In this document: piece by piece, positions 1 to 64,000 of the stretch
Numbering within the stretch: position 1 is the stretch's first letter
How the letters are laid out: every line of letters starts with the position of its first letter
Source of the DNA: a bacterium
Lineage (GTDB): Bacteria > Patescibacteriota > CPR2 > UBA1875 > JAJYID01
Reading direction: 5' to 3'
DNA length: 64,000 nt
NCBI GenBank assembly: GCA_030647205.1
Contig: JAUSJO010000002.1
Span: 305,771 to 369,770, forward strand
The notes under the pieces: model-generated
Database searches by the model: none
What the model saw: the letters and a program-made list of their open reading frames with translations, nothing else
Told to the model about the DNA's origin: nothing
Made by a program: the position numbers and the translations under genes

Positions 1-473
1 TTGGCAAGTATCCGGTGAATGCAGTGAAAGCAATGAGAAAGATTGCCTTGCACGCCGAAAGATGGTCAAATGACACGCATAAAATAATTGGTGAAGATGC
101 GATCAAAAGCATTAACTCTACATCTGAAGCGATAGGAAAGAGTGCCTGCAAACTTGCAGCAGAACTTAAAGCAAAAGTTATCATCAATGCTACAGCAAGA
201 GGGAAAACTACCAGAAATGTTGCAAGGTTCCGTCCGCATTGTCATATTATATCCGTAACCCACACCCTAAAGACAGCGCGAGAGTTGGAGCTTGTCTGGG
301 GCGTTATTCCGTTTGTTCTAAATTATAAAACCGTGAGAGAAATGAGCTTAAAGTCTACCGAAATAGCCAAATCTTTGGGATTAGTTAAAAAGGGTGACAA
401 GATAATTATAGTTTCCGGTGAAGAGGTTGGGGTCGAAGGCGGGACCAACATTATAAAAGTCAAAGAACTCTAG
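1..473 (+). CDS. pyk: pyruvate kinase, C-terminal fragment (5' end lies outside the window)
   Basis: Translation matches the pyruvate kinase C-terminal alpha/beta domain (…ATARGKTTRNVARFRPHCHIISVTH…ELVWGVIPF…). The frame is open from base 3 to a stop at 473. Confidence 0.65.
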   Translation, partial: GKYPVNAVKAMRKIALHAERWSNDTHKIIGEDAIKSINSTSEAIGKSACKLAAELKAKVIINATARGKTTRNVARFRPHCHIISVTHTLKTARELELVWGVIPFVLNYKTVREMSLKSTEIAKSLGLVKKGDKIIIVSGEEVGVEGGTNIIKVKEL

Positions 474-557
474 GACTGTTTTTCTTTTGTAATTAAATTG
501 CAAATATTTTTTATAATGGTTATTATTAGACTAAATAATAATTACTCGGAGGGTAAA

Positions 558-1460
558 ATGGCACAAGAAAACGAACAACAAGGCGCAGAGCAGGTTCAGT
601 CGCAACCGGCGCAAAATCAAACGGCAGCAGCTAAAAAATCAAAGGCATCGCTTATCATTATCATTGTAGTAGTTTTGGTAGCGATACTAGGTTTAGTTGG
701 TTTTTTCTTCCTTAAAGATAGTATATTTCCAGCTAAGGGTTTGAGCGGACAAGTTCTTAGTACAAACTGCAAACTAAATGACAAAGATCTTTGCAGATTT
801 ACTGACAGTTTTAAGGGGCTTGATAATATGTCGGCCAAATCTGTGACGACAATAAACGGTAAAATAACAGAGAGTACTATAGAGATCCAGGGGAGTGATA
901 AGAGCCACATTAAATCTTCAGTGGCTGGGAAAGAAGAGTCTGATTATATTTCTATTGGTAATACGACTTACATGAAAGATTACTCTGATAACAAATGGTG
1001 GAAAACAACTGTTGATACAAAGGATGCCTCGGGGGTCGAAAAAACGGACTGGAAGGCTGAGTTTGAAAAGTCGGTTAATGACAGTGCTGACAAAACTACC
1101 TATAAAAAAATTGGAAAAGAGGCTTGCGGAAACTTGACTTGTTTAAAATATCAAGTCATAGACCCAAATAACAAAGAAACAACTGAGTACATGTGGTTTG
1201 ATACAAAAAACTATGCTTTAAGAAAAGTGAGAAGTGAGTCAGCGGATACGGTTACAGAAACAACATTTTCCTATGGTAAGGTTAATATTACAGAACCATC
1301 GCCGGTTAAAGAAATGACAAATCCTGCAGACGCATATAATAGTTTTCTCAACAGCAGTGCTACTTCTGGTGCTGCCTCAGAAGGTCTAACCCCTGAACAA
1401 ATCCAAGCATTGCAATCTACCAGCGGTGCCGGTATAGATACTTCTATACCTGCGGAGTAA
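558..1460 (+). CDS. hypothetical membrane-anchored, Ser/Thr/Lys-rich extracytoplasmic protein
   Basis: RBS GGAGGG sits ahead of the ATG at 558. An N-terminal hydrophobic anchor (LIIIIVVVLVAILGLVGFFFL) is followed by a polar domain. Family not recognised. Confidence 0.5.
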   Translation: MAQENEQQGAEQVQSQPAQNQTAAAKKSKASLIIIIVVVLVAILGLVGFFFLKDSIFPAKGLSGQVLSTNCKLNDKDLCRFTDSFKGLDNMSAKSVTTINGKITESTIEIQGSDKSHIKSSVAGKEESDYISIGNTTYMKDYSDNKWWKTTVDTKDASGVEKTDWKAEFEKSVNDSADKTTYKKIGKEACGNLTCLKYQVIDPNNKETTEYMWFDTKNYALRKVRSESADTVTETTFSYGKVNITEPSPVKEMTNPADAYNSFLNSSATSGAASEGLTPEQIQALQSTSGAGIDTSIPAE

Positions 1461-1490
1461 CCTAGTTATAAAATCACGAGCATAGAAAAA

Positions 1491-1532
1491 GGGCCGAAAA
1501 AGATCGGCTCTTTTTCGGCCCTATTGATTTTT
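1491..1532. terminator. bidirectional rho-independent terminator (GGGCCGAAAAAG…CTTTTTCGGCCC plus T-run)
   Basis: Perfect 12-bp inverted repeat flanked by an A-run upstream and a T-run downstream. It lies between convergent genes. Confidence 0.7.
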
Positions 1533-1549
1533 TAACCTCTCCATAAATT

Positions 1550-1894
1550 TCAGGCAACAGTTTGGAGGGACAGGACACCATCACATACTTTTCGTTTGAC
1601 CAACTGGTATGGTGTCTCCAGCTTCTCACCAAAACAAGCCGAGGAGAATGTTGGCGGATAGAGGTCGGCGAAGTTGTATTCTTCACCATGAGCCAGATTA
1701 TCCAGTTCATCAAGGACTTCAGAGACTTTGTTCTGCTTCACGGCTTCACGATAGATGCTGATGACACAGACATCCATGGGGTAGAGGTCCTGGAAAAGTA
1801 TGAATGCTCTTTCCAGGTCTTTCCCAAAAGGTTCGCTAAACTCCCTTTCGAACTTGGTATATTCGCATATGTGGAATCCCGAAAGATCTTTCAT
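1550..1894 (-). CDS. hypothetical protein (114 aa)
   Basis: AAGGAAAGG RBS sits 8 nt upstream of the ATG on the minus strand. The composition is more protein-like than the overlapping + strand ORF, and it shares the terminator at 1491-1521. Confidence 0.4.
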   Translation of the reverse strand: MKDLSGFHICEYTKFEREFSEPFGKDLERAFILFQDLYPMDVCVISIYREAVKQNKVSEVLDELDNLAHGEEYNFADLYPPTFSSACFGEKLETPYQLVKRKVCDGVLSLQTVA

Positions 1895-1959
1895 GTGCGC
1901 TGCCTTTCCTTAGGTAGAAGTTTGGTAGAAATCCGAAGTATATTTTACAATATAAATGC

Positions 1960-2655
1960 TTAAGATTCAACCTTTTTACAAATGGCGTAGATGTTCCATT
2001 TGCTGTGCGCAATTTCTAAAATTTCAAAATCAGAGACTTTCAAATCTTTTTTAAGTCCATTCAATGTGTAGGCGAAATAATATCTTTCGGCTAGAACATT
2101 CCGGGCCGAATCCTTCCAAGGGATAAAAGTGTCTCCGAAATGTGTTTTCGATCTCTTAAAGACCATGTTAGACAGATTTTTCCAAATGTATTTTCTATAT
2201 TTTGGCTGCCAGAGGTTCCAGACTGTGATGAAAAGATGGCCGTTTTCTTTAAGGACGCGATTTGCTTCTGATAATGCCTCTAGTCGTAATTTTCTATTTG
2301 GCAAATGATGAAGTGAAGCGATAGAAAAAACCGCATCGAATTTGTCGTCGGGCAAACTCAGGCTTTCCATATTCATCATCTCGAACTTATTTTTTGGAAA
2401 TTTTTCACGGGCGATTTTAACTAGTCTATCCGAACTATCGATGCCAAGGTAATCAACTTTTTTCTCCGCCAATGAGTTTATAAGCCGGCCATTACCACAG
2501 CCGAGATCTAAAACGCTCCAACCGTCTTTCATATATTCCATGAATTTCTTCATTTCAGGCCACTCATAGTGCCTGGTACTAGCAAACTGGGCTGATATTT
2601 TGTTATAATCAGCTTTGGTCTTATCGGCGGATTTAATTGGATTTTTTTTATTCAT
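1960..2655 (-). CDS. Trm9/ALKBH8-like class I SAM-dependent methyltransferase (putative tRNA cm5U34 methyltransferase)
   Basis: Motif I LDLGCGNGRL is present, along with the Trm9-type N-terminus (ADYNKISAQFASTRHYEWP). The central block is DAVFSIASLHHL…ENGHLFITVWNLWQ and the C-terminal block is ERYYFAYTLNGL (Trm9 has RYYHxF…EL). The start is assumed at the MNKKNP methionine. Confidence 0.6.
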   Translation of the reverse strand: MNKKNPIKSADKTKADYNKISAQFASTRHYEWPEMKKFMEYMKDGWSVLDLGCGNGRLINSLAEKKVDYLGIDSSDRLVKIAREKFPKNKFEMMNMESLSLPDDKFDAVFSIASLHHLPNRKLRLEALSEANRVLKENGHLFITVWNLWQPKYRKYIWKNLSNMVFKRSKTHFGDTFIPWKDSARNVLAERYYFAYTLNGLKKDLKVSDFEILEIAHSKWNIYAICKKVES

Positions 2656-4207
2656 GGACAAAGCTTTAGAGAAAATTATTTTAAAAGCGAGGGATGGGCA
2701 AGTTTCTGACGAAGAAACTCTTTTAATCTTGATAAAAGACACTTTAAGAGGGCAGAACCTATCCGCTTTCCCTTCAAACATTATACTTAGAAAAACTTAT
2801 CGGGCAATGGTGAAAGCGGGGAAGATAGATCCAGACAAGGGTTTGGAAAATCTTTTAGTGACCAAAAAAATGCGCTCGCTTTCCGGAGTTGCCGTGATTA
2901 CGGTTCTCACCAAACCATGGCCGTGTCCGGGGGAGTGCCTGTACTGCCCGACGCAAGTTGACGTTCCGAAGAGCTATCTATCTTCGGAGCCTGCGGTAAT
3001 GCGGGCAATACTGTGTGACTATGATCCGTACAAACAGGTGCGGGCAAGACTAAACTCCCTGGAAATCGAGGGCCATCCGACTGACAAGGTTGAGTTAATT
3101 GTGATTGGCGGGACATTTTCAGCGTTACCAAAAGATTACCAGCAAGAGTATATAAAAAGATGCTTCGATGCGCTAAATAATTCTGTGGACAAGGATCTAG
3201 ACGATGCAAAAAATAAAAATGAAACGGCAAAGAACCGCTGTGTCGGGCTGACTCTTGAAACTCGCCCTGACTACATCACAAAAGAAGAAGTTGAGTGGTT
3301 TAGATACCTGGGGGCAACGAGAGTAGAGCTTGGTGTGCAGAGCGTGTTTGATGATGTCCTAAAATTCAATAAACGTGGGCATGATGTTGCCTCAACTGCT
3401 CGGGCGACAAAACTTCTTAAAGATGCGGGATTTAAAATCTGCTACCACATGATGCCAAATCTGCCCGGCTCTAACCTTGAAAAGGACATAGAAATGTTTA
3501 AAATCATCTTTACCGATCCGAGATTTCAGCCCGATTATATAAAAATCTATCCTTGTGTGGTGACAAAGGGTTCAGAGCTTTACGATATGTGGAAAGCCGG
3601 CGAATACAAACCATACTCTGACAAAGAGCTGGAGGATTTAATTTGTGAAATTAAAAAGGTAGTTCCATATTACGTTCGGATAATGCGACTAATCCGTGAT
3701 ATTCCTTCATCGGATATTGAGGCGGGGAGCAAAGTTTCAAACATGCGTCAAAATGTGCAAAGAAGGCTGGAGAAAGAGGGTGAAAAATGCAAGTGCATCC
3801 GTTGCCGGGAGGTAAGCAATAGAGTGACAGCCTTTGGCATTAAATTATTTAAAGAAGAATATGAAGCGAGCGGTGGGAAAGAGGTATTTCTTAGTTACGA
3901 GTCGGAGGATAGGGTGGTTTTGTATTCACTTCTAAGACTTCGGCTGACAAAAGATACTTTCATTTCAGAAATAAAAGATTGCGCACTGATTCGTGAACTC
4001 CATACTTATGGCCAGCAGATTAAAATCGGCAAAAGCGGAGATACTCAACATAAAGGTTTAGGTAAGAAGTTAATTTCAGAAGCAGAGGATATCGCCAGGA
4101 AAGATGGTTATAAAAAAATTGCCGTAATCTCGGGAGTTGGTGTTCGTGACTATTATAGAAAGTTTGGATATGGGCTAAAAGGTGAATATATGGTGAAGAG
4201 TATCTAG
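2654..4207 (+). CDS. elp3: Elp3-family radical SAM/GNAT protein (tRNA uridine-34 carboxymethyl/acetyl-transferase homolog)
   Basis: The Elp3 Fe-S motif CPGECLYCPTQ…SYLSSEPAVMRA is present. A radical SAM core is followed by a C-terminal GNAT domain (…HTYGQQIKIGKSGDTQHKGLGKKLI…GVRDYYRKFGY). A TGTTATAAT box lies at 2601-2609. Confidence 0.8.
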   Translation: MDKALEKIILKARDGQVSDEETLLILIKDTLRGQNLSAFPSNIILRKTYRAMVKAGKIDPDKGLENLLVTKKMRSLSGVAVITVLTKPWPCPGECLYCPTQVDVPKSYLSSEPAVMRAILCDYDPYKQVRARLNSLEIEGHPTDKVELIVIGGTFSALPKDYQQEYIKRCFDALNNSVDKDLDDAKNKNETAKNRCVGLTLETRPDYITKEEVEWFRYLGATRVELGVQSVFDDVLKFNKRGHDVASTARATKLLKDAGFKICYHMMPNLPGSNLEKDIEMFKIIFTDPRFQPDYIKIYPCVVTKGSELYDMWKAGEYKPYSDKELEDLICEIKKVVPYYVRIMRLIRDIPSSDIEAGSKVSNMRQNVQRRLEKEGEKCKCIRCREVSNRVTAFGIKLFKEEYEASGGKEVFLSYESEDRVVLYSLLRLRLTKDTFISEIKDCALIRELHTYGQQIKIGKSGDTQHKGLGKKLISEAEDIARKDGYKKIAVISGVGVRDYYRKFGYGLKGEYMVKSI

Positions 4208-4311
4208 GTCTTGAAAAAAAATGTTTTTATGTTATAATGAATTTGCGAGGGGTTTCTTTTTAAGAAGCTTTTTGTTTTTTGTACCTTAAATCTTTAGTGA
4301 GAGGAGGAATC

Positions 4312-4803
4312 ATGTTTTTTAGGCGCGGGAGAAAGAATGAAGAAAAACATGATACCGATAAAATAGACCAAATCATTGATCATGAGATCCAAAATGTTGA
4401 AGAGGTGGTAAAAAAGAAATCTGATGATTATCATGTTTGTCCCATGCCGGATTGCGAATCTGATTTTGTTTATTCGGTTGAAAGATACCAGATAAATGAT
4501 ACTGAGTGGAAAGTTCGCTTACTTTGTCCAAACTGTTGGAACCAAAGAACAGTGATAGTCGGTCGTGAAACGGTACGAAAGTTACTTGCGAGTGCTAGGG
4601 CGGGGCGCGAACGAATCATGAAGGATCTGGACCATATGCAGAAAAAGCATATGGAAGAGGAGGTCGAAAAGTTCATTACGGCTTTGCAAAAAGACTACAT
4701 CTTGCCTGATGACTTTACTCCTCCCTCAAGCACAAAGAAGAATGTTAATGAAGGTTGGATAAAGGACCTTGAAAGAGCGAGAGGTCTTCATTCCTCCAAA
4801 TAA
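4312..4803 (+). CDS. small zinc-ribbon protein, paralog 1 (CPxPDC…CPNC)
   Basis: GAGGAGG RBS precedes the ATG at 4312. Two Cys pairs are present, and the C-terminus is conserved with the 5022 ORF (…KKHMEEEVEKFITALQKDYILPDDF). A TGTTATAAT box lies at 4230-4238. Confidence 0.55.
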   Translation: MFFRRGRKNEEKHDTDKIDQIIDHEIQNVEEVVKKKSDDYHVCPMPDCESDFVYSVERYQINDTEWKVRLLCPNCWNQRTVIVGRETVRKLLASARAGRERIMKDLDHMQKKHMEEEVEKFITALQKDYILPDDFTPPSSTKKNVNEGWIKDLERARGLHSSK

Positions 4804-4820
4804 GCCTGACAGTTTTTTGT

Positions 4821-4856
4821 AAAAGCAAAAAGCCTGCAGGTTTTTTGCTTTTCTTA
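4821..4856 (+). terminator. rho-independent terminator (AAAAGCAAAAAGCCTGCAGGTTTTTTGCTTTT)
   Basis: A long near-perfect palindrome centred on CCTGCAGG is followed by a T-run. Confidence 0.6.
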
Positions 4857-5021
4857 AGGGTAAATTTTGCAAACTATTGACACTTATGGTATAATATACA
4901 TATCGCAAAAAGCGGGAACTTTGTCAAACAATGCCCTTACAAACTCTCTATTGCCTTTATCAACTCAACTGTCCCTGTTAACCCCCTAGTAAGTCAAAAG
5001 CAGAATTATTAGGAGGTTCTT

Positions 5022-5336
5022 ATGGAGAAATTTTCGGAGCAAATAAACGAGTACCAAACATGTCTCTTTTGCGGATCGAATCTGGTATATCCCGTAGAAA
5101 GGACACAGCTAAACGAAAACGGATGGAAAGTAGCCGTTAGGTGCCCAAACTGTTTTGGCTTTCGAGTTGAATGTATGCATCGGGATGTGATGGTGGGGCT
5201 AATAAGGAATGCAAACAAGGGCCGCGAAGACCTCGCGAAAACGTTCAATCAAATGGCGAAAAAGACCATGGAAGAAGAATCTGACAAGATGATCTCAGCG
5301 CTTCATAGAGACCAGATCTTGCCAATAGATTTCTAA
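5022..5336 (+). CDS. small zinc-ribbon protein, paralog 2 (CLFC…CPNC)
   Basis: AGGAGG RBS is present, and the protein aligns end-to-end with the 4312 ORF (VERxQxNxxxWKVxxxCPNC…MEEE…ALxxDxILPxDF). A TGGTATAAT box lies upstream at 4887-4895. Confidence 0.6.
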   Translation: MEKFSEQINEYQTCLFCGSNLVYPVERTQLNENGWKVAVRCPNCFGFRVECMHRDVMVGLIRNANKGREDLAKTFNQMAKKTMEEESDKMISALHRDQILPIDF

Positions 5337-5419
5337 TCTTCTACCAAACATCTACAGAGGTATTCTTAGAAAACCACCTAATAAAAGCAAAGATCAATGT
5401 ACATTAGGAGGTTGCCATC

Positions 5420-5749
5420 ATGACAGTTGATATTGGACAATCAAAGATAGAAGATCTGGCGGTTTGCCCCATCTGTCATTTCAAAACAGTAGTTGCCGAC
5501 TACTATCTCGAAGAGCAGGGTTCTTATACCATTCGTTGTCACTGTGACAACTGTGGTGAGGACTTCGGGAGAAACTACTTCACGCTCGATGAGGGGGTAG
5601 AAGCAATAAGGCTATATGGCAGAGATGAGTTCTATCGAGGGCCGACAAGAGTGGCCGAGGACGATTTCCTCAGAGACCTTAAACATCTGAGCGAAATGGA
5701 CAAAACGTCCACTCCGGTAACGATCGGAATGTTCCTAAAGGTTCCATGA
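5420..5749 (+). CDS. small zinc-ribbon protein, distant third member (CPICH…CDNC)
   Basis: AGGAGG RBS is present. A CxxC…CxxC ribbon is followed by an acidic DDFLRDL tail. Confidence 0.5.
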   Translation: MTVDIGQSKIEDLAVCPICHFKTVVADYYLEEQGSYTIRCHCDNCGEDFGRNYFTLDEGVEAIRLYGRDEFYRGPTRVAEDDFLRDLKHLSEMDKTSTPVTIGMFLKVP

Positions 5750-5765
5750 CATAAAAATGTCACAA

Positions 5766-5795
5766 AGAGCCCGCGTAAAAGCGGGCTCTTTTTCT
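5766..5795 (+). terminator. rho-independent terminator (AGAGCCCGC…GCGGGCTCTTTTT)
   Basis: A 9-bp GC-rich stem is followed by a T-run immediately after the zinc-ribbon gene cluster. Confidence 0.7.
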
Positions 5796-5889
5796 ACCTA
5801 AAAAACTTTTCTATTGCCAAAAGTTTTTTGAAGGAGTAAAATATTTTCGAAAAAGAAGAGACGGATTTTATTTTTAATGCGGGGGTTTT

Positions 5890-7497
5890 GTGCTCAGAAA
5901 GAAACAAACCAAGTTTATATTTGTTACGGGTGGTGTTTTGTCAGGTATTGGCAAGGGTATATTTGCAGCTTCGGTTGGAAATATTTTAAAAAACCGTGGC
6001 TTTAGCGTTAATATTCAAAAGCTTGATCCTTATCTCAACTTTGATGCCGGTACTCTAAATCCAAACGAACATGGCGAGGTCTTTGTAACTGATGATGGCG
6101 CTGAAACTGACCTTGATCTTGGCCATTATGAAAGATTTACAAATCAAAGCTTAACCAAAAGAAGCTCTATAATGAGCGGGCAGATTTACTCTGCTGTTTT
6201 TGATGATGAGAGAAAAGGTAAATATCTGGGAAAAACTGTGCAGGTTATCCCTCACCTGACGGAAAAAATTCAGGACTTTGTGATGGAGGCATCAAAGGGT
6301 TTTGATATCCATATTGCAGAGGTCGGCGGAACGATAGGAGATATGGAGGCAGTGCATTTCATAGAAGCGATCCGTCAGTTGAAGAGAAAAGTTGGCGAGG
6401 AAAATGTTATGTATGCCCACCTTGTCTACATACCTTACCTTGAGGCTTCAAAAGAAATGAAAACTAAGCCGGCTCAGTCGAGCGTGCGTGAACTTTTGGC
6501 ACTTGGAATTCACCCCGATATTATTGGTGTTCGCCATGATCGAGCGATTGAGAAAGGCCATCTCAAAAAAATCGCACTTTCAGCCGATGTTAACCCTGAG
6601 GCAGTAGTACCGCTTCCGTTTGTAAAAAGAGTATATGATGTTCCGTCGAACCTCGAAAAATCAGGTTTGGGAGACTATATTTCTAAGAATTTAGGACTTA
6701 GGAGTTTAAGGCCAAAGAAAAATGGCTGGGAAAAAATGCAGCAGAATATCAAAAATTCAAAAGAGACAATAAAGGTTGGTTTAATTGCAAAATATCTTTC
6801 AAATGAAGATACATATAAAAGTGTGACCGAAGCCCTAAAAGCTGCTTTCTGGGCAAATCAGAAAAATGTCAAAATCGTCTGGATTGATAGTGAAGAAATA
6901 GAGAAAACAGGCACGAAAATCTTGGATGGTCTTTGCGGGATAGTCATTCCCGGAGGATTTGGCGATCGCGGAACTGAAGGGAAGATAATAGCGGCAAAAT
7001 ATGCTCGCGAAAACAATATTCCATATCTTGGACTTTGCCTGGGTATGCAGATAGCGGTTATCGAGTTTGCACGAAATGTCTTGGCTTGGCCATCGGCAAC
7101 TAGCGGTGAGTTTGACCAGAACTCAAAGAAACAAGTAATACACATCATGCCGGAACAAAGGAAAAATATGGCAGAGGATAACTATGGTGCAACAATGAGG
7201 CTTGGGGCGTATCCTTGTATTTTAGATAAAAAATCAAAGTCATACAAACTGTATGGAGCAGATAAAATATCGGAAAGACACAGGCATAGATATGAATTTA
7301 ACAATGATTATCGCGAAGAGTTCACTGAAGCAGGGATGATGCTTGCAGGACTTTCTCCTGACCATCACCTGGTTGAAATAGTTGAAATTCCTGAACATAA
7401 ATTCTTTGTAGCCTCACAATTCCATCCGGAATACAAGTCTCGTCCAGATTATCCTCATCCTCTCTTTGTTGGTTTCTCAAAAGCCTGTTTGGAGTAA
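5890..7497 (+). CDS. pyrG: CTP synthase
   Basis: The translation aligns along its length with CTP synthase (N-terminal FVTGGVLSGIGKGI; a C-terminal glutamine amidotransferase with GLCLGMQ). It starts with GTG. Confidence 0.9.
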   Translation: MLRKKQTKFIFVTGGVLSGIGKGIFAASVGNILKNRGFSVNIQKLDPYLNFDAGTLNPNEHGEVFVTDDGAETDLDLGHYERFTNQSLTKRSSIMSGQIYSAVFDDERKGKYLGKTVQVIPHLTEKIQDFVMEASKGFDIHIAEVGGTIGDMEAVHFIEAIRQLKRKVGEENVMYAHLVYIPYLEASKEMKTKPAQSSVRELLALGIHPDIIGVRHDRAIEKGHLKKIALSADVNPEAVVPLPFVKRVYDVPSNLEKSGLGDYISKNLGLRSLRPKKNGWEKMQQNIKNSKETIKVGLIAKYLSNEDTYKSVTEALKAAFWANQKNVKIVWIDSEEIEKTGTKILDGLCGIVIPGGFGDRGTEGKIIAAKYARENNIPYLGLCLGMQIAVIEFARNVLAWPSATSGEFDQNSKKQVIHIMPEQRKNMAEDNYGATMRLGAYPCILDKKSKSYKLYGADKISERHRHRYEFNNDYREEFTEAGMMLAGLSPDHHLVEIVEIPEHKFFVASQFHPEYKSRPDYPHPLFVGFSKACLE

Positions 7498-7499
7498 GA

Positions 7500-8129
7500 G
7501 TGTCTCTAAAGATAAAATATAGTAAAGAACTAGAAGTCGAGAGAATTCGAAATACTCTAGCTAAAATGGATTGGTATAACCAACACGGTTATAGACCAAT
7601 GATTCCTGAAAATTTTGGGAGAGAAACCTCGGATAAGGAGATTGTGCGTCTAGTTGGCAAAGAGTACAAAGATAATAAATATGTAGAGGTATCCAAAGAA
7701 CTCTATGGGCAGTATTTGGCGATTGAAGAAGCGTATATAGGGGGACTTAAAAGAACTTTTGGTAACACAATTTCTACCGATTTTGAAGTTATTTTAACAA
7801 AATATGGAATGGGGGGATCTTACTCTTTACCCAATAAAATAATAATTAATATTTGTTTTATAAGAAAACCACTTATAAAAATAGTAATACATGAAATTTG
7901 CCATTTAATGATTGAGACTGATATTTTGAAGTATGGAATTTTGCAGCGGGAGAAAGAAAGAGTTGTAGATCTTATTCTAAACAGTGAAAAATTTAGTTTC
8001 TTGAATTATGACTGGTGGCAAGATAGTTATGATGGCACTGAGAAGTATATTGATGATTTGTTTGAAAAGGGTTTCTTTAAATCACCCGAGAAATTTTTCA
8101 AGAAGATAAGCTCTGTAAGAAATAAATAA
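7500..8129 (+). CDS. hypothetical HExxH-motif protein (putative SprT-like zinc metallopeptidase domain)
   Basis: Contains VIHEICHLMIE. The GTG start is 3 nt after the pyrG stop. Confidence 0.4.
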   Translation: MSLKIKYSKELEVERIRNTLAKMDWYNQHGYRPMIPENFGRETSDKEIVRLVGKEYKDNKYVEVSKELYGQYLAIEEAYIGGLKRTFGNTISTDFEVILTKYGMGGSYSLPNKIIINICFIRKPLIKIVIHEICHLMIETDILKYGILQREKERVVDLILNSEKFSFLNYDWWQDSYDGTEKYIDDLFEKGFFKSPEKFFKKISSVRNK

Positions 8130-8152
8130 TAGTTATCTGATATAATCAGTAT

Positions 8153-8632
8153 ATGCGAGATGATAACTGGCTTTTTCAAAAACTAGATGAACTCTGGGAC
8201 GGTCATTTTAGCGATATTCCACAGCATAATGATGTGGTTATTAAGTTTGGCCGAAAGGCTAGGCAGCGTTTGGGTTCGATAAAGCAGGAAACAAAGACCC
8301 ATCTGGATTTACTCAACAAAAATCGCAAGACTATCATCACTATCAATGGACTTTTCAAGGATGAAAATATCCCTGAGTATGTGGTGACGGCGACTATTGC
8401 CCATGAAATGTGCCATTATGCCCATGGATTTAGCTCTCCGCTTGACCAGAAGTTTCCCAATCCTCATCAAGGAGGAATCGTTACTAAGGAAATGAAGGCG
8501 CGAGGATTTACCAAGGAGCTGGCACTACAGAAAAAGTGGCTGAAGGAAATGTGGCCGGAGCATTTGAAAGAAAAAATGCCGCAAAGAAGAGCTCAAAGAC
8601 GCCGGAGAAGGGTCTTAATCAAATGGATATAA
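8153..8632 (+). CDS. SprT/Spartan-like HExxH zinc-metallopeptidase-domain protein
   Basis: Contains TIAHEMCHYAHGF (compare SPRTN HEMIHAYLF). The TGATATAAT box lies only ~11 nt from the ATG, so the mRNA is probably leaderless. The C-terminus is basic. Confidence 0.45.
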   Translation: MRDDNWLFQKLDELWDGHFSDIPQHNDVVIKFGRKARQRLGSIKQETKTHLDLLNKNRKTIITINGLFKDENIPEYVVTATIAHEMCHYAHGFSSPLDQKFPNPHQGGIVTKEMKARGFTKELALQKKWLKEMWPEHLKEKMPQRRAQRRRRRVLIKWI

Positions 8633-9225
8633 AAAGAATAGTAGTCGGACCGATAGAGGTAAATTGCTACTTGTTTGTTTCTGGCATTGAACTCGCCGTT
8701 GTTGATCCGGGGGATGAAGCGGAAAAAATTATTGAAGAAATTGGAAAGCTGGGGAAAGTAGACTATAAATACGTCCTTCTGACGCATGGGCACTACGATC
8801 ATGTGATGGCGGTTAATGAGCTAAAAGACAAATATGGTTTCAAGGTAGTTATCGGCGAGAAGGATGCCGATATTTCCGGCATGAACGCTCAAATTGGTGT
8901 CCAGACTCCAAAAACGAAAGTGGATATTACCGTGAAAGATGGTCAAGTTTTGGATTTTGGCGGGCAAAGAATACAGGTTTTAGAAACGCCTGGGCATACG
9001 ATCGGAAGTGTTTCATATTTAATCGGCACAGATTTATTTTCAGGCGATACATTATTCAGGCATACTCATGGGAGGACAGATTTGCCAGGCGGAAGCGATG
9101 AAGATATGGGGGATAGTCTGGAAAAACTACTGAAACTAAATGAGAAAATAAATATTCATCCCGGTCATGGAGAAGAAACGACAGTCGAAGAAGAAAGAGA
9201 ATTCTTCAAAAATCACCAATTTTAA
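8626..9225 (+). CDS. MBL-fold metallo-hydrolase (glyoxalase II-like)
   Basis: Contains THGHYDHV (the HxHxDH motif), plus PGHT and a later H. Its start overlaps the previous stop in an ATGnnnnTAA arrangement, suggesting translational coupling. Confidence 0.8.
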   Translation, partial: DIKRIVVGPIEVNCYLFVSGIELAVVDPGDEAEKIIEEIGKLGKVDYKYVLLTHGHYDHVMAVNELKDKYGFKVVIGEKDADISGMNAQIGVQTPKTKVDITVKDGQVLDFGGQRIQVLETPGHTIGSVSYLIGTDLFSGDTLFRHTHGRTDLPGGSDEDMGDSLEKLLKLNEKINIHPGHGEETTVEEEREFFKNHQF

Positions 9226-9246
9226 GGTATAATTGCTTGGTCTTTT

Positions 9247-9322
9247 CGGGGTGTGGCGCAGTTGGTAGCGCGCAGCGTTCGGGACGCTGAGGTCGGAAGT
9301 TCGAATCTTCTCACCCCGACCA
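9247..9322 (+). tRNA. tRNA-Pro (anticodon CGG)
   Basis: Folds as a cloverleaf by hand: acceptor CGGGGTG/CACCCCG, D-stem GCGC, anticodon stem CAGCG/CGCTG with loop TTCGGGA, T-loop TTCGAAT, and an encoded CCA. Confidence 0.85.
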
Positions 9323-9451
9323 GATTTTCATGCTAGCTATTGAAATTATTCAAAAAAATGTTTATACTTAAGGAGAAATAAAGGCGAGGGGAAACCCTTA
9401 TTTTTTTATTTGTACCATAAATATCAAAAGCGAAAGTAAGGGAGCTCTAAG

Positions 9452-9886
9452 GTGAAAATTATTGAGATTAGCTCAAAAGTAGCCCGAGTAGAGCAGATGG
9501 TTTATTGTAAAGAGAGCGATGGTAGTAAGATTATCATTTGTGATCCTGAAGGGAATATTGTTCGTAATCCCGTCTCTCATAAGGAAATGATTTATTTCGG
9601 TCAAGAGGCAGGGCTGTTTGTTTTCGATTTACCGGTCAAAGACGGTTTTTACGTTAGCCTTTGGCTCGGAAGAATTTATAATGATCTCTTTGTTCTTAAA
9701 CACCCCCTTACAGAAGAGAACAAAGCGGGAGATACAACAGAGCCCATCTTTAACCACTGGTCGGATAGAGGTGGGGAAGAAAAGAAAGAGGAACTTGAGC
9801 CATTTCGGTCGGCTATTATGAGGCTAAGGGATCCTGAAAAAGAGTGTTATCACTGTGAGCTCGTTGCTTCGATCCCTCCATCTTAA
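9452..9886 (+). CDS. hypothetical protein
   Basis: A 144-aa ORF in an otherwise empty region, with two weak hairpins plus T-runs downstream (9884-9960). Confidence 0.4.
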   Translation: MKIIEISSKVARVEQMVYCKESDGSKIIICDPEGNIVRNPVSHKEMIYFGQEAGLFVFDLPVKDGFYVSLWLGRIYNDLFVLKHPLTEENKAGDTTEPIFNHWSDRGGEEKKEELEPFRSAIMRLRDPEKECYHCELVASIPPS

Positions 9887-10000
9887 GCCTTCCTCTCTGA
9901 GGCTTATTCTTTCCGCAAAAAATATAACCCGGGTCCTGTACTCGGGTTATTTCCTTTTTGTTTACTTGTTTAGGGTTGCCGATTGGCTTATCATTAAATA

Positions 10001-11644
10001 ATGAAGATACTAAAGTTTATCTACCAAAATCTGGACCAGTTCAAACTCAGGTTTAAGCTCGTTTTTTTGACGGTTCTTATAGATAGTTTTTTTGTTTTTA
10101 TGATTCCTGTGCTACTCTCAGAATTTACAAAAAAAGATTTTACTCCTTCTAGATCCGGCTACTTGATTACCTTTTTAATTTCTTTCTATTGTATCTCTTT
10201 GGTGCTGCAATGGGTTATGAGAAGGTATGGTGAGTCAGTGGGGGCCAAGTTTTCTCATCATATTAGACTCAAGTATTTTAAGGCGCTCGACAAACTGCCT
10301 TACAAAAAGCTTATCAGACACCACTCCGGCTATACGCTATCCTTGATGGGTAAGTTTTCCGATGGTTTAACCGAGATAATACTGAACCTTTTTTGGACAT
10401 TTGGAAGAATATTCATGACTCTTACATTATTCTTTATCTTTACTGCCCGGGAGTCATTATTTATAGCCATCATGAACGTTTTGATTTTGGCAGTTTTTTT
10501 CATTATGAGCCTTCTTTTATCCAAGAAAATGATTCCTATATCGAGCGAGTTAAATCTTAAAAGAGCCTCTCTGCTTGAATCATATACCGACTTCATGTCG
10601 AATATTTTAACAGTCAAAAAACTAGGGGTTCACCAGTTTGCAGAGAGCAGACTAGAAAAAAAGACAGGGGAGACATACAGATATATACAGAAAATTCAAA
10701 ACTTTCATTCAAACAGGTGGTTTTTCCTCCATGCCCTATACGGCTTTGCCTTTATTGGCACCTTAAGTTTTCTAGTAGTTAAAGTTTCGCAAGGCCTTAT
10801 CTCTGTAAGCGTGCTCATACTTTTCATAGCGGCTTATTTAGTCATGAAGTCAATGATCGACAGAGTATCAGAGGTCTTAAAGATAATGATGGAAATGAGC
10901 GCCTATCTTGATAATCTAAACAAAGTTGTTGTCTTAAAAGAACGGGGAAAAGGGGCGGGTAAGGACTCAACACCCTGGAGTGAGGTTATTTTCAAAAACA
11001 TTGTTTTTAAATACTCAGGAAATTCGCGGAAGATTGAAGTTCCGCAATTCAATGTAGAAAAAGGTGAAAAGATTTGCATTTTGGGGAAGTCGGGGGGAGG
11101 AAAGACTACCTTTCTGAATTTATTTAGCGACTTTATCCAGCCGGACCAGGGTGAAAGGCTGGTAGATAATGTATCATATAAAAAGGTGAAAGAAGGTTTC
11201 TTTGAAGAAAAAATTTCAATAATATCTCAGGAAGTAGAGCTCTTTAACATTTCTTTAAGGGATAACATTACTCTTGACCGGAATATGAGTGATAAAGAGA
11301 TTGAAGTTCTTCTCGATAAGGTTGACTTGCTCAGCTGGATAAGAGGTCTTAAAGAGGGGTTAGATACTGTTGTAGGCGAAAAGGGGGTGAAGCTTTCAAC
11401 GGGACAAAAGCAACGGATAAATCTTTTAAGAGGTATTATCCTAGACAGAGAGATTCTTCTTCTTGATGAGCCGACCTCTAATCTTGATGTATTAACCCAA
11501 AAGAAAGTGATAGATTTTCTGGGGGAGTATTTGAAAGGCAAAACGGCTATTATTGTCTCACATCATGATGAGTTGAAAGGTGTCTGTGACAGATGCTACG
11601 AAATGAAAAATCACATCTTAACCGAAACAAATAATTTCAAATAA
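10001..11644 (+). CDS. ABC transporter, fused permease/ATP-binding exporter
   Basis: Six N-terminal TM helices are followed by Walker A (GKSGGGKTT), the signature motif (LSTGQKQRINLLRG) and Walker B (LLLDEPTSNLD). Confidence 0.8.
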   Translation: MKILKFIYQNLDQFKLRFKLVFLTVLIDSFFVFMIPVLLSEFTKKDFTPSRSGYLITFLISFYCISLVLQWVMRRYGESVGAKFSHHIRLKYFKALDKLPYKKLIRHHSGYTLSLMGKFSDGLTEIILNLFWTFGRIFMTLTLFFIFTARESLFIAIMNVLILAVFFIMSLLLSKKMIPISSELNLKRASLLESYTDFMSNILTVKKLGVHQFAESRLEKKTGETYRYIQKIQNFHSNRWFFLHALYGFAFIGTLSFLVVKVSQGLISVSVLILFIAAYLVMKSMIDRVSEVLKIMMEMSAYLDNLNKVVVLKERGKGAGKDSTPWSEVIFKNIVFKYSGNSRKIEVPQFNVEKGEKICILGKSGGGKTTFLNLFSDFIQPDQGERLVDNVSYKKVKEGFFEEKISIISQEVELFNISLRDNITLDRNMSDKEIEVLLDKVDLLSWIRGLKEGLDTVVGEKGVKLSTGQKQRINLLRGIILDREILLLDEPTSNLDVLTQKKVIDFLGEYLKGKTAIIVSHHDELKGVCDRCYEMKNHILTETNNFK

Positions 11645-11670
11645 ATTTTAAAGAACAATTTATTCTCTTC

Positions 11671-12444
11671 TTAGTAGTACTTTTTGTTATAGCATACGAG
11701 TTCAAGTTTTCCGGCTTTTCCTTTGTTGGGGTTGCCCTTGTAGGTGGTTACTCCGAGGTTGATTGGTTTTTCTTCTTTGTCAATTCGGATAAACTCTTCA
11801 GCATTTAGTCTCTCCAGATTAGCTCTAGCAGCCAGGATATTAAGATGGTGGGTCACAACAAGGATATTTTCACCGGCATGCTCCCTGATGATAGTTGTAA
11901 GCCATGAGCGGTTTCTTGTCCGAACATCAGGAACGTTTTCTCCCTGCGGAAACCGGTACCAGTACTGACCTTCACGTTTCTGAAGTTCTATTTGTTCAGG
12001 ATGGAGCACATGGAATACTCTCCAGTCATTGTATAGAAGGGTCAGGCCATGGTCTTGCTCCCGGATTCTCTCGTCCTCGTACCTTTTCACTTTCTCGAGT
12101 TCCGGCCAGCCTTTTGTTATCCTTTCTAGTGTATGGAGGGTTCTCTCAAACGGTGAAACGTAGATAATGTCGGGGAGTTTATGTTTCTCTCTAAGCGCTT
12201 TTCCTACCTTTTCTCCGCGTTTCTCTATATCGTCCTCAATGAGGGGTGTATTATGGTCACCATTGTTGAGAGAGAAAAGCTTCTGGACTTTGAGCGCCAA
12301 CTCTTTTGTTTTGTCATCAAATGGATCCTTCTCGAATGCTTTTAGAAACTCCTGATAGGTTGGATCACCGGCTTTCTTTTCTTTCAAAATATTGTATTTG
12401 GATACATCATGACGTATCAAGAGTAAGGTATTTGGCCACTTCAT
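11671..12444 (-). CDS. histidine phosphatase superfamily (phosphoglycerate-mutase-like) protein
   Basis: An N-terminal LLLIRHDVS (RHG-type motif) is present, with a C-terminal VVTHHLNILAARA. Confidence 0.55.
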   Translation of the reverse strand: MKWPNTLLLIRHDVSKYNILKEKKAGDPTYQEFLKAFEKDPFDDKTKELALKVQKLFSLNNGDHNTPLIEDDIEKRGEKVGKALREKHKLPDIIYVSPFERTLHTLERITKGWPELEKVKRYEDERIREQDHGLTLLYNDWRVFHVLHPEQIELQKREGQYWYRFPQGENVPDVRTRNRSWLTTIIREHAGENILVVTHHLNILAARANLERLNAEEFIRIDKEEKPINLGVTTYKGNPNKGKAGKLELVCYNKKYY

Positions 12445-12597
12445 TTTTCATCTCCTTCTTTGTCTATTTTGACTTAAGAATAACATAATTTTGGATGTTT
12501 TAAAAGAGAACAGGGTTGAAAAACCAAGTATAAAATGGTAAAATAACTAACCGTTAATTTTCAACTCTCGTTGATGCTCTTTGAAAAAGGAGACCAA

Positions 12598-12771
12598 ATG
12601 ACTGAAGCAAAAGTAGTTTGCAGATTTTGCAAAGGGGAGGGTCAAAAGGAAGTCACCGATAGATACAAAAACCCCTGGTTCAATGTTTGCAAGAAATGTG
12701 TTGATGCCAAAACTAAAATAGCAGGAGAAGGATTTATCGCAAGAGTATTCGGGCTTTTCATCAATCATTGA
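12598..12771 (+). CDS. small CxxC…CxxC zinc-ribbon protein (57 aa)
   Basis: AAAAGGAG RBS is present, with motifs CRFCKGEG…CKKC. It ends 12 nt before the next gene. Confidence 0.45.
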   Translation: MTEAKVVCRFCKGEGQKEVTDRYKNPWFNVCKKCVDAKTKIAGEGFIARVFGLFINH

Positions 12772-12783
12772 AAGCGAGGAGTA

Positions 12784-13476
12784 ATGAAGCATATCATCGT
12801 GTCACCGTTTTGGAAGCATATCAAAGAGCCAGATTCACTCTACGAGTGCCAAGCAGACTTCTATGATGATATAACAGTGCCGATTCAGGGAAATATCCCG
12901 ACAGAAATGGGATATAAGACAATCAACAGAATTGGTGAAGTTTTGTATGATGGGGCTCTTTATGCATCTGCTCAACGTGCGAAAAAGCACTACGATGGCT
13001 GGCTTAGAAAGTCACGTATCGTAGAAGTTCCTGTTCTTAAGGAAGGTAAGTTTTCGGTTGTAAAGAAAGAAGATGGACTGATAATTACCGACCAAGAAGA
13101 TCACAGTGACAGATGTCTTTTGTTCGCAAACTGCCTGACGGCTTTTGTTAATTTCGGTCAGGGTTTCTTGGGGAGTGACTATTATCCAACAATAATAAGG
13201 AGAGAAAGCACCGGCGAGATACTCCGGGAGGATAGTATACTGGCTAAGGGTTCTCTTTGCTCAGCAGAGATTATTACCTTACTTGAGCCGGGGCAAACCC
13301 TTGCCTTGTTCACGAACTATCAAGGCGAGGATATCATCTTCGAGGATGAGAGGTTCATCACCATCTATACTTGGGATGGGAGAGAAATCAAGACAGAACG
13401 CCATGACTATTACTCAGAAGAGTGGCGCAGAAGACAGAGGTCGAAGGAAATACTCGAAAGTCCAGTGATAAGCTAA
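12784..13476 (+). CDS. hypothetical protein (230 aa)
   Basis: GAGGAG RBS is present, with a good terminator downstream. No family recognised. Confidence 0.5.
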   Translation: MKHIIVSPFWKHIKEPDSLYECQADFYDDITVPIQGNIPTEMGYKTINRIGEVLYDGALYASAQRAKKHYDGWLRKSRIVEVPVLKEGKFSVVKKEDGLIITDQEDHSDRCLLFANCLTAFVNFGQGFLGSDYYPTIIRRESTGEILREDSILAKGSLCSAEIITLLEPGQTLALFTNYQGEDIIFEDERFITIYTWDGREIKTERHDYYSEEWRRRQRSKEILESPVIS

Positions 13477-13494
13477 GGCATTTTCTGGACTATA

Positions 13495-13533
13495 GGGGCC
13501 TCGCGCTAAAAAGCGCGAGGCCTTTTTCTTTTT
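13495..13533 (+). terminator. rho-independent terminator (GGCCTCGCGC…GCGCGAGGCC plus T-run)
   Basis: A perfect 10-bp GC stem with loop TAAAAA is followed by TTTTTCTTTTT. Confidence 0.8.
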
Positions 13534-13642
13534 CCATCCTTATTGCCCGCTTGTGTCTATATGCTAATTGGTTTATACTTAAGCAGTAAGTAAAGAAGGG
13601 GGGTCCCCTTCTTCTTTTATACCTACTCATCGCAACTTGAAA

Positions 13643-14236
13643 ATGAGGTGGATTGAAGTGAAATTTTTATTGCTTGCACTACCTATCTTATTCATCGTTA
13701 TTAACTTCTATTGTTGGTTTACCTTAGGTAAACAAAAGGAAAGTCGTCAAACTAGCAGTACGGAAGTACTAAATGCCATGGAGTGTACTGTTTGGGCTGA
13801 TACTACCCATATGACTATAGCTATCAGAGAGCTGGATGCTGATTTTCTCGAAAGAGTATTTCCGTTAGTTAGGGAAAAACTTTTTGGAGGCGGGGAGTTA
13901 CGAACTTTGGACTTTATCATTGGTCCTTGTAGCTCTGCAGAAAAAGAGAGGCAAGATCTCTCGAAAATTGATGAATTGTGTAAACTATTTCCTCAAAAGG
14001 TTTCCGTTTATATCAAGAGGCCCGGTTATGTTTTTAGTAAGGCGGATAAAATCGGCGAACAATTCATCATGACCGATACGAGACTACTTGTTAAGAGCCA
14101 GCTAGTTACTAGGAGCATCCTTGTCGAGAGTCCTAATAAATGGACGAGAAGGAGGTATGAATCTCAAATCAATGAAGTCAAGGCATCTGATAAGGTCATA
14201 AAAAAATATCAGGCCCTTATGCCAAGAGTTGCATAA
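13643..14236 (+). CDS. hypothetical membrane-anchored protein
   Basis: An N-terminal TM helix (FLLLALPILFIVINFYCWFTL) is present. Start is ATG at 13643 or TTG at 13637. Confidence 0.45.
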   Translation: MRWIEVKFLLLALPILFIVINFYCWFTLGKQKESRQTSSTEVLNAMECTVWADTTHMTIAIRELDADFLERVFPLVREKLFGGGELRTLDFIIGPCSSAEKERQDLSKIDELCKLFPQKVSVYIKRPGYVFSKADKIGEQFIMTDTRLLVKSQLVTRSILVESPNKWTRRRYESQINEVKASDKVIKKYQALMPRVA

Positions 14237-14253
14237 GCGTATCAGGTACACAT

Positions 14254-14289
14254 GACGGGCAGTCTATGACTGCCCGTCCTTTCTTTTGT
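14254..14289 (+). terminator. rho-independent terminator (GACGGGCAGTC…GACTGCCCGTC plus T-run)
   Basis: An 11-bp perfect stem is followed by CTTTCTTTTG. Confidence 0.75.
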
Positions 14290-14328
14290 ATACTTGTTTA
14301 GAGCAGCCAATTAGCTTATTATTGAGGC

Positions 14329-15315
14329 ATGGATACGAATGTTGTTTTAATTTTAGCAGGGCTGATAGTTGCCGGTTTTGTGGCGATAGCTGTTTTTATT
14401 AACAAAAAAATGGAATCTTTAGGCCAGAAAGATGACGGGCTCGATAGACTGCACGAGAGAATGGATAAGCAGTTTGAATCCAGTACGAAGATTATTCAGG
14501 ATGTGACCGAGAAACTTTCTAAATTAGAGAATACAAACACCCAGATAGTTGGGATCACCGAACAGCTTCAGGGGCTTGAGGATGTTTTGAAAAATCCTAA
14601 ACAAAGAGGTATTTTGGGCGAATATTATCTAGAAACTTTACTCAAAAACCTATTCCAGCCGAACCAGTATCAAATGCAGTATTCTTTCAAAGATGGCGAT
14701 ATTGTTGATGCGGTGATATTTATCAAAGACAAAGTTATCCCGATCGATTCCAAGTTTTCACTTGAAAATTACAACAAAATTTTGAAGGAAAAGGACGAAA
14801 CGAGAAAAATCCAGCTAGAAAAACTTTTCAAACAGGATTTAAAGAACAGGATCGATGAGACTTCTAAATATATCAAACCGAAAGAGGGAACGATGGATTT
14901 TGCTTTTATGTTTATCCCTTCGGAAGGTATTTACTATGATTTGCTAGTTAATCAAGTTGGAGCTTTGAAGGTTAATACCCGTGATCTAATCGAGTACGCA
15001 TTCAAAGAAAAGAAAGTGATTATAGTTTCTCCGACATCTTTTGCTGCATATTTACAGACAGTTTTACAAGGGTTGCGTGCGCTTACAATCGAGGAGTCAA
15101 TCAAGGATATCGTTGCTAATATTCATAAGTTGGGAAGCCATTTGAACTCTTACGAAGAATATATGCAAAAAGTGGGATCAAATCTTGGCACGACGGTCGG
15201 GATGTATAACAAAGCCTATAAAGAATTCGGTAAAATCGATAAGGATGTGACAAAGATTACCGGAAGCTCCATAGACTCTGATATCCTTCAAATAGACAAG
15301 CCGCAAGAGGACTGA
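14329..15315 (+). CDS. rmuC: DNA recombination protein RmuC
   Basis: An N-terminal TM helix and a long coiled coil are followed by the conserved RmuC C-terminal block (DFAFMFIPSEGIYYDLL). Confidence 0.7.
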   Translation: MDTNVVLILAGLIVAGFVAIAVFINKKMESLGQKDDGLDRLHERMDKQFESSTKIIQDVTEKLSKLENTNTQIVGITEQLQGLEDVLKNPKQRGILGEYYLETLLKNLFQPNQYQMQYSFKDGDIVDAVIFIKDKVIPIDSKFSLENYNKILKEKDETRKIQLEKLFKQDLKNRIDETSKYIKPKEGTMDFAFMFIPSEGIYYDLLVNQVGALKVNTRDLIEYAFKEKKVIIVSPTSFAAYLQTVLQGLRALTIEESIKDIVANIHKLGSHLNSYEEYMQKVGSNLGTTVGMYNKAYKEFGKIDKDVTKITGSSIDSDILQIDKPQED

Positions 15316-15318
15316 TTT

Positions 15319-15346
15319 TTGACAAATGCTTACGCCGTGGTATAAT
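15319..15346 (+). promoter_or_regulatory. near-consensus sigma-70 promoter TTGACA-N16-TGGTATAAT with no + strand CDS downstream
   Basis: TTGACA at 15319-15324 and TGGTATAAT at 15338-15346. It is followed by a 12-bp hairpin (15388-15416) and a T-run (15433-15439). Confidence 0.4.
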
Positions 15347-15429
15347 TTAGATGACTTAAGCACTTTTTATTTAACAGATTCGTATTGAATCATAAGCAAC
15401 CCCCTTGCTTGTGATTCGTTATGTGTCTG

Positions 15430-16038
15430 TTATTTTTTTGATGAGAGATATTTCTCGGTCTTTAGGATTAGAGTACATGTAGCAGCATGTTTGATTTTGC
15501 CCGACATGACCATTTGGACAGCTTCTTCGAGAGGAATTTTAATAATTTCTATTATCTCACTGTCTTCAAGCCTTTGTTCGGTTTCAATGAGATTTTTTGC
15601 CAAAAACATATAGTTTGGTGAGTGTATTGCCGCGGTGAACGGATGCACCAGACCGAGATCAATCCACTCATCTGCCAGAAGTCCGGCTTCTTCCTCTAAC
15701 TCTCTTTTTGCAGCCTCAAGAGGAGTCTCATTTTTATCAATTCCGCCGCTTACGGCTTCCACAGAAATTTCGTTAATGGCGTATCTGAACTCTTTTGTTA
15801 AGTAGATTTCACCGGAGTCATTGATCGCTAGCGCCGATGAACCCGGTTTCAAGGTAACCTTCGTAAATTCTTTTTCTGGCCCATTTTCGTAAACAACTGT
15901 ATCGCTTGAAACGCTAAGCAAACCGTTCTCATAAACAGTTTTTGTTCCCTTCACTTTAAACGGGGGATTTGTGTCCATATTGTTTATGTTAGCACGAGGT
16001 CCGATATATCTCAATTTCTTATTGTCGCAACCCCTCAA
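15430..16038 (-). CDS. NUDIX hydrolase (ADP-ribose pyrophosphatase-like)
   Basis: Nudix box GGIDKNETPLEAAKRELEEEAGL is present. The true start may be the internal Met at 15978. Confidence 0.75.
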   Translation of the reverse strand: MRGCDNKKLRYIGPRANINNMDTNPPFKVKGTKTVYENGLLSVSSDTVVYENGPEKEFTKVTLKPGSSALAINDSGEIYLTKEFRYAINEISVEAVSGGIDKNETPLEAAKRELEEEAGLLADEWIDLGLVHPFTAAIHSPNYMFLAKNLIETEQRLEDSEIIEIIKIPLEEAVQMVMSGKIKHAATCTLILKTEKYLSSKK

Positions 16039-16080
16039 ATTGCTTATAATTGTACCAGGATAATTTAAGAAAAGGATTTT

Positions 16081-16449
16081 ATGGCCTGGAAAAAGTATAT
16101 AAACGGGATGACTTTCGGAGTGCTTGTCCTATCTCTCGTCTTGGTGGGACTGGTTAACTTTACTTCTCCCGAAGCAGGAGCTATAAGCTATGGCTCGTTT
16201 TTTATCAGCTTTTTTCTGCTCCTGATATGCCTGGCTACAATATTCGGGTTTTATGCGCGCAGGAGAATATCAAATAACGAGGTTTTGTATAAAAATCTCA
16301 AGAACGCTTTCCGCCAAGGAACTCTTGTAGCACTATATTTCACCGTTCTTTTAATTCTTCGAGCAGCTGCGCTTCTAAACTGGTGGGACGCAGCACTTCT
16401 TGCGGTGAGTGTCATATCATTTGATATGTTTTTCAAGGGAAAAATGTAA
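16081..16449 (+). CDS. hypothetical integral membrane protein (3-4 TM)
   Basis: The ORF is hydrophobic. A TGCTTATAAT box lies at 16041-16050. Confidence 0.45.
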   Translation: MAWKKYINGMTFGVLVLSLVLVGLVNFTSPEAGAISYGSFFISFFLLLICLATIFGFYARRRISNNEVLYKNLKNAFRQGTLVALYFTVLLILRAAALLNWWDAALLAVSVISFDMFFKGKM

Positions 16450-17444
16450 TGGATATACAAAGCATTAAAAAACAATTTGAAGAAGATCTTTCAAAAGCCG
16501 TGTCGAAGGACGACTTGGTTGGTTTGAAAGTGAAATATTTGGGTAAAAAAAGCGAAATTTATAGTGCTCTCAGGTCTCTTGGGGATTTAAACCCTGACGA
16601 AAGGAGGGCTCAAGGTGCCGAGCTAAATAGATTGAGAACTGAGATTGAGAGCGCAATCAAAGATAGGGGAGGAGAACTTTCCAGCGGTGAAAAGGGAGTG
16701 AAAGTCGACTTTACTGAGCCCGGCAAAAAGTTCGAACTTGGGCATAAGCATCCAATTACTCAAATTTATGAGGAACTTTTTGAAATCGGTAAATCGCTCG
16801 GTTTTTCTATTGCCGAGGGACCCGAAATAGAAGCCGACTGGTACAGCTTTGAAGCGCTGAATATTCCGAAAGATCATCCCGCCAGAGACTTTGCCGATAC
16901 ATTTTATATAAGTGAAGAGGTTAACTTAAGGCCTCATACTTCAAATACCCAGATCCGATATATGGAGAGGCACAAACCGCCAATTAGGATTATTGCGTAT
17001 GGACGGACTTATCGGAAAGACAGCGACGTCACTCACACTCCTATGTTTCATCAGCTTGAGGGGCTGCTTGTAGATGATCGGGTAACATTTTCTGATCTGA
17101 AAGGTGTTTTGACCACATTTGCACAAGGAATTTTCGGTAAAGATAGGAAAGTAAGATTTAGACCGCATCACTTTCCATTTACTGAGCCATCCGTTGAGAT
17201 AGACGTATCCTGCGGCCTATGTGGAGGTAAAGGGTGCCGGTCATGTAAATATTCTGGTTGGCTTGAAATACTTGGTGCCGGTATGGTCCATCCAAATGTT
17301 TTGAAAAATTCTGGTATTGATTCTAAAAAGTATCAAGGATTTGCATTTGGCATAGGTATCGAACGCATAGCGATGTTGAAATATGAGACTGATGATTTGA
17401 GATTATTCTTTGATAATGACTTAAGATTTCTGGAGCAGTTCTAA
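16449..17444 (+). CDS. pheS: phenylalanine--tRNA ligase alpha subunit
   Basis: Class II aaRS motifs are present ([17 protein letters not shown]; GAGMVHPNV). Confidence 0.9.
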
Positions 17445-19783
17445 TGAGGATTCCACTAAATTGGCTAAAAGAATATGTTGATGTGAAGATTTCGGTAAAG
17501 GAATTGTCTGATAAATTGACTATGGCCGGGACAGAAAACGAAATTCTTCAAGCGAAGGCGGGGGATTTTGAGGGTATTGTTGTTGGTGAAATTCTGGAGA
17601 TTACAAAACATCCGAATGCTGATAAGCTTCAAATAACAAATACTTTTGTTGGTAAAGAAACTTTGCAGATAGTTTGCGGAGCGCCGAATATAGAAGTCGG
17701 GCAGAAAGTTCCTGTTGCGCTTATTGGGACACAAATCGGTGAGTTTGAGATTAAGGAGGCAGAACTTCGCGGAGTGAAAAGCCATGGCATGTTGTGCAGT
17801 GAGGCAGAACTTGGGATATCGGATGATCACTCGGGGATTATGGTTTTGGACCCTCGTTCCAATGTCGGAGACAGCTTGTCTAATGCTTTAAGCATGGGTA
17901 GTGATAAAATTTTAGAGGCTGAGCTTACCTCTAATCGCGGTGATTGCCTTTCAATGTTTGGTATTGCACGTGAGGTCTCAGTGATAACCGGGCAAAGCTT
18001 AAAGCCACCGGCTATAAATATTAAAGAAACAGGAGAAAAAACATCGGATGTGGTGGCAGTTGAGATAGGAGATAAAGATTTATGTCGGCGGTATGTAGCT
18101 AGGGTTATCAAAAATGTAAAAATTGGGCCTTCGCCAAAATGGATGCAGGACAGACTGTCTTCCTCAGGGGTACGTCCAATAAACAATGTTGTCGATGTAA
18201 CAAACTATGTAATGCTTGAGATGGGGCAGCCTCTACATGCATTTGATGCTGACAAAATATCTGGCAGAAAAATCATTGTAAGGAAAGCAAATAAGGGAGA
18301 AAAGATAAAAACCCTAGATGGGGTTGTACGTGAACTTAATACAAGCGACTTGGTAATAGCTGATACGAGGGAAGCGGTAGCGGTTGCCGGAGTTATGGGT
18401 GGTGCAAATAGTGAAGTTACAGCCGAGACGAAGACAATAGTCCTTGAGTCGGCAAACTTTAATCCGATATCAGTAAGAAAGACTGCTTTTAGGTTAGCTC
18501 TGAGATCAGAAAGTTCTGCAAGGTTTGAGAAGGGTCTACCGCTTGAGTTGGCTAATCAGGCTGCTGATAGGGCGGCATTTTTGCTTACTGAGGTTGCGGA
18601 TGGAGAGGTTCTTTCCGGAAGGGTAGACATTGGTGAAAAAAATGATGAGGAGATAAAAGTTACTTTAAGATTCGATCGAATAAAATCATTTCTTGGAGAA
18701 GACATCTCCCCTGATAAAGTAGCTAGTATTCTGGAGAGTTTGGGTATTAAAACTCTATCTAAAAATAAAGAGAAAGCTGAATTTTTGGTTCCGTATTGGC
18801 GGCTTGATATCTCAATTGAGGAAGATTTGCTTGAGGAAGTTGCACGCATTTATGGATATGAAAATATACCAAGCACCTTGCCGGAAGGTAAGCTGCCACT
18901 ATTTGAGAAAAATGAGAAAGTCGAGACTTCAAAGAAGATAAGAGAGGTTTTAACAGCGCTCGGGTTTTTCGAAATATATTCGTATTCATTCACGAGCAAG
19001 GAAAAAGCGGCTCTCTACAGAGAAGGCGCCGATCTTGTCAGGATTGCAAATCCTTTAAGCCAGGATCAGGAGTATATGAGGGCTGATCTTCTGGGGAGCA
19101 TGATTGATATTGTTCCCAAGAACCAAGACTATAGGACAGGTAAAATGCAGGGTCTGTATGAAATAGCCAGTGTATATTCAAAAAAGAGTGAAAAGACGAA
19201 ACTAAGCGGACTTATATACGGCGGAGGAAAGGATACTGGCTTTAGGTATATAAAAGGTACAACAGATATACTTTTTAACAAACTTGGCATAAAAAATGTT
19301 ATTTACAAAGAGGACAAATCAACTAATGCTAAGATTTTTGCTGGCCAAAAAGAAATTGGTTATTTTGTGATCTTAGATAATGCAGACATAAAGCGTTTTA
19401 AGGTAAAATCAAAGGGTGCCTGTTTTTTTGAGCTTGACTTGGATATGCTGTCAGAGCTTACTGGGCAAAATAAATTCCAAAGTATTCCCAGATTTCCGGG
19501 ATCGGAAAGAGATTTGACCTTTGTTATCAAAGAAAAGGTGACAGTTGAAGAAATATATGAGATCATTGGTGGAATAAAGTCAGATATTAGGGCAAAGGCC
19601 GAGGTTATCGATATTTATCGCGGTAAAGGTTTGCCTGAGGGTAGGAAAAGTGTTTCGATACGTTTTGTATACCAGTCTAGCCAACGAACACTTACTGATG
19701 AAGAGGTTGATGATGATCAAACAACAATTATTAAAGAAGTTAAGGGCACACTTGGAGGGATTTTGAGAGGTGAAGGAAACTAA
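17444..19783 (+). CDS. pheT: phenylalanine--tRNA ligase beta subunit
   Basis: The N-terminus is [13 protein letters not shown], with a tRNA-binding domain and B3/B4 and B5 domains. It overlaps the pheS stop. Confidence 0.9.
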
Positions 19784-21419
19784 AGCAGCCAGAGTAGACT
19801 CTATTACAAGAAAAAATCCTTTTTCTTTTGTTAAGAGCAAGGCAAGTTCAGTGAGTCTTAAAAAAGAAGAGTCTAAAAAAGATGCTCCAAAAAATGAGCC
19901 GTTAAAACGCGCTGTGAAAAATGAAAAAAAGAAAAAATTTAAATTTCTCGAGTTCAAAAAGACACGGCTCTTTTCTTGGCATGGCTCCCTTACTATTTTG
20001 ATTCTTTTGCCAATATTCCTTTTTGGTGTAGTTTCGTATTTATACCAGACTCATAATGAGGGGAAGATCTATAGTGGGGTAACAACTTTTGGTATAGATG
20101 TCGGTGGGAAAACAAAAGAAGATGCAGCGAAGTTAATAGATAATAAAATTGCAAGTTATCAGCTTACGATTGAGGGAGAAAATCAGAAGTTTGAAGCAGG
20201 ATATGGCGATCTTGGTATAAATTACGACAAGGAAACAATTCTAAACGCGGCCTACGACTATGGTCGTGATGAAAGTCTTTTGAACAATTTTATTAACCGG
20301 GGAAAAAGATTTTTTTCACAGTATGAGATAAGTGTTGGTTCAAAAAAATATTCTTTTAAAAAATATGATGTACATTTGGTTTATAACATTGATGGGGCTA
20401 AACTTGATAAATATTTGGCAGACCTTGAAACTAAAATCAATGTTGATGCAAAAGACTCCCAGATTACAAACAGCGGAAGTTCTGTACAGATAACACCGGC
20501 AGTATTCGGAAGAAAAATGAAGACAGCCGAGCTAAGGCAGCAAATCCTAAATGTTACGACTCAGTTTGACGCTGAGCCTCTAAAAATACAGACCGATGTA
20601 GCTAACCCAACTATTTTAGACGAGAAAACCAAGGTTTTGGCGGATCAGGCGGATAAGATTACTTCAAAAAGCGTTACAGTTACTTTCAATGATAAAAAAT
20701 ATTCGCCGACAAAGAGTGTGCTTGTATCTTGGGTTACGTTTACGAGGGACAACGATAAAGCAGATTGGAGGATGCTGATAGATACCAAGAGAATGTATCC
20801 TTATTTTGACTCAATCGGCAAGGAGATCAATGTATATTCAGTACCTAAAAAGATAAGGGTGGAAAATGAAACTAAAGAGGTAGTGACTCAGGATGGTAAA
20901 AACGGCTTGATTATTGATAAGTATGCTTTCGGGAGTCAGCTTGCATCAAAACTTCAGACAGATGCGCAAGTCAACATGGCCATACCAATGAAGGTTGATG
21001 TATTTCAGACCCAGATAGACCGTGTGGTTGTCGCAAACTGGGATAAGTATATTGATGTCAATATTTCAACACAACACATGGAAGCTTACACAAAAGGTGG
21101 TGTCAAAGTCGGCAGCTGGGCTATAACTAGTGGCAAAAATGGCTTGAGTACTCCTATCGGTAGTTTCTTGATACAAAGAAAAGCATACAACGTATGTATG
21201 CCAAATCCACCAAGCACTCAACCACTATGCGGTATTCATTATGTTAGCTACTTTACCGGAGCGGGTCATGCAATACATCAAGCATGGTGGAGAAGTTACT
21301 TTGGCGGACAGGACTATAAATGGAACGGATCCCATGGGTGTATAAATGCTCCTCTTTCTGTAGCTCAGTTCATTTATAACTGGGCGCCCATTGGGACACC
21401 TGTAACTACCCATTACTAG
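19770..21419 (+). CDS. L,D-transpeptidase family protein with Lys-rich cytoplasmic tail, TM anchor and PG-binding-like domains
   Basis: The C-terminal YkuD catalytic motif is present (…HAIHQAWW…GSHGCINAP). GTG start overlaps the pheT end. Confidence 0.7.
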
Positions 21420-21853
21420 AAAAGTTTCATATGTTGACGAGCTGATGATTCCTTGGAGAAACTGAGTAATTTTTTTATTCATTACTATCTCCAGAAAACT
21501 CTTGCCGTTGAGGCAGAATTTCCCTATTATAGTAGTAATGTTTTAGCTTTAAACCTAAAGAATAATTTTTCGGGGGGCGATTGAAGTATAAAGAACGTAA
21601 GGTAAAGAGCACGAAAAGTAAGATTATAGCATACATAGCAAGGTGTTCGGCTTTTGTATGTAAAAATACTGAGCAGTCTTGTAGTTTAGCTAAGCACTCA
21701 TGGCTATGCCGTGAAAAGAAGGTAGTAGTCTTCCCTATTAGGGAGTTACTTAAGGTATTTTATTTCTTAAAAAATATATTTGTTCTCCTGCGTCTTGTTT
21801 ACTATGAACTGCTTTATTTCGCACACTTAAGGGTTAGATTCTTACATGATCAG

Positions 21854-24800
21854 ATGTATCAAGGTAATAAGACCTATAAAAAAGTAAATGATTTTAAGTA
21901 TACAAGGCCTATTCGCAAGGCAACAATCCTGGGGTTTGTTATATCGTTTTTCATTTTTCAGGTTATGGGAAGTCTCTGGCCGGAGATTTTTAACCCCGCC
22001 CACCCCAAGGTAGCAGAAGGCGGAAGCAACACTGTTACTTGGACGACAGATGCTGACTTTAACGCAGGCACTACTAAAAGCGGTGTTAAGGTTCAGAGTG
22101 ACAGTGTGACGCTAAATGATCCTGATATTATCCCTGAAGTAAAAGCGTCTGGGAATGACCTCTATGCCGTTCGCTTTTTGGATACTAATAATGGATACGC
22201 AGTTGGAATGAGCGGCCTTCTTTTAAAAACTATAGATGGCGGTGTCAACTGGTCAACAAAAAACCCGGGAACTAGTAATAATTTAAATGAAATTTATATA
22301 GTAGATGCTAACATATCTTATGTGGTGGGAGATGGCGGTGTCATTAGGAAAACGACAGACAGCGGAACGACATGGGCCACTCAAACTTCCGGAACAACAA
22401 ATAACTTAAATGGCGTTTACTTTACAGACGCAAACACCGGTTATGTGGTTGGAGATTCTGGAACAATCAAAAAAACCACAGATGGGGGTACAAACTGGGT
22501 TGCCCAGACTTCAGGGACAACCTATGCCTTTGAGGATATCTTTTTTGTCGGTGGTAGTACAGGATATGCTGCCGGATCAAACGGGTCTATATATAAAACT
22601 TTAGACGGAGGCACAAACTGGGTTATCCAGGCTACAGCAGCCGGTACTTCTTATAATTCAATATACTTCACAGACGCAAATACGGGTTATGCACCAGGTA
22701 ATATTGTTCTTAAAAAAACCACAGACGGAGGCACAAACTGGACCACCAACTACTCACTTAGCGGGAACACATGGTATGGGGTACACTTTGCTGACGCAAA
22801 TACTGGTTACGTGAGTGGTTCTAGTGGCAAGGTAAGAAAAACTATAAATTCGGGTACAAGCTGGACAGATCAGACTACGGGGTTTGGAGCGGGTAATGTT
22901 TATGACATTTACTTTACAGATGCTAATAACGGTTATGCAGTCGGGGCTAGCGGCAAGATTATAAAAACCACGAATGGCGGTGCAAACTGGACTTTGAAAA
23001 CTTTGAGTGTGACAGGTAACAACCTAAATAGTACTTACTTCACAGACTCAAATACCGGCTATGCAGTAGGGAACTCGGGCACTATCTTAAAAACTACAAA
23101 TGGTAGCGCGAGTTGGTCGGCCCTAACGTCTGGGACGTCAAGCGTCTTAAATGGTGTTTACTTTACGGATAACAATACTGGATACGCGGTTGGTGCAAGT
23201 GGTCTTATAAGGAAAACCACAGATGGGGGAGCGAACTGGGTTGCCCAGACTTCAGGGACAACCTATGCCTTATATGGCATACATTTTACAGATGCAAGTA
23301 CCGGGTATACAACGGGGGATAATGGGACGATATTAAAAACCACAGATGGGGGAGCGAACTGGGTTGCCCAGACTTCAGGGACGACGGGCTATTTTAGGGA
23401 CGTTTACTTCACAGATGCTAACACCGGCTTTCTTGCAGGAAGATACGGTATATACAAGACCACAAATGGGGGCACAAACTGGTCTTCAGTCTCTGGCTCT
23501 GATATCTATTTAAACAGCATGTATTTTACAGATGCAAATACCGGATATGCAGTCGGTAACAGTGGGACAATCATAAAAACCACAAATGGTGGTGCAAACT
23601 GGGCTGCCCAGACCTCAGGGACGACAAATCAGTTAAATAGTACTCATTTTACAAGTGCTAGCACTGGTTACATAGTTGGTGTTAACGGTACTATTCTTGA
23701 GACAAATGATGGGGGCACAAACTGGTCGTTGACGTCTGTGGGTACGTCTTTAAGTAGCGTTTATTTTACAGATGCTAACACCGGTTATGCAGTTGGTAGT
23801 ACTGGGTTTATTTTGAAGTTTTATCCTCAATATGCTACTTCGGGGGATATCTCTGGACTTAAGGTAGATGCAGGAGAAGGGGCAAAGGCGAACTGGTCTA
23901 GTATCACCAATAGCTCAACACTACTATCTAATACGTCAGTAAGTTTTCAGACAAGAGGCTCAGACGATAACTCTACTTGGTCCGGGTGGCAATCTCTAAG
24001 CGGTGAGACGATCCAAACTGCGGAGTATAGATATTTAGAAGTCAAAGCAACTTTGTCAACTTCTGACGGGCTACACACCCCATCGCTTAATGATCTTACG
24101 GTTACTTATGACAATCTCGAAGCCCCAGTAAATAGTAATATCACTTTAACAAAAACTGATGGTACGGCACTTAAAACAAGTGCGGGGGATGACCTGGCTG
24201 GCGGTGTAGCCGGAGGCTGGACAAATGCAACCACTGTTAGGTTAACGGCAACCGGCTTAACATGTGGGCAAGGAACTCCTGAAAATCCGACCTGTGGTTC
24301 AAGCTCGACAAACAGAAGACCTGAGGTTGAAATCAAAGAAATGGGAACTGTTTTTGATGGGGCTGTAACATATGAGGCAGTTAGTGGTAATAGCTATGTG
24401 GATGTGGCCTTGCCGGGGATTCCAGTCACAGGACAAGAATATCATATACGTGCAAGGAGTATTGACGATGAGGGCAAAGCGTCTGGATGGACTCAATATG
24501 CTAGCGATACTGCGGCTATTACGTATGATAATACTCCCGCAGGAGTATTTAATATCTCTACGCCCGCAGATAATAACTGGGGGACGGCAAGACCTACCTT
24601 TACTTGGGCTAGCACCTCTGATGCTAACTCTGGTATCAATAAATACCAGCTATACATAGATGGCGCACTAGATACCGACAATATTTCGGCGGTAGCCACT
24701 TCAGTTCAGGCAACAAACTCACTTATTGATGGAAGTCATACTTGGTATGTAAAGGCTGTCGATAATGCCGGTAATGCAAGGCAATCAACCAGTACATTTA

Positions 24801-27800
24801 CAGTCAATATAGACACTAGTGCACCGACATCATTCAACTTATCGACCCCGGCGAACAATTCATGGACAAACAACACTGGACCCACCCTGACATGGACAGC
24901 TTCTTCTGACCCGCATTCGGTCTTAGCAAAATACCAACTATATATCAACGGTAGCTTAAATAGAGACAACATTTCTTCAGTTGCTACCTCAACTACACCA
25001 ACAGGGTCTCAAACAGGAACATACTCATGGTATATAAAAGCAATAAATAATGCCGGCGGTGAGACAAATTCGGCGACCTATACTATCAACTATGACAACG
25101 CAGCCACATTCCCGTCACCTTTTGTAGCCAGCAGCAATGATGCGGAAAAGGTAGTCGTCTCATGGTCAGATCAAAATACAGGCGCTCCGACTGATACGTT
25201 CACAGTTCACAGGGTTAAGAAGTCAGAGTATGATAGTAACTCTTGGACAAAGGACAGTGATTGGAGTACAGGAACGGATTATGGCGTCTTTACAATTGCA
25301 GGAGGGGTTGGCGTCCTAAATGACAGTTCTCTTGGAGCGGTTCAAGGTCAGCCAATCATCTCTCAGTCGGTAAATTATGTCTACAAAATAAAATCAACGG
25401 ATACAGCTGGTAACGCATCCGGTTGGTCCAGCGTTGTTATCGGAAGAACAACCGATACAGCCGATCCTCAGGATCCATCTACCGTGACAGCAGTTGCTTG
25501 TGACGGAACGGCTCCGAACTGTTCAAACATTCTCAATAAGGGCTATGAAATCAAGCTGGCTTGGGCGGCCTCCAATGATTTTGGTTCAGGAGTGACCGGT
25601 TATAAAGTTTATAGAAATACGGCAAACTCTACAGATCCAAGTACATTTGCACTGGTCGGATATCTCGATGTACCAACACCGGGGGCTCCTGTTAGTACTG
25701 TCTACTATGATAATGACGCAAACAATGATAAACACGATTTCACTGACACTATAAATGAACAACAGGTAAGTATAAAAGCTGCCGCAACAGGGAGATTAAA
25801 TGATTACGTTAACTACTATTATAGGATAGTGGCGGTGGACGCTGTAGGAAACGAGACCAACATTATTACAACTGAAGGGCTAGGGTTACCAAACTACACT
25901 AACTATGCCACCGCAAGGACCCCTGACGTAACTTCTCCTTCGACCCCTCAGAATGTAGTTGTTACGCCTATGGGCCTTGACTCATCTGGTGGCGCTCAGC
26001 GAGTTGATGTTACCTGGAGTACTTCAACTGATATTACCAGTAGAAACGCAGGAGCAAGCGGTTCCGGGATTGCCGGATATAAAGTGATGCAATGTCAGGG
26101 TGACGGCACATTCTGTACTGATGATGGTAACTATAGTCAAATTGGTACAACATCCTCGACTAACTACACGAAAGAAGGCCTTGGAGAGTTCACTTGGTAT
26201 TACTATAAAATTATTGCTGTAGACAAGGCATCGTCAGCAACTATAACAGATACTTCTAATAACAGTTCAGCAAGAAGCTCATCGGCCTCAGTAAAAACAG
26301 CTTCAAATACAGTGCCAACGGTACCACTTTCCGTGAATGTAACGACAAAAACCGGTGATCCAAATACAGATAGCGATGTTGGTCATCAAAATACTGTTAC
26401 ATTTAACGGGTCATATGCCAAAAACTGTGCCGGTGGTGAACGCTGTGTTACGGGATACGAGATTTATCGCTCTACTGATAACTTTGCTTCAAGTTCGTTA
26501 AAAATTGCAGACGTTTCTATAGGTGCAGTTGGGGATGAAAGGAGTGTCACTTATACCTATATAGATAATAACTCGACGAACGATGCAACGGCGCCATCGA
26601 TTTCCAGAAGTTCAGGCGGAACTCCAGCTTTGAGTAAAGCACAAACCGCTCATTTGGTTGATGCAGCGACATATTATTATAAAGTGAAATCAAAAGACAA
26701 CACTCCAACAGTTCCCGACGGAGGACCATTTACTTCAGGCATGTCTTCGGTGGCTGTCGGTACTCTTCATGCTGGTTGGGATACAACCCCAGATGCAACA
26801 GATCCAGATGTCCCCCAAAGTGTAGCTGTAAAAAATATTCATCCAAATGACTCAATGGTTAGAAATATTATCACATGGACAATGATTCCGGATTCTACCA
26901 GAAACGGAACAAGTGACTTCTCAAAGTACCAGATCTATCGTTATGAGGTTCTGTTGGGCAGTGGTACGGCGACACTTATTGCAGAGAAAACTGATCGGGG
27001 AGATAACTATCATGTTGACGGGATTACAAACGGCCAAAAGGATAAAGATTATGCATATTATGTTGTAGCGGTAGACAATGCAGGGACAGACTTCAAATAT
27101 GCAAACGGGCAAATCATAAATCCTACATCCAACACGAGCAGCCATATAGCAACAGTTTCGATAAATCCTGGGGCAGTGAATCCTAGCGTATCAGGCACTA
27201 CAGTTGCGAGCACGGGCGTATCATCTGCTACTATAAACTGGTCTACGAACCAAGAGACAGATTCATTGGTAGAGTATAAGGTAAAAGATTCAAATGATGT
27301 GATTGCGGCAGGGAAAGACAGAACCCAACCGACAACAAGCCATTCTGTCTCCCTAGGAAACTTGAGCAAAGGTGTTGCTTACCAATATAGGATTGTCAGC
27401 CGTAACTCACTTGGTAATATTGATGAGTCTGCCGCAAATACATGGAAAGAGTTCTCAACCCAGGATTTTTATATATCAGATAATACTGTTTTGACCACTA
27501 CATCTACGGCGACTATAAGTTGGAACACAAACATCGACTCTGACTCATATGTGGAGTATAAACCGGAAGGATCATCAGAAAAGTATGAGGTTGCCGGTGA
27601 TGCTGTTCCGACGAAAAACCACGAGGTAACACTTAAGGGTTTGGTGCCGAACAGTCATTATACATATAATCTTCGTTCCGTCACTTCTGATAAATATATT
27701 GTTACAAAAAATCTCGATACCTTTAAAACCCGCGACAACGATCTCGATAAATTCAGAATTACACCGGGGGAAACCAATGTTTCGGAACAAAATATTACGG

Positions 27801-28726
27801 CGACTACAACTCAGATTACATGGACCACAACGGTTGCGACTACTTCATGGGTTGAGTATGGAACTGAGGTTGGAGTTTACTCGATGAGCGCCGGTGATAA
27901 TGATTTAAATACCCTGCATGCTGTTAAACTCACAAACTTGAGGCCAGGGACAAAGTACTTCTATAGAGTAAGGGGCAAAGATGAAAATGGTGTTGAACTC
28001 TTCTCGCCGGAATCATCATTTACTGCTATACTTATGCCCGAGATTTCAAACCTCAAAGTTAGAGACTTTAGCCCGTATACAGCAACGATTACATTTGATA
28101 CAAACGTTGAAACAGTTGTATCACTAAACTACGGCAAAGACACTAGCTATGGGTCAAGCGTGACTGTCGCAAAAGCGGAGAAAAATCACGTCATTACTCT
28201 TAAAGAACTTGACGATAACGCAACATATCATTTCCAGGCGTCTGCTACGGATCAGTTCAAAAACAATATTAAGTCTTCCGATATGATATTCTCAACCCCG
28301 CTTGATACCCAAGGACCGGAGGTGTCGGAGCTCAAAGTTGATGTTTTGCCTGTTTCTGACGCATCAGAGACAGCATCGGTTATCATTTCCTGGACAACAG
28401 ATAAGCCTGCAACAACGCAGGTGGAGTACGATGACAAGGGTGGCGGGGAAAAATATGAAAACCACACTATAGAAAACGCTACCTTAAATACGTCTCATAC
28501 GGTTTTGATCAAAGACCTAAATACATCGGCTAACTATAGATTTAGGATTATATCTAAGGATAAGAGAAATAATCTGACCAAAACGAAAGCTTCAAACTTT
28601 ATCACCCCGACAAAAGAAAAGTCACTGCTTCAGATAATTATAAAATCATTCGAAGATACATTTTCTTGGACAAAGAATGTTCCGCAGTTTTTTGGTAAAA
28701 TAGGAAATCGGCTAATGGGTCAATAG
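21854..28726 (+). CDS. giant cell-surface protein (2,291 aa): signal anchor, ~20 Ycf48/BNR-like Asp-box beta-propeller repeats, then Fn3-like and purple-acid-phosphatase-N-like domain arrays
   Basis: Repeats of type YAVGxSGxIxKTTDGGxNW(x)QTSGTT run from ~22150 to 23750. The remainder is Ser/Thr-rich. About six modules of type TxATISWxTNxxSDSxVEYxxxxS…YxYRxxS run from 26700 to 28500. The start is taken at ATG 21854 (MYQGNK…, followed by an anchor helix). The in-frame ORF extends upstream to 21581. Confidence 0.8.
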   Translation: MYQGNKTYKKVNDFKYTRPIRKATILGFVISFFIFQVMGSLWPEIFNPAHPKVAEGGSNTVTWTTDADFNAGTTKSGVKVQSDSVTLNDPDIIPEVKASGNDLYAVRFLDTNNGYAVGMSGLLLKTIDGGVNWSTKNPGTSNNLNEIYIVDANISYVVGDGGVIRKTTDSGTTWATQTSGTTNNLNGVYFTDANTGYVVGDSGTIKKTTDGGTNWVAQTSGTTYAFEDIFFVGGSTGYAAGSNGSIYKTLDGGTNWVIQATAAGTSYNSIYFTDANTGYAPGNIVLKKTTDGGTNWTTNYSLSGNTWYGVHFADANTGYVSGSSGKVRKTINSGTSWTDQTTGFGAGNVYDIYFTDANNGYAVGASGKIIKTTNGGANWTLKTLSVTGNNLNSTYFTDSNTGYAVGNSGTILKTTNGSASWSALTSGTSSVLNGVYFTDNNTGYAVGASGLIRKTTDGGANWVAQTSGTTYALYGIHFTDASTGYTTGDNGTILKTTDGGANWVAQTSGTTGYFRDVYFTDANTGFLAGRYGIYKTTNGGTNWSSVSGSDIYLNSMYFTDANTGYAVGNSGTIIKTTNGGANWAAQTSGTTNQLNSTHFTSASTGYIVGVNGTILETNDGGTNWSLTSVGTSLSSVYFTDANTGYAVGSTGFILKFYPQYATSGDISGLKVDAGEGAKANWSSITNSSTLLSNTSVSFQTRGSDDNSTWSGWQSLSGETIQTAEYRYLEVKATLSTSDGLHTPSLNDLTVTYDNLEAPVNSNITLTKTDGTALKTSAGDDLAGGVAGGWTNATTVRLTATGLTCGQGTPENPTCGSSSTNRRPEVEIKEMGTVFDGAVTYEAVSGNSYVDVALPGIPVTGQEYHIRARSIDDEGKASGWTQYASDTAAITYDNTPAGVFNISTPADNNWGTARPTFTWASTSDANSGINKYQLYIDGALDTDNISAVATSVQATNSLIDGSHTWYVKAVDNAGNARQSTSTFTVNIDTSAPTSFNLSTPANNSWTNNTGPTLTWTASSDPHSVLAKYQLYINGSLNRDNISSVATSTTPTGSQTGTYSWYIKAINNAGGETNSATYTINYDNAATFPSPFVASSNDAEKVVVSWSDQNTGAPTDTFTVHRVKKSEYDSNSWTKDSDWSTGTDYGVFTIAGGVGVLNDSSLGAVQGQPIISQSVNYVYKIKSTDTAGNASGWSSVVIGRTTDTADPQDPSTVTAVACDGTAPNCSNILNKGYEIKLAWAASNDFGSGVTGYKVYRNTANSTDPSTFALVGYLDVPTPGAPVSTVYYDNDANNDKHDFTDTINEQQVSIKAAATGRLNDYVNYYYRIVAVDAVGNETNIITTEGLGLPNYTNYATARTPDVTSPSTPQNVVVTPMGLDSSGGAQRVDVTWSTSTDITSRNAGASGSGIAGYKVMQCQGDGTFCTDDGNYSQIGTTSSTNYTKEGLGEFTWYYYKIIAVDKASSATITDTSNNSSARSSSASVKTASNTVPTVPLSVNVTTKTGDPNTDSDVGHQNTVTFNGSYAKNCAGGERCVTGYEIYRSTDNFASSSLKIADVSIGAVGDERSVTYTYIDNNSTNDATAPSISRSSGGTPALSKAQTAHLVDAATYYYKVKSKDNTPTVPDGGPFTSGMSSVAVGTLHAGWDTTPDATDPDVPQSVAVKNIHPNDSMVRNIITWTMIPDSTRNGTSDFSKYQIYRYEVLLGSGTATLIAEKTDRGDNYHVDGITNGQKDKDYAYYVVAVDNAGTDFKYANGQIINPTSNTSSHIATVSINPGAVNPSVSGTTVASTGVSSATINWSTNQETDSLVEYKVKDSNDVIAAGKDRTQPTTSHSVSLGNLSKGVAYQYRIVSRNSLGNIDESAANTWKEFSTQDFYISDNTVLTTTSTATISWNTNIDSDSYVEYKPEGSSEKYEVAGDAVPTKNHEVTLKGLVPNSHYTYNLRSVTSDKYIVTKNLDTFKTRDNDLDKFRITPGETNVSEQNITATTTQITWTTTVATTSWVEYGTEVGVYSMSAGDNDLNTLHAVKLTNLRPGTKYFYRVRGKDENGVELFSPESSFTAILMPEISNLKVRDFSPYTATITFDTNVETVVSLNYGKDTSYGSSVTVAKAEKNHVITLKELDDNATYHFQASATDQFKNNIKSSDMIFSTPLDTQGPEVSELKVDVLPVSDASETASVIISWTTDKPATTQVEYDDKGGGEKYENHTIENATLNTSHTVLIKDLNTSANYRFRIISKDKRNNLTKTKASNFITPTKEKSLLQIIIKSFEDTFSWTKNVPQFFGKIGNRLMGQ

Positions 28727-28771
28727 ACAGTTGTGGCATTTAGTCAGTAATTAGGTTAAAAGGAGATCAAA

Positions 28772-29161
28772 ATGAGTCAAGCAGATAACATACAAGCGCC
28801 TATACCGGAAAGTAAGGAGCAAGTAACAAACAGCCAGGGAGAGATCAAAGAAGCGGCTTTACCAGAAACAGGGTCTCAAAAAATGGGTGAGCCTGTCCCA
28901 GGGACTACGAAAAGCGATAATACAATACCCGCTACTATTTCTAAAGTTTTGGAACCGGATGCAAAAACTCCCGCGGTTCAGCCAGCTTCCGGTACTGCGC
29001 CGGCTTCCGCACAAAGGCCTTCCAGTGAGCCATATATTAAAGCAGCAGAAGATATCATACAAAAAGATAAGGGCGATCCGCATAAAGAGGAAGACGATCA
29101 CGAAGTTATACAGATGCAGTATCTAAGCAACCGTTTTGGTAAAAATATAAAAAAGAAATAA
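28772..29161 (+). CDS. low-complexity Pro/Ala/Ser/Glu-rich hypothetical protein (likely disordered)
   Basis: AAAGGAG RBS is present. There are no hydrophobic segments. Confidence 0.45.
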   Translation: MSQADNIQAPIPESKEQVTNSQGEIKEAALPETGSQKMGEPVPGTTKSDNTIPATISKVLEPDAKTPAVQPASGTAPASAQRPSSEPYIKAAEDIIQKDKGDPHKEEDDHEVIQMQYLSNRFGKNIKKK

Positions 29162-29162
29162 T

Positions 29163-31673
29163 ATGGTATTTATTGTTTTAGGAGGGTGTTTTCTTTTATG
29201 TCTTTCGGGACTGGTGGTTTTGTATTTCTACAAAAAAACTAAGGCGTACAAAAAGCAGGTTGAAAGGTCTCTCAAAATTGTTCCTCTTAAAATAACAGTT
29301 CCCAGAGATCTTGGATCAAAGAATATGCAGGGCCAGACGCGTGACGACAGAGAAGCAGCGAAAGAGATTGTATCCTTTATGGAAACTTTTTATGCCAATC
29401 TCTCCACTATTTATAAAAGGGGTTTTAAGAATATTCACAGAAATTTTTTTTATGGTCAAAGGCACCTATCACTTGAAATTATTGCCAAGGACAGGGAAAT
29501 ATTCTTTTATATGGGGGTTCCGGTAATCTTAGTTGATATGGTTGAGAAAATGCTTTCTTCTCAGTATCCTGAAGCATTGATTGAAGAGTCAGAAGAACTG
29601 AATATTTTTTCCGAGGAATGGAAAGAGGTGGGAGTTTGCGGAGGAGAGCTGAAACTGCTAAAGAAATTTATTTATCCTATTAAAACATATAAAAACATTG
29701 ATTCTGAACCTTTGGAGTCTATAACAAATGCTTTAAGTAGAATGAGCCAAGGAGAGGGAGCAGCTATTCAGATGCTTATTCGCCCGGTCAGTGCAAGGAA
29801 GATGGGAGGTGGCCGCTCTGCCGTAAGAAAGTCACAAAACCAAAAAAACAGAGGTAGTATCGCAGGACAGATTATAGATGCGACACTGACAAACGGTCAA
29901 GGTTCTCAATCCCAAGAGCCGGTAAAACTTACGGCAATGGAAGAAGAGGTAAATAAGGCTATTGAAGAAAAGGCGGGGAAACCAGCATTTGAGACGATTA
30001 TCCGATTTGTTGTTTCAACTCAAACACCACATCGCAGCGAGATGATTTTAGCTGAACTCCAAAGTGCCTTTGCCCAGTTCAACGATCAAAATCTAAATGG
30101 TTTCAAATTTGTGAGAGAAAAAAACGTTGATAAACTTGTAACCGACTATATCTTCCGATTTTTTGAACATAAACTCTTTTCTTTAAATAGCGTTTTAGGA
30201 AATTTTCTCGGCCATAAAAGTATTTTAAATACCGAGGAGCTATCCAGCATATTCCACTTACCTAACTATTTGACGCCGTCCCCCGGTATCAATTGGCTCC
30301 CCGCAAAAATGGTTGAGCTTCCATTAAACATTCCACAAGAAGGAACCGTTATCGGTAAGGCTACATATAGAGGAGAGGAAAAAGTGATCCGAGTTTCAGA
30401 TGTTGATAAAAGAAGGCATGTTTATATCCTTGGACAAACCGGTACAGGTAAGTCAAACCTGATGAAGAACATGATAGTTGATGACATTATGCGGGGGAAA
30501 GGCGTTGCTTATATTGACCCGCATGGTCAGGATTTGGAAGATGTTATCAGTAAGATCCCCAAAGAGAGAGCGGAAGATGTAATAATTTTTGACGCCGGTG
30601 ATATTGAAAGGCCGATGGGGCTCAACATATTTGAGGCGGAAACAACCGAACAGAAAGATCTGGTGACAAACGAAGCGCTGGACATCTTGTATAGTTTGTA
30701 TGACCCTAACCATTCCGGCCAAATATTTGGGCCGCGTTTTGACCACTGGTTTAGGAACGCTGCCTTGACTTTGATGGCTGACCCGGCAGGAGGTACATTT
30801 ATAGAAATTCCAACCTTGTTTACTAACGAGAGGTTTTTAGCGGAAAAGTTAAAACATGTTGAAGACCCGATAGTTAGGAGCTTCTGGGTTGATGAGTTCG
30901 CAAATACATCGCAACAGGTTAAGTCTGAGATGTTAAGCTATTTCATCCCCAAGTTTGGTGCTTTCATGACCAATACCACCATGCGAAATATTATGGGTCA
31001 ACCCATTTCCTCATTAAAGTTGAGAGAGATTATGGATAACAAAAAGATACTGCTTGTAAACCTTTCTAAGGGTAGAATCGGCGAAAAAAACATGAAGCTT
31101 TTAGGAATGATTTTTGTTATAAAGCTTCAGGTGGCGGCTATGTCTAGGGCAGATGTTCCTGAGGATCAGAGACAGGACTTCACTCTTTATGTTGATGAGT
31201 TTCAAAACTTTCTTACTGAGTCATTTGCCCAGATACTTTCCGAGGCGCGAAAGTATAGATTTATCCTTGTTGTTGCGAACCAGTTTGTCGGGCAGTTGAC
31301 TGACGAGATCAGAACGGCCGTTTTTGGTAACGTTGGTACGGTGATGTCGTTCAGGGTTGGCCCCGAAGACGGCGAGTACATGGTAAAACAGTTTGAACCT
31401 GTTTTTAATGTTAACGATATGCTTAATATGGAAAATGGATACGCTGTAATAAGACTGATGATAAACGGATATCCATCCAGACCGTTTATAGTGAATCCTA
31501 CGTGGCCGCCTATAGGTGTGTCTAATCCGAAAGTTGGTGAAGCGATAAAGCAGCTTTCAAGACTTAAATATGCAAAACCAAAAGAAATTGTAGATCAAGA
31601 GGTTTTGAGCCGTATGCCGATACAAAGTGCTGGTTCTCAGGAAGCAAGTTCTGGTGATTTGCCAAGATCATAA
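29163..31673 (+). CDS. membrane-anchored VirD4/TraG/TraD-like (type IV coupling protein / FtsK-HerA superfamily) P-loop ATPase
   Basis: An N-terminal TM helix and a ~330-aa unique domain precede Walker A (ILGQTGTGKSNL), Walker B (LYVDEFQNF), and ANQFVGQL and MSFRVG motifs. Confidence 0.55.
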   Translation: MVFIVLGGCFLLCLSGLVVLYFYKKTKAYKKQVERSLKIVPLKITVPRDLGSKNMQGQTRDDREAAKEIVSFMETFYANLSTIYKRGFKNIHRNFFYGQRHLSLEIIAKDREIFFYMGVPVILVDMVEKMLSSQYPEALIEESEELNIFSEEWKEVGVCGGELKLLKKFIYPIKTYKNIDSEPLESITNALSRMSQGEGAAIQMLIRPVSARKMGGGRSAVRKSQNQKNRGSIAGQIIDATLTNGQGSQSQEPVKLTAMEEEVNKAIEEKAGKPAFETIIRFVVSTQTPHRSEMILAELQSAFAQFNDQNLNGFKFVREKNVDKLVTDYIFRFFEHKLFSLNSVLGNFLGHKSILNTEELSSIFHLPNYLTPSPGINWLPAKMVELPLNIPQEGTVIGKATYRGEEKVIRVSDVDKRRHVYILGQTGTGKSNLMKNMIVDDIMRGKGVAYIDPHGQDLEDVISKIPKERAEDVIIFDAGDIERPMGLNIFEAETTEQKDLVTNEALDILYSLYDPNHSGQIFGPRFDHWFRNAALTLMADPAGGTFIEIPTLFTNERFLAEKLKHVEDPIVRSFWVDEFANTSQQVKSEMLSYFIPKFGAFMTNTTMRNIMGQPISSLKLREIMDNKKILLVNLSKGRIGEKNMKLLGMIFVIKLQVAAMSRADVPEDQRQDFTLYVDEFQNFLTESFAQILSEARKYRFILVVANQFVGQLTDEIRTAVFGNVGTVMSFRVGPEDGEYMVKQFEPVFNVNDMLNMENGYAVIRLMINGYPSRPFIVNPTWPPIGVSNPKVGEAIKQLSRLKYAKPKEIVDQEVLSRMPIQSAGSQEASSGDLPRS

Positions 31674-31826
31674 ATATTGATATTTTCTTTTGTTTTTGTG
31701 CTTTATCCGTGGTAAAATATAGACAGTCCAAGAGGGCTAAATTTTCAAAAAATCTCTCATAGATTAGGGGTGGTTGTAGAACCAAAAAAGACCTTTATAT
31801 AGGTAAAATAGTTGATTTCTGAATAA

Positions 31827-33917
<2,091 letters not shown>

Positions 33918-33930
33918 GGAGTCATAAAAA

Positions 33931-34461
33931 ATGAAAGAATTTACTAACACGCTAGAAGATTTTCAAGAGGAAGGAGTCAAAATGCCAAAAGAACAAGGAA
34001 TACATAAAGTCTCTGTTGAGGAAAACATTGATGAATTATTTGCACTTGACTCAAAAGTTGCGGAAGCCAGTCCGCATTTATTGCCGCTAGAAACACCAGA
34101 AGAACTATCGGATTTCTTAACAAAAGAGCATCAAAGTGATACGTATATTTTCAATAATGAGGAAGGGTTAGCCGGCTATCTTTCAGTAATAGACATCCCT
34201 GATGAGAATGCCCTTGAAGTTTTGAATATAGGAGTTGATCCAAAATTTCAAGGCGAGGGTTATGGAAAAAAGATGATGCTTTTTGCTGAAGAGATTGCGA
34301 AAGAAAACAAAAAACAAAAAATGAAGTTGGTTACGAATGTTAAAAATGATCCAGCTGTTCAGTTTTATAAAAGACTTGGTTATGCTGTTATCAAAGAAGC
34401 AGAAAATTATTACGGTGATGGCGAGACAAGATATATATTAGAAAAGAATTTGGACGTATAA
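33931..34461 (+). CDS. GNAT family N-acetyltransferase
   Basis: The acetyl-CoA binding motif [17 protein letters not shown] is present. It sits between gyrB and gyrA. Confidence 0.7.
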
Positions 34462-34463
34462 AA

Positions 34464-37229
34464 ATGGCAGACGAAGAAATAAGAGATTTAAATCAAATAG
34501 GAAAAATTGAGGCTCGTGACATCAACGATGAAATGCAGGAGAGCTTTCTTAGCTATGCGATGAGTGTTATTGTTGCTCGAGCACTTCCTGATGTCCGCGA
34601 TGGTATGAAGCCGGTACACAGAAGGATCCTCTATGCGATGGATAAGCTTGGGGTCCGCTCAACGGCTAGATACAAAAAATCAGCAAACATAGTCGGTGAA
34701 GTTTTGGGTAAATATCACCCTCATGGTGATACGGCCGTGTATGAAACCATGGTGAGAATGGCTCAGGAGTGGACATTTAGGTACATGCTCGTTGATGGTC
34801 AGGGAAACTTCGGTTCTATGGATGGCGACTCTGCAGCTGCTTATCGTTATACAGAAGCCAAGATGACGAAGATTTCCGAAGAGCTTTTAGCGGATATCGA
34901 TAAAGATACAATCGATTTTGTGCCGAACTACGACGGTTCGCTGAAAGAGCCGCAAGTATTGCCGGCAAAACTACCAAATCTGCTCTTGAACGGTCAGATT
35001 GGTATTGCTGTTGGTATGGCAACCTCTATCCCGCCGCACAACCTAAACGAACTAGTCGATGCTGTTGGTGAGCTTATAGATAATCCGGATGCAACGATCG
35101 AAGACTTGATCCAGCATGTTAAGGGTCCTGACTTCCCGACAGGTGGTATTATTTACAATACTGATGATATAAAGAACGCCTACGCTACGGGTCGCGGAAA
35201 GATTGTCATTCGCGCCGTTGCCGAGATTGAAGAAAAGAAGAAGGGCGGCTTTAGAATAGTCGTCACTGAGGTGCCATATCAGGTAAACAAGGCAACTTTG
35301 ATTGAAAAAATCGCCGATTTAGTGAAGGAAAAGAGGATACTAGGTATCAGTGATCTTCGGGATGAGTCTGACAGAAATGGTGTCAGGATTGTGGTTGAGC
35401 TTAAAAGGGATGCCCATCCAAACAAGATTTTAAACCAGCTTTTCAAGAAGACGCAGTTGCAGTCGTCTTTCCATGTCAACATGATTGCTCTTGTTGATGG
35501 TCTCCAGCCGAGAATCCTGACGTTGAAAAACGTACTAGAAGAGTTTATAAAACATAGATTTCAAGTTGTTACTCGAAGGACAGAGTTCGAACTTGCTAAG
35601 GCTAAGGCGCGAGCACATATCTTAGAAGGACTTCTTATCGCCTTAAAGAGAATTGATGAAGTTATTGAGACTATCAAAAAGTCGAAGGATAAGGATGTTG
35701 CCAGGGTTAACCTGATGAAGAAATTCAAACTGACGGAAATCCAAGCCCAAGCAATTCTAGATATGAGACTTCAGCAGCTTGCCGGTCTTGAGAGACAGAA
35801 AATCCAAGATGAATATGATGCCCTCCAGAAGCTAATCGCGGAGCTTGAAGATATCCTTGCTCATCCAAAGAAAATTTATGGAATTATCAAAGATGAACTT
35901 GCCGAAATGAAAGAAAAGTATGGTGACGAGAGAAGGACACAGGTGGTAAAAACCGGCATTGGCGACTTTTCCGACAAAGACCTTATTCCGAATGAAGAAG
36001 TGATCGTAACGATGACTAAGGGCAACTACATAAAGAGTATCCCCGTTTCCACTTATCGCGTCCAACAGCGCGGAGGCAAGGGCGTGGTTGGCATGAAAAC
36101 CAAAGAAGAAGACCTTGTAACCCACATGATATTTACAAAGAATCATGATAATATTTTGTTCTTCACAAACAAAGGTCGAGTATTCCAGACGCTTGTGTAT
36201 GAGCTGCCAGTAGCTTCTCGAATAGCCAAGGGTCAGCCGATAGTAAATGTCCTCCAACTGGCACCAGAAGAGGTTGTGACGGCTATTATCAATGTTCCTG
36301 ACCAGAAAGAGAACAAATATCTGATGATGGCGACAAAGAAAGGAACCATAAAGAAAACTCCACTGGATAGCTTCTTGAATATCAGAAAAACGGGTATTAT
36401 CGCCATTGGTCTTGATAAAAATGATGAACTCAAATGGGTAAAAATGACAGATGGCGCAAGCGATATAATACTTGCAACCAAGAATTCATTGGCTATCAGA
36501 TTTAATGAAAAAGATGTCCGTCCGATGGGCAGATCAGCTCGCGGAGTACGCGGAATCAGACTAAAATCAGACGATGAAGTAGTCGGAATGGATCCGATAG
36601 TTCCAGACGGAGAGTTGCTGGTTGTTATGGAAAATGGATATGGAAAGAGAACAAAGCTTGAGCAGTTTACTTCACATAGGCGGGGCGGTATTGGTATAAA
36701 AGCTGGCGTTGTAACAAAGAAAACCGGACGAACAGTTGATGTTCGGGTGATCTCGGGCGACAACAATGATCTAGTTGTAGTTTCCAGAAATGGGGTTATT
36801 ATCAGAACGCCGCTCGCTAAAATTTCAAAGATCGGTCGCGCGACTCAAGGTGTCAGAATTATGAGAATTGATGAAAGCGATAGGGTTGCGTCAGTGGCTT
36901 GTATCGAAGAAAGAGAAGAAGAAAGCAACCAGCAAGAGATTCCTCTAGACATAGATTCTACTCCAAAGACAGAAAGACAAGACCCAAAAAATGATAAATC
37001 AGAGCAAAAAGAAATTGTCAAAACTGTGACAAAAAAAGAGCCGACTTCTCAAAAACCTGTAGCTCAAAAAAGTCCAAAAGTGAAAACTGCGACTCCAAAA
37101 ACTATCACTAAAAAAACGGCTAAATCAGATGTTGCTTTCAAGAAAACGGCTGTAAAATCTACTGTCAAAAAGAGTAAAGATTCGGCCGCTGGTTTCAAAA
37201 GAACTCAAGTGAAACCCAAGAAAAAATAA
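34464..37229 (+). CDS. gyrA: DNA gyrase subunit A with ~110-aa Lys/Thr/Ser-rich C-terminal extension
   Basis: The catalytic region ([28 protein letters not shown]…) is followed by GyrA-box-type beta-pinwheel repeats. The tail reads [27 protein letters not shown]…KPKKK. Confidence 0.92.
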
Positions 37230-37648
37230 GAATTTTATTGACTTTTTTTCTTAGTAACTTTATCATCGTTATACCTTTACTTCTTTGGGCTAAAAAGTTC
37301 AAGGGAGATGAAAAAACAAAAATCAAAAGCAGGAAAAAATAAGAAATATTTGGAAAGTGAAGCTATGCTCTATGGGGGCGCCGATACAGTTACGGTAAGC
37401 AGATGGTCACAGGTGTCTATGGGGCGGTACGAAATATTTTGCTTTAACATAAGCACATTTCGTCAAGCTAGTGGTGAAACCGATCACGTTTCCTCGAGTT
37501 TAATTTGTCTTTTTTGACACAAGAATTATTCTGGAGGGAGGGTGATCGGTTTTAGTTTTGGCTAAAAACGAGTTTCCAAATATCGTTCTAACAACTTTAT
37601 AAATAACAAAAGAAAATCAAAAACCGGAGGGACTAAGAAGAGGAGAAA

Positions 37649-39157
37649 ATGAGTAAACTAATAAATAAATTTAAAAAGAAAGTGGTAGTACTTGCGAGTG
37701 TGATGCTTGTCTTGCAGCCGCTTTTGGGACTGGCAGTTTTGCCGGCAAATACATTGGCTGCAGATCCTTGTATAGGTCTAAACAGCGACGTTGTCATCAA
37801 TGAAGTTTATGTTGATGCTACCGCTGCCAACGATAATGATAGTGAGTTTATTGAACTATACAATAACTCTGCTAGCTCTTGCGTTGATATTAGCGGATGG
37901 AAGATTCAGACTGATGGTGGTGGTGTTGCCGATGCTACATTGCCAGCAAGTACGAAAATATCTGCACAGGGTTATTATTTAATAGCTGATAATGGTTGGG
38001 CGGCTTCTAGAGATAATATGTCATGGCCGCTTGCCGATAATGATGAGTATGAATTAGACCTCAATAATTCAGACGCTGGGATTGCTCTGGTTGATGACTC
38101 TGCGGAGCCAGTTGTAATAGATGCAGTTGGATATGGAACACCGGCTGAAATATGGGGCGGTTTCGAGGGAACGACTCCAATGGCAAATGCTGACGTAGTA
38201 AATCCTAATAGTATTGCGAGGATTCCTGCCGGTACTGATACTGACGAAAATTCAGATGACTTCTTTCCTGGTACTCCAACACCAAAGAGTTCAGATATCG
38301 TTGCGCCGGTTGTTACTGGAGTGGAAGACGAGAAATATTATAGTGATAGTGTAACTCCTGTATTTACCGAAGGAACCGGTACTCTATCTCAAGATGGTGG
38401 TCCGGCAGATCCATTTACAAGCGGAACATCGGTCACTTCAGAAGGATCCTACGTTTTAACTGTAACTGATGCAGCAGGGAATGCGACAACTGTAAATTTC
38501 GTAATTGACACAACTAAGCCGGCATTTACCTCAACAGTTACTCCGAAGATTGCCGGGCCGGGTGTAAAAACAGTTGATATTACAATTACTACGAATGAAC
38601 CGTTAAAATCTCAGGTTGGACCAGAAGGAGCGTATGAACTTATGTTAGTCATCAACGAACCGGGTGGTACTCTGACTACTGTATACCTCAATCATGACAT
38701 AAGCGACCCGACAGGGAAGACATTTACATATGCTTATACAATCCAAACCGCTGGCAAAAAACATGTTTCAATGAACGTTGGTGGAACTAACTTGGCTGGT
38801 CTTGGTAATTTCGGATCTGCAGTAGATGGTTTCGATATTGACAATATTGTTCTCTCGCCGGTAGTTACTACTCCTACAACTTCTGTAGTTACTGCGGTTG
38901 CGACTGTACCGGTTGATGAGCAGTTTGGTGGTGGTTCTTCTTCTGATCAGGGTGAAGTGAAAGCAGATACAACCATAAAGACAGACGATGGAAGCAAGAC
39001 CGATGATAGCAATCAGCAAAAAGATGATGTAAAGGGTAAAAAGAATATTCCACTTTGGGGTATCATATTCTTACTTATCCTAGCTGGGATTGGCGGTTAC
39101 CTCTTCTACTCACAAAATCCTGATAAGCCTTCCGGTAGATCAAACGGAAAGAAGTAA
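37649..39157 (+). CDS. secreted/surface protein with lamin-tail domain (LTD) and C-terminal membrane anchor
   Basis: A signal peptide is followed by the LTD motif VVINEVYVD…EFIELYNNSASSCVDISGWKIQ. Ser/Thr-rich regions follow, then a C-terminal TM helix (IPLWGIIFLLILAGIGGYLFY). Confidence 0.65.
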   Translation: MSKLINKFKKKVVVLASVMLVLQPLLGLAVLPANTLAADPCIGLNSDVVINEVYVDATAANDNDSEFIELYNNSASSCVDISGWKIQTDGGGVADATLPASTKISAQGYYLIADNGWAASRDNMSWPLADNDEYELDLNNSDAGIALVDDSAEPVVIDAVGYGTPAEIWGGFEGTTPMANADVVNPNSIARIPAGTDTDENSDDFFPGTPTPKSSDIVAPVVTGVEDEKYYSDSVTPVFTEGTGTLSQDGGPADPFTSGTSVTSEGSYVLTVTDAAGNATTVNFVIDTTKPAFTSTVTPKIAGPGVKTVDITITTNEPLKSQVGPEGAYELMLVINEPGGTLTTVYLNHDISDPTGKTFTYAYTIQTAGKKHVSMNVGGTNLAGLGNFGSAVDGFDIDNIVLSPVVTTPTTSVVTAVATVPVDEQFGGGSSSDQGEVKADTTIKTDDGSKTDDSNQQKDDVKGKKNIPLWGIIFLLILAGIGGYLFYSQNPDKPSGRSNGKK

Positions 39158-39174
39158 AGGACAGAAATTCTTCT

Positions 39175-39204
39175 AAAAAAGACCCGAACCATCGGGTCTT
39201 TTTT
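39175..39204 (+). terminator. rho-independent terminator (AAAAAAGACCCGA…TCGGGTCTTTTTT)
   Basis: An A-run, stem and T-run arranged symmetrically, so it can act bidirectionally. Confidence 0.75.
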
Positions 39205-39276
39205 ATCTTTCCAGTGCTAAAATTGAAACTTAAATCTTTACTTGCTGACAGAAGCTTTTTAGCATATAATTTTTAC

Positions 39277-39456
39277 ATGGAAAATGATAAGAAAAAACAA
39301 ACCGAAGATTCTCAAGAAGAAGATGGTCAAGAGCTTTGTCCGAAGTGCGGTAATATCATGGTTGACGAGGGAGGAGACAAGACTTGTTCCAGCTGCTCAG
39401 AGGATATAGATTTTTTTGGCGAGGACGAGGAACCCGATCAAGATCAACCAACTTAA
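39277..39456 (+). CDS. small acidic zinc-ribbon protein (59 aa)
   Basis: Contains CPKCG…CSSC followed by an Asp/Glu-rich tail. A TTGCTG-N17-TATAAT promoter lies upstream at 39237-39264. Confidence 0.4.
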   Translation: MENDKKKQTEDSQEEDGQELCPKCGNIMVDEGGDKTCSSCSEDIDFFGEDEEPDQDQPT

Positions 39457-39504
39457 AAAATAAAGCTTTAGCGCGGGAAGCGAAGCATGTAGATGGAGGG
39501 TAAT

Positions 39505-41154
39505 ATGGATGAAGAGGAAAAATCTTTATTTCATAACAGAATTTTTCAAATTAGCGTCATAGTATTTTGCATTTTGGTTTTAATTGGTCTCATTGGTACA
39601 GTATATTTGTTGGTCTCTAAAAATTCTAAAAATGTTCAGACAAAGAAGGTAGAGAAAGAAATAGACAATCTGAAGGTAGGGTTGTCGGACGATTATACCG
39701 CTGAAGATATAGGGCCAACTAAGAACTATGATCAAAACTCATATATTTTTAGAAACGTTTACGATTCATTAGTTTCATATAGCGAAGATGGAAAGCTGAT
39801 GCCCGATCTTGCAACCAGCTGGACAAATCCAGATGATACTACATGGAGATTTGTTTTAAGGAAAGATGTAAAGTTTTCCGATGGCAAAGATTTCACTGCG
39901 GATGACGTGAGATATACATTCGATGCCATAAAAGCTGATAAAGAAAGTCAGCTGAATGATTATTTCTCCGAAATAACAGAGGTGAATGCGGTGAGTTCGG
40001 ATGAAGTTGAAATAAGAACAGCGAGTCCGGCTCCTTACCTTATATCTAAACTATCCTATCTCCTGATAGTCCCAAATGGCTCAAAGAATATAACGTTGGC
40101 GAATACACCGGGGACTGGGCCGTTTACCTATAATAATCAGGAGACCGTCAGTAAAAAACAGTTGGTTTTAAGTAGAAACAAAAGTTACTGGGGAGATAAG
40201 CCAAAAGTTGGAAAAGTCACAATCTCAATTTATCCCGAGGATGAGGATGAGAAGCAGAAGATTGAAGATTTCAAGCAGGGGAAAACACAGATCATTGACA
40301 CGCGCTTGAAGGAAAGTGTAGAGGCGATGTCTGGTGCTGCCAATGTAAAAAATTTATTTGTTAACGAGAACGCGGTCTATTATTTGATATTAAATAATAA
40401 CGAAAAAGCTCAGGAGTATGTTAGCGTTTCTCCAAACCCTCTTAAAGATAAACGAGTGAGGTTGGCTATGTGGGAGGCCCTTGATACAGATGGTCTGATA
40501 AAAGAAACCATGAATGGCATAGCGGTGCCTGCAGACCAGGTAGTCACAAAACAAACATTTGGCTTTAACCCGGGCATTAAAAGGCCTGAATACAACTTGG
40601 ACGATGCAAAGAAAATAATGGAGGAAAGCGGTAACGAAAAGGGGTTCAAGCTGAAGCTTTTAATCGGTGGCAGTAGGAAGGATGTTGGTGAATATATTCA
40701 AAAGTCATGGAAAAATATTGGTATTGATGTTGAGCTAGAGATACAGCCAGAATCCGATTATTTAGATAAGTTTATGGCTCATGATTTTGGAGTTGGTTTT
40801 ATAAGCTGGTCTGAGGACTCGATGGATGGCCAAAATACGCTCCTTACGCTTTTTGGTGATAATGATCAGAATATGGGGTCATTCAAAGACCAGCCATTGG
40901 CAAAAATAATGACAGATCTTTCGGGTGAAACAAACCAGAGAAACAGACAGAAACTTATTCAGGAAGGGCTCAAGATTATTAGGGATGAGGCCCCGGTTAT
41001 TCCTCTCTATTCGAAAAAAATAAACTGGTTTACTGCGGAGGGTGTAGACTGGCAGCCACCAGAAACAATGGATGTATATTTTAGAAACGCTAAAGAAGTT
41101 ACAGAGGTTAAGGTTAAGCCATCGAGTTTCTTTTCTAAACTGAAGTTTTGGTAA
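39505..41154 (+). CDS. ABC-type substrate-binding protein, family 5 (peptide/nickel-type), membrane-anchored
   Basis: GGAGGG RBS is present. A TM anchor is followed by SBP_bac_5-like blocks (LATSWTNPDDTTWRFVLRKDVKFSDGKDFTADDV). Confidence 0.7.
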   Translation: MDEEEKSLFHNRIFQISVIVFCILVLIGLIGTVYLLVSKNSKNVQTKKVEKEIDNLKVGLSDDYTAEDIGPTKNYDQNSYIFRNVYDSLVSYSEDGKLMPDLATSWTNPDDTTWRFVLRKDVKFSDGKDFTADDVRYTFDAIKADKESQLNDYFSEITEVNAVSSDEVEIRTASPAPYLISKLSYLLIVPNGSKNITLANTPGTGPFTYNNQETVSKKQLVLSRNKSYWGDKPKVGKVTISIYPEDEDEKQKIEDFKQGKTQIIDTRLKESVEAMSGAANVKNLFVNENAVYYLILNNNEKAQEYVSVSPNPLKDKRVRLAMWEALDTDGLIKETMNGIAVPADQVVTKQTFGFNPGIKRPEYNLDDAKKIMEESGNEKGFKLKLLIGGSRKDVGEYIQKSWKNIGIDVELEIQPESDYLDKFMAHDFGVGFISWSEDSMDGQNTLLTLFGDNDQNMGSFKDQPLAKIMTDLSGETNQRNRQKLIQEGLKIIRDEAPVIPLYSKKINWFTAEGVDWQPPETMDVYFRNAKEVTEVKVKPSSFFSKLKFW

Positions 41155-41159
41155 AGGAT

Positions 41160-42482
41160 ATGGCTACCTCTAGAGATATTAAGGGGACAAACTGGCTAGT
41201 AGTAATCGCGCTTTGCATTGTGTTTATTTTTTCTAACTTGATATCACTATTTGTTTACAGTCAGATAAAAAACGATCTATATAAAAATAAAGAAGCAGCA
41301 GTGGTGTCTTCCGGCAAAGTTCTCAACCGTTATGTAATAGATACTTACGAGCTCTACTTTAACTCAGGAACTTTGAAATTTCAGGAGGTCATGGATAATA
41401 TAAATGATCTCAATAATGATTTTTTTAGTTTTCAGATTATTACAGTTGATGGAAATATCCTTTTTGATTCTCAGTTTAATGATATAAAAAATAATGACAA
41501 ATTCAACAAGTCGGATCTTGACTCAAATGTTTTAGGCTCTACCGGAGTATACGTTAAAAACAAAGGAAGTCGGATCAGTTATATTGTCATTCCTCATATC
41601 GATGATTGGGGCAACCATAAATATTCAGTTAAGTATGTTGTCAATTACCAAGATGTTAATGAAAAGCTGGATAGGTATCTCATTACACTTTTTATTATTA
41701 CCGCAGGTGTGAATATTATAGCGGTGTTTGTTCTGGCCCTTTTTTCTTACAATGAAAAATATAGACTAGAGAAGGCACGTATCAATGACCTTTCAAATGT
41801 AAATAGGCTTAAAGATGAATTCATGACTTTAGTTTCTCATAATCTAAGGACACCACTCTCTGTGATAAAGGGATATATGTCATTTATTTCTGACCCAAAG
41901 ACTCCCAAGGGTGAGCTCAAAGATGACATTAACGAGATGGAAGAGGGAGTGCAGAGGTTTTCTTCATTAGTCGAGGACATCGTATTTGCAACTAGCATCC
42001 TTAGCGGAGAAGAAAAATTTGCAAATGAGGAGGTAGATTTGGACAAGATGGTTAGGGAAATAAGATTAAGATATGATGACCAGATTAGAACTAAAAAACT
42101 GCAGTTTCACTATACGTTGGAAGGTGGAGGGACATTCGCTGGCGATAAAAAAGCAATTGGTAAGATTTTTGATAACTTGGTTGAGAATGCAGTCAAGTTT
42201 GACGTGGAAAACGGGAGTATAGAGGTAAGGGTAGAAAATAATTCAGAACTCAAAATTGTCGTATCAGATACGGGAGTTGGGATAGACAGTGAAAGGCTGG
42301 ATAGTATCGTTGGTTTCTTCCATCGTGGAAGTGATGTCCTTAACTATAATTTCGAGGGAGAAGGTCTTGGTCTTTATTTGACCAATTTAATTGTAAAACA
42401 TTATAATGGACAAATGCATGTGACAAGTGAGAAAGATAAAGGGTCAACTTTTGAGGTAACTTTAAAGAAAGAGAACAAATGA
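41160..42482 (+). CDS. sensor histidine kinase
   Basis: Two TM segments are followed by the H-box (LVSHNLRTPLSVIKGYMSF) and the N/G boxes (VENAVKF; GLGLYLTNLIV). Confidence 0.8.
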   Translation: MATSRDIKGTNWLVVIALCIVFIFSNLISLFVYSQIKNDLYKNKEAAVVSSGKVLNRYVIDTYELYFNSGTLKFQEVMDNINDLNNDFFSFQIITVDGNILFDSQFNDIKNNDKFNKSDLDSNVLGSTGVYVKNKGSRISYIVIPHIDDWGNHKYSVKYVVNYQDVNEKLDRYLITLFIITAGVNIIAVFVLALFSYNEKYRLEKARINDLSNVNRLKDEFMTLVSHNLRTPLSVIKGYMSFISDPKTPKGELKDDINEMEEGVQRFSSLVEDIVFATSILSGEEKFANEEVDLDKMVREIRLRYDDQIRTKKLQFHYTLEGGGTFAGDKKAIGKIFDNLVENAVKFDVENGSIEVRVENNSELKIVVSDTGVGIDSERLDSIVGFFHRGSDVLNYNFEGEGLGLYLTNLIVKHYNGQMHVTSEKDKGSTFEVTLKKENK

Positions 42483-42877
42483 ATCTGAACAGTTTTTTAG
42501 GTAAAGAATATCTTTTTGCGACAAATGAAAAGTTTAAGTATTGGTATGTTTATCTAGTGTTTTTTGGAGTCATGGTTTCTCTTGCATTTATCGTCAGCAT
42601 TTTCCTGAAACGTCATGATGATTATAAAGCTAAAAAATCTTTTGAGAAACAGTTCTTCTGGACGTATCTTCTTTTCGGATTTTTAGGTCTTACATCTCTG
42701 TTTGCCCGATCCCAAAATCTGCCTATCTTTGGCGCGAGGATTTTTACCTTTGTTGTCATAGGTCTTTTCGTCGCTTTAAATGTGTGGCTTTTGGTCTATT
42801 ACTTTAAGGTTACCAAGAAAGAACAACTCAAGTTCGCCCAGAAGAAACGCAAAGAAAAATGGCTGAAGAAGAAATAG
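42479..42877 (+). CDS. hypothetical membrane protein with basic C-terminus
   Basis: Three hydrophobic helices are present. The start overlaps the histidine kinase stop. Confidence 0.45.
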   Translation: MNLNSFLGKEYLFATNEKFKYWYVYLVFFGVMVSLAFIVSIFLKRHDDYKAKKSFEKQFFWTYLLFGFLGLTSLFARSQNLPIFGARIFTFVVIGLFVALNVWLLVYYFKVTKKEQLKFAQKKRKEKWLKKK

Positions 42878-42906
42878 TTGACTTATCTCTAATTTTGAAC
42901 TAATAT
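42878..42906 (+). promoter_or_regulatory. candidate rRNA promoter TTGACT-N17-TAATAT
   Basis: A consensus-like -35 element with correct spacing lies ~220 nt upstream of the 16S 5' end. Confidence 0.45.
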
Positions 42907-43126
42907 ATCTATTAGTATTTCAGTACAAAAAAAGGAGGGGTAACAAATCTGGAAATTCCAATGCTTGGGATAGACAGAGCAGTATTATTTTGTGCGTTAA
43001 AAATACTAACAGATGAATGGGACCTTGAAAATCGAAAAGTAGAGAAAATTTAAATCACGTCAATGTAAATCTTGAGTAATTTATTACTCATAAACTTTTA
43101 GGAAATTTTTTAAAATTTCCATTTTT

Positions 43127-44579
<1,453 letters not shown>

Positions 44580-44806
44580 AGGGAGATATCCCATTCAATT
44601 GGGACTACTTCCAGGTTGAGTCCCGCACATATTTTGCATTATGTTTAAGCAGTTAAAGATAGTGTGGAATATGTGCGGGGTTAGTGATATAAGTTTTTCT
44701 CTACTTTCCGGGCTTCAAGGTCATAACAAAAAGATTGATTTTCAAGGTAAAAACGGTTAAAATATTGAAGTTAAAACCGTTTTTATTTGTTTTAATGTAT
44801 TGATTG

Positions 44807-44883
<77 letters not shown>

Positions 44884-44899
44884 AAGAAAGGAGGTAGGA

Positions 44900-45118
44900 A
44901 TGAGTTTCATCCTAAGGCTTTTTATTAGTCTTGTTGCCGGAGGAATAGGCTTGGTTTTGTTAGTAAAAACCAGAAGAGTTGTCCATCAAGTTGGGTATAT
45001 AAACTGGGCAGAACAGCATCTTGGAGGAGGCGGCACTTATATACTAATAAAGTTTCTTGGCTTACTGGTTATGGTGATAGCAGTTTTTTTCTTGCTAGGT
45101 GTCATAAAAATTTTCTAG
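44900..45118 (+). CDS. small two-TM membrane protein (72 aa) encoded between tRNA-Ile and tRNA-Ala
   Basis: A strong SD (AAAGGAGGT) lies 5 nt ahead of the ATG. Two hydrophobic helices are present. Confidence 0.4.
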   Translation: MSFILRLFISLVAGGIGLVLLVKTRRVVHQVGYINWAEQHLGGGGTYILIKFLGLLVMVIAVFFLLGVIKIF

Positions 45119-45180
45119 TTTTTCGACTGTCATAGTTTATTGTTAGCAATTCGTATTGTATATTAAGTTTAATATGTCAT

Positions 45181-45256
45181 GGGCCCTTAGCTCAGTTGGT
45201 AGAGCGCCTCGCTTGCACCGAGGAGGTCAGGAGTTCGAACCCCCTAGGGTCCACCA
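45181..45256 (+). tRNA. tRNA-Ala (anticodon TGC)
   Basis: Acceptor GGGCCCT with the G3:U70 Ala identity pair, anticodon loop CTTGCAC, encoded CCA. There is one A·C mismatch in the T-stem as I read it. Confidence 0.85.
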
Positions 45257-45374
45257 AGAAAAATCTCATCATTTTTGATGGGTTTTTTCTTTTCCCAAAA
45301 CTAAATAGTGTCTAATGTCTTTAAAAGTCAATTTTTATATATATCCAGAATAAGATTGGACGCCCTGAGATTAA

Positions 45375-47852
45375 ATGAGATATAATCTAATAATGTTATC
45401 AGGATTAACCCAAAAAGAAGCTAGCAGTCGTCTAAAGGCAAATGGTTATAATGAACTTCCTTCTGCTAAACCAAGGAAACTGACAGATTTTTTAGTAGAA
45501 ATTATAAAAGAACCAATGATCTCCCTCCTTTTGGTGGCATGTGTTTTATATTTATTTTTAGGAGATAAAGTTGAAGCAGCTCTACTGCTCCTTTCGATCG
45601 CTGGCGTAGTCAGCATCTCTCTTTATCAAGAGAAAAAGTCAGAAAAATCTTTGCAGGCTTTAGCTAGTCTTTCAAGCCCTAGGGCCATAGTTATAAGAGA
45701 TGGTGAAGAAATAAGAATACCCGGAAGAGAGGTGGTAGTTGGAGATTTAGTAATTTTAGCTGAAGGAGACAGGGTGCCGGCAGATGTCGAGCTAAAAGAG
45801 GCGGTTAACTTAAGCGTTGATGAATCGTTATTAACAGGGGAGTCGCAGTCCGTAAGTAAAAATATAAATCAAGATTCTAAAGTATTTTCAGGAACAATGG
45901 TTATTAGCGGACATGGTTTTGGTGAAGTTAAGGGGATCGGGCTTGATACCGAGCTTGGTAAAATTGGCAAATCTTTACGCTCAATTGAAATTGAAAAAAC
46001 ATTACTCCAAAAAGAAATAAAAACTTTTGTTAAGTGGATAGCTATTATCGGAATTTCTTTGTGTGTTATCTTAGCTATAATTTCTATACTGACTGGAATG
46101 AGCTTTATTGAAGGAACGTTAGCGGGCCTAACCCTGGCAATAGGTATTCTTCCGGAAGAATTTCCGATTGTTTTAATCTTGTTTATGACTATGGGAGCTT
46201 GGAGACTAGCAAAGCATAATGTACTTACCAGAAGAGCGGCGGCAATTGAAACATTGGGGGCGGCGACTGTCCTTTGTGTTGATAAGACAGGGACGATTAC
46301 TAAAAATCAGATGTCGATTGAAAAAATATTTACAAATGGTGGAATAGATCTAAACGATTTTGCTACTGATGAAGGTGTGATTAAATACGGTATTTTAGCA
46401 AGCCAACGAAAACCTTTCGATCCGATGGAGTCAGCCTTCATACATGAGGGCAAAAAGTTATTTGACACAGATGTTTTATTTGATGAGTTTAGTTTGGTCA
46501 AAGAATATCCGATAGAGAATAGTTTTCTTTGTGTTGCCCATGCTTACCAAGGAATAGATAAGGGGTTTGAGGTTGCTCTCAAAGGTGCCCCCGAGTCAGT
46601 GCTTGAGCTGTGCCATGTTACGGAAAAAGAAAAAAGAATGGTTGAAAATGAAGTTAAGAAATTTGCGAAAGAGGGCTTAAGAGTAATTGCGGTGGCAAGC
46701 GGTCACCATCATGGTAAATATCTGCCAGAAAATAGGCATGATATTCAGTTCAATTTCCTAGGTTTAGTTGGGTTAAAGGACCCTGTTCGGAAAGGGGTTA
46801 AGGACTCTGTTCGATCTGCTTATGATGCCGGTATTAGGATAATTATGATTACCGGTGACTATAAAGAAACGGCCTTAGATATTGCAAGGCAAATAGGGTT
46901 AGTAACCGAAGGAGTTGTTATTGGTGATGAGTTTGAGGCGATGAATGGAAAGGAACGAGAAGCTACTCTAAAGAAAGTCAATGTATTTAGCCGAGTAAGG
47001 CCAAACCAAAAACTCTTAATAATAAAAGAACTAAAGAGTATGGGCGAGGTAGTGGCAATGACGGGGGATGGAGTTAACGATGCCCCAGCCCTAAAAGCTG
47101 CTAATATCGGTGTGGCCATGGGAAGAAGGGGAACTGATGTAGCTAGAGAGGCGGCTGCTATTGTGCTTTTAGATGATAACTTTAACTCTATTGTTGGCGG
47201 AGTGAAAATGGGCCGAAGAATTTATGACAATCTTCAGAAGGCAATAAATTATTTGATATCGGTACATATACCCATAGTGATACTCTCAATTTTGCCCGTA
47301 ATCTTTGGCGTGCCATTCATTTTAATGCCTGTGCATATTGTATTTTTAGAGTTTATCATTGATCCCACTTGTACAATTGTATTTGAGGCTGATAAGGAGG
47401 ATAGAGATATTATGAATCGCCCACCAAGAAAACTAGACCAAAGAATAATTGCTTTTAAGAACCTATACGCCTCAATTATTAACGGTAGCATAATTGGGAT
47501 CATTCTTTTTATTAGTTACATGATTACTTTCCAAAAATTTGGTGAAACTATAGCGAGAACCTTTACTTTTATTATGCTTGTATTCCTAATACTTGCCCTG
47601 ATGATAGTTAATCTTTCGAGAAAAGAGAATTTTATTTCAAAGCTAAAAAGAAATGATAACTTCGCATTGATTGGGGTTGTGTCTTTTACTTTGGTTGTTA
47701 TGTATTTTGCTACGCATATAGAAAACATAATGAACGTCTTTCGTTTCGGGAGTTTGGTAACATTCCAATGGGTTCAGATTATCGGTGTCGCCATCGGATT
47801 TCTCTTGTTAAATGAAATTACCAAGTCTCTTAATGGGTCCTGTAAAAACTAA
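45375..47852 (+). CDS. P-type cation-transporting ATPase (type II, Ca2+/Mg2+-like)
   Basis: Contains DKTGTITKN, MITGDYKETA and GDGVNDAPALKAANIGVAMG, plus TM helices. The true start may be the Met at 45393. Confidence 0.85.
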   Translation: MRYNLIMLSGLTQKEASSRLKANGYNELPSAKPRKLTDFLVEIIKEPMISLLLVACVLYLFLGDKVEAALLLLSIAGVVSISLYQEKKSEKSLQALASLSSPRAIVIRDGEEIRIPGREVVVGDLVILAEGDRVPADVELKEAVNLSVDESLLTGESQSVSKNINQDSKVFSGTMVISGHGFGEVKGIGLDTELGKIGKSLRSIEIEKTLLQKEIKTFVKWIAIIGISLCVILAIISILTGMSFIEGTLAGLTLAIGILPEEFPIVLILFMTMGAWRLAKHNVLTRRAAAIETLGAATVLCVDKTGTITKNQMSIEKIFTNGGIDLNDFATDEGVIKYGILASQRKPFDPMESAFIHEGKKLFDTDVLFDEFSLVKEYPIENSFLCVAHAYQGIDKGFEVALKGAPESVLELCHVTEKEKRMVENEVKKFAKEGLRVIAVASGHHHGKYLPENRHDIQFNFLGLVGLKDPVRKGVKDSVRSAYDAGIRIIMITGDYKETALDIARQIGLVTEGVVIGDEFEAMNGKEREATLKKVNVFSRVRPNQKLLIIKELKSMGEVVAMTGDGVNDAPALKAANIGVAMGRRGTDVAREAAAIVLLDDNFNSIVGGVKMGRRIYDNLQKAINYLISVHIPIVILSILPVIFGVPFILMPVHIVFLEFIIDPTCTIVFEADKEDRDIMNRPPRKLDQRIIAFKNLYASIINGSIIGIILFISYMITFQKFGETIARTFTFIMLVFLILALMIVNLSRKENFISKLKRNDNFALIGVVSFTLVVMYFATHIENIMNVFRFGSLVTFQWVQIIGVAIGFLLLNEITKSLNGSCKN

Positions 47853-48039
47853 ACTGCATATTTCTTTTCGTAATAGAAACTCTTGGCATCATCAATTAGT
47901 TTAATCGTTCTCTACATCTCAAATCTGATTTTCTCATCTGTTTCTAAGCGCAAAAAGAAAAAGTTGCCGTAGAAAAGATAATCTCCCAGGTTCCATCAAG
48001 CACAAGTTATTAGAAGGCTTTTAAGGAGGTATTTTTTTG

Positions 48040-48087
48040 ATGTTAAGAAATGGTTGCCTTGAAAATAAAACTAAAATTATGGTATAA
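48040..48087 (+). CDS. candidate 15-aa peptide ORF (MLRNGCLENKTKIMV)
   Basis: A strong SD (AAGGAGGT, 48023-48030) lies 9 nt ahead of the ATG. The stop is 7 nt before the radical-SAM start. The sequence overlaps the TGGTATAAT motif at 48079-48087. Confidence 0.25.
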   Translation: MLRNGCLENKTKIMV

Positions 48088-48094
48088 TATAGTT

Positions 48095-48937
48095 ATGAAG
48101 ATAAAAGAAGTTAGGCATTTATTAACATATGGCTGTAATTTGCGTTGTCAGCACTGTTATTTGTCAGCAGGAGAAGTTGGAGATAATAAACCAGCCGACT
48201 TAAGTCAAGAAGAGGTAGATCGTTTTTATCACTACTTTAAACCGGATGTTGTTTCGGCTACCGGGGGAGAGCCTCTCTTGCGTATAGAAATGGTTTACAA
48301 ACTAGCAAAAAGTCTTGCTGCCTACGGTGGCGCTCTTGAGATAGTCACGAATGGTTTTATGCTCACTAAAGGTATAGCTGATGAACTGAAAAAATTAAAT
48401 AAGAAGACATTCTTTCAGATCTCGCTTGATGGGACTAAAGATTATCATAACAAGATAAGGAAAAGCCCTCTTGCTTATGACAATGCGATGGATGCCATAA
48501 AGCTTGTTGCCGGAAAAGGCTTTGTGACCAAAGTGCGGCTTACTGCAACTAATGAGAATGTAAAACAAATTCCTAAGGTAATAGAAGCCTTGTCTAGTTT
48601 AGGAAATGAAAATATTAGGCTTGTTATTCGTCCGGTAGTGGCAAAGGGTAGAGCAAAAGCTAACGACCTAAAACTTGATATAGATTACAAGGAACTCGAA
48701 AGTTTAAAGGAACTCTCAGAAGTCATTATTGTTGAGACGACTGATAATGAAGGTAAGTGCGGTTGCGGTACAGATACTATCGCAATTGATCCATTTGGAG
48801 GTATATATCCCTGTACGTACTTTGTTTTTGATGAGAACTACAAAATGGGAAACATTTGGGATTTACCCTCAAAACTTACGGAAAATGAAGAGTTTGCCGG
48901 ATTCAAAGGAGCCTGTTATGCCAGGCAAGCAGTCTAA
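48095..48937 (+). CDS. radical SAM protein with C-terminal Cys-rich SPASM/twitch-like domain
   Basis: Contains CNLRCQHC (CxxxCxxC). The C-terminus reads GKCGCGTDTIAIDPFGGIYPCTYF…GACYAR, with four additional Cys. Confidence 0.75.
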   Translation: MKIKEVRHLLTYGCNLRCQHCYLSAGEVGDNKPADLSQEEVDRFYHYFKPDVVSATGGEPLLRIEMVYKLAKSLAAYGGALEIVTNGFMLTKGIADELKKLNKKTFFQISLDGTKDYHNKIRKSPLAYDNAMDAIKLVAGKGFVTKVRLTATNENVKQIPKVIEALSSLGNENIRLVIRPVVAKGRAKANDLKLDIDYKELESLKELSEVIIVETTDNEGKCGCGTDTIAIDPFGGIYPCTYFVFDENYKMGNIWDLPSKLTENEEFAGFKGACYARQAV

Positions 48938-50924
48938 AGTAAAATATAAGATAGAGTTGGAGTATAAAAACATCTCTGACTATAGCCCTTTTTGGAGAGT
49001 AAATGGCTTGTCTCCTGAGTATAGGAGGAAGTCTTTCGAGCTACCTTTCATTTGTTTTGAAGGAAAGTTAGTTCCGGTCCATCCCGATATGTTTTGTGAC
49101 CTTGGTCTGGGCAAAAACCTTATTGTTAAGAGAACCAAAGTCTACCCAACATCTTCATTTAGAACTGTTTTTAATGCAGAAGAAAATCTTTGTTGGAAGC
49201 TGCCCGTAAGAAGAAAGATTACACGAGGAGTACGTGATCTAAAAACAAAACAACTTCAAAGAGCAGAAAGAGTACAAACTTTATTAAAAAAATTTGATTG
49301 TCCCCACTTCTCTTTCTTGGAAGAAGAGTGTTTTTTTGCCTCAGATGAAAACTTTAACTATATAGAGAGAAAAATGCCGGCGGTAAGTGCTTATCCGTTG
49401 TTCTATGTGATTAAGGATGAAAACTTCTCAAAAAAGTTTATATTAAAAGTAATAGAAAATATCATGTATACTTGGATGTTTTGGGCAGAAAAGGGACTAT
49501 ATCTCGAATATCACACCCAAAATATCTTAGTTGATAAACATGCAAATATTATTTATAGGGATTTATCTGACGTAAGGTCCTATAAAGAAGAAATCCTAAA
49601 GCCGAGTTATATAAATGGCTTAAAGGACGAGAAGGAGTTACGCAGCCTTATGTTTGACAGATCGGTCTGCAGCCAAAATCTTGATCATTTTTTGCGTTAT
49701 AAATCCTTTACTCAAGAAGAGATTAGTTTGCTAAAAAGCATGATTCAGAAGTACTCCAACCAGTTTAAGATCGAGTTTCCTGAATATTCCTTGGATTTTA
49801 ATACAGAAGAAGATGGTAGGGTCCCTTATAAAAAAGAAATCAATCATTGGAGAGGTGATAAGAATATAAGAGCTATTAGTACATCTGAAAAAAGATTGGC
49901 CGAACTAAGGAAAGTATTTGATGGTGTAAGCGGAAACTTTACTGTGAGAGGGTCTTACGCCAGAGGAGATGACTTTTATAATGACATTGATATTGCTCTT
50001 TATTCTAATTCTTTAGATGTGTCAAAGCTACCAAGCGATTTTCGAGGGGTCAAAGTTAACTATTGGCAAATACCAGCTAAAGATATAGAGCGTTATTATG
50101 AGGTTTGTGTCAGGCCATCAATCTCATTGATTGAAGGAAAGGTGATCAAGACTACTGATCCCGAGGTAGAGGAAATTCTGGAAAGGCAGCAAAATAAATT
50201 TTATGAAGAAAGGGCAGACATATTTTTGCTTTACTTAGTTCTTGATGAAGAATCAAATAATAAGATATATGGGAGAATTCATGAGAAAGACTACTCAACA
50301 TGGAAGCGGAAAAGAGGTAGTAAAAGAACTATTTTAAGGGCAGTGTGGGCAGTAAAAACTATGTATCCTGAGATAAAAGATAGAAATGTTAATGAGGTTT
50401 TATCTTTTATGGTTCAAAAAAATATAATTTCAAAAACATTATCTGGAAAATGTCAGGAAGTCCTTGAAATGATTTTTGAGGAAGAGTTTGACGAGAAACG
50501 ATTGGAATCTCTTATAGATCAGATAGGCAGCTGGTATGAAGCGACTCTTAAGCCGCTTCTGATTAAAAAAATCTATGAAAGCCTAGATCGTGAACTGGTA
50601 GAAAATTCTCTGCTTTCTATCGATAACCAAACCTCAAAAAAAGATCTAGGAAGGATTTATGAGTTTGCTATTGGTCGTGAAAAGTCTATCGATAAATGGC
50701 TTCTTTTCTTTGGCCTTTCAAGGAACACTAACTTGGGGGAGAAGCTCCTTTTTGAAATTTATAATATGACCAAAGATGATTTCGTCTTCAACAATGTGAC
50801 TCGAAACCTCATTTTAAACGTAGCTTTTCCAAAGGAGATAATAGTAAATGATCAGATCATTTTACGTAATGATTTGACCAAAATCGCTTACAAAAAAAGA
50901 AAACTATTAGAAGCGTCTTCTTAA
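48918..50924 (+). CDS. multidomain protein: N-terminal protein-kinase-like/APH-like domain, central Pol-beta-type nucleotidyltransferase, C-terminal helical domain
   Basis: The SD (AAAGGAG) and ATG overlap the radical-SAM end by 20 nt. A kinase catalytic-loop-like segment YHTQNILVD…IIYRDLSDV is present, followed by the MNT motif GSYARGDDFYNDIDIALY. Confidence 0.5.
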   Translation: MPGKQSKVKYKIELEYKNISDYSPFWRVNGLSPEYRRKSFELPFICFEGKLVPVHPDMFCDLGLGKNLIVKRTKVYPTSSFRTVFNAEENLCWKLPVRRKITRGVRDLKTKQLQRAERVQTLLKKFDCPHFSFLEEECFFASDENFNYIERKMPAVSAYPLFYVIKDENFSKKFILKVIENIMYTWMFWAEKGLYLEYHTQNILVDKHANIIYRDLSDVRSYKEEILKPSYINGLKDEKELRSLMFDRSVCSQNLDHFLRYKSFTQEEISLLKSMIQKYSNQFKIEFPEYSLDFNTEEDGRVPYKKEINHWRGDKNIRAISTSEKRLAELRKVFDGVSGNFTVRGSYARGDDFYNDIDIALYSNSLDVSKLPSDFRGVKVNYWQIPAKDIERYYEVCVRPSISLIEGKVIKTTDPEVEEILERQQNKFYEERADIFLLYLVLDEESNNKIYGRIHEKDYSTWKRKRGSKRTILRAVWAVKTMYPEIKDRNVNEVLSFMVQKNIISKTLSGKCQEVLEMIFEEEFDEKRLESLIDQIGSWYEATLKPLLIKKIYESLDRELVENSLLSIDNQTSKKDLGRIYEFAIGREKSIDKWLLFFGLSRNTNLGEKLLFEIYNMTKDDFVFNNVTRNLILNVAFPKEIIVNDQIILRNDLTKIAYKKRKLLEASS

Positions 50925-51008
50925 GGGGGGGGTATTAGTAAGGTTTAAGACTTTACAGCATTCCTGAATTAGCGTATAATTAGCTAGTTACAAAGGCAAG
51001 GAAGATGG

Positions 51009-51042
51009 CTCGCGTGACCTTAGATATAGCGAGTTTTTTTAT
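51009..51042 (+). terminator. hairpin plus T7 run (GGCTCGCG…TAGCGAGTTTTTTTA) between the 668-aa gene and typA
   Basis: A 5-6 bp GC stem is followed by TTTTTTT. It lies downstream of a TATAAT box at ~50975. Confidence 0.4.
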
Positions 51043-51053
51043 TTAGAAAAATT

Positions 51054-52865
51054 ATGAACTTACGAAACGTTGCAATTATAGCCCATGTTGATCATGGCAA
51101 GACCACCCTTGTGGATGGTCTTTTGAAGCAGTCGAAAACTTTCCGCGAAAACGAAGCGGCTTTTTCGCAAACCTTGATAATGGACTCCAACGATCAGGAG
51201 CGTGAACGCGGCATCACGATCCTTGCAAAAAACACGGCCGTAAAGTACGGCGACACTAAAATTAACATTATCGACACGCCTGGGCATGCCGACTTTGGCG
51301 GTGAAGTAGAGCGAACATTAAACATGGCTGATGGAGCAATACTCGTTATTGACGCTCATGAAGGCCCAATGCCGCAAACAAAGTTCGTTCTCAAAAAAGC
51401 TCTCGAAATCGGACTGAAACCCATAGTTATTATAAACAAAATTGACAAGCCAAATGCACGAATAGAAGATGTCATCAAAAAAACTCACGATCTTTTTCTA
51501 GATCTGGCGACAGATGTCGACCAACTCGACTTTCCTATTTATTATGCGATTGCCAGAGATGGTAAGGCATGGAGCGAAATACCGGCGAGCCACGGCGAGG
51601 TAGCCGACTTCACCGATGTTTTTGAGGCTATTTTAAACCACGTTCCTGCGCCGGAAGTTTTGCCGGACCAGCCATTTCAGATGCTAGTTACATCACTTGA
51701 AAGCGACAGTTTTCAGGGCAAACATGTCGTGGGAAAGATTACCCGCGGTTCTATAAAGCAGGGCCAGACAGTTACTTTGATAAAGAAAGACGGCAGCACA
51801 GAACAGGCTAGGATTGATAAGGTTTATATATCGGAAGGACTTAAGAAAGCGGAAGTCGCAGAGGCTCATGCCGGTGAAATAGTTTCTCTGACTGGTGCAA
51901 AAAATGCAAGCATCGGAGAAACACTGGCTGATAGCGATCATCCGGAAGCTTTGCCGACCATAGAAATAGAAGAGCCGACTTTGAAAATGTCCGTTTCTGC
52001 AAACACTTCTCCGTTTGCCGGAAAAGAAGGTCAGTTTGTAACTGGTAGGCAGATTTTAGAAAGAATTAAAAAAGAACTTGAAACTAATGTTTCGCTGAAG
52101 ATGGAAATGGGAAAAGCCGGCGACTACATATTATCCGGTCGCGGTGAACTTCACCTTTCTGTTTTGATTGAAAACCTACGTCGTGAAGGATATGAGCTTG
52201 AAGTTGGCAAACCGCAGGTAATTACCAAGGAAATTGACGGTGTGAAATGCGAGCCGATGGAAGAACTAACCATCGATGTTGATACCGAGCATGTTGGCGC
52301 GGTGACTGCAGAAGTGGGCAGGAGAAAAGGTAATATGCTAAGTCAGGAGGAAAACTCTGACGGCACAACAAGATTAGTTTTTGCAATATCTACCCGCGGT
52401 ATTCTCGGACTTCGAAACCAACTTCTGACATTATCTCGTGGAACTGCGATCATGAACTCTATTTTCACAGAGTTCAAGCCGGTTGGCGCTACTATTCCTA
52501 AACTTAGAAATGGCGCTCTTGTTGCACATGAGTCGGGAAAAGCAGTGGCATACGGGCTATATAATGCGCAGGGCAGAGGCATCGTATTTATCGGTCCGCA
52601 GACCCAAGTTTATGAAGGTATGATAGTCGGGCTTAACTCTCGAGAGGGCGACCTGGAAATAAATGTGACGAAGGAAAAGAAGCTTACAAATACCCGTGCA
52701 TCAGGATCTGATGACGCGCTGACCCTAACCCCACCGACAATATTTACGCTTGAACAAGCATTAGATTTTCTTGAAGACGATGAACTTCTGGAAGTAACTC
52801 CAAAAAATCTAAGGCTTCGAAAGAAACTTCTCAACAAAACAGCTCGAGCCAGAGCCAGCAGATAA
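51054..52865 (+). CDS. typA: translational GTPase TypA/BipA
   Basis: The N-terminus is [21 protein letters not shown], with G-domain motifs DTPGHADF and NKID and a characteristic C-terminal domain. Confidence 0.9.
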
Positions 52866-52890
52866 TTTATTTTTGTTAAGGATCTTTTGG

Positions 52891-52919
52891 CTTGACGTAA
52901 ACTATTTATTATGTTAGAA
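52891..52919 (+). promoter_or_regulatory. promoter TTGACG-N17-TAGAAT (with TG)
   Basis: Correct spacing, positioned upstream of the ORF at 52967. Confidence 0.4.
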
Positions 52920-52966
52920 TCCATCCAAATAGTGGGGTAACTCATACTTTGTTCTTTGAAAAAATA

Positions 52967-53866
52967 ATGACCGAAAGGTTGTCGATAAGGGAGATGGATA
53001 ATATGACAGCAGAATCATGGGGAATATACAGTTTCCTAGTGGATAAAATGTCGTCAAAATCATGGGCAATACTCAGTCTTGTAATGTTTCTATTCGTGCT
53101 TGCTTGTTTTATATGGGAAACATATTTCTCAGAAGCAAAGAAGACGAAGCCTGCTCTTGATGACAAAAGATTATTTGAAATATTTAAAGAGCAGGATGAG
53201 CAGAGAGCAAGAGCTACCGAGAAAAGTAGGATAAGGAGTGAAGAGAGAAATAGAGTTTTTGAAAAAGAAAGTAGGAAAGAGAGGAGAAAGAAACTAATAT
53301 CGTCTTCAAAAAAACTTCTTGAGCAAGAAATACCAAAAAGCATGGATAAGACAAGAGGATGGATCTCAAATGCAGAGAGGTATTATGAAAGCCATACTTA
53401 TGATCCATTCTGGAATGCTCTTGAGCAGGGGGCTATATCTCTAGATAACCTAAAAAAATGGGTCAATCATTTGACGTACTATATGGGCCAGCTCAACTCT
53501 CTTGGAGGGTATAGTGAACTGTCCACTCAAGTTGAGCGTGAATTTCTGGAATTCCAGAATCTCTGTAATCGTCTGAATGATCTTATGGGAAAGGGTCATA
53601 GCAGTTCTCACTTTGCAAACATCTATCAACAACGTGTGACTCGTAACGTTCTAGTGGCAGGGTTTACTTCTCTGGATATTGCTATAAATACTCTGGGAAG
53701 AGAAATCCATAACAACTTTCATGTTGTTTTCTCTGCGCTAAGTGAAGTTAGTAATGATGTTTCCTCTGGATTAAGTGAGATCAAAGACAGAGAAACGAGA
53801 TCAACGCTTGCTCTAGAGAAAACGAAACATGCAGTTGACGATATGTCCAGAGATCTGGCATCCTAA
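52967..53866 (+). CDS. hypothetical membrane-anchored coiled-coil protein
   Basis: A TM helix (ILSLVMFLFVLACFIW) is followed by a charged, Lys/Arg/Glu-rich helical region. Confidence 0.4.
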   Translation: MTERLSIREMDNMTAESWGIYSFLVDKMSSKSWAILSLVMFLFVLACFIWETYFSEAKKTKPALDDKRLFEIFKEQDEQRARATEKSRIRSEERNRVFEKESRKERRKKLISSSKKLLEQEIPKSMDKTRGWISNAERYYESHTYDPFWNALEQGAISLDNLKKWVNHLTYYMGQLNSLGGYSELSTQVEREFLEFQNLCNRLNDLMGKGHSSSHFANIYQQRVTRNVLVAGFTSLDIAINTLGREIHNNFHVVFSALSEVSNDVSSGLSEIKDRETRSTLALEKTKHAVDDMSRDLAS

Positions 53867-53891
53867 GTCAGGCAACTCATTGGCTTATCTA

Positions 53892-53925
53892 AAAGGGCCC
53901 CTTCGGGGGCTCTTTTTCTTTTTAA
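53892..53925 (+). terminator. rho-independent terminator (AAGGGCCCCTTCGGGGGCTCTTTTTCTTTTT)
   Basis: A GC stem with a TTCG loop is followed by a T-run. Confidence 0.7.
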
Positions 53926-53978
53926 GAAAATTAGTTAATTATTTTTTCAATATCAAGTCTCTTCTTTCCTGATACAAT

Positions 53979-54461
53979 ATGTCTATGGAAGAACAATATA
54001 TAGGTGAGCTGCAGAAATATGCAACTGATATTTTAAAGAAAGGCAATCAGGGGAAACCCCTGTGGATGCTTTCAAAATGGAACTGCAGCGAGGTATCTCG
54101 GATAGTTGGACTTAAGGTTCTCTCAGATTTGGGAGTATCTTCTAAGCCCTTTATTTTAAAAGGTAATGTTACCGTTACAGGACTAATCGAGGAGAATAAT
54201 CACGATATTTTGGGATTTTTCGATTCAGGGTCAAATATGTATATACTGATCGATCCAACAATATGGCAGTTCTTTCCGAAAATGAAAAAAATCTTCTTGG
54301 GTAAATTCAGTTCCGTAGATGACATTCTTAAGTTTGTTTCTGAATATTATAGAGGCGATTGGAAGGTTTCTGAAGAAGTTGATCCTACCCTTGAAAAAGA
54401 AGTGGCTGACTATTATAAGATTATTAAGCTGAACTGCGACCAGTCGCCGAATTGGGAGTAG
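53979..54461 (+). CDS. hypothetical protein (160 aa)
   Basis: Open frame with an upstream terminator/promoter region. No family recognised. Confidence 0.4.
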   Translation: MSMEEQYIGELQKYATDILKKGNQGKPLWMLSKWNCSEVSRIVGLKVLSDLGVSSKPFILKGNVTVTGLIEENNHDILGFFDSGSNMYILIDPTIWQFFPKMKKIFLGKFSSVDDILKFVSEYYRGDWKVSEEVDPTLEKEVADYYKIIKLNCDQSPNWE

Positions 54462-54496
54462 CTTATATGAATCTGGAGGAAGTATCCAAGTAGTCC

Positions 54497-56164
54497 TTAC
54501 TTCATCACCATCCTGGCGAGGCGAAGGTCGTTGTAAGAGTATTTTCCTTTGAGCTTTTCGTGGACGGGGCCAAGCCTGTCCGTATCAAGCTCGTAGAAAA
54601 CCTTGTGAATAGTTGGAAGAACACGTTTGAGTGGTGGCTCTATAATCCGCACCGCGTCAGAACGCTTTATTTTATCCAGAGAAACAAGATTTTCAATATG
54701 CGACAAGACAGTTCCTTCTGTGATATTGCGTTTTTCCGCAATTTCCTTGATAGACTTTCCTGACTGGAAAAGGGCCAAGGTTTCATCATAAGTGCTGCCA
54801 TGTGGCTTTTTATAGACCCCTTTTTGATATTTAGATTCCTTCAAATTGCCACCGCAGGCGGTAATAAATACATCATATTTTTTCTGCAGATCTTTGCTCG
54901 AGATACCCACAAAGCAGTCCTCTGCTTTATCGGAGGAAGCGCGAAACTCTTGGTCCTTTTCTAGTATGTCAGGATGGACAAGGAGAGCATGATCGTTACA
55001 ACCCAAGAGGTAGAGACCGGAAAGCCGGCGAACTCGCGACAATGCGACATAACCCTGGCCGTACTCAAAGACGCCTGATAAATCCATGATGGCAGCGTCT
55101 AAACTCATGCCCTGACTTTTGTGGATAGTAATAGCCCAAGCGAGGCGGAGAGGAATCTGCGTAACTTTTGCCCGTATCATTCCGTTTTCTTCAATTGTCC
55201 AGTCCATAGGTTCGGCTTCGATATGGCGTCCATCCATAGTTTTGACGACCGGATAACCGCTATCGTCGTCAAATCCGACTATCTTTCCGAGAGTGCCATT
55301 TACAAAGCCTGCCTTTGGATTATTTTTTGTAAACATTACGACCGCTCCCACTTTTACGGAAAATTCTTCCGGTGAAATACATCCTTTTTTTATGGCTGCG
55401 ACAAGTTGTCTTGGACCCACTTGTGCCATCTGAAAACTGGCTTCTTCCGATGAAATTTTTTCAAGTTCCGCGCTATTTATCCGGTCGACATCTATGTTAT
55501 GTGAGAAAAGTTTGGTTATTTCTAATGAATTTTCTAAATGCTGATCCATCCTTTTTTGGATGTGACAGAGATGTTCCTCGTCAAAGTTACCGGAGCGGAG
55601 GGCATTTAGAACCGACAAAAATTCTTTGTCGTCTTGACGATGCTGCTCTGTAATATAACAAATGGTCGGGTCGAGATCTGCCCAAGACTCTGATTCAAAA
55701 GCAAAATGGTTTGTTCCTCCTCCATGAGATATGGGTGGAAGCTGGAAGAAGTCGCCAACCAGAATAATCTGAAGTCCGCCAAAGGGTTGCTCATTTTCTC
55801 GGACTCTTTTGCAGACTAGATCCACCATAGTGAGTGTGTTTTCGCTAAGCATAGAAATCTCATCGATGATGAGCACGCTTGTTTTATTGATGCGCTTAGA
55901 AATGTAGCTTTTGCTTGCGATACGACCGAGATCGGCGCTTGAGAGCATTTCCTTGATACCAATCCCGCTCCATGAGTGGATGGTCATACCGCCGATGTGC
56001 GTGGCGGCGATGCCGGTAGATGCGGTGATAGCCGGTTCAATACCGTGAGAACGCAGATATTCAACATAACGGTTGATGGTATGCGTTTTGCCCGATCCCG
56101 GTTCGCCGGTTAGGAAAACATTTACCCCGGTTTTGCATATTGAAAAAGCTGTGTCTTGTGTCAT
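54497..56164 (-). CDS. RecD/Pif1-like SF1 DNA helicase with C-terminal helix-turn-helix domain
   Basis: Contains Walker A (GEPGSGKTH), Walker B (LIIDEISML) and a motif VI-like AITIHKSQG. The C-terminus carries an HTH (SIKEIAEKRNITEGTVLSHIENL). Confidence 0.75.
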   Translation of the reverse strand: MTQDTAFSICKTGVNVFLTGEPGSGKTHTINRYVEYLRSHGIEPAITASTGIAATHIGGMTIHSWSGIGIKEMLSSADLGRIASKSYISKRINKTSVLIIDEISMLSENTLTMVDLVCKRVRENEQPFGGLQIILVGDFFQLPPISHGGGTNHFAFESESWADLDPTICYITEQHRQDDKEFLSVLNALRSGNFDEEHLCHIQKRMDQHLENSLEITKLFSHNIDVDRINSAELEKISSEEASFQMAQVGPRQLVAAIKKGCISPEEFSVKVGAVVMFTKNNPKAGFVNGTLGKIVGFDDDSGYPVVKTMDGRHIEAEPMDWTIEENGMIRAKVTQIPLRLAWAITIHKSQGMSLDAAIMDLSGVFEYGQGYVALSRVRRLSGLYLLGCNDHALLVHPDILEKDQEFRASSDKAEDCFVGISSKDLQKKYDVFITACGGNLKESKYQKGVYKKPHGSTYDETLALFQSGKSIKEIAEKRNITEGTVLSHIENLVSLDKIKRSDAVRIIEPPLKRVLPTIHKVFYELDTDRLGPVHEKLKGKYSYNDLRLARMVMK

Positions 56165-56266
56165 ATTCTTTAAATTATTTTTAGTAAGTGTCTTGAATCA
56201 AGAATATAGTTTTACCCAAAAAAATCTAGTATACAAAACTATGCAAAGGCTCGAATAAAAATAACT

Positions 56267-56875
56267 TTAGTTTAAGTTTACTCCTGAGGTTATTTTACTG
56301 TAGTCAGGTATTTGCTTTTGGAATAGACGCTGAACGGTACCAAAGTCACCGTTAAAAGTGCCCAAAGTACCGCTACTTAGACCACCTGCAGAACAGCTGG
56401 AAGACCATAATTTTTTAGATGCGTTGGGAAAACCGGTCGAGGAGAAAAAATACGTATTGCCAAGTGGGCATTGACCCTCCGGATTGGAAGCTGCCTGGTT
56501 TCCTTTTTCTTTGGTAAATCCCGCTCCCTGTAGTGCCGTCAAGAATGGTTTGTATGCTTCGGGGGTGTTGGGATAGGACTGGGACTTTATAGGAATGTAT
56601 TGATATCCTCCCAAGACCTCAATGAGTCGGCTATCTTTAGACACGGTTATCCTGATACTGCGATGCAGTTCAGCTCCATTTACAGAACCCTCAGCCATAA
56701 AAGTGACAGTGGCATCGCTGTTAGCGGACTCGTCCAGGGCAACAGTATTAACAATATTTTTTTCTACCGGGACTCCTCGTCCTTGAAAACTCAAAGAGAT
56801 GAGTACCACCGCTAATAAAAAAGCAATAATTCCTATTATGACTAAAACATTCTTCATAGTAGTATTATGCTTCAT
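56267..56875 (-). CDS. hypothetical secreted/membrane-anchored protein
   Basis: An N-terminal signal anchor (VLVIIGIIAFLLAVVLISL) is present. Confidence 0.45.
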   Translation of the reverse strand: MKHNTTMKNVLVIIGIIAFLLAVVLISLSFQGRGVPVEKNIVNTVALDESANSDATVTFMAEGSVNGAELHRSIRITVSKDSRLIEVLGGYQYIPIKSQSYPNTPEAYKPFLTALQGAGFTKEKGNQAASNPEGQCPLGNTYFFSSTGFPNASKKLWSSSCSAGGLSSGTLGTFNGDFGTVQRLFQKQIPDYSKITSGVNLN

Positions 56876-57046
56876 ATGAGGGATATTTAATACATTAAAT
56901 ATTACAAATCTATTATGCTGACTAAAGATTCAAGCTCATAAAATTAACCGTATAGATATCTTAATATGTTTTTTATGGTATAATCTAGTTTAGTGAGGGT
57001 CCGCATCGGAGGCGGATCTTTTTGGACTTTGAGGGAGGTGTTATAT

Positions 57047-57793
57047 TTGTCGAAATTTATCGATTCTTTCAGGAATAACAAGGACAGTGTCAACGGAAAG
57101 ATTTTTCTTCCCGTTATACACTTAAATCCCAGAGACGGTATGGGCAGTGCTATGGATGGGGTCCGGGTGGCAGCAGATGCCGGTGCTGACGGAGCCTTCC
57201 TGATAGCTCACGGCGGACTAGACTATCGCCAGGTGGCAGAAATACAAGAGTCAGTGCTAAACCGGTTTCAGCGTGATACAGGAGTACTGTTCCCGATCGG
57301 AGTTAACTGGTTGGATCTGATGAGAGAGCCCGAGAAAATGATCCATGAAGCCAGCCGGATCGGAACGGTGTCAATGATTTGGAGCGATGCTCCCGGGAAT
57401 GGAGAGGAAATACTCCAGGCTCGTCGGGACACCATGTGGGATGGTTTCTACATGGGAGCTGTCGGTTTCAAGTACCAAGCCCATGTTTCTAACGAGGAGC
57501 TTCCTGAAGTTGCGCGGAGATCATCTAGCTTCATGGATGTACTGGTCACTAGCGGTGACGGTACTGGTATCGCCATCAATCCCGAGAGAACGAAGATCAT
57601 TCGTGAGGCAGTTGGACTCGAAAAACCGATAGCGGTAGCCAGCGGGGTGTCTATCAGTAACTATGGGGATATAATTCCTTATGTTGATTGCTTCCTGGTC
57701 GCTACTTCTATTCTTTTTAAGCACGACGATCATCGTCTTGATGCAGAAAAGACTCAGGTTCTGGCTGAGGCGATTCATGGCTGGACACCGTAA
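57047..57793 (+). CDS. BtpA/SgcQ-family-like predicted TIM-barrel protein; GC-rich relative to the neighbourhood
   Basis: Blocks such as PVIHLNPRDGMGS…AGADGAFLIAHGG…VTSGDGTGIAI are present. A TGGTATAAT box lies at 56976-56984, with a GGGAGG RBS and a TTG start at 57047. Confidence 0.45.
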   Translation: MSKFIDSFRNNKDSVNGKIFLPVIHLNPRDGMGSAMDGVRVAADAGADGAFLIAHGGLDYRQVAEIQESVLNRFQRDTGVLFPIGVNWLDLMREPEKMIHEASRIGTVSMIWSDAPGNGEEILQARRDTMWDGFYMGAVGFKYQAHVSNEELPEVARRSSSFMDVLVTSGDGTGIAINPERTKIIREAVGLEKPIAVASGVSISNYGDIIPYVDCFLVATSILFKHDDHRLDAEKTQVLAEAIHGWTP

Positions 57794-57807
57794 GTTCCTT
57801 TGACAAA

Positions 57808-57845
57808 TAAAGCCCGCGTCTAACGATGCGGGCTTTTCCTTTATC
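57808..57845 (+). terminator. rho-independent terminator (AGCCCGC…GCGGGCTTTTCCTTT)
   Basis: A 7-bp GC stem is followed by a T-rich tract. Confidence 0.65.
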
Positions 57846-57887
57846 AAAGATCTTAGAGGAAGAAGGTTTTGTGGTATAATTTTACCC

Positions 57888-59177
57888 ATGAAAGAAAATT
57901 TAGAGATATCTCATGAAGAGATAGGAGAAGAAAATATAACAGACACTCTCGTTGAGGAAGATATTGGCGAGTCGCTTTTGGATATAGACGAAGACCAAGA
58001 TTTCATGATGGGAGTAGAGGGAGCTCCTATAGAACCCGGTGACACCTTTGATGCAGAGAAGGAACTGGGTAGTATACTTAGGGCGCAGACAGAAGAAAGG
58101 TCGGCTTTACTAAAACGCTTTAAGGAAAGACTCAGCTACCAAAAAGAGGGTCTCGCTGATATGCAGATGAATTTTGTGGAAACAATATTTGAAAATCCGG
58201 ATATTTCAAGACGAGAGCTATATGATATAGCCGGTGAATATAAGGAAAAGTATGGTCTAACTCCAGATCAAGCAGCAATAGTTATGGCCCTGGTTGATAA
58301 GTACGCAAGCATACATTCTGATTTAAAAGTTGTTAGAGAAGAGTACCCGACCGGCGCAGATTTTTTCAAAGGGTTTACCGGAGAATATCCCGAGGGGGAA
58401 GTGGAATGGGTAGATAACCCTATAGCTCTTCATCTCTCTCTAAAAAATATAAATGATTATGCAAAAGCTAGAGGAGATAAGGTAAAAAATTGTAAAACTT
58501 ATCCTGCATGTCTTTCAAGGCATGAGATAACCTCGGTACGTGACAGGCCTCCATTTATGTGTAAACTTCCCTTTGTACTCGACAACCTCGATGAAGAAAA
58601 GACGTTACCGGAGTGGATGGAGGAGGTAACGGTGCACGAATATCAGCATGTTCTTTATAGAATATTCAACATGGCTGAGATAACAGAGGCTTACGGTCAT
58701 ATTGCAGGTAGGGAGAACTTGGCTTCACTAGACAGTGAAAAGAAACTGAGAAGGGTACTTTCTCAGGATAAGGCTTTTGCTGAAGGCTTGGCAAAAAATG
58801 AACTGATTGCATACCTAAAAAATAATGGAGATCTTAAGAGGGCCTACCGAATGCTCAAACAGACTGATGAGAGGAATATAGTGCAAAAAATGTTTATGAA
58901 GCGAGGGCCTGCCTATGATTTTTCGGTGCACAATTATATGACCGATGACGATATCAAGGATCTTCCTATGGCAGATCGGTTAAAATCCCGTAATATAAAA
59001 AAGAAAATTTTTACAAAAGAGCTGGACGATGCTATTTGGAAAGGAGTTTTATCGGTGCACTCACTGACAGAATCACTTGGATATACACAAGATAAAGCTC
59101 TGGCGCTTTTGTCTCCCGAACCATTAGCTAAGTGGCCAAAGGTTGTAAAGAGAATGTGCGAATCACAAGATGAGTGA
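57888..59177 (+). CDS. hypothetical protein with acidic N-terminus and an HEYQH (HExxH) motif
   Basis: The TGGTATAAT box ends 8 nt before the ATG, so the mRNA is likely leaderless. No family recognised. Confidence 0.45.
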   Translation: MKENLEISHEEIGEENITDTLVEEDIGESLLDIDEDQDFMMGVEGAPIEPGDTFDAEKELGSILRAQTEERSALLKRFKERLSYQKEGLADMQMNFVETIFENPDISRRELYDIAGEYKEKYGLTPDQAAIVMALVDKYASIHSDLKVVREEYPTGADFFKGFTGEYPEGEVEWVDNPIALHLSLKNINDYAKARGDKVKNCKTYPACLSRHEITSVRDRPPFMCKLPFVLDNLDEEKTLPEWMEEVTVHEYQHVLYRIFNMAEITEAYGHIAGRENLASLDSEKKLRRVLSQDKAFAEGLAKNELIAYLKNNGDLKRAYRMLKQTDERNIVQKMFMKRGPAYDFSVHNYMTDDDIKDLPMADRLKSRNIKKKIFTKELDDAIWKGVLSVHSLTESLGYTQDKALALLSPEPLAKWPKVVKRMCESQDE

Positions 59178-60082
59178 TTTTTTATGGTATAATCACTCTT
59201 ATGTGGATAGTACTAACGCTTATATCTGCCGCGCTTTTTGCGGTAGTAAATATTTTTGACAAGATTGTTTTGAACAAATGGGTCAAAGATCCGCTTGTTC
59301 CTGCTATTGTTGTCGGTGTTATCAACCTTGTAGCGGCAGGCTTTATATTCCTGTTTCATAGTGTGCCGCATTTTTCTAGTATCAATATCTTGCTTGCTAT
59401 AGTAGTTGGCTTTTTGGGGTTTCTTTCTACTATAACCTATTACAAAGCGGTTCAGCTTGACGATATATCTCGCGTGGCCCCGCTTTTTCAGTTGGAGCCC
59501 TTATTTGTTGTAGTTTTAGCTGCCGTGTTTCTAGGCGAGGTTTTTTCCGTTTCAAAATACATCGGTGTTTTCATGTTGGTTTTAGGGGCGCTCACCATAT
59601 CTTTAAAAAGTTTTAAGAGTTTGAGACTAGGCAAGTCGTTTTGGTTAATGGTTTTAACAGGATTTATTATCTCTATATCTCTTGTCTTGTATAAAAGGTT
59701 GCTTGACTACGGCGATTTCTGGACGGTTTTTGCCTATTCCCGTATCGGGATGATCCCCGTGCTTACTTTTGTCGTTTATAAAAGTTTTAAAAATCTTTTA
59801 GATACTGTCAAATGTCATGGTAAAAGATGTTTGTTTTTAATGACAGCCGGAGAAAGTTTGGGCGTTGTGGCTATGTTCTTTTCTATAGCCGCTTTTGCTG
59901 TCGGTACAGCCACACTAGTTAATGCACTCGGCTCGGTACAGCCCCTCTTTCTACTATTTTTCAGTATAATCCTTAGTCTTTTTCTCCCTAGAATATTTTC
60001 CGAAGAGATAAAAAAAGGAGTATTACTCCAAAAAATATTTGCTGTAGCTCTCTTGATAGTTGGCGGTTTGCTGGTAGTATAA
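59174..60082 (+). CDS. EamA/DMT-family transporter (10 TM)
   Basis: Two EamA-like repeats of hydrophobic helices are present. The true start may be the Met at 59201, just downstream of TGGTATAAT at 59185-59193. Confidence 0.7.
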   Translation: MIFYGIITLMWIVLTLISAALFAVVNIFDKIVLNKWVKDPLVPAIVVGVINLVAAGFIFLFHSVPHFSSINILLAIVVGFLGFLSTITYYKAVQLDDISRVAPLFQLEPLFVVVLAAVFLGEVFSVSKYIGVFMLVLGALTISLKSFKSLRLGKSFWLMVLTGFIISISLVLYKRLLDYGDFWTVFAYSRIGMIPVLTFVVYKSFKNLLDTVKCHGKRCLFLMTAGESLGVVAMFFSIAAFAVGTATLVNALGSVQPLFLLFFSIILSLFLPRIFSEEIKKGVLLQKIFAVALLIVGGLLVV

Positions 60083-60095
60083 AAGGAATTAAAAA

Positions 60096-61094
60096 ATGGA
60101 TAAAGCCAAAGGTAAAAAGAATCAATATAAAGCACATCTTTCCCGGGTACATTCTCGTCTTAACGCGCCGGATAATCTCGTGAAGCAAGTTGTGAGAGAA
60201 GCCACTGGTGAGGAAATCGTTGATAAAATAAGGATAATTGCGGGAGAAATCAATGAAGTCTACGATGTAACTTTAGGAAACGGAGGCAATGTTGTCGTTA
60301 GGATTTCACGACAAAAGAGGCCCGACTTTGGTCAAGAAGAGTGGGCTATCAAAAAGTGCATAGAAGCCGGGGTCCCTGCTCCGGAAGTTCTCTTGATTAA
60401 ACACGTTCAAAATGGCGAAGAGTTATTATCCTTCTCGGTTTTAAGAAAGATTACAGGAGTGACCCTGGATACTATAGTAGATTCTAAGGGATGGAGCAGT
60501 GAACAGGTCAAAGATTATGCTGTACAGGCTGGTGAGATTTTGGCAAAGATGCACTCCATAAAAACTGATGGGTTTGGAGATATTGATGATACGGGTAAGG
60601 GAAAATACAAAAAATACGAGGATATTTTTCTGAAAGAAGTTAATAATAAGGAGGGTTACATGCAGTTAGCAAAAGACGTAAGTCTAGACCCCAAACTTAT
60701 AGAAAAGGCTCTCGATATTTTGGCTAGTCACAGGGATATATACGGAGAAGTTAAAGTCCCTCACTTGACTCATGGCGACTTTGCTCCAAAGCATATCATG
60801 GTTAATGATGGAAAAGTTGTCGGTATTTTAGACTTTGGACTGGTTGCCGGAAACTCTCCGGTTTACGATTTTGTTCGATGGGACTTTTGGTTTGGAGAGT
60901 CTTTTCCTATTGATTCAGTAAAAGAAGGATATACAAACAAAGATATTTTTAATGATAAGTCTATCCAGAAGCTGACATCTCTCATGATGGTATACTTAGG
61001 CCTGACAAATATATACTGGTATCATATGACGAGTTATGATGAAGGAGTCGATAGAATAAAAAACAAGCTAATTTCAGAGCTAGAATCTTTCTAA
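60096..61094 (+). CDS. aminoglycoside/choline-kinase-type phosphotransferase (APH family)
   Basis: The catalytic loop HLTHGDFAPKHIMV and the metal-binding IGILDFGL are present. Confidence 0.7.
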   Translation: MDKAKGKKNQYKAHLSRVHSRLNAPDNLVKQVVREATGEEIVDKIRIIAGEINEVYDVTLGNGGNVVVRISRQKRPDFGQEEWAIKKCIEAGVPAPEVLLIKHVQNGEELLSFSVLRKITGVTLDTIVDSKGWSSEQVKDYAVQAGEILAKMHSIKTDGFGDIDDTGKGKYKKYEDIFLKEVNNKEGYMQLAKDVSLDPKLIEKALDILASHRDIYGEVKVPHLTHGDFAPKHIMVNDGKVVGILDFGLVAGNSPVYDFVRWDFWFGESFPIDSVKEGYTNKDIFNDKSIQKLTSLMMVYLGLTNIYWYHMTSYDEGVDRIKNKLISELESF

Positions 61095-61181
61095 GGCAAA
61101 ATACCGTTATGAAAGCAAAATAACCTTGATAAAAAGCATAAATTGTAGTATAATTTTTTATTCTTAAGTTAAGGTTGTGAA

Positions 61182-62456
61182 ATGAAGATATTGATTACAG
61201 CAGGCGGGACTATTTCTAGGATCGATGACGTCAGGCACATCGGTAACTTCAGCTCGGGCTCTTTCCCATCAAAAATAGCAGAGGTGGCTCTCCAGAAGAA
61301 ACACGAGGTTATTTATCTTCATGCAAAGAAGGCTCGGACACCTTTTGATGCACAAAATGTTTTGGATCTGAATGAGGCGATAAAGATGAGTAAGGAAGAT
61401 CTGAAGAAAAAATATTTAGATATCCAGAGTCTAGAGTCAAACTTGAGACTGGCCTCATTTGAAACGGTAGACGAGTATATGCAGTCAGTGGAAAAGATCC
61501 TTAAGAAAGAAAAAGTAGATGTCATTTTTCTGGCGGCGGCTGTTTCTGATTATTCTCCCCCGAAGGTAGAAGGGAAGATCTCGTCTGACAAAGAAAAACT
61601 GACTATAGAACTTAAAAGAACTCCTAAGGTAATAAAACATATCAAAAAATGGGCTCCAAATCCTATCTTTCAGGTTGGATTTAAGCTTCTCTCAGGAGTT
61701 TCCGAGGAAGAGCTCGCGGAAGCTGCGTACAAGTCGGGGCTAGAAAACAAGTCAAATTTGACAGTTGCGAACGATCTTGAAAAGATCAAGAATGGTGCAA
61801 GGGAAGTTTTTTTGGTTACTCCGGAAAAGGGAAAAATTAAGATAAAAGAACCTGATGTCTCAAAGAAAGTTTTTGAGTTTGTCGAAAAAAGAGCAAAGAC
61901 AACATTTTTTAAAACTAAGGTTGAGGCGGAAAGGGGTTTAGAACTAAAGTTTGAGAAACTCTTTGCTGAGATGAAAGAAGCGGTTGCAGAACTTTACGAA
62001 AGAAATTTGCTTGAAGAGTTTTATTCGGGAAGCGGACATTTCCATGGGAGCGTTTCTCTAAGGGTCGATGAGGATAAGTTTTTAATAACGGGGAGAGAGA
62101 CGGATAAAAGAAACCTTAAATCTGAAGAAATAGCTTTGGTTGATAAGGTTGATCTGAAAAAAAGAGAAGTTTTTACGAGATCGCTTAGCGGTAAAAAACC
62201 ATCTCTAAATGCTGTACTTTCTTTCGAAATATTCAAGAAATTCCCCGAAGCAAATGTTATTGTCCATACTCATAGCAAAGTTCCAAAAATCCCAGAAACT
62301 TCTTTTGCTTACCCTCCGGGGACCTTGGAATATAGTTTAGGTCCGATAGAGCTTCTAAAAAAATCGAGGATGGTTAGCTTGAAGGATCATGGGCAGGTTA
62401 CAATAGGTCAAGATTTAAAGGAAACGGTGGATTATGTCACAAAAAATGTTAAATAG
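61182..62456 (+). CDS. coaB: fusion protein: phosphopantothenate--cysteine ligase (CoaB/DFP domain) + class II aldolase/adducin-like domain
   Basis: The N-terminus (ILITAGGTISRIDDVRHIGNFSSGSF…FLAAAVSDY…VGFKL…LTVANDL) matches the CoaB motif TAGxTxExIDPVRFIxNxSSG. The C-terminal ~190 aa carry VIVHTHS…LKDHGQVTIGQDLKETVDYV (class II aldolase HxH zinc site and NHG-type block). Confidence 0.65.
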   Translation: MKILITAGGTISRIDDVRHIGNFSSGSFPSKIAEVALQKKHEVIYLHAKKARTPFDAQNVLDLNEAIKMSKEDLKKKYLDIQSLESNLRLASFETVDEYMQSVEKILKKEKVDVIFLAAAVSDYSPPKVEGKISSDKEKLTIELKRTPKVIKHIKKWAPNPIFQVGFKLLSGVSEEELAEAAYKSGLENKSNLTVANDLEKIKNGAREVFLVTPEKGKIKIKEPDVSKKVFEFVEKRAKTTFFKTKVEAERGLELKFEKLFAEMKEAVAELYERNLLEEFYSGSGHFHGSVSLRVDEDKFLITGRETDKRNLKSEEIALVDKVDLKKREVFTRSLSGKKPSLNAVLSFEIFKKFPEANVIVHTHSKVPKIPETSFAYPPGTLEYSLGPIELLKKSRMVSLKDHGQVTIGQDLKETVDYVTKNVK

Positions 62457-63195
62457 TTTAGATGGAAACGCATATGAGGATTTTCCTGAATACTACGATC
62501 TTTTGTACCAAAGATACTTTAAAAGCGTTCCCAAATTTATCTCTCTGATTGAAACAGAGACGAAAAAAGGATGGAAACTGCTTGAAATAGCGGCAGGAAC
62601 AGGTGAGGTTGTTATCCCTCTTTTGGAGGATGGTTATGATGTGACGAGTTTTGATTTAAATGAGGGGATGCTAAAAGAACTTCAAAAAAAGGCGAGCATA
62701 AAGGGTTTAGCGGCAAAGGTGATACATGGGGATATGAATGAGATAGACTTCTTAGAAGCTTTTGACCTTATTTACATGCGGCAGTCTATAAACTATTTTC
62801 TAGGAGAAAACAATCTTCAAAACGGATTAAAGAAAATCAACAGAGCCTTGAAGCCTGGTGGTAAGTTTATCTTTAATGCTCCAAACTTTAGGAAAGAGCA
62901 ACCAGATTATCCCGTAGTAAAAAATATTTATGAATATGGAGATAGATATGCTTTTGTTTTGGAGACAAATGAACTTGACGGAAGGATTCTAAAACACGCT
63001 CAGGATTCGATCGTTTGGAAAGACGGAGGGCAGCCTAGATATATCAAGGATTCAAATGATTTTTATATGTATACAAAAGAGGAGTTCGATAAAAGTCTAG
63101 AAAAGGCGGGATTTCCAGAGAGAAAAATCTTGGGAGGAGACTTAAGGGTGTATAAGGAAGATAGTAAAACTATCTATGGAGTGGCTAAAAAATGA
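62434..63195 (+). CDS. class I SAM-dependent methyltransferase
   Basis: Motif I LEIAAGTGEV is present, with motif II/post-I blocks (DVTSFDL; FDLIYM). Confidence 0.7.
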   Translation: MSQKMLNSLDGNAYEDFPEYYDLLYQRYFKSVPKFISLIETETKKGWKLLEIAAGTGEVVIPLLEDGYDVTSFDLNEGMLKELQKKASIKGLAAKVIHGDMNEIDFLEAFDLIYMRQSINYFLGENNLQNGLKKINRALKPGGKFIFNAPNFRKEQPDYPVVKNIYEYGDRYAFVLETNELDGRILKHAQDSIVWKDGGQPRYIKDSNDFYMYTKEEFDKSLEKAGFPERKILGGDLRVYKEDSKTIYGVAKK

Positions 63196-64000
63196 GTTTA
63201 TCAGAAAAAATATGGTTTGATGGGAAAATAGTTGATAAGGCAGATGCGAATGCATTCTTCTTTAACCAAGCGTTGAACTTCGGAGCAAGTGTTTTTGACG
63301 GAATCAGAATATATGATACAAAAAATGGTCCATGTCTTTTCAGGATTGATGACCATATAGATAGGTTCTTTTATTCTCTTCATGCCTTGAGGATGAAATC
63401 GGGTTTTTCTAAGGAGGACTTGAAAAGAGCGGTTATAGAGATTGCCAAAGAAAATAAGATTACCAGCGGTTATGTCCGTCCGCTCTCTTTCTACTCAGAA
63501 CCAAAAATGGGGATCAATATTTTGGACTCTAAAGTTAGCACAGCCATCCTTACTTGGCCATGGGACGATGGTTCAAGGCAAAAGCCAGTTACTGTAAAAA
63601 TCTCCAAATATAAAAGACTTTCACCCGAGAGTGCTGATCTACGGGCAAAGATCGGAGGGTATTATGCACCTGGAATCTTAGCTTTTATAGATGCTAGAGA
63701 AGCCGGATATGATCTCCCTATGATGCTTGATGAAAATGGAAATATTGCCGAAGGAGCAGTCAGTAACTTTTTCTTTGTTAAAGACGGAAAGCTTTACGTT
63801 CCAAGGGCCGATAAGATTCTCGAGGGCATTACCAGCAGCACAATTGTTTCTTTGGCTGAAGATTTGGGGATAGAGGTAATATTGGCAGACTTTAGCCCGG
63901 AAGATCTAAAGAGTGCTGAAGAAGCATTTTTCACGAGTACCGGCGCGAAGCTCCAGCAAATAGAAAGGATTGAATCATTTTTCACTTCTAAAGGCTTTGA
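63192..64000 (+). CDS. ilvE: class IV (branched-chain amino acid / D-amino acid) aminotransferase, 3' end beyond the window
   Basis: Hand translation from ATG 63192, overlapping the upstream stop in an ATGA arrangement. Conserved blocks FDGIRIY, FRIDDHIDRF, YVRPLSFY, GGYYAPGILA and AEGAVSNFFFVKDGKLYVP are present. No stop codon before 64000. Confidence 0.7.
   Translation, partial: MSLSEKIWFDGKIVDKADANAFFFNQALNFGASVFDGIRIYDTKNGPCLFRIDDHIDRFFYSLHALRMKSGFSKEDLKRAVIEIAKENKITSGYVRPLSFYSEPKMGINILDSKVSTAILTWPWDDGSRQKPVTVKISKYKRLSPESADLRAKIGGYYAPGILAFIDAREAGYDLPMMLDENGNIAEGAVSNFFFVKDGKLYVPRADKILEGITSSTIVSLAEDLGIEVILADFSPEDLKSAEEAFFTSTGAKLQQIERIESFFTSKGF

Follow-up and report, generated by a model that had tools for sequence, protein, structure and literature searches.

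Modification of the wobble uridine (U34) of tRNA is achieved by several described systems against which the locus analysed here can be compared. In eukaryotes, Elongator, whose catalytic subunit is Elp3, and the methyltransferase Trm9-Trm112 (ALKBH8-TRMT112 in humans) together form mcm5U and mcm5s2U. All of the characterized methyltransferases, namely yeast Trm9, human ALKBH8 and the Trm9 of the archaeon H. volcanii, require Trm112 as a partner (PMC4678810; PMC6144793), and eight residues of the yeast enzyme lead to inactivation when mutated to alanine: R29, D72, H116, W145, W168, R241, Y243 and N271 (PMC4678810). Yeast trm9 mutants accumulate ncm5U rather than cm5U, so that the true substrate order of the pathway is itself unsettled (PMC3110198). 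In archaea, a stand-alone Elp3 is followed by a Trm9 orthologue; in H. volcanii this is HVO_1032, which with Trm112 makes mcm5U (PMC6144793), and clustering of the Elp3 and Trm9 genes has been noted earlier in Sulfolobus solfataricus (PMC2584109).

Bacteria usually supply the same xm5 side chain on U34 of split-codon-box tRNAs through MnmE-MnmG(-MnmC), which are unrelated enzymes that differ in their cofactors (GTP, FAD, methylene-THF, glycine) and in their product (cmnm5U/mnm5U). We know of no report of mcm5U in bacterial tRNA. A stand-alone Elp3 is nevertheless found in D. mccartyi (DmcElp3), where it has been termed "a rare example of bacterial Elp3s" in papers that do not discuss a follow-up methyltransferase. 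Another bacterial enzyme with a related task is CmoM, which acts in the CmoA/CmoB/CmoM pathway to mcmo5U34 in Gammaproteobacteria. Like Trm9, CmoM is a class I methyltransferase that esterifies a carboxylate on the U34 side chain, but its substrate differs, being an oxyacetic acid side chain that CmoB produces.

The window, a 64-kb stretch of DNA from a member of the Patescibacteria (Candidate Phyla Radiation, CPR), encodes the same two enzyme families as the eukaryotic pathway in a head-to-head gene pair. The Elp3 gene occupies 2654..4207 of the forward strand (ATG at 2654, TAG at 4205-4207; 517 aa). The gene for a Trm9-like class I SAM methyltransferase lies at 1960..2655 on the reverse strand (ATG on the complement of 2653-2655, TAA on the complement of 1960-1962; 231 aa). 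The two ATGs had been predicted to overlap within a CATG, and the open reading frame coordinates show this directly: the palindrome at 2653..2656 holds both start codons, which have 2 nt in common on opposite strands. Both starts are supported by homologue alignments that reach the N-termini. Five Elp3 homologues (L001, L003, L005, L009, L054) can be aligned from residue 1, and methyltransferase relatives of 224-239 aa span 96-99% of the query, its N-terminal block included. The longer mechanical reading frames, starting at TTG 2615 and ATG 2781, are not supported by the alignments. The publicly annotated version of the identical methyltransferase (P0001; 197 aa) begins at M35; this start looks mis-called, since it omits an N-terminus that is conserved and catalytically relevant.

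The pair is likely to be a two-gene wobble-uridine module of Patescibacteria, with chemistry and tRNA substrates taken over from the characterized homologues. Elp3 would act alone, as in archaea and Dehalococcoides: its radical domain ([4Fe-4S]/SAM) and its KAT domain, which binds acetyl-CoA, would together place a carboxymethyl group onto C5 of U34 (cm5U). The divergently encoded stand-alone Trm9 orthologue would then methylate the cm5U carboxylate in a SAM-dependent reaction to yield mcm5U34, or mcm5s2U34 if a 2-thiolase acts as well. The predicted chemistry is thus that of the eukaryotic pathway, and both enzymes keep every catalytic residue tested. Like other prokaryotes, the host is expected to lack the Elongator subunits Elp1, Elp2 and Elp4-6. 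Unlike the eukaryotic system, the genes are physically paired and the surface of the methyltransferase that would contact Trm112 is polar.

The product of 2654..4207 is predicted to be a complete Elp3 that makes cm5U34 on tRNA. It had been called an Elp3 from a CPGECLYCP motif and a C-terminal GNAT domain, and profile searches bear out this identity: it scores 616.9 bits against TIGR01211 (cutoff 350), with residues 11-516 of 517 covered, and contains the Pfam domains Radical_SAM, Radical_SAM_C and Acetyltransf_1 (GNAT; residues 463-506). The protein aligns over its whole length with Elp3s of known structure from archaea, bacteria and eukaryotes, its top PDB matches being those of M. infernus (6ia8, E 5.6e-144) and D. 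mccartyi (5l7j, E 2.8e-135). The archaeal Elp3s are the closest, but the host is a bacterium. With DmcElp3 it shares the domain layout, a glutamate at the Q461/E386 position and the zinc-binding Cys3 linker, and it differs in having a longer N-terminal extension (about 70 aa), as in archaeal Elp3.

The Fe-S cysteines C91, C95 and C98 form a CX3CX2C motif, a spacing found in 44 of 53 related loci, with CX4CX2C in Thermoplasmata-type archaea; the corresponding motif of yeast Elp3 is CX9CX2C. Alignment to 6ia8 places K145, K261, E448 and Y500 at MinElp3 K150, K266, Q461 (DmcElp3 E386) and Y517, and the Q/RxxGxG loop is QHKGLGKKL (residues 465-473). The KAT residues of MinElp3 and DmcElp3 are required for acetyl-CoA binding and hydrolysis (PMC6367351). 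The original prediction had made its reading depend on the key radical-SAM and KAT residues, and every one tested is present. Between the domains, C379, C381 and C384 (CKCIRC) align with MinElp3 C384-C389 as a prokaryote-type zinc-binding Cys3 linker, which eukaryotic Elp3 lacks.

For the divergent gene, the original prediction had set Trm9 against UbiE and other small-molecule methyltransferases. The hallmarks on which it relied are all found in the 231-aa product: an N-terminal block (DYNKISAQFASTR), the glycine-rich LDLGCGNG and a C-terminal ERYYFAY. The proposed search with Methyltransf_11 gives 79 bits, and Trm9 ranks first among solved structures by three routes. In phmmer, Y. lipolytica Trm9 (5cm2_Z) is the best match over residues 25-228 (81 bits, E 1.1e-21; 28% identity), with the runner-up at 50 bits. 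A profile of 40 family members scores 103.6 bits against Trm9 over positions 25-226 and at most 77 bits against other methyltransferases, most of which align to the SAM core alone. In Foldseek, an AF2 model (pLDDT 92.5) again ranks 5cm2_Z first (E 2.8e-19, TM 0.86), with other class I methyltransferases at E 4.8e-17; the modelled fold matches Trm9 only modestly better than it matches them. NCBIfam models for other families score far below their cutoffs: UbiE 55.7 bits (cutoff 216), the MenG/UbiE subfamily 53.1 (158), BioC 46.3 (185), CmoB 31.3 (209) and DVU_1556 65.9 (155). A control class I methyltransferase from the same window (62434-63195) gives no Trm9 match at E 1e-3.

The active site points in the same direction. 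R28, D73, H117, W146, W180, R191, Y193 and N221 of the bacterial protein correspond to yeast R29, D72, H116, W145, W168, R241, Y243 and N271, the residues whose change to alanine inactivates the yeast enzyme. Their conservation among 40 homologues ranges from 78 to 100%: R28, W146, R191 and the acidic SAM-binding D73 are invariant (40/40), H117 and W180 are kept in 38, N221 in 35 and Y193 in 31. These comparisons support a Trm9-like rather than a UbiE-like product, and the assignment gains independent functional support from the conserved head-to-head linkage with Elp3. From active-site conservation and this linkage, the enzyme is predicted to methyl-esterify cm5U34 to mcm5U34.

A methyltransferase tied to Elp3 could instead have another target, such as another atom or tRNA position, another carboxylated wobble base, or Elp3 itself. 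The class I fold is promiscuous, its margin here over uncharacterized methyltransferases is small, and Trm112 is missing from the window and from about 60 related loci. The family profile also matches E. coli CmoM, which acts on cmo5U, with 95.9% probability in hhalign, a fold-level likeness that includes the N-terminal "xxIAxxFS" block. However, CmoM lacks the HH, W146, W180 and R-Y-Y active-site residues and reaches only 22.7 bits over 37 residues in BLASTP, where the SAM motif alone is aligned. CmoB-type models fall far under their cutoff, and conservation extends to the equivalents of R29, H116, R241, Y243 and N271, which in Trm9 are proposed to hold the carboxylate and the uracil ring of cm5U. 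Another target is therefore considered improbable.

Esterification of cm5U by a Trm9 orthologue, the preferred reading, leaves the matter of the activator. The pathway could be right and the methyltransferase still depend on a Trm112 encoded elsewhere, making a three-gene module. In favor of this are the requirement for Trm112 in the yeast, human and H. volcanii enzymes, the existence of bacterial Trm112-family proteins such as E. coli YcaR, and the 64 kb to which the genome portion examined extends. The contact surface argues against it. In fungal Trm9 this surface, a hydrophobic patch around strand β3, is covered by Trm112, but of the six contact positions in its hydrophobic core, three hold polar or charged residues both here and in the majority of the 40 homologues: V59, F78 and V102 of the Y. 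lipolytica enzyme (YlTrm9) correspond to S47, D68 and E92, and the homologues carry mostly K/R/T/S, D/N/K and K/E/Q, respectively. Furthermore, searches by motif and with E. coli YcaR as query found no Trm112/YcaR homologue in the window nor, at some 60 related loci, at a distance of up to about 6 kb from the pair. The polar surface makes it probable that the methyltransferase can do without Trm112, and a hidden activator is judged unlikely. Archaeal Trm9, by contrast, requires Trm112.

Three zinc-ribbon paralogues downstream of Elp3 (4279-4803, 5022-5336 and 5420-5749) were considered as Trm112 substitutes and rejected; they are not Trm112-like and have no sequence match in Pfam or PDB. The AF2 model (pLDDT 80) shows a zinc ribbon of three strands with a single long helix, for which Foldseek returns only the NrdR zinc ribbon (E 0.04). 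The paralogues adjoin Elp3 in the closest relatives only.

The gene pair is widespread among relatives, which is what the original prediction had suggested looking for. Of 36 bacterial Elp3 loci for which upstream DNA is available, 32 have the same methyltransferase divergently beside Elp3; the Elp3 of these genomes shares 45-77% identity with that of the window. The start codons lie no more than 23 nt apart in 23 of the 32 pairs, and the identical CATG overlap is found in seven loci (L001, L003, L010, L013, L015, L030, L053). Viewed from the side of distant methyltransferase homologues, Elp3 is divergently adjacent in five of six cases. Recurrence in 32 independent genomes over this range of identity puts the arrangement far outside chance expectation. 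At the archaeal Elp3 loci fetched, the methyltransferase is never adjacent to Elp3, and the zero-spacer divergent geometry is undescribed for archaea. The description of the cassette as unusual therefore holds for model bacteria but not within Patescibacteria, where pairing is the norm. No literature linking Elp3 or Trm9 to Patescibacteria or the Candidate Phyla Radiation was found, and the pairing apparently represents an undescribed extension of a known pathway. At one locus (L105), a PP-loop gene resembling ThiI/tRNA_Me_trans overlaps the methyltransferase stop codon, a neighbor expected for an xm5s2U34 pathway.

The locus also appears native to its host. The G+C content of both genes equals that of their flanks, the neighboring genes for PK, PyrG and a SprT-like protein are syntenic in relatives, and the contig carries housekeeping genes and a 16S rRNA of bacterial type; a horizontal island or contamination is rejected on the basis of G+C content and synteny. 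Neither MnmE nor MnmG is encoded within the window. A meaningless adjacency, in which a generic UbiE-like methyltransferase sits beside a horizontally acquired Elp3 or the DNA is an archaeal contaminant, could draw on public records that label certain proteins of the family "UbiE" or "class I SAM-dependent methyltransferase" and on the archaeal affinity of Elp3, but it is effectively refuted by the synteny across bacterial and not archaeal loci, conflicts with the UbiE and MenG scores and the bacterial context given above, and is highly improbable.

The Patescibacteria are a radiation known for odd, pared-down translation machinery. If the proposed pathway is correct, mcm5-type wobble uridines would extend beyond eukaryotes and some archaea across a very large bacterial radiation, and the locus would provide a naturally Trm112-independent Trm9 in a compact module. 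With two genes, such a module is easy to express and would suit the study of how tRNA is handed over from Elp3 to Trm9.

In some close relatives of the window (L054, L058/L059; Elp3 71-76% identical), a different gene stands in place of the methyltransferase. It encodes an asparagine-synthetase-like (AsnB-like) protein of 260 aa which consists of the synthetase (PP-loop) domain only and lacks a glutaminase domain. The gene runs 8 nt into Elp3, its stop codon overlapping the Elp3 start, and the two are translationally coupled. AsnB-like homologues also adjoin Elp3 in L065 and in the Anaerolineae genome L028; the latter, the single Chloroflexota locus fetched, has no Trm9-like neighbor. Around roughly 40 more distant, archaeal-looking AsnB-like loci, no Elp3 is found within 5 kb and the recurrent neighbors give no obvious hint of tRNA modification, which limits the association to a few bacterial lineages.

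One tentative interpretation, which we regard as possible but doubtful, is that the position directly upstream of Elp3 is an interchangeable "second-step" slot, filled either by a stand-alone Trm9 or by an AsnB-like enzyme. By analogy, AsnB-type chemistry (adenylation of a carboxylate followed by ammonia attack) would fit the conversion of cm5U to ncm5U exactly, and a QueC-like second round would yield the nitrile cnm5U. To our knowledge, the enzyme of the ncm5U step has been missing for two decades, and the AsnB-like gene is a testable candidate for it. With a Trm9 in the slot, as in most Patescibacteria, mcm5U would be made in Bacteria, and a whole superphylum could use the archaeal/eukaryotic route instead of MnmEG.

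The geometry of the pair has consequences for its transcription. The two genes run start to start with essentially no spacer, so each promoter must lie inside the first codons of the other gene or the mRNAs must be leaderless or nearly so. Either arrangement would physically lock the two genes together and may couple their expression, and the conserved zero-spacer layout offers a natural case for studying coding-embedded promoters and divergent-gene coupling. A candidate Elp3 promoter is the extended -10-like TGTTATAAT at 2601..2609 on the forward strand, inside methyltransferase codons D16-Y17-N18, which ends 44 nt ahead of the Elp3 start codon. TATAAT recurs at the same offset in four related loci (L003, L010, L013, L015) and nearby in others. 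This recurrence is ambiguous because TATAAT is the reverse complement of the conserved D-Y-N codons, and protein conservation with A+T-rich codon use may explain it alone.

For the methyltransferase, a promoter-like TTGCCC-16-TATAAT (2780..2807, reverse strand; 10 of 12 matches) lies within the Elp3 coding sequence, some 125 nt ahead of the methyltransferase start codon. It is a candidate only and does not by itself constitute evidence, since 8 sigma-70-like sites occur in 1500-4500 against 6.1 expected from shuffles, which is no excess. A TAAAAT lies nearer and ends 22 nt ahead of the methyltransferase ATG. Past the Elp3 stop codon, the forward strand carries a strong promoter-like site ahead of the next gene (4211-4238) and a terminator-like hairpin with a T-run (4245..4275); these features suggest that Elp3 is transcribed alone and not with the downstream zinc-ribbon genes.

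Judged by its sequence, the + strand gene (ATG 2654 to TAG 4207, 517 aa) is an Elp3. Its product scores 616.9 bits over residues 11-516 on the NCBI Elp3 model (cutoff 350), carries the Pfam domains Radical_SAM, Radical_SAM_C and GNAT, and aligns end to end with the solved Elp3 proteins of M. infernus (MinElp3, E 5.6e-144) and D. mccartyi (DmcElp3, E 2.8e-135), as well as with eukaryotic Elongator subunit 3 (about E 1e-116). The residues needed in MinElp3 and DmcElp3 (Lin et al., PMC6367351) were placed on the window protein via alignment to solved Elp3. MinElp3 K150, K266 and Y517 correspond to K145, K261 and Y500, while E448 occupies the position of MinElp3 Q461 and DmcElp3 E386. The Fe-S cysteines are C91, C95 and C98, and the Zn cysteines C379, C381 and C384. 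Model score, domains and residue mapping thus bear out the Elp3 identification of the original prediction. The Fe-S motif, CX3CX2C, is the same in 44/53 related loci, whereas Thermoplasmata-type archaea have CX4CX2C.

The divergent gene on the - strand (ATG 2655 down to TAA 1960, 231 aa) encodes a predicted Trm9-like methyltransferase. Pfam detects generic class I methyltransferase domains only, and all scores on the named bacterial methyltransferase models of NCBIfam are far under cutoff, among them UbiE (55.7 bits vs 216), BioC (46.3 vs 185) and CmoB (31.3 vs 209). The best match among solved structures is instead Y. lipolytica Trm9 (YlTrm9, 5cm2_Z; phmmer E 1.1e-21, 81 bits, residues 25-228), with the runner-up at 50 bits. 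A profile of 40 family members gives Trm9 103.6 bits and all others 77 or less, most of them aligning to the SAM-binding core only. Foldseek also ranks 5cm2_Z first for the AlphaFold2 model (pLDDT 92.5; E 2.8e-19, target-normalised TM 0.86), its lead over anonymous methyltransferases being small.

The active-site residues are a sharper test of this assignment than fold or score matches. Each of eight residues is required in S. cerevisiae Trm9 (ScTrm9; Létoquart et al., PMC4678810), and the window protein has them all: R28, D73, W146 and R191 (ScTrm9 R29, D72, W145 and R241) are conserved in 40/40 homologues, H117 and W180 (H116 and W168) in 38/40, N221 (N271) in 35/40 and Y193 (Y243) in 31/40. 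With these residues present and Trm9, not UbiE, as the closest solved relative, the Trm9-type identification first proposed holds. E. coli CmoM, the other known U34 carboxyl methyltransferase, lacks the required residues and has only the SAM motif in common with the window protein (22.7 bits). As a further control, another class I methyltransferase in the window (62434-63195) gave no Trm9 match at E 1e-3. A few IMG entries bear the automatic names 'TRM9' or 'ALKBH8'.

By homology to characterised enzymes, Elp3 would use acetyl-CoA, SAM and a reduced [4Fe-4S] cluster to make cm5U34, and the Trm9 orthologue would then methylate the cm5U34 carboxylate to yield mcm5U34; we consider this mechanism fairly probable for the pair. 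All characterised Trm9 enzymes need Trm112 (PMC4678810, PMC6144793), which buries a hydrophobic patch comprising YlTrm9 V59, F78, V102, A110, P112 and F116. The equivalents of V59, F78 and V102 in the window protein are S47, D68 and E92, positions that are mostly polar or charged across the family, and a search for Trm112/YcaR-like ORFs found none, either in the 64-kb window or around the pair in some 60 loci. Together, these findings suggest that the window methyltransferase works as a stand-alone enzyme, without Trm112.

Directly downstream of Elp3 are three tandem paralogous genes for small Cys4 zinc-ribbon proteins (4279-4803, 5022-5336 and 5420-5749, +), two of which end in ILPxDF. Homologues also follow Elp3 in four related loci (L001, L002, L054 and L058). 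The paralogues have no match in Pfam or PDB, and the AF2 model, a zinc ribbon with one long helix, is similar only to the zinc ribbon of NrdR (E 0.04); they are not Trm112-like.

The pairing was followed in 56 Elp3 loci, one genome per GTDB species, queried with the window methyltransferase. Of the bacterial loci, 36 had usable DNA upstream of Elp3, and in 32 of these the methyltransferase is the immediate, opposite-strand neighbour on that side; none of the archaeal loci among the 56 fetched shows this arrangement. Such a cassette had been thought unusual in bacteria; it is common in this superphylum, and the rest of that reading is supported. Starting instead from the methyltransferase, six distant homologues on long contigs (37-43% identity) were examined: five adjoin a divergent protein of 529-570 aa with Radical_SAM and Radical_SAM_C domains, and at the Elp3 position of the sixth there are an uncalled gap and a GNAT fragment. 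In one distant Patescibacteria locus, L105, Elp3 and the divergent methyltransferase are followed by a putative thiouridylase, a PP-loop ThiI/tRNA_Me_trans-like gene (4274-5194, +) overlapping the methyltransferase stop, an arrangement consistent with an xm5s2U34 pathway. The four bacterial exceptions comprise two with an asparagine-synthetase-like gene instead (L054 and Anaerolineae L028) and two, without the methyltransferase, with a co-directional tyrosine recombinase directly upstream of Elp3 (L020:1601-2428 and L029:1285-2109, both +). The L020 junction also holds a transposase-like gene, and mobile-element insertion is suggested at both junctions.

The palindrome CATG (2653-2656) contains both start codons, an overlap noted earlier and read directly from the sequence. 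ATG 2654 is backed by Elp3 homologues that align from residue 1, and ATG 2655 by methyltransferase homologues of 224-239 aa whose alignments span 96-99% of the query and take in the N-terminal block; longer mechanical ORFs (starts TTG 2615 and ATG 2781) have no such backing. The public call for the identical methyltransferase (P0001, 197 aa) opens at M35 and misses the N-terminal helix, which is conserved and contains Y17 and R28. It looks too short, probably because the gene caller avoided the head-to-head overlap.

In general, prokaryotic genes overlap head to head less often than in any other orientation. Here the start-to-start geometry is conserved as well as the pairing. With start codons picked by homology, a heuristic, the divergent distance across the 32 loci is -6 nt in one, -2 nt in seven (with CATG, like the window pair), 0 nt in one, +1 nt in five (CATAATG), 3, 3, 5, 5 and 6 nt in five, 15, 16, 20 and 23 nt in four, and 91 to 761 nt in nine. 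Other divergent pairs are separated by 42-339 nt in the window and by about 120-630 nt in annotated related loci. Since no spacer is present, the promoter of each gene would lie within the coding sequence of the other, or the mRNAs would be leaderless. Candidate elements are TGTTATAAT (2601-2609), whose end is 44 nt upstream of the Elp3 ATG, and, for the methyltransferase, TTGCCC-16-TATAAT (2807-2780) together with a TAAAAT that stops 22 nt short of its ATG. Promoter-like matches in the region show no excess over chance, and TGTTATAAT reads on the opposite strand as the conserved codons D16-Y17-N18, whose conservation alone suffices to explain its recurrence in relatives. For both reasons, we infer rather than assign the promoter placement.

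In L054 and L058/L059, which come from close relatives of the window organism and where Elp3 is 71-76% identical to the window protein and the flanks are syntenic, the place of the methyltransferase is taken by a 260-aa protein with an asparagine-synthetase (PP-loop) domain only (L054:5226-6008, +; L058:5001-5780, +; also L059). The protein reaches 123 bits on PF00733, stays under every NCBIfam cutoff and has the AsnB C-terminal domain as its top PDB match; the end of its reading frame and the start of Elp3 share 8 nt. Anaerolineae L028 has a homologue of 38% identity (4446-5237, -) some 650 bp away from Elp3, and in L065 another (~590-1318) is divergent to Elp3; for about 40 more distantly related homologues of archaeal appearance, no Elp3 lies within 5 kb. 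AsnB-type enzymes amidate a carboxylate through an adenylate, and the ncm5U-forming enzyme has been reported as unidentified, so the AsnB-like protein is a possible, testable candidate for a cm5U-to-ncm5U (or nitrile) amidotransferase, on thin evidence from outside the window.

The pathway proposed for the window pair is already known from eukaryotes and some archaea: H. volcanii has been shown to contain mcm5U (PMC6144793), and Elp3-Trm9 gene clustering was noted in S. solfataricus (PMC2584109). D. mccartyi, like the window organism, is a bacterium with Elp3; bacterial Elp3 was termed rare in 2019 and stated in 2026 to occur in 'numerous bacteria'. In the literature searched, no paper was found tying Elp3 or Trm9 to CPR/Patescibacteria and none on a bacterial Elp3-Trm9 cassette. 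Trm112 independence and the locked head-to-head architecture are possibly new traits.

The window is part of the chromosome of a Patescibacteria/CPR-type bacterium and contains a bacterial 16S rRNA gene (43123-44577) followed by tRNA-Ile(GAU) and tRNA-Ala(UGC), and housekeeping genes for PyrG, PheS/PheT, GyrB/GyrA and BipA; close relatives of the studied genes all come from Patescibacteria-, Parcubacteria- or Saccharibacteria-labelled metagenome-assembled genomes. The G+C of the pair equals that of its flanks and its neighbours are syntenic in relatives, which argues for a native pair and rules out a recent island.

Between a membrane-protein gene (498-1460) and the methyltransferase stop, about 500 bp (1460-1960) hold only two mutually overlapping ORFs (1550-1894, -; 1562-1963, +) with no Pfam match and no homologue in related loci, and this region may be non-coding. 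A 2381-aa protein (21581-28726, +) with BNR/Ycf48-like repeats and Ig-like and fibronectin-III domains is likely a surface protein; an 836-aa ORF without Pfam match follows (29163-31673, +). A 176-aa GNAT acetyltransferase gene (33931-34461, +) sits between gyrB (31863-33917) and gyrA (34464-37229). At 48050-50924 (+), a 295-aa radical-SAM ORF and a 731-aa ORF with a weak IucA/IucC-like match share about 200 nt at the start of the latter, the start-codon assignment being uncertain. Within 43123-47852, downstream of the 16S rRNA and the two tRNA genes, a P-type cation ATPase gene (45375-47852) stands in place of 23S rRNA, indicating a split rRNA operon.

Follow-up and report, generated by a model that had tools for sequence, protein, structure and literature searches.

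A conserved two-gene ATPase module of Patescibacteria beside, and not dedicated to, a giant surface protein

A membrane-anchored P-loop ATPase is encoded next to a giant surface protein in a 64-kb stretch of Patescibacteria chromosome (the window), which raises the question of whether it serves that neighbour or another machinery. A sequence-only reading had described four genes here, encoding an L,D-transpeptidase, the giant protein, a disordered linker protein and the ATPase, and had suggested that the last could be an export or anchoring ATPase dedicated to the giant. All four genes are present where they had been placed, as ORF coordinates and domains confirm (Table 1), while the suggested function was not supported by closer analysis: the ATPase is not a private export pump of the adjacent protein. 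The unit formed by the ATPase and the small gene directly ahead of it spans the ultra-small Patescibacteria and is essential in the one species tested. Our preferred reading, to which we give an even chance, is that this conserved two-gene module is an ATPase–adaptor pair probably serving the chromosomal type IV secretion system (T4SS) of CPR bacteria.

Results

Genomic setting of the locus

The flanks of the window consist of housekeeping genes (rmuC, pheST, gyrB, gyrA, 16S rRNA, CTP synthase and typA), and the GC content across the region (0.38–0.45) lies inside the range of the remaining window. Using a Pfam scan of all window ORFs of at least 100 aa, we found no match to T4SS or type IV pilus families, in line with the earlier reading, and no integrase, relaxase or T4SS family was matched across the whole window. 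The genes of the locus are real, with thousands of homologues, rather than chance ORFs. The ATPase start codon (ATG 29163) begins 1 nt past the TAA stop of the small gene, a spacing that would allow translational coupling, and the + strand from 28726 to 31673 showed no terminator-like site.

Table 1 Features of the locus, in window coordinates
Feature	Position	Strand	Basis
L,D-transpeptidase (PG_binding_4 + YkuD)	19770..21419	+	Pfam domains
Giant surface protein, 2290 aa	21854..28726	+	ATG 21854; ORF opens TTG 21581; Pfam domains
RBS AAGGAGA of small gene	28760..28766	+	Read from sequence; 5 nt 5' of ATG
Small partner protein, 129 aa	28772..29161	+	Conserved C-terminal motif; positional pairing
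ATPase, 836 aa, DUF8128 family	29163..31673	+	Annotation, homologue search, AF2, Foldseek
N-terminal TM helix, residues 2-24	29166..29234	+	Hydrophobicity; AF2 helix 2-25
Pre-ATPase domain, residues 36-395, Pfam DUF8128	29268..30347	+	VirB4 N-terminal-domain fold
T4CP-like motor domain, residues ~396-800	30348..31562	+	Profiles vs PDB; family models
Walker A GQTGTGKS, residues 424-431	30432..30455	+	Sequence; alignment
Walker B YVDEF, residues 676-680	31188..31202	+	Sequence; alignment

Architecture of the ATPase

The ATPase is a member of a large family spread across CPR, for which a search gave >4,565 homologues. An identical protein (P0001) carries PF26449 (DUF8128) and PF01935 (DUF87) in precomputed annotation, and some sources apply the label 'TraM recognition domain'. 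Residues 2–24 form the sole hydrophobic segment (Kyte-Doolittle 2.77 in the sole hydrophobic 19-residue window) and are followed by the basic stretch KKTKAYKK, which bears out the single TM helix proposed earlier; with topology assigned by the positive-inside rule, the protein beyond this helix is predicted to be cytoplasmic. The large pre-ATPase domain that had been called unusual does exist, with ~360 residues standing ahead of the ATPase domain, but its VirB4 N-terminal-domain fold had been overlooked. AF2 models are confident (pLDDT 82 for the window ATPase, also 83.8), and the secondary structure of the former places an all-helical insertion (residues ~495–611) between Walker A and Walker B. 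In a 40-sequence alignment, G424, Q425, T426, G427, G429 and K430 of Walker A and Y676, D678, E679 and F680 of Walker B are invariant.

Both profiles and Foldseek agree with the original assignment to the coupling-protein/FtsK–HerA class. An HMM comparison, as that reading had proposed, matched TrwB, DotL, TraD and HerA and favoured type IV coupling proteins (T4CPs) over VirB4. Against the PDB, the family profile found DotL (2.5e-5), TrwB (2.7e-5) and HerA (5e-3), with TrwK undetected. The models SXT_TraD, TOL_TraD and TrwB_AAD_bind each matched 40/40 family members, compared with 19/40 for VirB4_CagE and 6/40 for AAA_10, all scores against curated T4CP and VirB4 models being far under their cut-offs (SXT_TraD, for instance, gave 39 bits where 366 are required). 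Using Foldseek, the full-length model aligned end to end with TrwK/VirB4, and the motor aligned with TrwB over ~415–450 columns at target-normalised TM-scores of 0.60–0.64. The motor also matched HerA, as well as Cagbeta in the structure that includes its small regulator CagZ and DotL in that of the type IV coupling complex. As the motor half resembles TrwB, DotL and TraD more than VirB4, the protein consists of one TM helix, then an N-domain like that of VirB4 and a motor of T4CP type.

A small protein accompanies the ATPase

The protein encoded just upstream has no Pfam or NCBIfam match (pI 5.2, GRAVY -0.96). Residues 1–84 are acidic, rich in Pro, Ala, Thr and Gln, and disordered (76% disorder-promoting residues), while the C-terminal ~45 residues are conserved, with the consensus DLIEKEWVxKAKxIVxxTKxDP[YHF]xQ...L.ADYLKKR[YF]GK, which reads EPYIKAAEDIIQKDKGDPHKEEDDHEVIQMQYLSNRFGK in the window. 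This motif is common to 34 loci, and its profile retrieved 682 proteins; gene context was checked for two of these (L090 and L091), and both are encoded directly upstream of a DUF8128 ATPase. Same-strand small ORFs precede 66 of 82 ATPase genes and 101 of 324 other genes (31%; p = 7e-16). Across CPR classes, only the small upstream gene keeps its place beside the ATPase. Homology among the small proteins of different classes was undetectable, so that beyond the Saccharibacteria and window clades 'one conserved partner' refers to position, size and composition. The 'disordered linker protein' of the first description is, besides being disordered and adjoining, the ATPase's only conserved partner, which that description had missed.

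The surrounding genes are always of a housekeeping kind that depends on the class (pheST/gyrBA, nrdR-RNR or secY...dnaX): in other CPR classes the ATPase gene follows nrdR-RNR, follows secY or precedes gyrBA. Its pheST–gyrBA placement is conserved across lineages, and locus L089 includes parB. The order pheS-pheT-ykuD-small-ATPase recurs in L001, L005, L086, L087, L089, L014 and L034; it was absent from Southlakia-type, Microgenomatia-like and group-4 loci. T4SS genes are missing from the neighbourhood of the ATPase, both in the window and in the ~85 related loci read, and the neighbouring genes include no conserved polytopic membrane partner. On our preferred reading, the small gene and the ATPase would serve a core chromosomal function.

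The giant protein is a variable neighbour

The L,D-transpeptidase (70.3 bits against a cut-off of 23.4, with PG_binding_4 and YkuD domains) starts within pheT, whose last 14 nt it shares. Downstream, the giant ORF (21581–28726; 2381 aa) encodes Ycf48/BNR-like propeller repeats, Big_13 and several fn3/PAP-N domains according to Pfam. Its TTG start at 21581 is probably over-extended: read from the ATG at 21854, the protein has 2290 aa, opens with its TM anchor and agrees at the N-terminus with the orthologue in locus L088. The amphipathic C-terminal tail is strongly conserved.

An orthologue of the giant was found in three relatives. Those of L088 (49% over 1,696 aa) and L003 (31% over 1,751 aa) occupy the same slot and are colinear to the C-terminus, beside ATPases 73% and 55% identical to that of the window. 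The gene is missing from this slot in the closest relative (L086/L087; ATPase 87% identical), where ykuD-small-ATPase is intact, and likewise in L001, L005 and L089, which keep the small-ATPase pair; no giant homologue was found near the ATPase in other CPR classes. Adjacency of ATPase and giant across CPR, a check that had been suggested for the export hypothesis, is therefore not conserved, and the giant is a variable neighbour outside the conserved module. We interpret its gene as ancestral at this slot in the window clade, yet dispensable, and neither it nor the L,D-transpeptidase, both syntenic neighbours, would be a client of the ATPase.

Counterparts in Southlakia epibionticum

By synteny, the window pair corresponds to SEML1_0141/SEML1_0142 of Southlakia epibionticum ML1 (Saccharibacteria), where the orthology of SEML1_0142 is based on synteny, gene sizes and annotation rather than on sequence alignment. 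Gene order and sizes at the Southlakia locus match those of our Saccharibacteria loci, in which Ig-like surface proteins also adjoin the ATPase. In Tn-seq, both genes were called essential: SEML1_0142, a core and Patescibacteria-enriched family, was scored ES/ES/ES and kept 11, 11 and 9 insertions, so part of the gene tolerates disruption; SEML1_0141 was scored GD/ES/ES with 0 surviving insertions, and the neighbouring Ig-like surface protein SEML1_0144 was non-essential (PMC10633639 Table S1). A later survey described the T4CP homologue of this organism as non-essential (PMC12102498); the copy concerned is probably the SEML1_0293-type paralogue.

Discussion

Proposed role and alternatives

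The gene structure, family membership, folds, conserved pairing, variable giant and essentiality of the Southlakia counterparts are directly supported; cooperation of the pair with a T4SS is our inference, as are the hexamer and the adaptor role. One N-terminal TM helix would anchor the ATPase with its remainder in the cytoplasm, and a VirB4-type docking domain would join the membrane end to a TrwB/DotL-like motor. Judging from every solved relative, this motor may be a ring-shaped, ATP-driven translocation or assembly ATPase, presumably hexameric. The small protein, with its variable disordered N-terminal part and conserved C-terminal region, would be made just ahead of the ATPase and is most likely its adaptor or regulator, in the way that CagZ serves Cagbeta and IcmS/W-type adaptors serve DotL. 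The ATPase could then be the coupling or energising ATPase that the chromosomal CPR T4SS, encoded at another place in the genome, seems to lack, and it would dock to that system through the VirB4-like N-domain. The essential T4SS cluster of Southlakia has no recognisable coupling protein (PMC10633639). The broad occurrence of VirD4-like homologues and of VirB4 in Patescibacteria (2,918 and 2,417 of 3,035 genomes; PMC12102498) also speaks for this link.

A T4SS-independent role is quite possible, given that T4CP homologues rarely lie near virB4 (148 of 5,713 in Patescibacteria) and that VirD4-like homologues are more widely spread than VirB4 (2,918 against 2,417 of 3,035 genomes), for which the survey authors raise exaptation (PMC12102498). 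The ATPase and its partner, alone or with unknown membrane partners, would then form an essential Patescibacteria-specific translocase, exapted from T4SS ancestry, which might transport DNA or protein through or along the membrane, or act in chromosome or envelope biogenesis. We hold this alternative tentatively, as a minority view. It fits with the lack of T4SS genes beside the pair and with two paralogues per genome that differ in essentiality. The settings are often DNA-related (gyrBA, rmuC, parB in L089, nrdR-RNR and dnaX), although this may be plain synteny, since neighbourhoods vary by class. To our knowledge, however, the only other known role of a VirB4-type N-domain is docking to a T4SS, and the absence of a conserved polytopic partner near the ATPase also argues against a free-standing translocase. 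Southlakia has a canonical, essential FtsK, so the ATPase is no FtsK replacement, and loss of comEC abolishes competence while sparing viability (PMC12857230), which makes essential DNA uptake unlikely.

We consider it very improbable that the ATPase exports or anchors the giant with the disordered protein as linker, even though the three genes adjoin in the same orientation and no terminator was predicted to separate them. The giant orthologues in the same slot of L088 and L003, the conserved C-terminal tail and the Ig-like neighbours in Saccharibacteria would suit such a role, but the small-ATPase pair persists intact where the giant is missing, including beside the 87%-identical ATPase, and other classes have no giant homologue near it. 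Moreover, with an N-terminal signal anchor of its own, the giant would need no cytoplasmic T4CP-like motor, and in Southlakia the ATPase is essential while SEML1_0144 is not. Nor does the ATPase sit with a full conjugative T4SS, as the scarcity of T4CP homologues near virB4 indicates. A conventional coupling protein left behind or carried by a mobile element is scarcely credible: weak matches to models of TraD, TraG and VirD4, together with the 'TraM recognition domain' label, hint at it, whereas the GC content typical of the window, the conserved pheST–gyrBA synteny, the lack of integrase, relaxase or T4SS Pfam matches in the window and the core, essential status of the family in Southlakia speak against it, as does the presence of relaxases in only 103 Patescibacteria genomes (PMC12102498).

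Comparison with known systems

As in the window, the small gene and ATPase of Southlakia are followed by gyrB and gyrA; SEML1_0142 carries the 'TraM recognition domain' label with its N-terminal ~310 residues unassigned, and in the corresponding Saccharibacteria loci the small protein ends in the same C-terminal motif as in the window. In contrast, the Southlakia ATPase is longer (1,019 aa, with a C-terminal extension), and its locus has an extra upstream small gene (SEML1_0140), two opposite-strand genes before gyrB and neither ykuD nor the giant gene. The SEML1_0293-type paralogue (group 1) likewise carries both a DUF8128 N-domain and a T4CP-like motor and is Patescibacteria-enriched, but it shares only ~36% identity on average with window-clade ATPases, its motor being 41–44% identical to the window protein compared with ~52% for the group-7 ATPases whose genes adjoin its own. 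It is also preceded by a Sigma70_r4 + HARE-HTH protein instead of a small disordered protein, and is non-essential in Tn-seq.

VirB4 proteins (TrwK of R388; TraC/TrbE/CagE) share the layout of an N-terminal domain and a C-terminal RecA-like ATPase in ~800 aa, and the N-terminal TM helix recalls VirB3–VirB4 fusions. However, VirB4 N-terminal models gave no sequence-level match to the N-domain, the motor scores higher on T4CP than on VirB4 models, and the true Patescibacteria VirB4 is a separate protein in a T4SS cluster near dnaA (SEML1_0008 in Southlakia).

By sequence profile, the motor is closest to T4CPs (TrwB of R388, VirD4, TraD/TraG, DotL and Cagbeta), and nearly all of soluble TrwB aligns structurally with it. 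Both are anchored in the membrane at the N-terminus and have a helical insertion separating Walker A from Walker B, some DUF8128 family members have long disordered C-terminal tails as in DotL and TraD, and a small protein gene adjoins the ATPase gene, as cagZ adjoins the Cagbeta gene in the cag gene order. Unlike the usual T4CP, the window ATPase has one TM helix rather than two, stands without relaxase or T4SS genes alongside and carries a 360-residue VirB4-like domain between anchor and motor, which we know from no characterised T4CP; it is also encoded by a chromosomal core gene whose Southlakia counterpart is essential for growth.

Gene layout of the ATPase locus

ORF calling and a Pfam scan bore out the four-gene cluster described by the sequence-only reading, together with its remark that T4SS and pilus genes are absent from the window: among window ORFs of at least 100 aa, there were zero Pfam matches to any T4SS or type IV pilus family. 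The gene preceding the giant ORF encodes a YkuD L,D-transpeptidase, with YkuD and PG_binding_4 domains scoring 70.3 bits (Pfam cut-off 23.4) and 67.6 bits (cut-off 22.1), respectively. The ATG of the ATPase gene lies 1 nt past the stop codon of the small gene, and AAGGAGA is a strong ribosome-binding site belonging to the latter.

The window is part of a Patescibacteria (CPR) chromosome; its remaining genes have housekeeping and transport functions, and it also holds a 16S rRNA gene, tRNA-Ile and tRNA-Ala. The rRNA operon is unlinked, as the gene that comes after the 16S and tRNA genes encodes a P-type cation ATPase and not 23S rRNA. A lamin-tail-domain (LTD) protein of ~500-550 aa is a further conserved surface-type neighbour, found 3' of gyrA in the window and also in L001 (20183-21832; L numbers denote related loci carrying ATPase homologues). 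On the minority strand lies a gene for a PIF1-like helicase with a C-terminal HTH_40, and GC skew is lower at 54-56 kb.

Features of the window, from ORF calling and the Pfam scan
Feature	Coordinates	Strand	Remarks
rmuC	14329-15315	+	followed by a 122-aa ORF before pheS
pheS	16449-17444	+	
pheT	17444-19783	+	
L,D-transpeptidase (ykuD)	19770-21419	+	PG_binding_4 + YkuD; 14-nt overlap with pheT
Giant ORF	21581-28726	+	between the L,D-transpeptidase gene and the 129-aa ORF
Small partner	28772-29161	+	129 aa; directly 5' of the ATPase gene
P-loop ATPase	29163-31673	+	836 aa; between the small gene and gyrB
gyrB	31863-33917	+	followed by a GNAT gene, then gyrA
gyrA	34464-37229	+	3' of the GNAT gene
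LTD protein	37649-39157		3' of gyrA
16S rRNA	43123-44577		
tRNA-Ile	44807-44883		
tRNA-Ala	45181-45256		
P-type cation ATPase	from 45375		after tRNA-Ala
PIF1-like helicase	54497-56164	-	C-terminal HTH_40

Genomic context across lineages

The surroundings of the ATPase were housekeeping in every lineage, but lineage-specific: pheST-ykuD...gyrBA in the window clade, ...gyrBA-PAP2 in Saccharibacteria, nrdR, ribonucleotide reductase and cobalamin adenosyltransferase in Microgenomatia-like loci, and a ribosomal-protein/secY cluster...dnaX in a fourth group. No T4SS genes adjoined the ATPase in any related locus read, and neither relaxase genes nor VirB3-, VirB6- or VirB8-type genes were found in the window or related loci. 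A mobile-element origin of the ATPase was rejected in view of GC content, synteny and the lack of integrase and relaxase genes. A conserved membrane channel beside the ATPase was also considered and rejected, the neighbouring proteins of 520-680 aa, encoded on either side in several loci, having no TM segments, Pfam matches or mutual homology, with the exception of a short C-terminal stretch common to the Microgenomatia-like loci.

In L005 (5030-7918), L014 and L034, PheT is 940-960 aa long, compared with 779 aa in the window. Oddly for a tRNA synthetase subunit, encoded by a gene that overlaps the one for the L,D-transpeptidase, the L005 protein has an internal insertion that matches the Pfam cell-wall hydrolase family NLPC_P60.

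The giant surface protein gene as a neighbour of the ATPase

The giant protein most likely starts at ATG 21854, the TTG start at 21581 being probably over-extended; the resulting 2290-aa protein has an N-terminal TM anchor, and its N-terminus is 59% identical to that of the orthologue in L088. Giant orthologues occupy the same slot in L088 (ATPase 73% identical), with 49% identity over 1,696 residues, and in L003 (ATPase 55% identical), with 31% over 1,751 residues, and both are colinear up to a strikingly conserved C-terminal tail. At exactly this position, L086/L087, the closest relative (ATPase 87% identical), lacks the giant, as do L001, L005 and L089; in these loci the small gene and the ATPase gene come straight after ykuD. 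Among related loci outside the window clade, no giant homologue was found near the ATPase. Because orthologues are present in L088 and L003 and absent from the closest relative and these other loci, the giant gene is an ancestral but dispensable neighbour of the ATPase. The sequence-only reading had proposed a motor dedicated to the giant; this pattern of presence and absence, together with the giant's own signal anchor, by virtue of which it needs no cytoplasmic T4CP-like motor, makes dedicated export very improbable.

The last ~40 residues of the giant (TPTKEKSLLQIIIKSFEDTFSWTKNVPQFFGKIGNRLMG; 28600-28726) are nearly unchanged in orthologues that are 31-49% identical overall, and this conservation suggests that the tail may be an unrecognised anchoring or sorting element. 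In L088, an opposite-strand MacB/FtsX-type ABC transporter pair (475-2720) separates ykuD from the giant gene, so that the stretch from ykuD to the small gene acts as a variable site for envelope genes.

Sequence and predicted architecture of the ATPase

The only hydrophobic segment of the ATPase comprises residues 2-24 and is followed by a basic stretch, with Walker A (GQTGTGKS) at 424-431 and Walker B (YVDEF) at 676-680. Matches to Pfam and NCBIfam were weak and centred on the P-loop (DUF87, TrwB_AAD_bind, TraG-D_C, the CD1115 VirD4-like model and SXT_TraD, the last with E = 2.6e-10), while the best PDB sequence matches were TrwB and DotL. A large protein database contains more than 4,565 homologues, annotated with DUF87 and, in their N-terminal halves, with PF26449 (DUF8128). 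PF26449 is assigned by precomputed annotation to an identical protein (P0001) and to essentially all of the top 120 homologues, and in our own Pfam scan DUF87 scored 28.5 bits in the window ATPase (cut-off 23.2), which places it in the DUF8128 + DUF87 family. An alignment of 40 family members, with identity down to 49%, had a mean column identity of 62% and unchanged catalytic motifs. Using phmmer against 1.84 billion cluster representatives, we found the N-domain in 1,643 clusters; among the 150 full-length matches listed, it begins at approximately residue 35-70, directly after the N-terminal anchor.

Some DUF8128 ATPases are 1,500-2,000 aa long (P0246, P0252, P0257 and others from homology searches, and those of L007 and L081). 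Their C-terminal tails of 850-1,180 residues share the motifs PPIGAPP[IV]D and DITGG and a conserved end, KGE[VI][YF]VDExGNV[IV]xG[ED], and, in support of the mechanism proposed below, they recall the tails with which DotL and TraD bind partners. As candidate Rosetta-stone fusions they were uninformative, since the extensions are Pro/Ala-rich and disordered and contain no Pfam domain.

AlphaFold2 gave a confident model of the full-length ATPase (pLDDT 82). In Foldseek, the C-terminal half of this predicted model aligned over 412-454 columns with TrwBdeltaN70 chains of 411-427 residues, at a target-normalised TM-score of 0.57-0.64, and also matched DotL, Cagbeta and HerA; the whole protein aligned with TrwK/VirB4. 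In the model, an all-helical segment (495-611) separates Walker A from Walker B, and the predicted motor has the nucleotide-binding and all-alpha domains of the TrwB fold. The ~330-aa pre-ATPase domain noted from the sequence proved to be real: modelled alone, residues 36-395 gave a pLDDT of 83.8 and a pTM of 0.83 and matched only TrwK chains in Foldseek at E <= 4.6e-4 (14 matches, including TrwK without the Hcp1 fusion), and we now assign the predicted fold as a VirB4-type N-domain.

The placement in the type IV coupling/FtsK-HerA class was borne out by the fold and by superfamily-level T4CP matches; all class models scored below their cut-offs, and the N-domain is not HerA-like. Trusted T4CP cut-offs were missed for SXT_TraD (39.4 bits versus 366), conju_CD1115 (30.6 versus 250), TrwB_AAD_bind (17.2 versus 20.5) and TraG-D_C (17.7 versus 22). 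T4CP models matched 40 of 40 family members, only at superfamily-level scores: TrwB_AAD_bind in 40/40, SXT_TraD down to 1.6e-16, and T4SS-DNA_transf in 18/40, down to 1.3e-12. Matches to VirB4 models were fewer and weaker (VirB4_CagE in 19/40, best 3.2e-7; AAA_10 in 6/40, with 18.3 bits against a cut-off of 27.5 in the window ATPase); CagE_TrbE_VirB had no match in the family, and TrwK was absent from the PDB results of the family profile. T4CPs typically have two TM helices with the motor directly after and no large domain between, whereas in the window ATPase a folded domain of 360 residues separates the single TM helix from Walker A. FtsK_SpoIIIE (17.8 bits versus 24) and helicase_HerA (17.1 versus 970) matched at P-loop level only; FtsK is marked by alpha/beta/gamma domains with a 4TM region, and HerA by a HAS-barrel N-domain where that of the window ATPase is VirB4-like instead. 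Given the fold matches, and the higher scores of T4CP than of VirB4 models across the family, the ATPase is predicted to have a single TM helix ahead of a VirB4-type N-domain, and then a T4CP-type motor that contains a helical insertion. The Patescibacteria VirB4 clade corresponds to a separate gene (SEML1_0008 in Southlakia epibionticum).

A small disordered protein accompanies the ATPase

Approximately 90 related loci were fetched, and their ORFs were called and clustered. A small same-strand ORF lay directly 5' of the ATPase gene in 66 of 82 cases and is the only consistent companion gene of the ATPase across these loci; among other genes of >=300 aa, 101 of 324 had such an ORF (odds ratio 9.1, p = 7e-16). 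The small proteins of the window clade and Saccharibacteria (34 loci) are homologous, with a variable, disordered, Pro/Ala/Gln/Thr-rich N-terminal part and ~45 conserved C-terminal residues (consensus DLIEKEWVxKAKxIVxxTKxDP[YHF]xQxxExxKLxADYLKKR[YF]GK, in which P and Y are invariant). Searching with the sequence of the small protein alone gave just 2 close relatives; a profile of the C-terminal motif retrieved 682 proteins, without Pfam annotation, and both of the two checked for context had a DUF8128 ATPase gene immediately downstream. The locus encodes a single-pass, cytoplasm-facing P-loop ATPase with intact catalytic motifs, its gene forming a conserved pair with that of a small disordered protein.

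Elsewhere in the CPR classes, the small upstream proteins have different conserved C-termini, with no detectable homology. The idea of one homologous partner in all classes was rejected, an HMM of the 34 cluster-1 proteins having gained no locus member in 4 iterations. Several small-partner orthologues (P0127, P0128, P0133 and others) bear the JGI name 'Txe/YoeB family toxin', apparently an artefact of annotation, since no Pfam toxin family matched any of the 31 proteins in the alignment, even at E <= 1.

Essentiality of the counterparts in Southlakia epibionticum

SEML1_0140-0147 of Southlakia match the Saccharibacteria loci gene for gene in order and sizes, including the DUF11/PKD and DUF212 PAP2 proteins. 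Published Tn-seq calls indicate that SEML1_0142 and SEML1_0141, the counterparts of the window ATPase and small partner, are both essential (PMC10633639 Table S1); we infer their orthology from synteny and annotation.

Tn-seq calls for Southlakia genes (HMM calls at three time points; ES, essential; GD, growth defect; NE, non-essential; PMC10633639 Table S1)
Gene	Description	Calls
SEML1_0141	139-aa gene directly upstream of SEML1_0142; zero surviving insertions	GD/ES/ES
SEML1_0142	ATPase counterpart	ES/ES/ES
SEML1_0143	downstream gene	NE
SEML1_0144	downstream gene; Ig-like surface protein	NE
SEML1_0145-0147	gyrB	ES/ES/ES
	gyrA	GD/ES/ES
	divergent PAP2 protein	GD/ES/ES
SEML1_0096	canonical FtsK, separate gene	GD/ES/ES
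SEML1_0293	second T4CP-like gene, preceded by a sigma-like protein	NE/NE/NE
SEML1_0294	sigma-like neighbour of SEML1_0293	essential

A role as an FtsK replacement was rejected in view of the separate, canonical and essential SEML1_0096. SEML1_0293 fits the second paralogue type (group 1), which also has a DUF8128 domain and is more distant (36% mean identity). The window ATPase has the small-partner family and gyrB linkage in common with the essential type. A survey of 3,035 Patescibacteria genomes counted 5,713 VirD4-like homologues, spread over 2,918 genomes; just 148 of these homologues lay near virB4, a gene present in 2,417 of the genomes. The survey suggested possible exaptation on the grounds that the Southlakia homologue is not essential (Quinonero-Coronel et al., PMC12102498). 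That statement appears to hold for one of two paralogues only, since SEML1_0293 is called non-essential but SEML1_0142 and SEML1_0141 essential.

L030, L031, L033 and L037 (for example, L031 9741-17193) each carry two DUF8128 paralogues, the second corresponding to SEML1_0293. Between the pair lie a ~187-aa protein and a 346-aa Sigma70_r4 + HARE-HTH protein.

Proposed function of the module

The family is already catalogued, as a Pfam DUF and as 'T4CP homologues' counted in a genomic survey; the window locus is a typical member and the gene itself is not new. In the searchable literature, we found no statement that DUF8128 has a VirB4 N-terminal-domain fold, by which the ATPase becomes a VirB4/VirD4 hybrid, no mention of its conserved small disordered partner or of a link between the pair and two essential Southlakia genes, and no matches for DUF8128 or for SEML1_0142.

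Patescibacteria are epibionts that account for a large part of bacterial diversity; to our knowledge, theirs is the first T4SS shown to be essential for its own carrier bacterium. The essential Southlakia T4SS cluster has no recognisable coupling protein (Wang et al., PMC10633639), and the locus, as a core, Patescibacteria-enriched module of two genes, offers a concrete candidate for this absent ATPase. Our preferred reading, to which we give about even chances, is that the ATPase and small partner, encoded in trans, serve the chromosomal T4SS of Patescibacteria as its coupling or energising ATPase. The main rival, an essential translocase independent of the T4SS, seems to us somewhat unlikely: the recurring DNA-related neighbourhoods of the ATPase and its wider distribution than VirB4 are consistent with such a role, but the simplest DNA-handling versions sit poorly with the presence of FtsK in Southlakia and the dispensability of comEC. 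Also unlikely in our view is a further proposal, in which DUF8128 ATPases would form a third, Patescibacteria-wide class of T4SS-superfamily motors (VirB4 N-domain plus VirD4-type motor) that, with a fast-evolving disordered partner bearing a conserved C-terminal signal, makes up an essential stand-alone translocation module; its essentiality would have gone unnoticed, the non-essential paralogue having been regarded as 'the' Southlakia T4CP. In this proposal, the class could have arisen by recombination between the two canonical T4SS ATPases or could be intermediate between them in evolution, and the small protein could even be a transported substrate instead of an adaptor. The hybrid architecture bears on VirB4/VirD4 divergence.

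The ATPase flagged by the sequence-only reading is a good experimental target. The genetic system available for Southlakia allows either outcome to be tested: a module at the service of the T4SS would be its missing motor or substrate receptor, with the small partner usable as bait for substrates, and one that is not would be an essential machine specific to the Patescibacteria radiation.

The motor probably assembles as a ring, like TrwB, VirB4 and HerA, and the N-domain may dock to a membrane platform. The R388 structures matched above show VirB3 and VirB8 in contact with the VirB4 N-domain, which organises the complex at the inner membrane. The small protein may bind the ATPase through its conserved C-terminal region as an adaptor or regulator; precedents, both from systems among our structural matches, are CagZ, which binds Cagbeta, and the DotL adaptors.

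What the first reader, a model, noticed from the sequence alone, without database searches (positions are those of the whole stretch)
21854..28726. 2,291-aa surface protein: ~20 Ycf48/BNR-like Asp-box propeller repeats plus Fn3/PAP-N-like arrays, with near-identical intragenic DNA repeats
The N-terminal third is a long array of ~40-aa repeats ending in an Asp-box-like T(T/D)(D/N)GGxNW, in the Ycf48/sortilin/BNR beta-propeller style. The middle is Ser/Thr-rich with Fn3-like modules. The C-terminus has about six PAP-N-like domains (ISWxTN…VEY…YxYR). At the DNA level, ACCACAGATGGGGGAGCGAACTGGGTTGCCCAGACTTCAGGGAC recurs at about 22474, 23215 and 23338. Copies 2 and 3 are identical over more than 45 nt. 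This indicates recent duplication or gene conversion and a recombination-prone, possibly phase-variable locus. Giant surface proteins of this kind are candidate host-attachment factors in episymbiotic CPR bacteria.
Basis: partly seen in the sequence, partly recalled or inferred. Interest (0 to 1): 0.55.

Follow-up and report, generated by a model that had tools for sequence, protein, structure and literature searches.

The report
Giant CPR surface fibre, swappable propeller head
This is a real 2,381-residue exported protein of an ultrasmall (CPR/Patescibacteria) bacterium: a long stalk of small beta-sandwich domains carrying a double seven-bladed propeller, one member of a large, undescribed family in which relatives carry quite different domains at the same position, which makes it a candidate host-recognition fibre; it shows no sign of being a phase-variable switch.

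Summary
The gene is real, intact and under purifying selection. Several details of the finding need correcting.

- **Start codon.** It is the TTG at 21581, not the ATG at 21854. The protein is 2,381 aa.
- **Propeller.** There are 13 Asp-boxes and 14 blades, modelled as two tandem 7-bladed propellers, not about 20 repeats.
- **C-terminal modules.** There are five PAP-N-type Fn3 modules, not six.
- **DNA repeat.** It is confirmed as a 47-nt exact patch shared by blades 9 and 10. The blades are otherwise only 33-73% identical. This is at most a micro-conversion, not a recent duplication.
- **Phase variation.** There are no simple-sequence tracts and no invertible elements. The closest relative (about 90% nt identity) also has 14 blades.

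The more interesting result concerns the family. The protein belongs to a family whose full-length members were found only in Patescibacteria. The family has at least 302 clusters at 50% identity. It is defined by an extended N-terminal export module with a conserved motif, a conserved beta-sandwich, five PAP-N modules and an amphipathic tail that is always at the extreme C-terminus. None of the three new pieces matches Pfam, and NCBIfam (scanned with the whole protein) names none of them. Between two conserved junctions, relatives carry different heads: Ycf48-like, RCC1, Kelch, Lcl_C or Gly-rich.

The best reading is a Sec-exported surface fibre with an exchangeable ligand-binding head. Function and orientation are inferred, not shown.

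The parts
21502..21530 (+). Promoter-like site, TTGCCG-17-TATTAT, about 50 nt upstream of the start codon
   Evidence: Consensus scan. The stretch aligns with L003 and L001. It is a consensus match only.
21572..21577 (+). G-rich Shine-Dalgarno-like tract (GGGGGG), 3 nt before the TTG start
   Evidence: Sequence. Related loci have GGAGG-like tracts at the same place.
21581..28726 (+). Complete coding sequence, 2,381 aa plus stop. The start codon is corrected from 21854.
   Evidence: ORF list. The upstream 91 codons are conserved in P0002, P0003, P0122 and P0126, with synonymous changes.
21581..21919 (+). Basic N-region (aa 1-113, part of the first 115 aa that carry net charge +19), predicted cytoplasmic. 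Codons 1 to about 60 are mosaic: unalignable with the 90%-identical relative but similar to L001.
21773..21883 (+). Conserved N-module motif (aa 65-101: ...ELLYFAHLRVRFLHD...TYKK), with invariant H-x3-R-x2-H-D-x8-Y and K in >=90% of the 12 sequences. No Pfam match.
   Evidence: Alignment A9 of 12 family members. No Pfam hit. The local HMM finds it in 33 of 76 long tail-bearing proteins.
21920..21979 (+). The only strongly hydrophobic segment of the protein (aa 114-133, ATILGFVISFFIFQVMGSLW). It is the h-region of an extended signal peptide or a signal anchor.
   Evidence: Kyte-Doolittle scan.
22013..22021 (+). A-E-G, a candidate signal-peptidase-I site (AxA/AxG). Relatives have a conserved small-x-small site at the same place.
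   Evidence: Sequence comparison. Cleavage is inferred, not shown.
22022..22132 (+). Conserved N-terminal segment of the putative mature protein (GSNTVTWTTDADF...). This is the left junction of the head.
   Evidence: W and F are invariant in A9. In the headless members P0173 and P0175 this segment runs straight into the beta-sandwich.
22133..22996 (+). Propeller 1: blades 1-7 of the Ycf48-like Asp-box repeats
   Evidence: AF2 model mc65bb133cc41, pLDDT 83. Foldseek.
22997..23833 (+). Propeller 2: blades 8-14. Blade 14 lacks the Asp-box.
   Evidence: phmmer against Ycf48 structures gives E 2e-19.
23213..23259 (+). 47-nt patch in blade 9, identical to 23336-23382
   Evidence: In relative L003 the two patches differ at 6 positions.
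23336..23382 (+). 47-nt patch in blade 10, identical to 23213-23259
22472..22518 (+). Third, imperfect copy of the patch, in blade 3 (3 mismatches)
23834..24124 (+). Conserved beta-sandwich ('module 4': ...ISGLKVDAG..W..I....F.TR....YLEV.ATL.T.DG..TP.LND.TV.YD). This is the right junction of the head. No Pfam match. The fold is weakly CBM32/discoidin-like.
   Evidence: No Pfam hit. Present in 48 of 76 long family members. AF2 of the homologous module in headless member P0173 gives pLDDT 78-89. Foldseek best E is 1.4e-3.
24125..24538 (+). Unassigned domain with one Cys pair. Conserved in the family.
   Evidence: Only a faint Ig_Rha78A_N hit, E 0.15. Family alignment A3.
24539..25108 (+). Two Big_13 bacterial Ig-like domains
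   Evidence: Pfam E 3.9e-10, 2 stretches.
25109..27193 (+). Stalk. About five Fn3-like modules with long inserts (recurring W..S.D..SG..GY.(V/I)YR ... YYY+(V/I).A.D motifs) and three close Cys pairs.
   Evidence: Weak fn3 hits, E 2e-3 to 3e-3. Sequence pattern. Family-level FN3 hits. The module count is my reading of the sequence.
27194..28582 (+). Five PAP-N-type Fn3 modules. This is the most conserved part of the gene (dN/dS 0.04).
   Evidence: Pfam Pur_ac_phosph_N E 2e-20. Five modules by sequence. Most relatives have exactly five. dN/dS.
28583..28723 (+). Conserved amphipathic C-terminal tail (TPTKEKSLLQIIIKSFEDTFSWTKNVPQFFGKIGNRLMGQ). NCBIfam (whole-protein scan at E <= 0.01) names nothing here, and the tail alone was not scanned.
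   Evidence: Profile A6 finds 302 clusters at E <= 1e-3. In all 150 listed, the match ends within about 12 residues of the protein's end. Hydrophobic moment 0.4-0.54. NCBIfam names nothing here.

Best explanation
The gene encodes a Sec-exported, roughly 2,230-residue cell-surface fibre of a Patescibacteria (CPR) bacterium. Its parts, in order, and the role I assign to each:

1. An unusually long N-terminal export module carries a conserved cytoplasmic motif (H-x3-R-x2-HD...YK). It contains the protein's single hydrophobic segment and a conserved AxG/AxA site. This module takes the protein across the membrane and is probably cleaved off.
2. The mature protein starts with a short conserved segment.
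3. Next comes the 'head': 14 Ycf48-like Asp-box blades folded as two tandem seven-bladed propellers.
4. A conserved beta-sandwich follows the head.
5. The stalk has about a dozen Ig/Fn3-type domains.
6. Five conserved PAP-N-type Fn3 modules follow the stalk.
7. The protein ends in a conserved amphipathic tail.

I propose that the conserved C-terminal block and tail hold the fibre on the cell, through an unknown partner, the wall or the membrane surface. The variable head would then be the distal ligand-binding module, most likely binding glycan or surface structures of a host cell or particle.

In relatives, the head between the same two conserved junctions is a different domain, so binding specificity would evolve by cassette exchange.

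**Shown:** the gene boundaries, the domain anatomy, the propeller fold (as a model), purifying selection, the restriction of full-length relatives to Patescibacteria-type MAGs, and head replacement.

**Inferred:** signal cleavage, which end is anchored, and binding as the function.
For: **Export**
- There is one hydrophobic segment (aa 114-133). It lies behind a net +19 N-region and is followed by AEG|G.
- Small-x-small sites sit at the same place in P0005, P0017, P0055 and P0060.
- There are 8 Cys in 4 close pairs.

**Head fold**
- Pfam PSII_BNR E 7e-54. Ycf48 is the only PDB sequence hit.
- The AF2 model has pLDDT 83 with 14 four-stranded blades.
- Foldseek full-length matches are two-propeller GH74 enzymes (TMq about 0.6). 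Half-length matches are Ycf48 (TMt 0.72-0.75).
- The same roughly 560-aa 14-blade unit recurs in 86 of 118 hits. Many sit just behind a signal peptide in T9SS cargo proteins.

**Family**
- The C-tail profile finds 302 clusters, always C-terminal.
- All 76 long ones have at least 4 PAP-N modules; 48 have the beta-sandwich; 33 have the N-module; only 1 has Ycf48 blades.
- Heads in 17 members: RCC1 in 5, Kelch in 3, Lcl_C in 2, Gly_rich_2 in 1, PSII_BNR in 1.
- Head replacement is seen directly in P0002 (Gly-rich), L007 and L010 (RCC1) and L009 (Lcl_C-like).
- Headless members join the two junction pieces directly.

**Selection and lineage**
- dN/dS is 0.04-0.14, lowest in the PAP-N block.
- Full-length relatives occur only in Saccharibacteria, CPR2 and Patescibacteria MAGs, or in MAGs titled just 'bacterium'.

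**Precedent**
- A seven-bladed RCC1 propeller (PilX2) is the proposed pilus-tip adhesin of Saccharibacteria (PMC11623550).
Against: - No ligand, localisation or expression data exist.
- No known anchor is present. I saw no LPXTG motif or second hydrophobic segment in the sequence. Pfam and NCBIfam report no SLH or other anchoring domain.
- The N-module, including its hydrophobic segment and flanking P/N residues, is far more conserved than ordinary signal peptides. That would fit a retained membrane anchor, which would put the head next to the membrane rather than at the tip.
- AF2 did not order the conserved N-segment against the beta-sandwich (pLDDT 38-53). The structural logic of the junctions is therefore unresolved.
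- Substitutions between the two closest relatives show no hot spot on the blades. Nothing marks a rapidly evolving binding face.
- The beta-sandwich's resemblance to carbohydrate-binding modules is weak (best E 1.4e-3, TM 0.3-0.5).
Confidence: 0.55

Rival explanations
1. It is an N-terminally anchored envelope or S-layer-like structural protein. The conserved N-module is a permanent type II membrane anchor. The propellers sit close to the membrane. The conserved PAP-N block and amphipathic tail form the distal end, which contacts something invariant: the bacterium's own outer layer, neighbouring fibres, or a host membrane.
For: - The N-module has invariant H, R, HD, Y, P and N residues and a conserved hydrophobic segment, unlike generic signal peptides.
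- It is the only hydrophobic segment in the protein.
- The tail is amphipathic and basic, as membrane-surface-binding helices are.
- The C-terminal block is the best-conserved part.
Against: - A small-x-small peptidase site is conserved directly before the conserved mature N-terminus in distant members.
- In most fibrillar surface proteins the variable module is distal and the conserved module is the self-attached one (general knowledge).
- Conserved motifs inside cleaved signal peptides of giant surface proteins have precedents, namely YSIRK and ESPR (general knowledge).
Confidence: 0.2
2. This is the first reader's reading: a contingency locus whose near-identical intragenic repeats drive frequent gain or loss of blades, that is, phase or size variation within a population.
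For: - There is a 47-nt exact direct repeat 123 nt apart. It is in frame, so recombination would delete exactly one blade.
- In a sister species two assemblies differ by exactly four blades (3 versus 7). The proteins are otherwise identical over the part displayed, and the upstream flank is 99.9% identical. The blades there are 73-96% identical.
Against: - In this gene the blades are only 33-73% identical, and 47 nt is at the lower limit for homologous recombination.
- There are no SSRs, no invertible-element repeats and no recombinase nearby.
- The nearest relative keeps all 14 blades, under dN/dS of about 0.1.
- Losing one blade would break a seven-bladed propeller.
- The 3-versus-7 case comes from short-read assemblies, one at about 2x coverage, so a collapsed repeat cannot be excluded.
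Confidence: 0.08
3. It is a surface-tethered polysaccharide-degrading enzyme. The double propeller would be a GH74-like endoglucanase or another glycosidase, displayed on a stalk.
For: - The best full-length structural matches of the model are GH74 xyloglucanases, which also consist of two tandem seven-bladed Asp-box propellers (E 8e-21, TMq about 0.6).
- The adjacent beta-sandwich weakly resembles CBMs.
Against: - Sequence identity to GH74 is 13-16%. No GH74 chain is found by sequence, although these chains are in the PDB set searched.
- The unit is about 560 aa of near-consensus 41-aa blades. GH74 domains have about 700-780 aa.
- The similarity reflects shared architecture. No catalytic pair could be identified.
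Confidence: 0.07
4. It is a genuine Ycf48/HCF136 photosystem II assembly factor, fused to other domains.
For: - The Pfam PSII_BNR match is strong.
- NCBI names the protein 'YCF48-related'.
Against: - The NCBIfam Ycf48 equivalog scores 193 bits against a cutoff of 326, and the score is spread over 8 stretches.
- The propeller is duplicated and sits in a giant exported protein.
- The lineage is Patescibacteria, which is non-photosynthetic (general knowledge).
Confidence: 0.01

Closest known systems
'YCF48-related' 14-blade modules of T9SS cargo proteins in Bacteroidota and Ignavibacteria (for example P0007, P0019, P0076)
   Same: - The same roughly 560-aa unit of 14 Asp-box blades, 45-56% identical.
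- It usually sits directly behind a signal peptide.
- It is often followed by Big_13, Fn3 or PAP-N domains.
   Different: - These proteins end in a T9SS sorting domain (PF18962).
- They were not picked up by the N-module and beta-sandwich models, which were only searched against the tail-bearing set. None of them appears among the 150 listed C-tail hits.
- Their function is also unknown.
Ycf48/HCF136 (for example PDB 8am5_S, 2xbg, 5ojr)
   Same: - A seven-bladed propeller with the same blade consensus.
- It is the only family of solved structures found by sequence (E 2e-19).
- Each half of the model superposes on it (TMt 0.72-0.75).
   Different: - Ycf48 is a single propeller of about 330 aa and a lipoprotein of phototrophs that binds D1.
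- Here the propeller is duplicated and embedded in a giant protein of a non-photosynthetic lineage.
- The score is below the equivalog cutoff.
GH74 xyloglucanases (for example 6p2o, 2cn3)
   Same: Two tandem seven-bladed Asp-box propellers.
   Different: - No sequence relationship was detected, and no catalytic residues were identified.
- The blades here are much more compact.
Fibrillar adhesins of other bacteria: Gram-positive SasG/Aap/Embp-type proteins, and RTX adhesins such as LapA, SiiE and FrhA
   Same: - The same design logic: a giant exported protein with a long stalk of repeated Ig/Fn3-like domains and a distinct globular ligand-binding module.
- Conserved motifs in extended signal peptides (YSIRK, ESPR) offer a parallel for the N-module (general knowledge; PMC6272769 and PMC7587433 were listed).
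   Different: - I saw no LPXTG, RTX or T1SS features in the sequence, and Pfam and NCBIfam report none.
- The terminal modules here are new.
PilX2 of Nanosynbacter lyticus TM7x (and PilY1)
   Same: A seven-bladed beta-propeller is proposed as the host-binding adhesin of a Saccharibacterium (PMC11623550). RCC1 propellers are the commonest head found in the 17 members scanned (5 of 17).
   Different: PilX2 is a minor pilin at the tip of a type IV pilus. It is not a self-standing giant fibre.

Membership tests
BNR/Asp-box beta-propeller repeats | Repeated S/T-x-D/N-x-G-x-T/N-W motif, about one per blade | tested here: met
   13 motifs at 40-42 aa spacing. Blades aligned.
BNR/Asp-box beta-propeller repeats | Four-stranded blades closing into a propeller | tested here: met
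   AF2 model with pLDDT 83 and 14 blades of 3-4 strands. Propeller matches in Foldseek. This is a model, not an experiment.
Ycf48/HCF136 photosystem II assembly factor | Pfam PSII_BNR domain above the gathering score | tested here: met
   183.5 bits against a cutoff of 27.
Ycf48/HCF136 photosystem II assembly factor | NCBIfam equivalog PRK13684 above its cutoff | tested here: not met
   192.9 bits against a cutoff of 326, spread over 8 stretches.
Ycf48/HCF136 photosystem II assembly factor | Single propeller protein of about 330 aa in an oxygenic phototroph | tested here: not met
   Two propellers lie inside a 2,381-aa protein. The lineage is Patescibacteria.
GH74 glycoside hydrolases | Two tandem seven-bladed propellers | tested here: met
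   Foldseek E 8e-21, TMq 0.57-0.63.
GH74 glycoside hydrolases | Sequence membership | tested here: not met
   No GH74 chain found by phmmer at E <= 1e-3. Identity in structural alignments is 12-16%.
GH74 glycoside hydrolases | Catalytic Asp pair in the inter-propeller cleft | not testable with these tools
At about 14% identity the alignment is too unreliable to map residues.
Purple acid phosphatase / PhoD | Metallophosphatase catalytic domain after the N-terminal Fn3-like domain | tested here: not met
   Only Pur_ac_phosph_N and PhoD_N match. No catalytic domain is found.
Fibrillar adhesins (stalk plus adhesive domain plus anchor) | Export signal and a stalk of repeated Ig/Fn3-like domains | tested here: met
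   Hydrophobic segment plus AxG site. Big_13 x2, Fn3-like and PAP-N x5.
Fibrillar adhesins (stalk plus adhesive domain plus anchor) | A domain with demonstrated adhesive function | tested here: inconclusive
   No binding function is known for the Ycf48-like double propeller. The beta-sandwich is only weakly CBM-like.
Fibrillar adhesins (stalk plus adhesive domain plus anchor) | A recognised cell-surface anchor (LPXTG, SLH, LysM, choline-binding, C-terminal TM) | tested here: not met
   Pfam and NCBIfam report no such domain. I saw no LPXTG in the sequence. There is no second hydrophobic segment.
Phase-variable / contingency loci | Simple-sequence tract in the promoter or 5' coding region | tested here: not met
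   TRF finds only three trivial rows. The longest homopolymer near the start is G6.
Phase-variable / contingency loci | Invertible segment with inverted repeats and a site-specific recombinase | tested here: not met
   Only three weak chance-like inverted repeats. The neighbours are PheS/T, YkuD, an ATPase and GyrB.
Phase-variable / contingency loci | Repeat-number differences within a population | tested here: inconclusive
   14 versus 14 blades in the only close relative. 3 versus 7 blades in a sister species, from short-read assemblies. No reads are available.
Patescibacteria '(PAP-N)5 plus C-tail' giant proteins (delineated here; not in Pfam or NCBIfam) | Conserved tail ...TP.KEKS.LQ.I.KS.E.TF.W... 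at the extreme C-terminus, preceded by PAP-N modules | tested here: met
   83 bits, E 8e-19, for the window protein. 302 clusters, all C-terminal. 76 of 76 long members have at least 4 PAP-N modules.
Patescibacteria '(PAP-N)5 plus C-tail' giant proteins (delineated here; not in Pfam or NCBIfam) | Extended N-module (H-x3-R-x2-HD...YK, hydrophobic segment, AxA/AxG), then TW..DF, then a head, then the conserved beta-sandwich | tested here: met
   Alignments A3 and A9. Present in 33 (N-module) and 48 (beta-sandwich) of 76 long members.

The most novel reading that the evidence does not exclude
The family is a Patescibacteria-specific host-recognition system. Each fibre presents an exchangeable head cassette, either a propeller of Ycf48, RCC1 or Kelch type, or a lectin-like or Gly-rich domain. 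The cassette is recombined in and out at two fixed junctions, the conserved N-segment and the beta-sandwich. This would set host range much as phages swap receptor-binding domains. On this reading the conserved N-module and the C-terminal amphipathic tail are two new CPR-specific signals, one for export or targeting and one for surface attachment.
Probability: 0.25. Interest if true: 0.75.

Novelty: new variant of a known kind. Interest (0 to 1): 0.5.

Why it matters
How ultrasmall CPR/Patescibacteria find and hold their host cells is largely unknown. Type IV pili and a few small envelope proteins are the only factors with genetic support (PMC10633639, PMC11623550).

This gene belongs to a large family, at least 302 clusters at 50% identity, whose full-length members were found only in CPR-type MAGs. 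The scaffold is conserved, but the head is replaced by unrelated interaction domains between close relatives.

That pattern gives concrete, testable candidates for host-specificity determinants:
- Head type can be compared with host or habitat.
- The heads can be expressed alone for binding screens.
- The two new terminal motifs can be tested as export and anchoring signals.

There is also a practical annotation point. The deposited protein (MDO8507333.1) starts 91 codons too late and so lacks the conserved N-module.

Tried and rejected
- **Chimeric AF2 construct.** I tried to model a 'head-deleted' construct (N-segment plus beta-sandwich). I used the natural headless member P0173 instead. That model ordered the beta-sandwich but not the N-segment. 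The idea that the head is an insertion inside one beta-sandwich domain is therefore neither supported nor excluded.
- **N-module search.** A word-index search with the N-module alignment A9 returned nothing at E <= 1e-3. This is a null result, probably a sensitivity limit for a short, partly hydrophobic profile. I cannot say whether the N-module occurs outside this family.
- **Repeat and switch scans.** TRF, inverted-repeat and promoter/terminator scans found nothing that suggests a switch.
- **Diversifying selection.** dN/dS by region and a blade-register map of substitutions gave no signal on the head.
- **Conserved neighbours.** The downstream 129-aa ORF and the 836-aa DUF8128/HerA-like ATPase are syntenic only in the closest relative. 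A MacB/FtsX-type ABC transporter adjoins the gene in L001, L002/L004/L005 and L013. It is absent from this window and was not found within the flanks held for L007-L011. Neither is a consistent partner.
- **Literature.** Four searches and three papers gave no description of this family. The essential Fn3 protein SEML1_0890 of S. epibionticum has only 195 aa and is not a member.
- **Gene conversion.** The 47-nt patch has 6 mismatches in the relative. The pattern is mosaic and fits either conversion in this lineage or ancestral identity followed by drift in the other lineage. It is not decisive.
- **Multi-domain alignment.** An alignment for a 713-aa AF2 job misplaced the N-segments of relatives, so I did not submit it.

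Full report

Largely yes, with corrections. A single + strand ORF runs from 21581 to 28726. It also gives fn3 (6e-21), Pur_ac_phosph_N (2e-20, 4 stretches) and Big_13.

The quoted 44-mer is found at 22475 (3 mismatches), 23216 and 23339 (0 mismatches), with none expected in shuffles. The exact identity between the last two copies extends over 47 nt, 23213-23259 = 23336-23382.

A motif scan finds 13 Asp-boxes ([ST]x[DN][GS][GS]x[STN]W) spaced 40-42 aa apart, followed by a 14th blade that lacks the box. So there are 14 blades, not about 20. I count five PAP-N-type modules, not six. Ser+Thr make up 25% of the mature protein.

**2. The gene starts earlier than stated.**

Relatives P0002/P0124, P0003/P0126 and P0122 all carry an N-terminal extension. 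In the window this extension is encoded upstream of the ATG at 21854.

A DNA alignment of the four loci shows that each begins with TTG or GTG behind a GGAGG-like or G-rich tract. In the window this is GGGGGG-cga-TTG at 21581. Window and L001 differ by synonymous changes in the first codons. The 'Met' at 21854 is Leu elsewhere.

A promoter-like TTGCCG-17-TATTAT lies at 21502-21530. The protein is therefore 2,381 aa. The NCBI record (MDO8507333.1, 'YCF48-related protein [bacterium]') is 91 residues short.

**3. Anatomy (numbering from the TTG).**

- **aa 1-113:** basic region; the first 115 aa carry net charge +19. It contains a conserved motif with invariant H-x3-R-x2-H-D-x8-Y, and K in at least 90% of the 12 family members aligned.
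- **aa 114-133:** the only strongly hydrophobic segment in the whole protein.
- **aa 145-147:** A-E-G. Distant relatives have ALA, ASA, AEA, VQA or VQG at the same place, each directly before a conserved '..TW...(D/H)F' segment.
- **aa 185-751:** 14 blades.
- **aa 752-848:** a conserved beta-sandwich with no Pfam match.
- **Next:** an unassigned domain, two Big_13 domains (E 4e-10), and about five Fn3-like modules with inserts. These have only weak Pfam support, E about 2e-3.
- **Then:** five PAP-N-type modules.
- **Last 47 residues:** an amphipathic tail with hydrophobic moment 0.4-0.54.
- **Cysteines:** eight Cys form four close pairs, as expected for an extracellular protein.

**4. The head.**

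By sequence, the only solved relatives are Ycf48 proteins (E 2e-19). The NCBIfam Ycf48 equivalog scores 193 bits against a cutoff of 326.

An AF2 model of aa 144-759 has pLDDT 83 and pTM 0.57, and shows 14 four-stranded blades. The MSA was 12 contiguous homologous segments.

Foldseek against the PDB gives two kinds of match. Full-length matches are the GH74 xyloglucanases, which are two tandem seven-bladed Asp-box propellers (E 8e-21, TMq about 0.6, 12-16% identity). Half-length matches are Ycf48 (TMt 0.72-0.75). The head is thus a double seven-bladed propeller.

The resemblance to GH74 is architectural. No GH74 chain is found by sequence, and the unit is about 560 aa against about 700-780 aa in GH74.

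The same 14-blade unit occurs in 86 of 118 hits, at up to 56% identity. It is typically found just behind a signal peptide in proteins that end in a T9SS sorting domain.

**5. The DNA repeats and 'phase variation'.**

In register, the 13 blade units are 33-73% identical at nucleotide level. The longest exact in-register run outside the 9/10 pair is 23 nt. TRF does not detect the array. There are no simple-sequence tracts and no invertible-element-like inverted repeats. The neighbours are housekeeping genes.

The closest relative is L003, a Logan assembly with about 90-91% nucleotide identity and identical synteny. It has the same 13 Asp-boxes, and its orthologous blades are 80-95% identical to the window's. 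There the two 47-nt patches differ at 6 positions, in a mosaic pattern. This is compatible either with a short conversion tract in the window lineage or with ancestral identity. It is not decisive.

dN/dS between the two genes is 0.04-0.14 in every alignable region. The neighbours YkuD, the ATPase and PheT give 0.04, 0.02 and 0.15.

The gene is therefore a conserved, functional gene. It is not a hypervariable or switching one.

**6. What does vary.**

- **The 5' end.** The first roughly 60 codons cannot be aligned between window and L003. They resemble those of the more distant L001, so the 5' end is mosaic.
- **The head.** In P0002/P0124 the propeller is absent. This protein is 65% identical over the stalk, and its genome's GyrB is 85% identical to the window's. 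A roughly 500-aa Gly-rich region sits between the same two conserved flanks.
- **Blade number.** P0003 and P0126 come from a sister species. Their proteins are identical over the stalk portion displayed, the upstream flank is 99.9% identical, and synteny is the same. Yet they carry 3 and 7 blades, a difference of 164 aa = 4 x 41. The blades there are 73-96% identical. Because one blade of the short form differs at three residues from every blade of the long form, I think a real difference more likely than a pure assembly collapse. These are short-read assemblies, one at about 2x coverage, so I leave the question open.

**7. The family.**

A scan of one genome per species returned full-length relatives only from six MAGs. 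Two are Ca. Saccharibacteria (L007, L009), one is CPR2 (L011) and one is 'Patescibacteria group' (L010). Two are titled just 'bacterium' (L006, L008). A C-terminal match came from Ca. Shapirobacteria (L013).

Their heads are RCC1-like (L007, L010), Gly-rich (L008, L011) or Lcl_C-like (L009). All end in the same tail 4-19 residues before the stop codon. L009 has two such genes in tandem.

A 44-position profile of the tail was searched against 1.84 billion representatives. It finds 302 proteins at E <= 1e-3. In all 150 listed, the match ends within about 12 residues of the C-terminus, and most are 2,000-3,800 aa long.

I searched these with local HMMs. All 76 of the listed proteins with at least 1,500 aa have at least 4 PAP-N modules, mostly exactly 5. 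Of these 76, 48 have the beta-sandwich, 33 have the N-module, and only 1 has Ycf48-type blades.

Pfam on 17 of them shows RCC1 heads in 5, Kelch in 3, Lcl_C in 2, Gly_rich_2 in 1 and PSII_BNR in 1.

Two members (P0173, P0175) have no head. In these the conserved N-segment runs directly into the beta-sandwich. The heads therefore sit between two fixed junctions.

An AF2 model of the headless scaffold orders the beta-sandwich (pLDDT 78-89) but not the N-segment. Foldseek gives only weak matches to CBM, CBM32 and discoidin domains (best E 1.4e-3).

**8. Organism.**

The window is ordinary chromosome. It carries PheS/T, GyrA/B, CTP synthase, BipA and a 16S rRNA gene.

GyrB has its best named hits in candidate division WS5 (85%), Patescibacteria group (85%) and Howlettbacteria. 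The CPR assignment is supported.

**9. Mechanism.**

*Shown:* an intact, constrained gene; one N-terminal hydrophobic segment behind a basic region; a conserved small-x-small site; all-beta extracellular-type domains with Cys pairs; a double propeller (by model); a conserved C-terminal block; and head replacement among relatives.

*Inferred:* Sec export with cleavage at AEG|G; attachment to the cell through the conserved PAP-N block and amphipathic tail; and the head as the distal ligand-binding module.

The argument for this orientation has three parts. The self-interacting end should be the conserved one, and the target-interacting end the variable one. The peptidase-type site is conserved. 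Conserved motifs in long signal peptides of giant surface proteins have precedents in YSIRK and ESPR (general knowledge).

The main rival keeps the N-module as a permanent anchor, which its unusual conservation would fit. I give the surface-fibre-with-binding-head model 0.55. I give the N-anchored structural variant 0.2, the contingency-locus reading 0.08, a GH74-like enzyme 0.07 and a true Ycf48 0.01.

**10. Comparison and novelty.**

The protein is a member of the Asp-box/BNR propeller class and matches Pfam PSII_BNR. It fails the tests for being a Ycf48 and for being a GH74 enzyme. It also lacks the catalytic domain of purple acid phosphatases.

In design it works like a fibrillar adhesin but has none of their known anchors. 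A beta-propeller adhesin has a precedent in Saccharibacteria, PilX2 (PMC11623550).

I found no description of this family, of its N-module, of its beta-sandwich or of its tail. Pfam has no match for the N-module or the beta-sandwich. NCBIfam, scanned with the whole protein, names none of the three. The papers searched do not describe it. The tail alone was not scanned against either library.

The sequence itself is already public and named 'YCF48-related'. I rate the finding as a new variant of a known kind, with moderate interest. The value lies in the family-level head exchange and the new terminal modules, not in the intragenic DNA repeat that prompted the finding.

Noticed in passing
window 43123-47852: The 16S rRNA gene (43123-44577) is followed by tRNA-Ile (44807) and tRNA-Ala (45181). 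After these comes a P-type cation ATPase gene (45375-47852), not a 23S gene. Rfam finds no LSU rRNA anywhere in the window, so the rRNA operon appears to be split.
   Followed up: partly
window 28772-31673: Directly downstream of the giant gene lie a 129-aa ORF with no family match and an 836-aa protein. The larger one has DUF8128 plus a HerA/DUF87, TraD/VirB4-like P-loop. It is under very strong constraint (dN/dS 0.02). The pair is syntenic in L003 but is not next to the giant gene in L001, L002 or L004. No link to the fibre could be shown.
   Followed up: partly
L001 6200-9162; L002 4587-6643; L004 7696-9752; L013 4114-6401: In several relatives a MacB/FtsX-type ABC transporter pair lies immediately next to the giant gene, divergently upstream or directly downstream. 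No FtsX homolog was found in this 64-kb window or in the flanks held for L007-L011. It may be an export or release partner in some lineages.
   Followed up: partly
L001 8506-9162: An IS200-like Y1 transposase gene sits directly upstream of the ortholog whose propeller head is replaced by a Gly-rich domain.
   Followed up: no
L009 about 1-5750 and 6001-14280: A Ca. Saccharibacteria MAG carries two tail-bearing giant genes in tandem. Paralogous fibres therefore exist within one genome.
   Followed up: no
window 21581-21853 (NCBI MDO8507333.1): The deposited annotation starts at the internal ATG. It omits 91 residues, including the conserved N-module motif.
   Followed up: yes
window 37649-39157: A 502-aa protein with a Lamin Tail Domain (LTD, E 4e-16) is encoded a few genes downstream. 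It may be another exported protein.
   Followed up: no
proteins P0386 and P0390 (GyrB relatives): Some CPR GyrB homologs, including Ca. Howlettbacteria, are 1,100-1,190 aa long and carry an intein domain (PF14890). The window's GyrB has none.
   Followed up: no
window 22001-26000: G+C is 44-45% over the head and first half of the stalk, against about 40% for the rest of the window. The propeller unit is more similar to Bacteroidota-type modules (up to 56% identity) than to the propellers of other family members (about 35-38%). This could reflect amino-acid composition and consensus-like repeats, or acquisition of the head from outside the lineage.
   Followed up: no

Follow-up and report, generated by a model that had tools for sequence, protein, structure and literature searches.

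A 64,000-nucleotide stretch of DNA from a CPR2 bacterium of the Patescibacteriota (hereafter the window) carries a radical SAM (rSAM) gene that runs into a gene for a protein of 668 aa, and the question raised by this locus is what the two products make or modify. The rSAM gene lies on the plus strand at 48095 to 48937 (ATG at 48095) and encodes a radical SAM enzyme of 280 aa. The 668-aa ORF, the second gene of the cassette (48918 to 50924, plus strand), begins 20 nt inside the 3′ end of the first, as read from the sequence. Its Shine-Dalgarno sequence (SD), AAAGGAG at 48905 to 48911 on the plus strand, also falls within the 3′ end of the rSAM gene, 6 nt upstream of the ORF. Ahead of both genes lies a 15-codon ORF, MLRNGCLENKTKIMV, on the plus strand at 48040 to 48087 (ATG at 48040, TAA at 48087). 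An earlier note on this DNA had joined these three elements into a candidate novel cassette, and all three are present where it placed them.

Inheritance and distribution of the gene pair

The rSAM gene is found directly upstream of the core of the large protein in 25 distinct cassettes in which both genes are complete, the window included, and a twitch-type rSAM of about 280 aa also precedes the core in every further partial locus with upstream DNA. The overlap of the two genes, or an equally tight spacing, recurs in homologous loci. The hosts range from 22 to 53 % in GC content, each locus has its own, unrelated flanking genes, and the pairwise identities of rSAM and core correlate (r = 0.73, a value reached by 0 of 2000 Mantel permutations). 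Co-conservation of the two enzymes, the main test put forward in the earlier note, was therefore observed in every testable locus and in unrelated neighbourhoods.

Apart from the rSAM and the core, no gene family is shared across loci. All-against-all clustering of the ORFs from 40 loci gave no third conserved gene, no protease or exporter is conserved near the cassette, and no conserved accessory gene (transporter, regulator or precursor supply) was identified. In these small genomes the neighbours are mostly housekeeping genes, among them rpsO-pnp, infB-rbfA, typA and thrS. The cassette family is very rare and patchy in distribution, travelling as a unit in small-genome bacteria and, apparently, archaea; its appearance in both prokaryotic domains, in hosts whose genomes are very small and whose biosynthetic capacity is low, adds to its interest. 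With a GC content of 34-39 %, the cassette is slightly below the window mean of 40 %, a difference so small that it gives no clear signal of recent transfer. A phage origin was rejected, since no relatives were found in viral contigs and the PHROGs matches are to generic rSAM families. The context of distant stand-alone relatives (P0118, P0140 and P0104), whose short contigs have no rSAM, is uninformative.

In the literature, no paper links IucA/IucC, the family to which the core is related, with a radical SAM partner or a nucleotidyltransferase (NTase), and the set as a whole has no match among curated families, defence models, phage families or published work. These findings agree with the claim that no characterised system has this architecture, and support the cassette as real, tightly linked and uncharacterised.

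A putative promoter overlapping the upstream ORF

The 15-codon ORF is preceded at 10 nt by AAGGAGG (48023 to 48029) and ends 7 nt before the rSAM ATG. This SD had been described as one of the strongest in the window, but AAGGAGG occurs there 13 times against 10.75 expected, which is chance level. In 22 homologous loci, neither a counterpart of the ORF nor any other conserved upstream small ORF was found. The earlier note, which had asked whether a short Cys-containing ORF is always upstream, had itself accepted such an absence as decisive against the small ORF, and the main basis for reading the locus as a RiPP pathway is thereby removed.

Codons 7-15 of the ORF span the -35 to -10 region of a predicted sigma-70-type promoter, TTGAAA-18-TGGTATAAT (48059 to 48088, plus strand), which has an extended -10 element, matches 11 of 12 positions in addition to the TG extension, and is the best promoter-like site between 47700 and 51200. 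Since only 6 nt separate the end of its TGGTATAAT element from the rSAM ATG, the mRNA would be leaderless. To judge from motif positions, this genome repeatedly shows such a layout: TGNTATAAT is present in 10 copies in the window against 3.2 expected (0 of 100 shuffles reached 10), and 6 of the 9 plus-strand copies are followed at 5-8 nt by the start codon of an ORF 159-530 aa long. The rSAM gene is thus more probably expressed from a leaderless mRNA, and the 15-codon ORF most likely arose by chance and happens to overlap the promoter. Alternatively, it may be what is left of an earlier start site; in both cases we judge it to be probably no functional part of the cassette. The comparison of the 22 upstream regions, together with the promoter analysis, led us to reject it as a RiPP precursor. 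Because the rSAM gene is more probably leaderless, the case shows that a well-placed SD and a short Cys-containing ORF can falsely point to such a precursor.

A radical SAM enzyme with a twitch-like extension

The rSAM carries the motif CNLRCQHC and a set of C-terminal cysteines, and matches Pfam Radical_SAM (PF04055) at 8e-23. In its CX3CX2C motif, C14, C18 and C21 are invariant, as expected of a radical SAM core. The C-terminal cysteines include only three that are invariant (C222, C240 and C274), to which C220 might be added. The full seven-Cys SPASM motif, which holds two auxiliary clusters, is absent from the enzyme, and its match to SPASM (PF13186) reaches 18.9 bits, under the gathering score of 21.5. 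This pattern fits a single-cluster twitch domain. The Fe-S motif begins at residue 14, and the rSAM consequently has no RRE/PqqD-like N-terminal domain.

No curated family claims the enzyme. Its best NCBIfam match is PapB, with 92 bits against a cut-off of 340; it stays far below the cut-offs of the RiPP maturase models (PapB, StsB, CefB, SCIFF, AlbA and others), and archaeal MoaA gives 60 bits against 325. HemW and QueE, the housekeeping families that would have spoken against novelty, do not appear among the best 25 of 81 NCBIfam matches, all 25 of which lie far under their cut-offs, and a QueE-like PHROG match has only 33 bits. The nearest structures are those of SkfB, SuiB, anSME and CteB, which are peptide or protein maturases. 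Twitch/SPASM enzymes (SkfB, anSME, CteB, MoaA, BlsE, BtrN) are the closest known systems. The cassette rSAM differs from them in its length of 280 aa without an RRE or other N-terminal domain, in retaining only part of the seven-Cys motif, in reaching no curated NCBIfam cut-off, and in having partner genes unlike those of any characterised member.

A truncated NIS-synthetase core

The N-terminal ~320 aa of the 668-aa protein (48918 to 49877, plus strand) form a truncated IucA/IucC (NIS-synthetase) ligase core without the thumb domain. This core matches Pfam IucA/IucC (PF04183) with 31 bits (gathering score 25), covering only profile positions 126-180 of 239, and a weak or partial match to PF04183 recurs in core homologues. 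Across 14 cores, S80, R82, K94, R106, H199, Q201, N202 and D215 are invariant. The ATP/Mg-binding residues of DesD are S275, R277, K291, R303, R370, H440, E/Q442, N443 and D460 (PMC9356276); with both motif blocks anchored by HMM alignment to IucA, this residue set was counted as present in the core, where R151 would correspond to DesD R370 on the basis of spacing. The catalytic motif is an NIS-type HxQN and not the HxD...N of kinases. The motif and the PF04183 match replace the kinase-like segment of the earlier note with an NIS-synthetase-like adenylating ligase.

The core measures ~310-320 aa, equivalent to about residues 185-545 of IucA, and is not a three-domain thumb-fingers-palm protein of about 550-620 aa; the 668-aa protein has no match to the FhuF-like C-terminal region PF06276. 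A canonical relative, L015, has both IucA_IucC and FhuF. The closest known systems are the NIS synthetases (IucA/IucC, AcsD, SbnC, AsbB, DesD), from which the core differs in having about 310 residues instead of about 600, without a thumb and with no detectable FhuF-like Pfam region. Unlike them, it never lies in a siderophore cluster, is always preceded by the rSAM gene, and usually has a Pol-beta NTase fused or adjacent. In about 30 loci the context of such a cluster (precursor enzymes, exporter, receptor) is absent, and the rSAM and the NTase are the only conserved neighbours. The partner protein has no invariant cysteine.

To our knowledge, the thumb domain is present in all characterised NIS synthetases, and its loss means that the activity of the core might differ from theirs. 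We also know of no characterised IucA/IucC enzyme that acts on anything but small acids, or that makes a product other than a siderophore. A half-size IucA/IucC tied to an rSAM and an NTase suggests that this chemistry also serves some other purpose, so far undescribed.

A predicted nucleotidyltransferase in several arrangements

The C-terminal ~350 aa (49878 to 50924, plus strand) comprise a predicted Pol-beta-type nucleotidyltransferase with the motif GSYARGDDFYNDIDIAL (nt 49941-49985). A HEPN-like helical domain comes after it, the two being arranged much as in GlnE or KNTase; the earlier note had likewise described a Pol-beta motif and a helical C-terminus. The nearest folds are GlnE, DrrA and MntA of the MNT-HEPN pairs. 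GlnE, DrrA and MNT-HEPN pairs AMPylate proteins. An MNT-HEPN toxin-antitoxin was rejected, because no Rx4-6H RNase motif of HEPN proteins was seen on reading the helical tail, the MntA match reaches 17 bits against a cut-off of 60, and the domain is fused to a ligase. GlnE, DrrA, KNTase and MNT-HEPN enzymes are the closest known systems to this half, which differs from them in its fusion to the ligase core and in the missing Rx4-6H motif; moreover, three non-aligning NTase forms fill the equivalent place in other loci.

Across loci, the NTase is fused to the N- or C-terminus of the core, encoded by a gene of its own, or absent, as in four loci (L006, L020, L029 and L030) with no NTase beside the rSAM-core pair. 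In hhalign comparisons, the three forms do not align with each other past the GS..DxD motif, and a common origin was rejected, as only the catalytic motif is shared. The repeated fusion of an NTase suggests a physical or pathway link with the rSAM-core pair. In relatives of the long NTase form, HAD phosphatase, GNAT and sulfotransferase domains appear as fusion partners, and the L033 cassette has a CobC-like histidine phosphatase between core and NTase.

Possible functions of the cassette

The analysis shows which domains are present, that they are inherited together, that their catalytic residues are conserved and that no precursor peptide is; the order of steps, the chemistry of each module and the small-molecule nature of the substrate are inferred. 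The explanation that we favour, with slightly less than even confidence, is a two-gene leaderless operon whose three co-inherited enzyme modules work one after another on a small metabolite that is not a peptide. Such an operon would be self-contained and leaderless, driven from its own promoter. The small twitch-type rSAM, with one auxiliary Fe-S cluster, would perform a radical step; the mini NIS-synthetase core would bind Mg-ATP, adenylate a carboxylate and then acylate an amine or hydroxyl; and the Pol-beta NTase with its HEPN-like domain would attach an NMP to that substrate or intermediate, at a hydroxyl. The product would be a made or tailored conjugate, possibly nucleotide- or phosphate-linked. 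The small molecule is proposed by exclusion and analogy, since no substrate, product or conserved accessory gene was identified. It is consistent with the lack of an RRE, of a conserved small ORF and of a conserved protease or exporter nearby, and with the phosphatase, GNAT and sulfotransferase fusions of the long NTase form and the CobC-like phosphatase in L033. Against it stand the nearest rSAM structures, which are peptide or protein maturases, and the closest folds to the NTase half (GlnE, DrrA, MntA), which modify proteins; the four loci without an NTase beside the pair and the missing thumb of the core also count against the three-module scheme.

These same structural neighbours suggest modification of a macromolecule, in which rSAM and ligase would act on a protein or RNA encoded elsewhere (e.g. 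by cross-linking or oxidising side chains and ligating an acid or amine), while a GlnE/MntA-like NTase AMPylates the target or regulates the enzymes. The resemblance to SkfB, SuiB, anSME and CteB and to protein AMPylators, the housekeeping neighbours in small genomes and the absence of biosynthetic ones fit this scheme. However, the cassette has no RRE domain, no conserved target gene in cis and no invariant cysteine in the partner protein, its great rarity and patchiness are unlike those of a core modification enzyme, and the characterised IucA/IucC enzymes known to us act on small acids; we therefore consider it unlikely. A RiPP pathway, raised in the earlier note, would start from a precursor, either the 15-aa peptide with its Cys or the product of another small ORF, on which the rSAM acts before ligation or nucleotidylation. 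The ideal SD spacing, the Cys residue and the closeness of the rSAM to sactipeptide-type maturases would suit it, but the ORF is missing from the 22 homologous loci, which share no conserved small ORF at all, it overlaps the promoter of a probably leaderless mRNA, its AAGGAGG is at chance count, and there is no RRE domain, leader peptidase or exporter. This possibility is largely refuted and retains only a very faint probability.

Defence and antibiotic modification are minority possibilities. Prokaryotic viperins (pVip) with nucleotide kinases resemble the cassette in pairing an rSAM with a nucleotide-handling partner and in their patchy distribution, and a viperin-like rSAM, an NTase and a ligase could make a modified nucleotide or conjugate that blocks an invader. 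The similarity is nevertheless generic: PADLOC pVip matches only the rSAM core, at 54 bits, and in the PDB comparison viperin scores about 7e-4 against 1.7e-20 for CteB. The rSAM is nearer to SPASM/twitch enzymes and has an auxiliary cluster, which viperin lacks, and its partner is an adenylating ligase with an NTase instead of a kinase. No PADLOC model matches core or NTase, the neighbours are mostly housekeeping genes and not defence islands, viral contigs contain no copy of the cassette, and its PHROGs matches are all to generic rSAM families. A viperin or other defence assignment was accordingly rejected, and an anti-phage role appears improbable. A detoxification or antibiotic-modification operon, in which an ANT-like NTase and a kinase-fold ligase inactivate a xenobiotic while the rSAM alters the drug, seems very improbable, as its profile matches reach 15-17 bits against family cut-offs of 60-400, the catalytic motif is of the NIS type, and no known resistance enzyme is paired with such a twitch rSAM.

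Returning to the small-metabolite operon, a broader and more doubtful extension is a new biosynthetic logic, in which a thumb-less NIS-synthetase descendant, a minimal twitch rSAM and an interchangeable Pol-beta NTase might build a new metabolite or cofactor, possibly nucleotide-conjugated. This product would be shared through horizontal transfer among small-genome anaerobes of Bacteria (CPR-like and reduced Firmicutes-like) and apparently Archaea. If true, the IucA/IucC fold would for the first time have a role outside siderophore synthesis. The cassette is compact, with two to four genes in about 3 kb, which makes direct reconstitution feasible.

A rare pair of enzymes inherited together

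A radical SAM (rSAM) enzyme and a putative miniature ligase of the NRPS-independent siderophore (NIS) type form a rare, co-inherited pair, usually accompanied by a predicted Pol-beta-type nucleotidyltransferase (NTase). In the window, the 280-aa rSAM ORF (ATG 48095, end 48937, plus strand) overlaps by 20 nt a 668-aa ORF (ATG 48918, end 50924, plus strand) whose ATG is preceded by AAAGGAG. The cassette is flanked by the genes of a P-type cation ATPase (45375-47852) and of the GTPase TypA/BipA (51054-52865). The coordinates and strings that an earlier note gave for both ORFs, and for a 15-codon ORF ahead of them, were correct on re-reading the sequence.

Relatives of the 668-aa protein comprise only 19 clusters among 5.8 billion proteins, and about 15 representatives among 1.84 billion match its N-terminal ~320 aa (the core) strongly. 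Scans of species-representative genomes and metagenomes, plus contig look-ups, yielded 25 distinct cassettes in which both genes are complete, the window counted and partial or duplicate loci additional; their GC content ranges from 22 to 53 % (window, 40 %). Wherever upstream DNA was present, the rSAM gene came directly before the next gene, either overlapping it or leaving a gap of about 30 nt at most; the earlier note had proposed to test for such co-occurrence across genomes. Clustering all ORFs of 40 loci revealed no other shared gene family, and pairwise identities of rSAM and core are correlated (r = 0.73; 0 of 2000 Mantel permutations reached that value). Neighbours vary by locus and are mostly housekeeping genes; those seen include comEC and rpsO-pnp, PBP2 and mraY, dxs, clpP, nrnA and infB, an archaeal-type LonB with a Hel308-like helicase, and a ThrRS with an archaeal editing domain. 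Submitters labelled the host MAGs variously, from Bacilli through Gammaproteobacteria to Methanosarcinales.

The rSAM enzyme matches Pfam Radical_SAM at 8e-23, with SPASM just under threshold. None of the 25 best of 81 NCBIfam matches came near its cut-off (the highest, PapB, reached 92 bits vs 340), and no housekeeping family (HemW, QueE, MoaA) did so either. Among 5.8 billion proteins, 58 clusters scored at least 213 bits (42-60 % identity) and the next match 75 bits; this gap sharply bounds the clade. Its invariant cysteines are C14, C18 and C21, together with C222, C240 and C274, which make up a Cys-x(n)-G-x4-C hairpin plus tail. To judge from the sequence, this C-terminal set would bind one auxiliary cluster in a twitch-type domain.

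A predicted half-size ligase core

Residues 1-320 of the 668-aa protein match Pfam IucA_IucC above threshold, and in a profile of 14 cores the motifs PTSSxRT and HTQNILV...YRD align to IucA residues 260-306 and 418-447. All NIS synthetases hold ATP and Mg through Ser-x-Arg-Thr, Lys, Arg, His-x-Glu/Gln-Asn and Asp (PMC9356276), and the core counterparts S80, R82, T83, K94, R106, H199, Q201, N202 and D215 are invariant. From this match and these residues we predict that the segment, first taken for kinase-like, is instead a half-size NIS-type adenylating ligase. Canonical NIS synthetases carry an N-terminal thumb domain and an FhuF-like Pfam region, whereas the core has neither; a canonical synthetase found as a distant match (L015) has both.

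A wider set of short IucA/IucC-like proteins of about 360-410 aa was also seen (proteins P0118, P0140, P0152 and P0159; loci L039-L044). These have partial FhuF regions and no adjoining rSAM gene; their neighbours include, for example, dnaG-rpoD. The siderophore literature may understate how widespread truncated NIS-like proteins are.

A putative nucleotidyltransferase module whose position varies

In the window, in the related protein P0002 and at loci L024 and L033, the core is followed by an NTase-HEPN region (the C-terminal ~350 aa of the window's protein). Twelve loci show a domain permutation, with a ~400-aa NTase-helical region ahead of the core in a single protein; this long form is a separate gene in L010, L011 and the one cassette of L016/L017/L021. 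At eleven loci a ~170-210-aa NTase lies between rSAM and core, separate or fused, and L006, L020, L029 and L030 have none beside the pair. The short form of L018 passes PF18765 at 1.7e-8, and the three forms show no alignment to one another beyond the catalytic motif. Separate adjoining NTase and core ORFs in L010 (2898-4969), L011 (2335-4650) and L013 (5456-6906), which are one fused gene in close relatives, may reflect genuine gene fission or assembly frameshifts.

Long-form NTase-helical relatives outside the cassette (P0113, P0137, P0150, P0233) carry HAD phosphatase, GNAT acetyltransferase or sulfotransferase domains as fusion partners and constitute a family of uncharacterised bifunctional tailoring enzymes. 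In L033 (1.67-Mb contig), a CobC/PGAM-type histidine phosphatase gene (8908-9621) is inserted between core and NTase-HEPN gene, a hint that an intermediate is phosphorylated or nucleotidylated.

Each part of the cassette belongs to a known superfamily. We found no NCBIfam, PADLOC or PHROG model covering the core or NTase, the cassette was absent from viral contigs, and full-text literature searches returned no paper that connects an IucA/IucC protein to a radical SAM partner. Nor did we find a described counterpart of the thumb-less NIS core, or of its strict pairing with a twitch rSAM in widely differing hosts.

The upstream small ORF spans a probable promoter

The 15-codon ORF (ATG 48040 to TAA 48087, plus strand; product MLRNGCLENKTKIMV) is preceded by AAGGAGG (48023-48029, plus strand), whose 13 copies in the window show no enrichment (10.75 expected). 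The earlier note had considered it as a possible precursor peptide, and had named its absence from homologous loci as grounds for rejecting that role. Comparing 22 related loci, we found no small ORF upstream whose sequence, length or position is conserved. The top promoter-like site within 47700-51200, TTGAAA-18 nt-TGGTATAAT (48059-48088), ends 6 nt before ATG 48095. The window has 10 copies of TGNTATAAT vs 3.2 expected (0 of 100 shuffles reached 10); nine are on the plus strand, six of them 5-8 nt upstream of start codons of 159-530-aa ORFs. These six extended -10 boxes (2601-2609, 8138-8146, 48080-48088, 56976-56984, 57872-57880 and 59185-59193, plus strand) precede ORFs lacking a Shine-Dalgarno (SD) sequence, which suggests that leaderless mRNAs are a common expression mode in this genome. 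The simplest reading is that the rSAM mRNA is one of them, in which case the small ORF spans the promoter and lies ahead of the transcription start.

Homologous rSAM genes start in the same frame, either at the window's Met-1 (MRLKEVRHL, MEIKEVRHL) or 8-12 codons farther upstream, frequently with an SD of their own. Since AAGGAGG sits 8 nt before the rSAM ATG in a close relative (L019), one might speculate that the small ORF's SD-ATG is left over from an earlier start site.

Proposed function

Catalytic motifs appear intact in all three modules. The ligase core would adenylate a carboxylate for condensation with an amine or alcohol, the rSAM enzyme would perform a radical step on the same molecule (e.g. 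dehydrogenation, decarboxylation, or C-C or C-S bond formation), and the NTase would add an NMP. We tentatively favour a small molecule as the substrate, because all IucA/IucC enzymes known to us act on small acids, NTase relatives accompany small-molecule tailoring domains and phosphatases, and the loci hold no hint of a peptide. Modification of protein or RNA is less probable but a serious rival, because the best structural matches of both rSAM and NTase are protein-modifying enzymes. The loci compared contain no conserved peptide, RRE (peptide-recognition domain), protease, exporter or defence partner; a defence role appears unlikely, drug inactivation more doubtful still, and a RiPP pathway very improbable.

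Surroundings of the cassette

Just upstream lie, in order, a complete 16S rRNA gene, tRNA-Ile(GAT), a 72-aa hydrophobic ORF and tRNA-Ala(TGC) (43123-45256). The P-type ATPase gene takes the place of a 23S rRNA gene after tRNA-Ala, and the rRNA operon is therefore unlinked. The 72-aa ORF (44900-45118), with AAGGAGG 5 nt upstream, is possibly a small membrane protein. Downstream of the cassette, TTTACA-17-TATAAT (50952-50980) is another strong promoter-like site. It is followed by a hairpin, GGCUCGC...GCGAG, that ends in a U7 tail just before typA (51054); this hairpin spans about 51007-51041, has a fold z-score of only -1.25 and could be a cassette terminator or a typA leader element. Elsewhere, the window encodes two giant or surface-type proteins, one of 2381 aa (21581-28726) and one of 502 aa with a lamin-tail domain (37649-39157).
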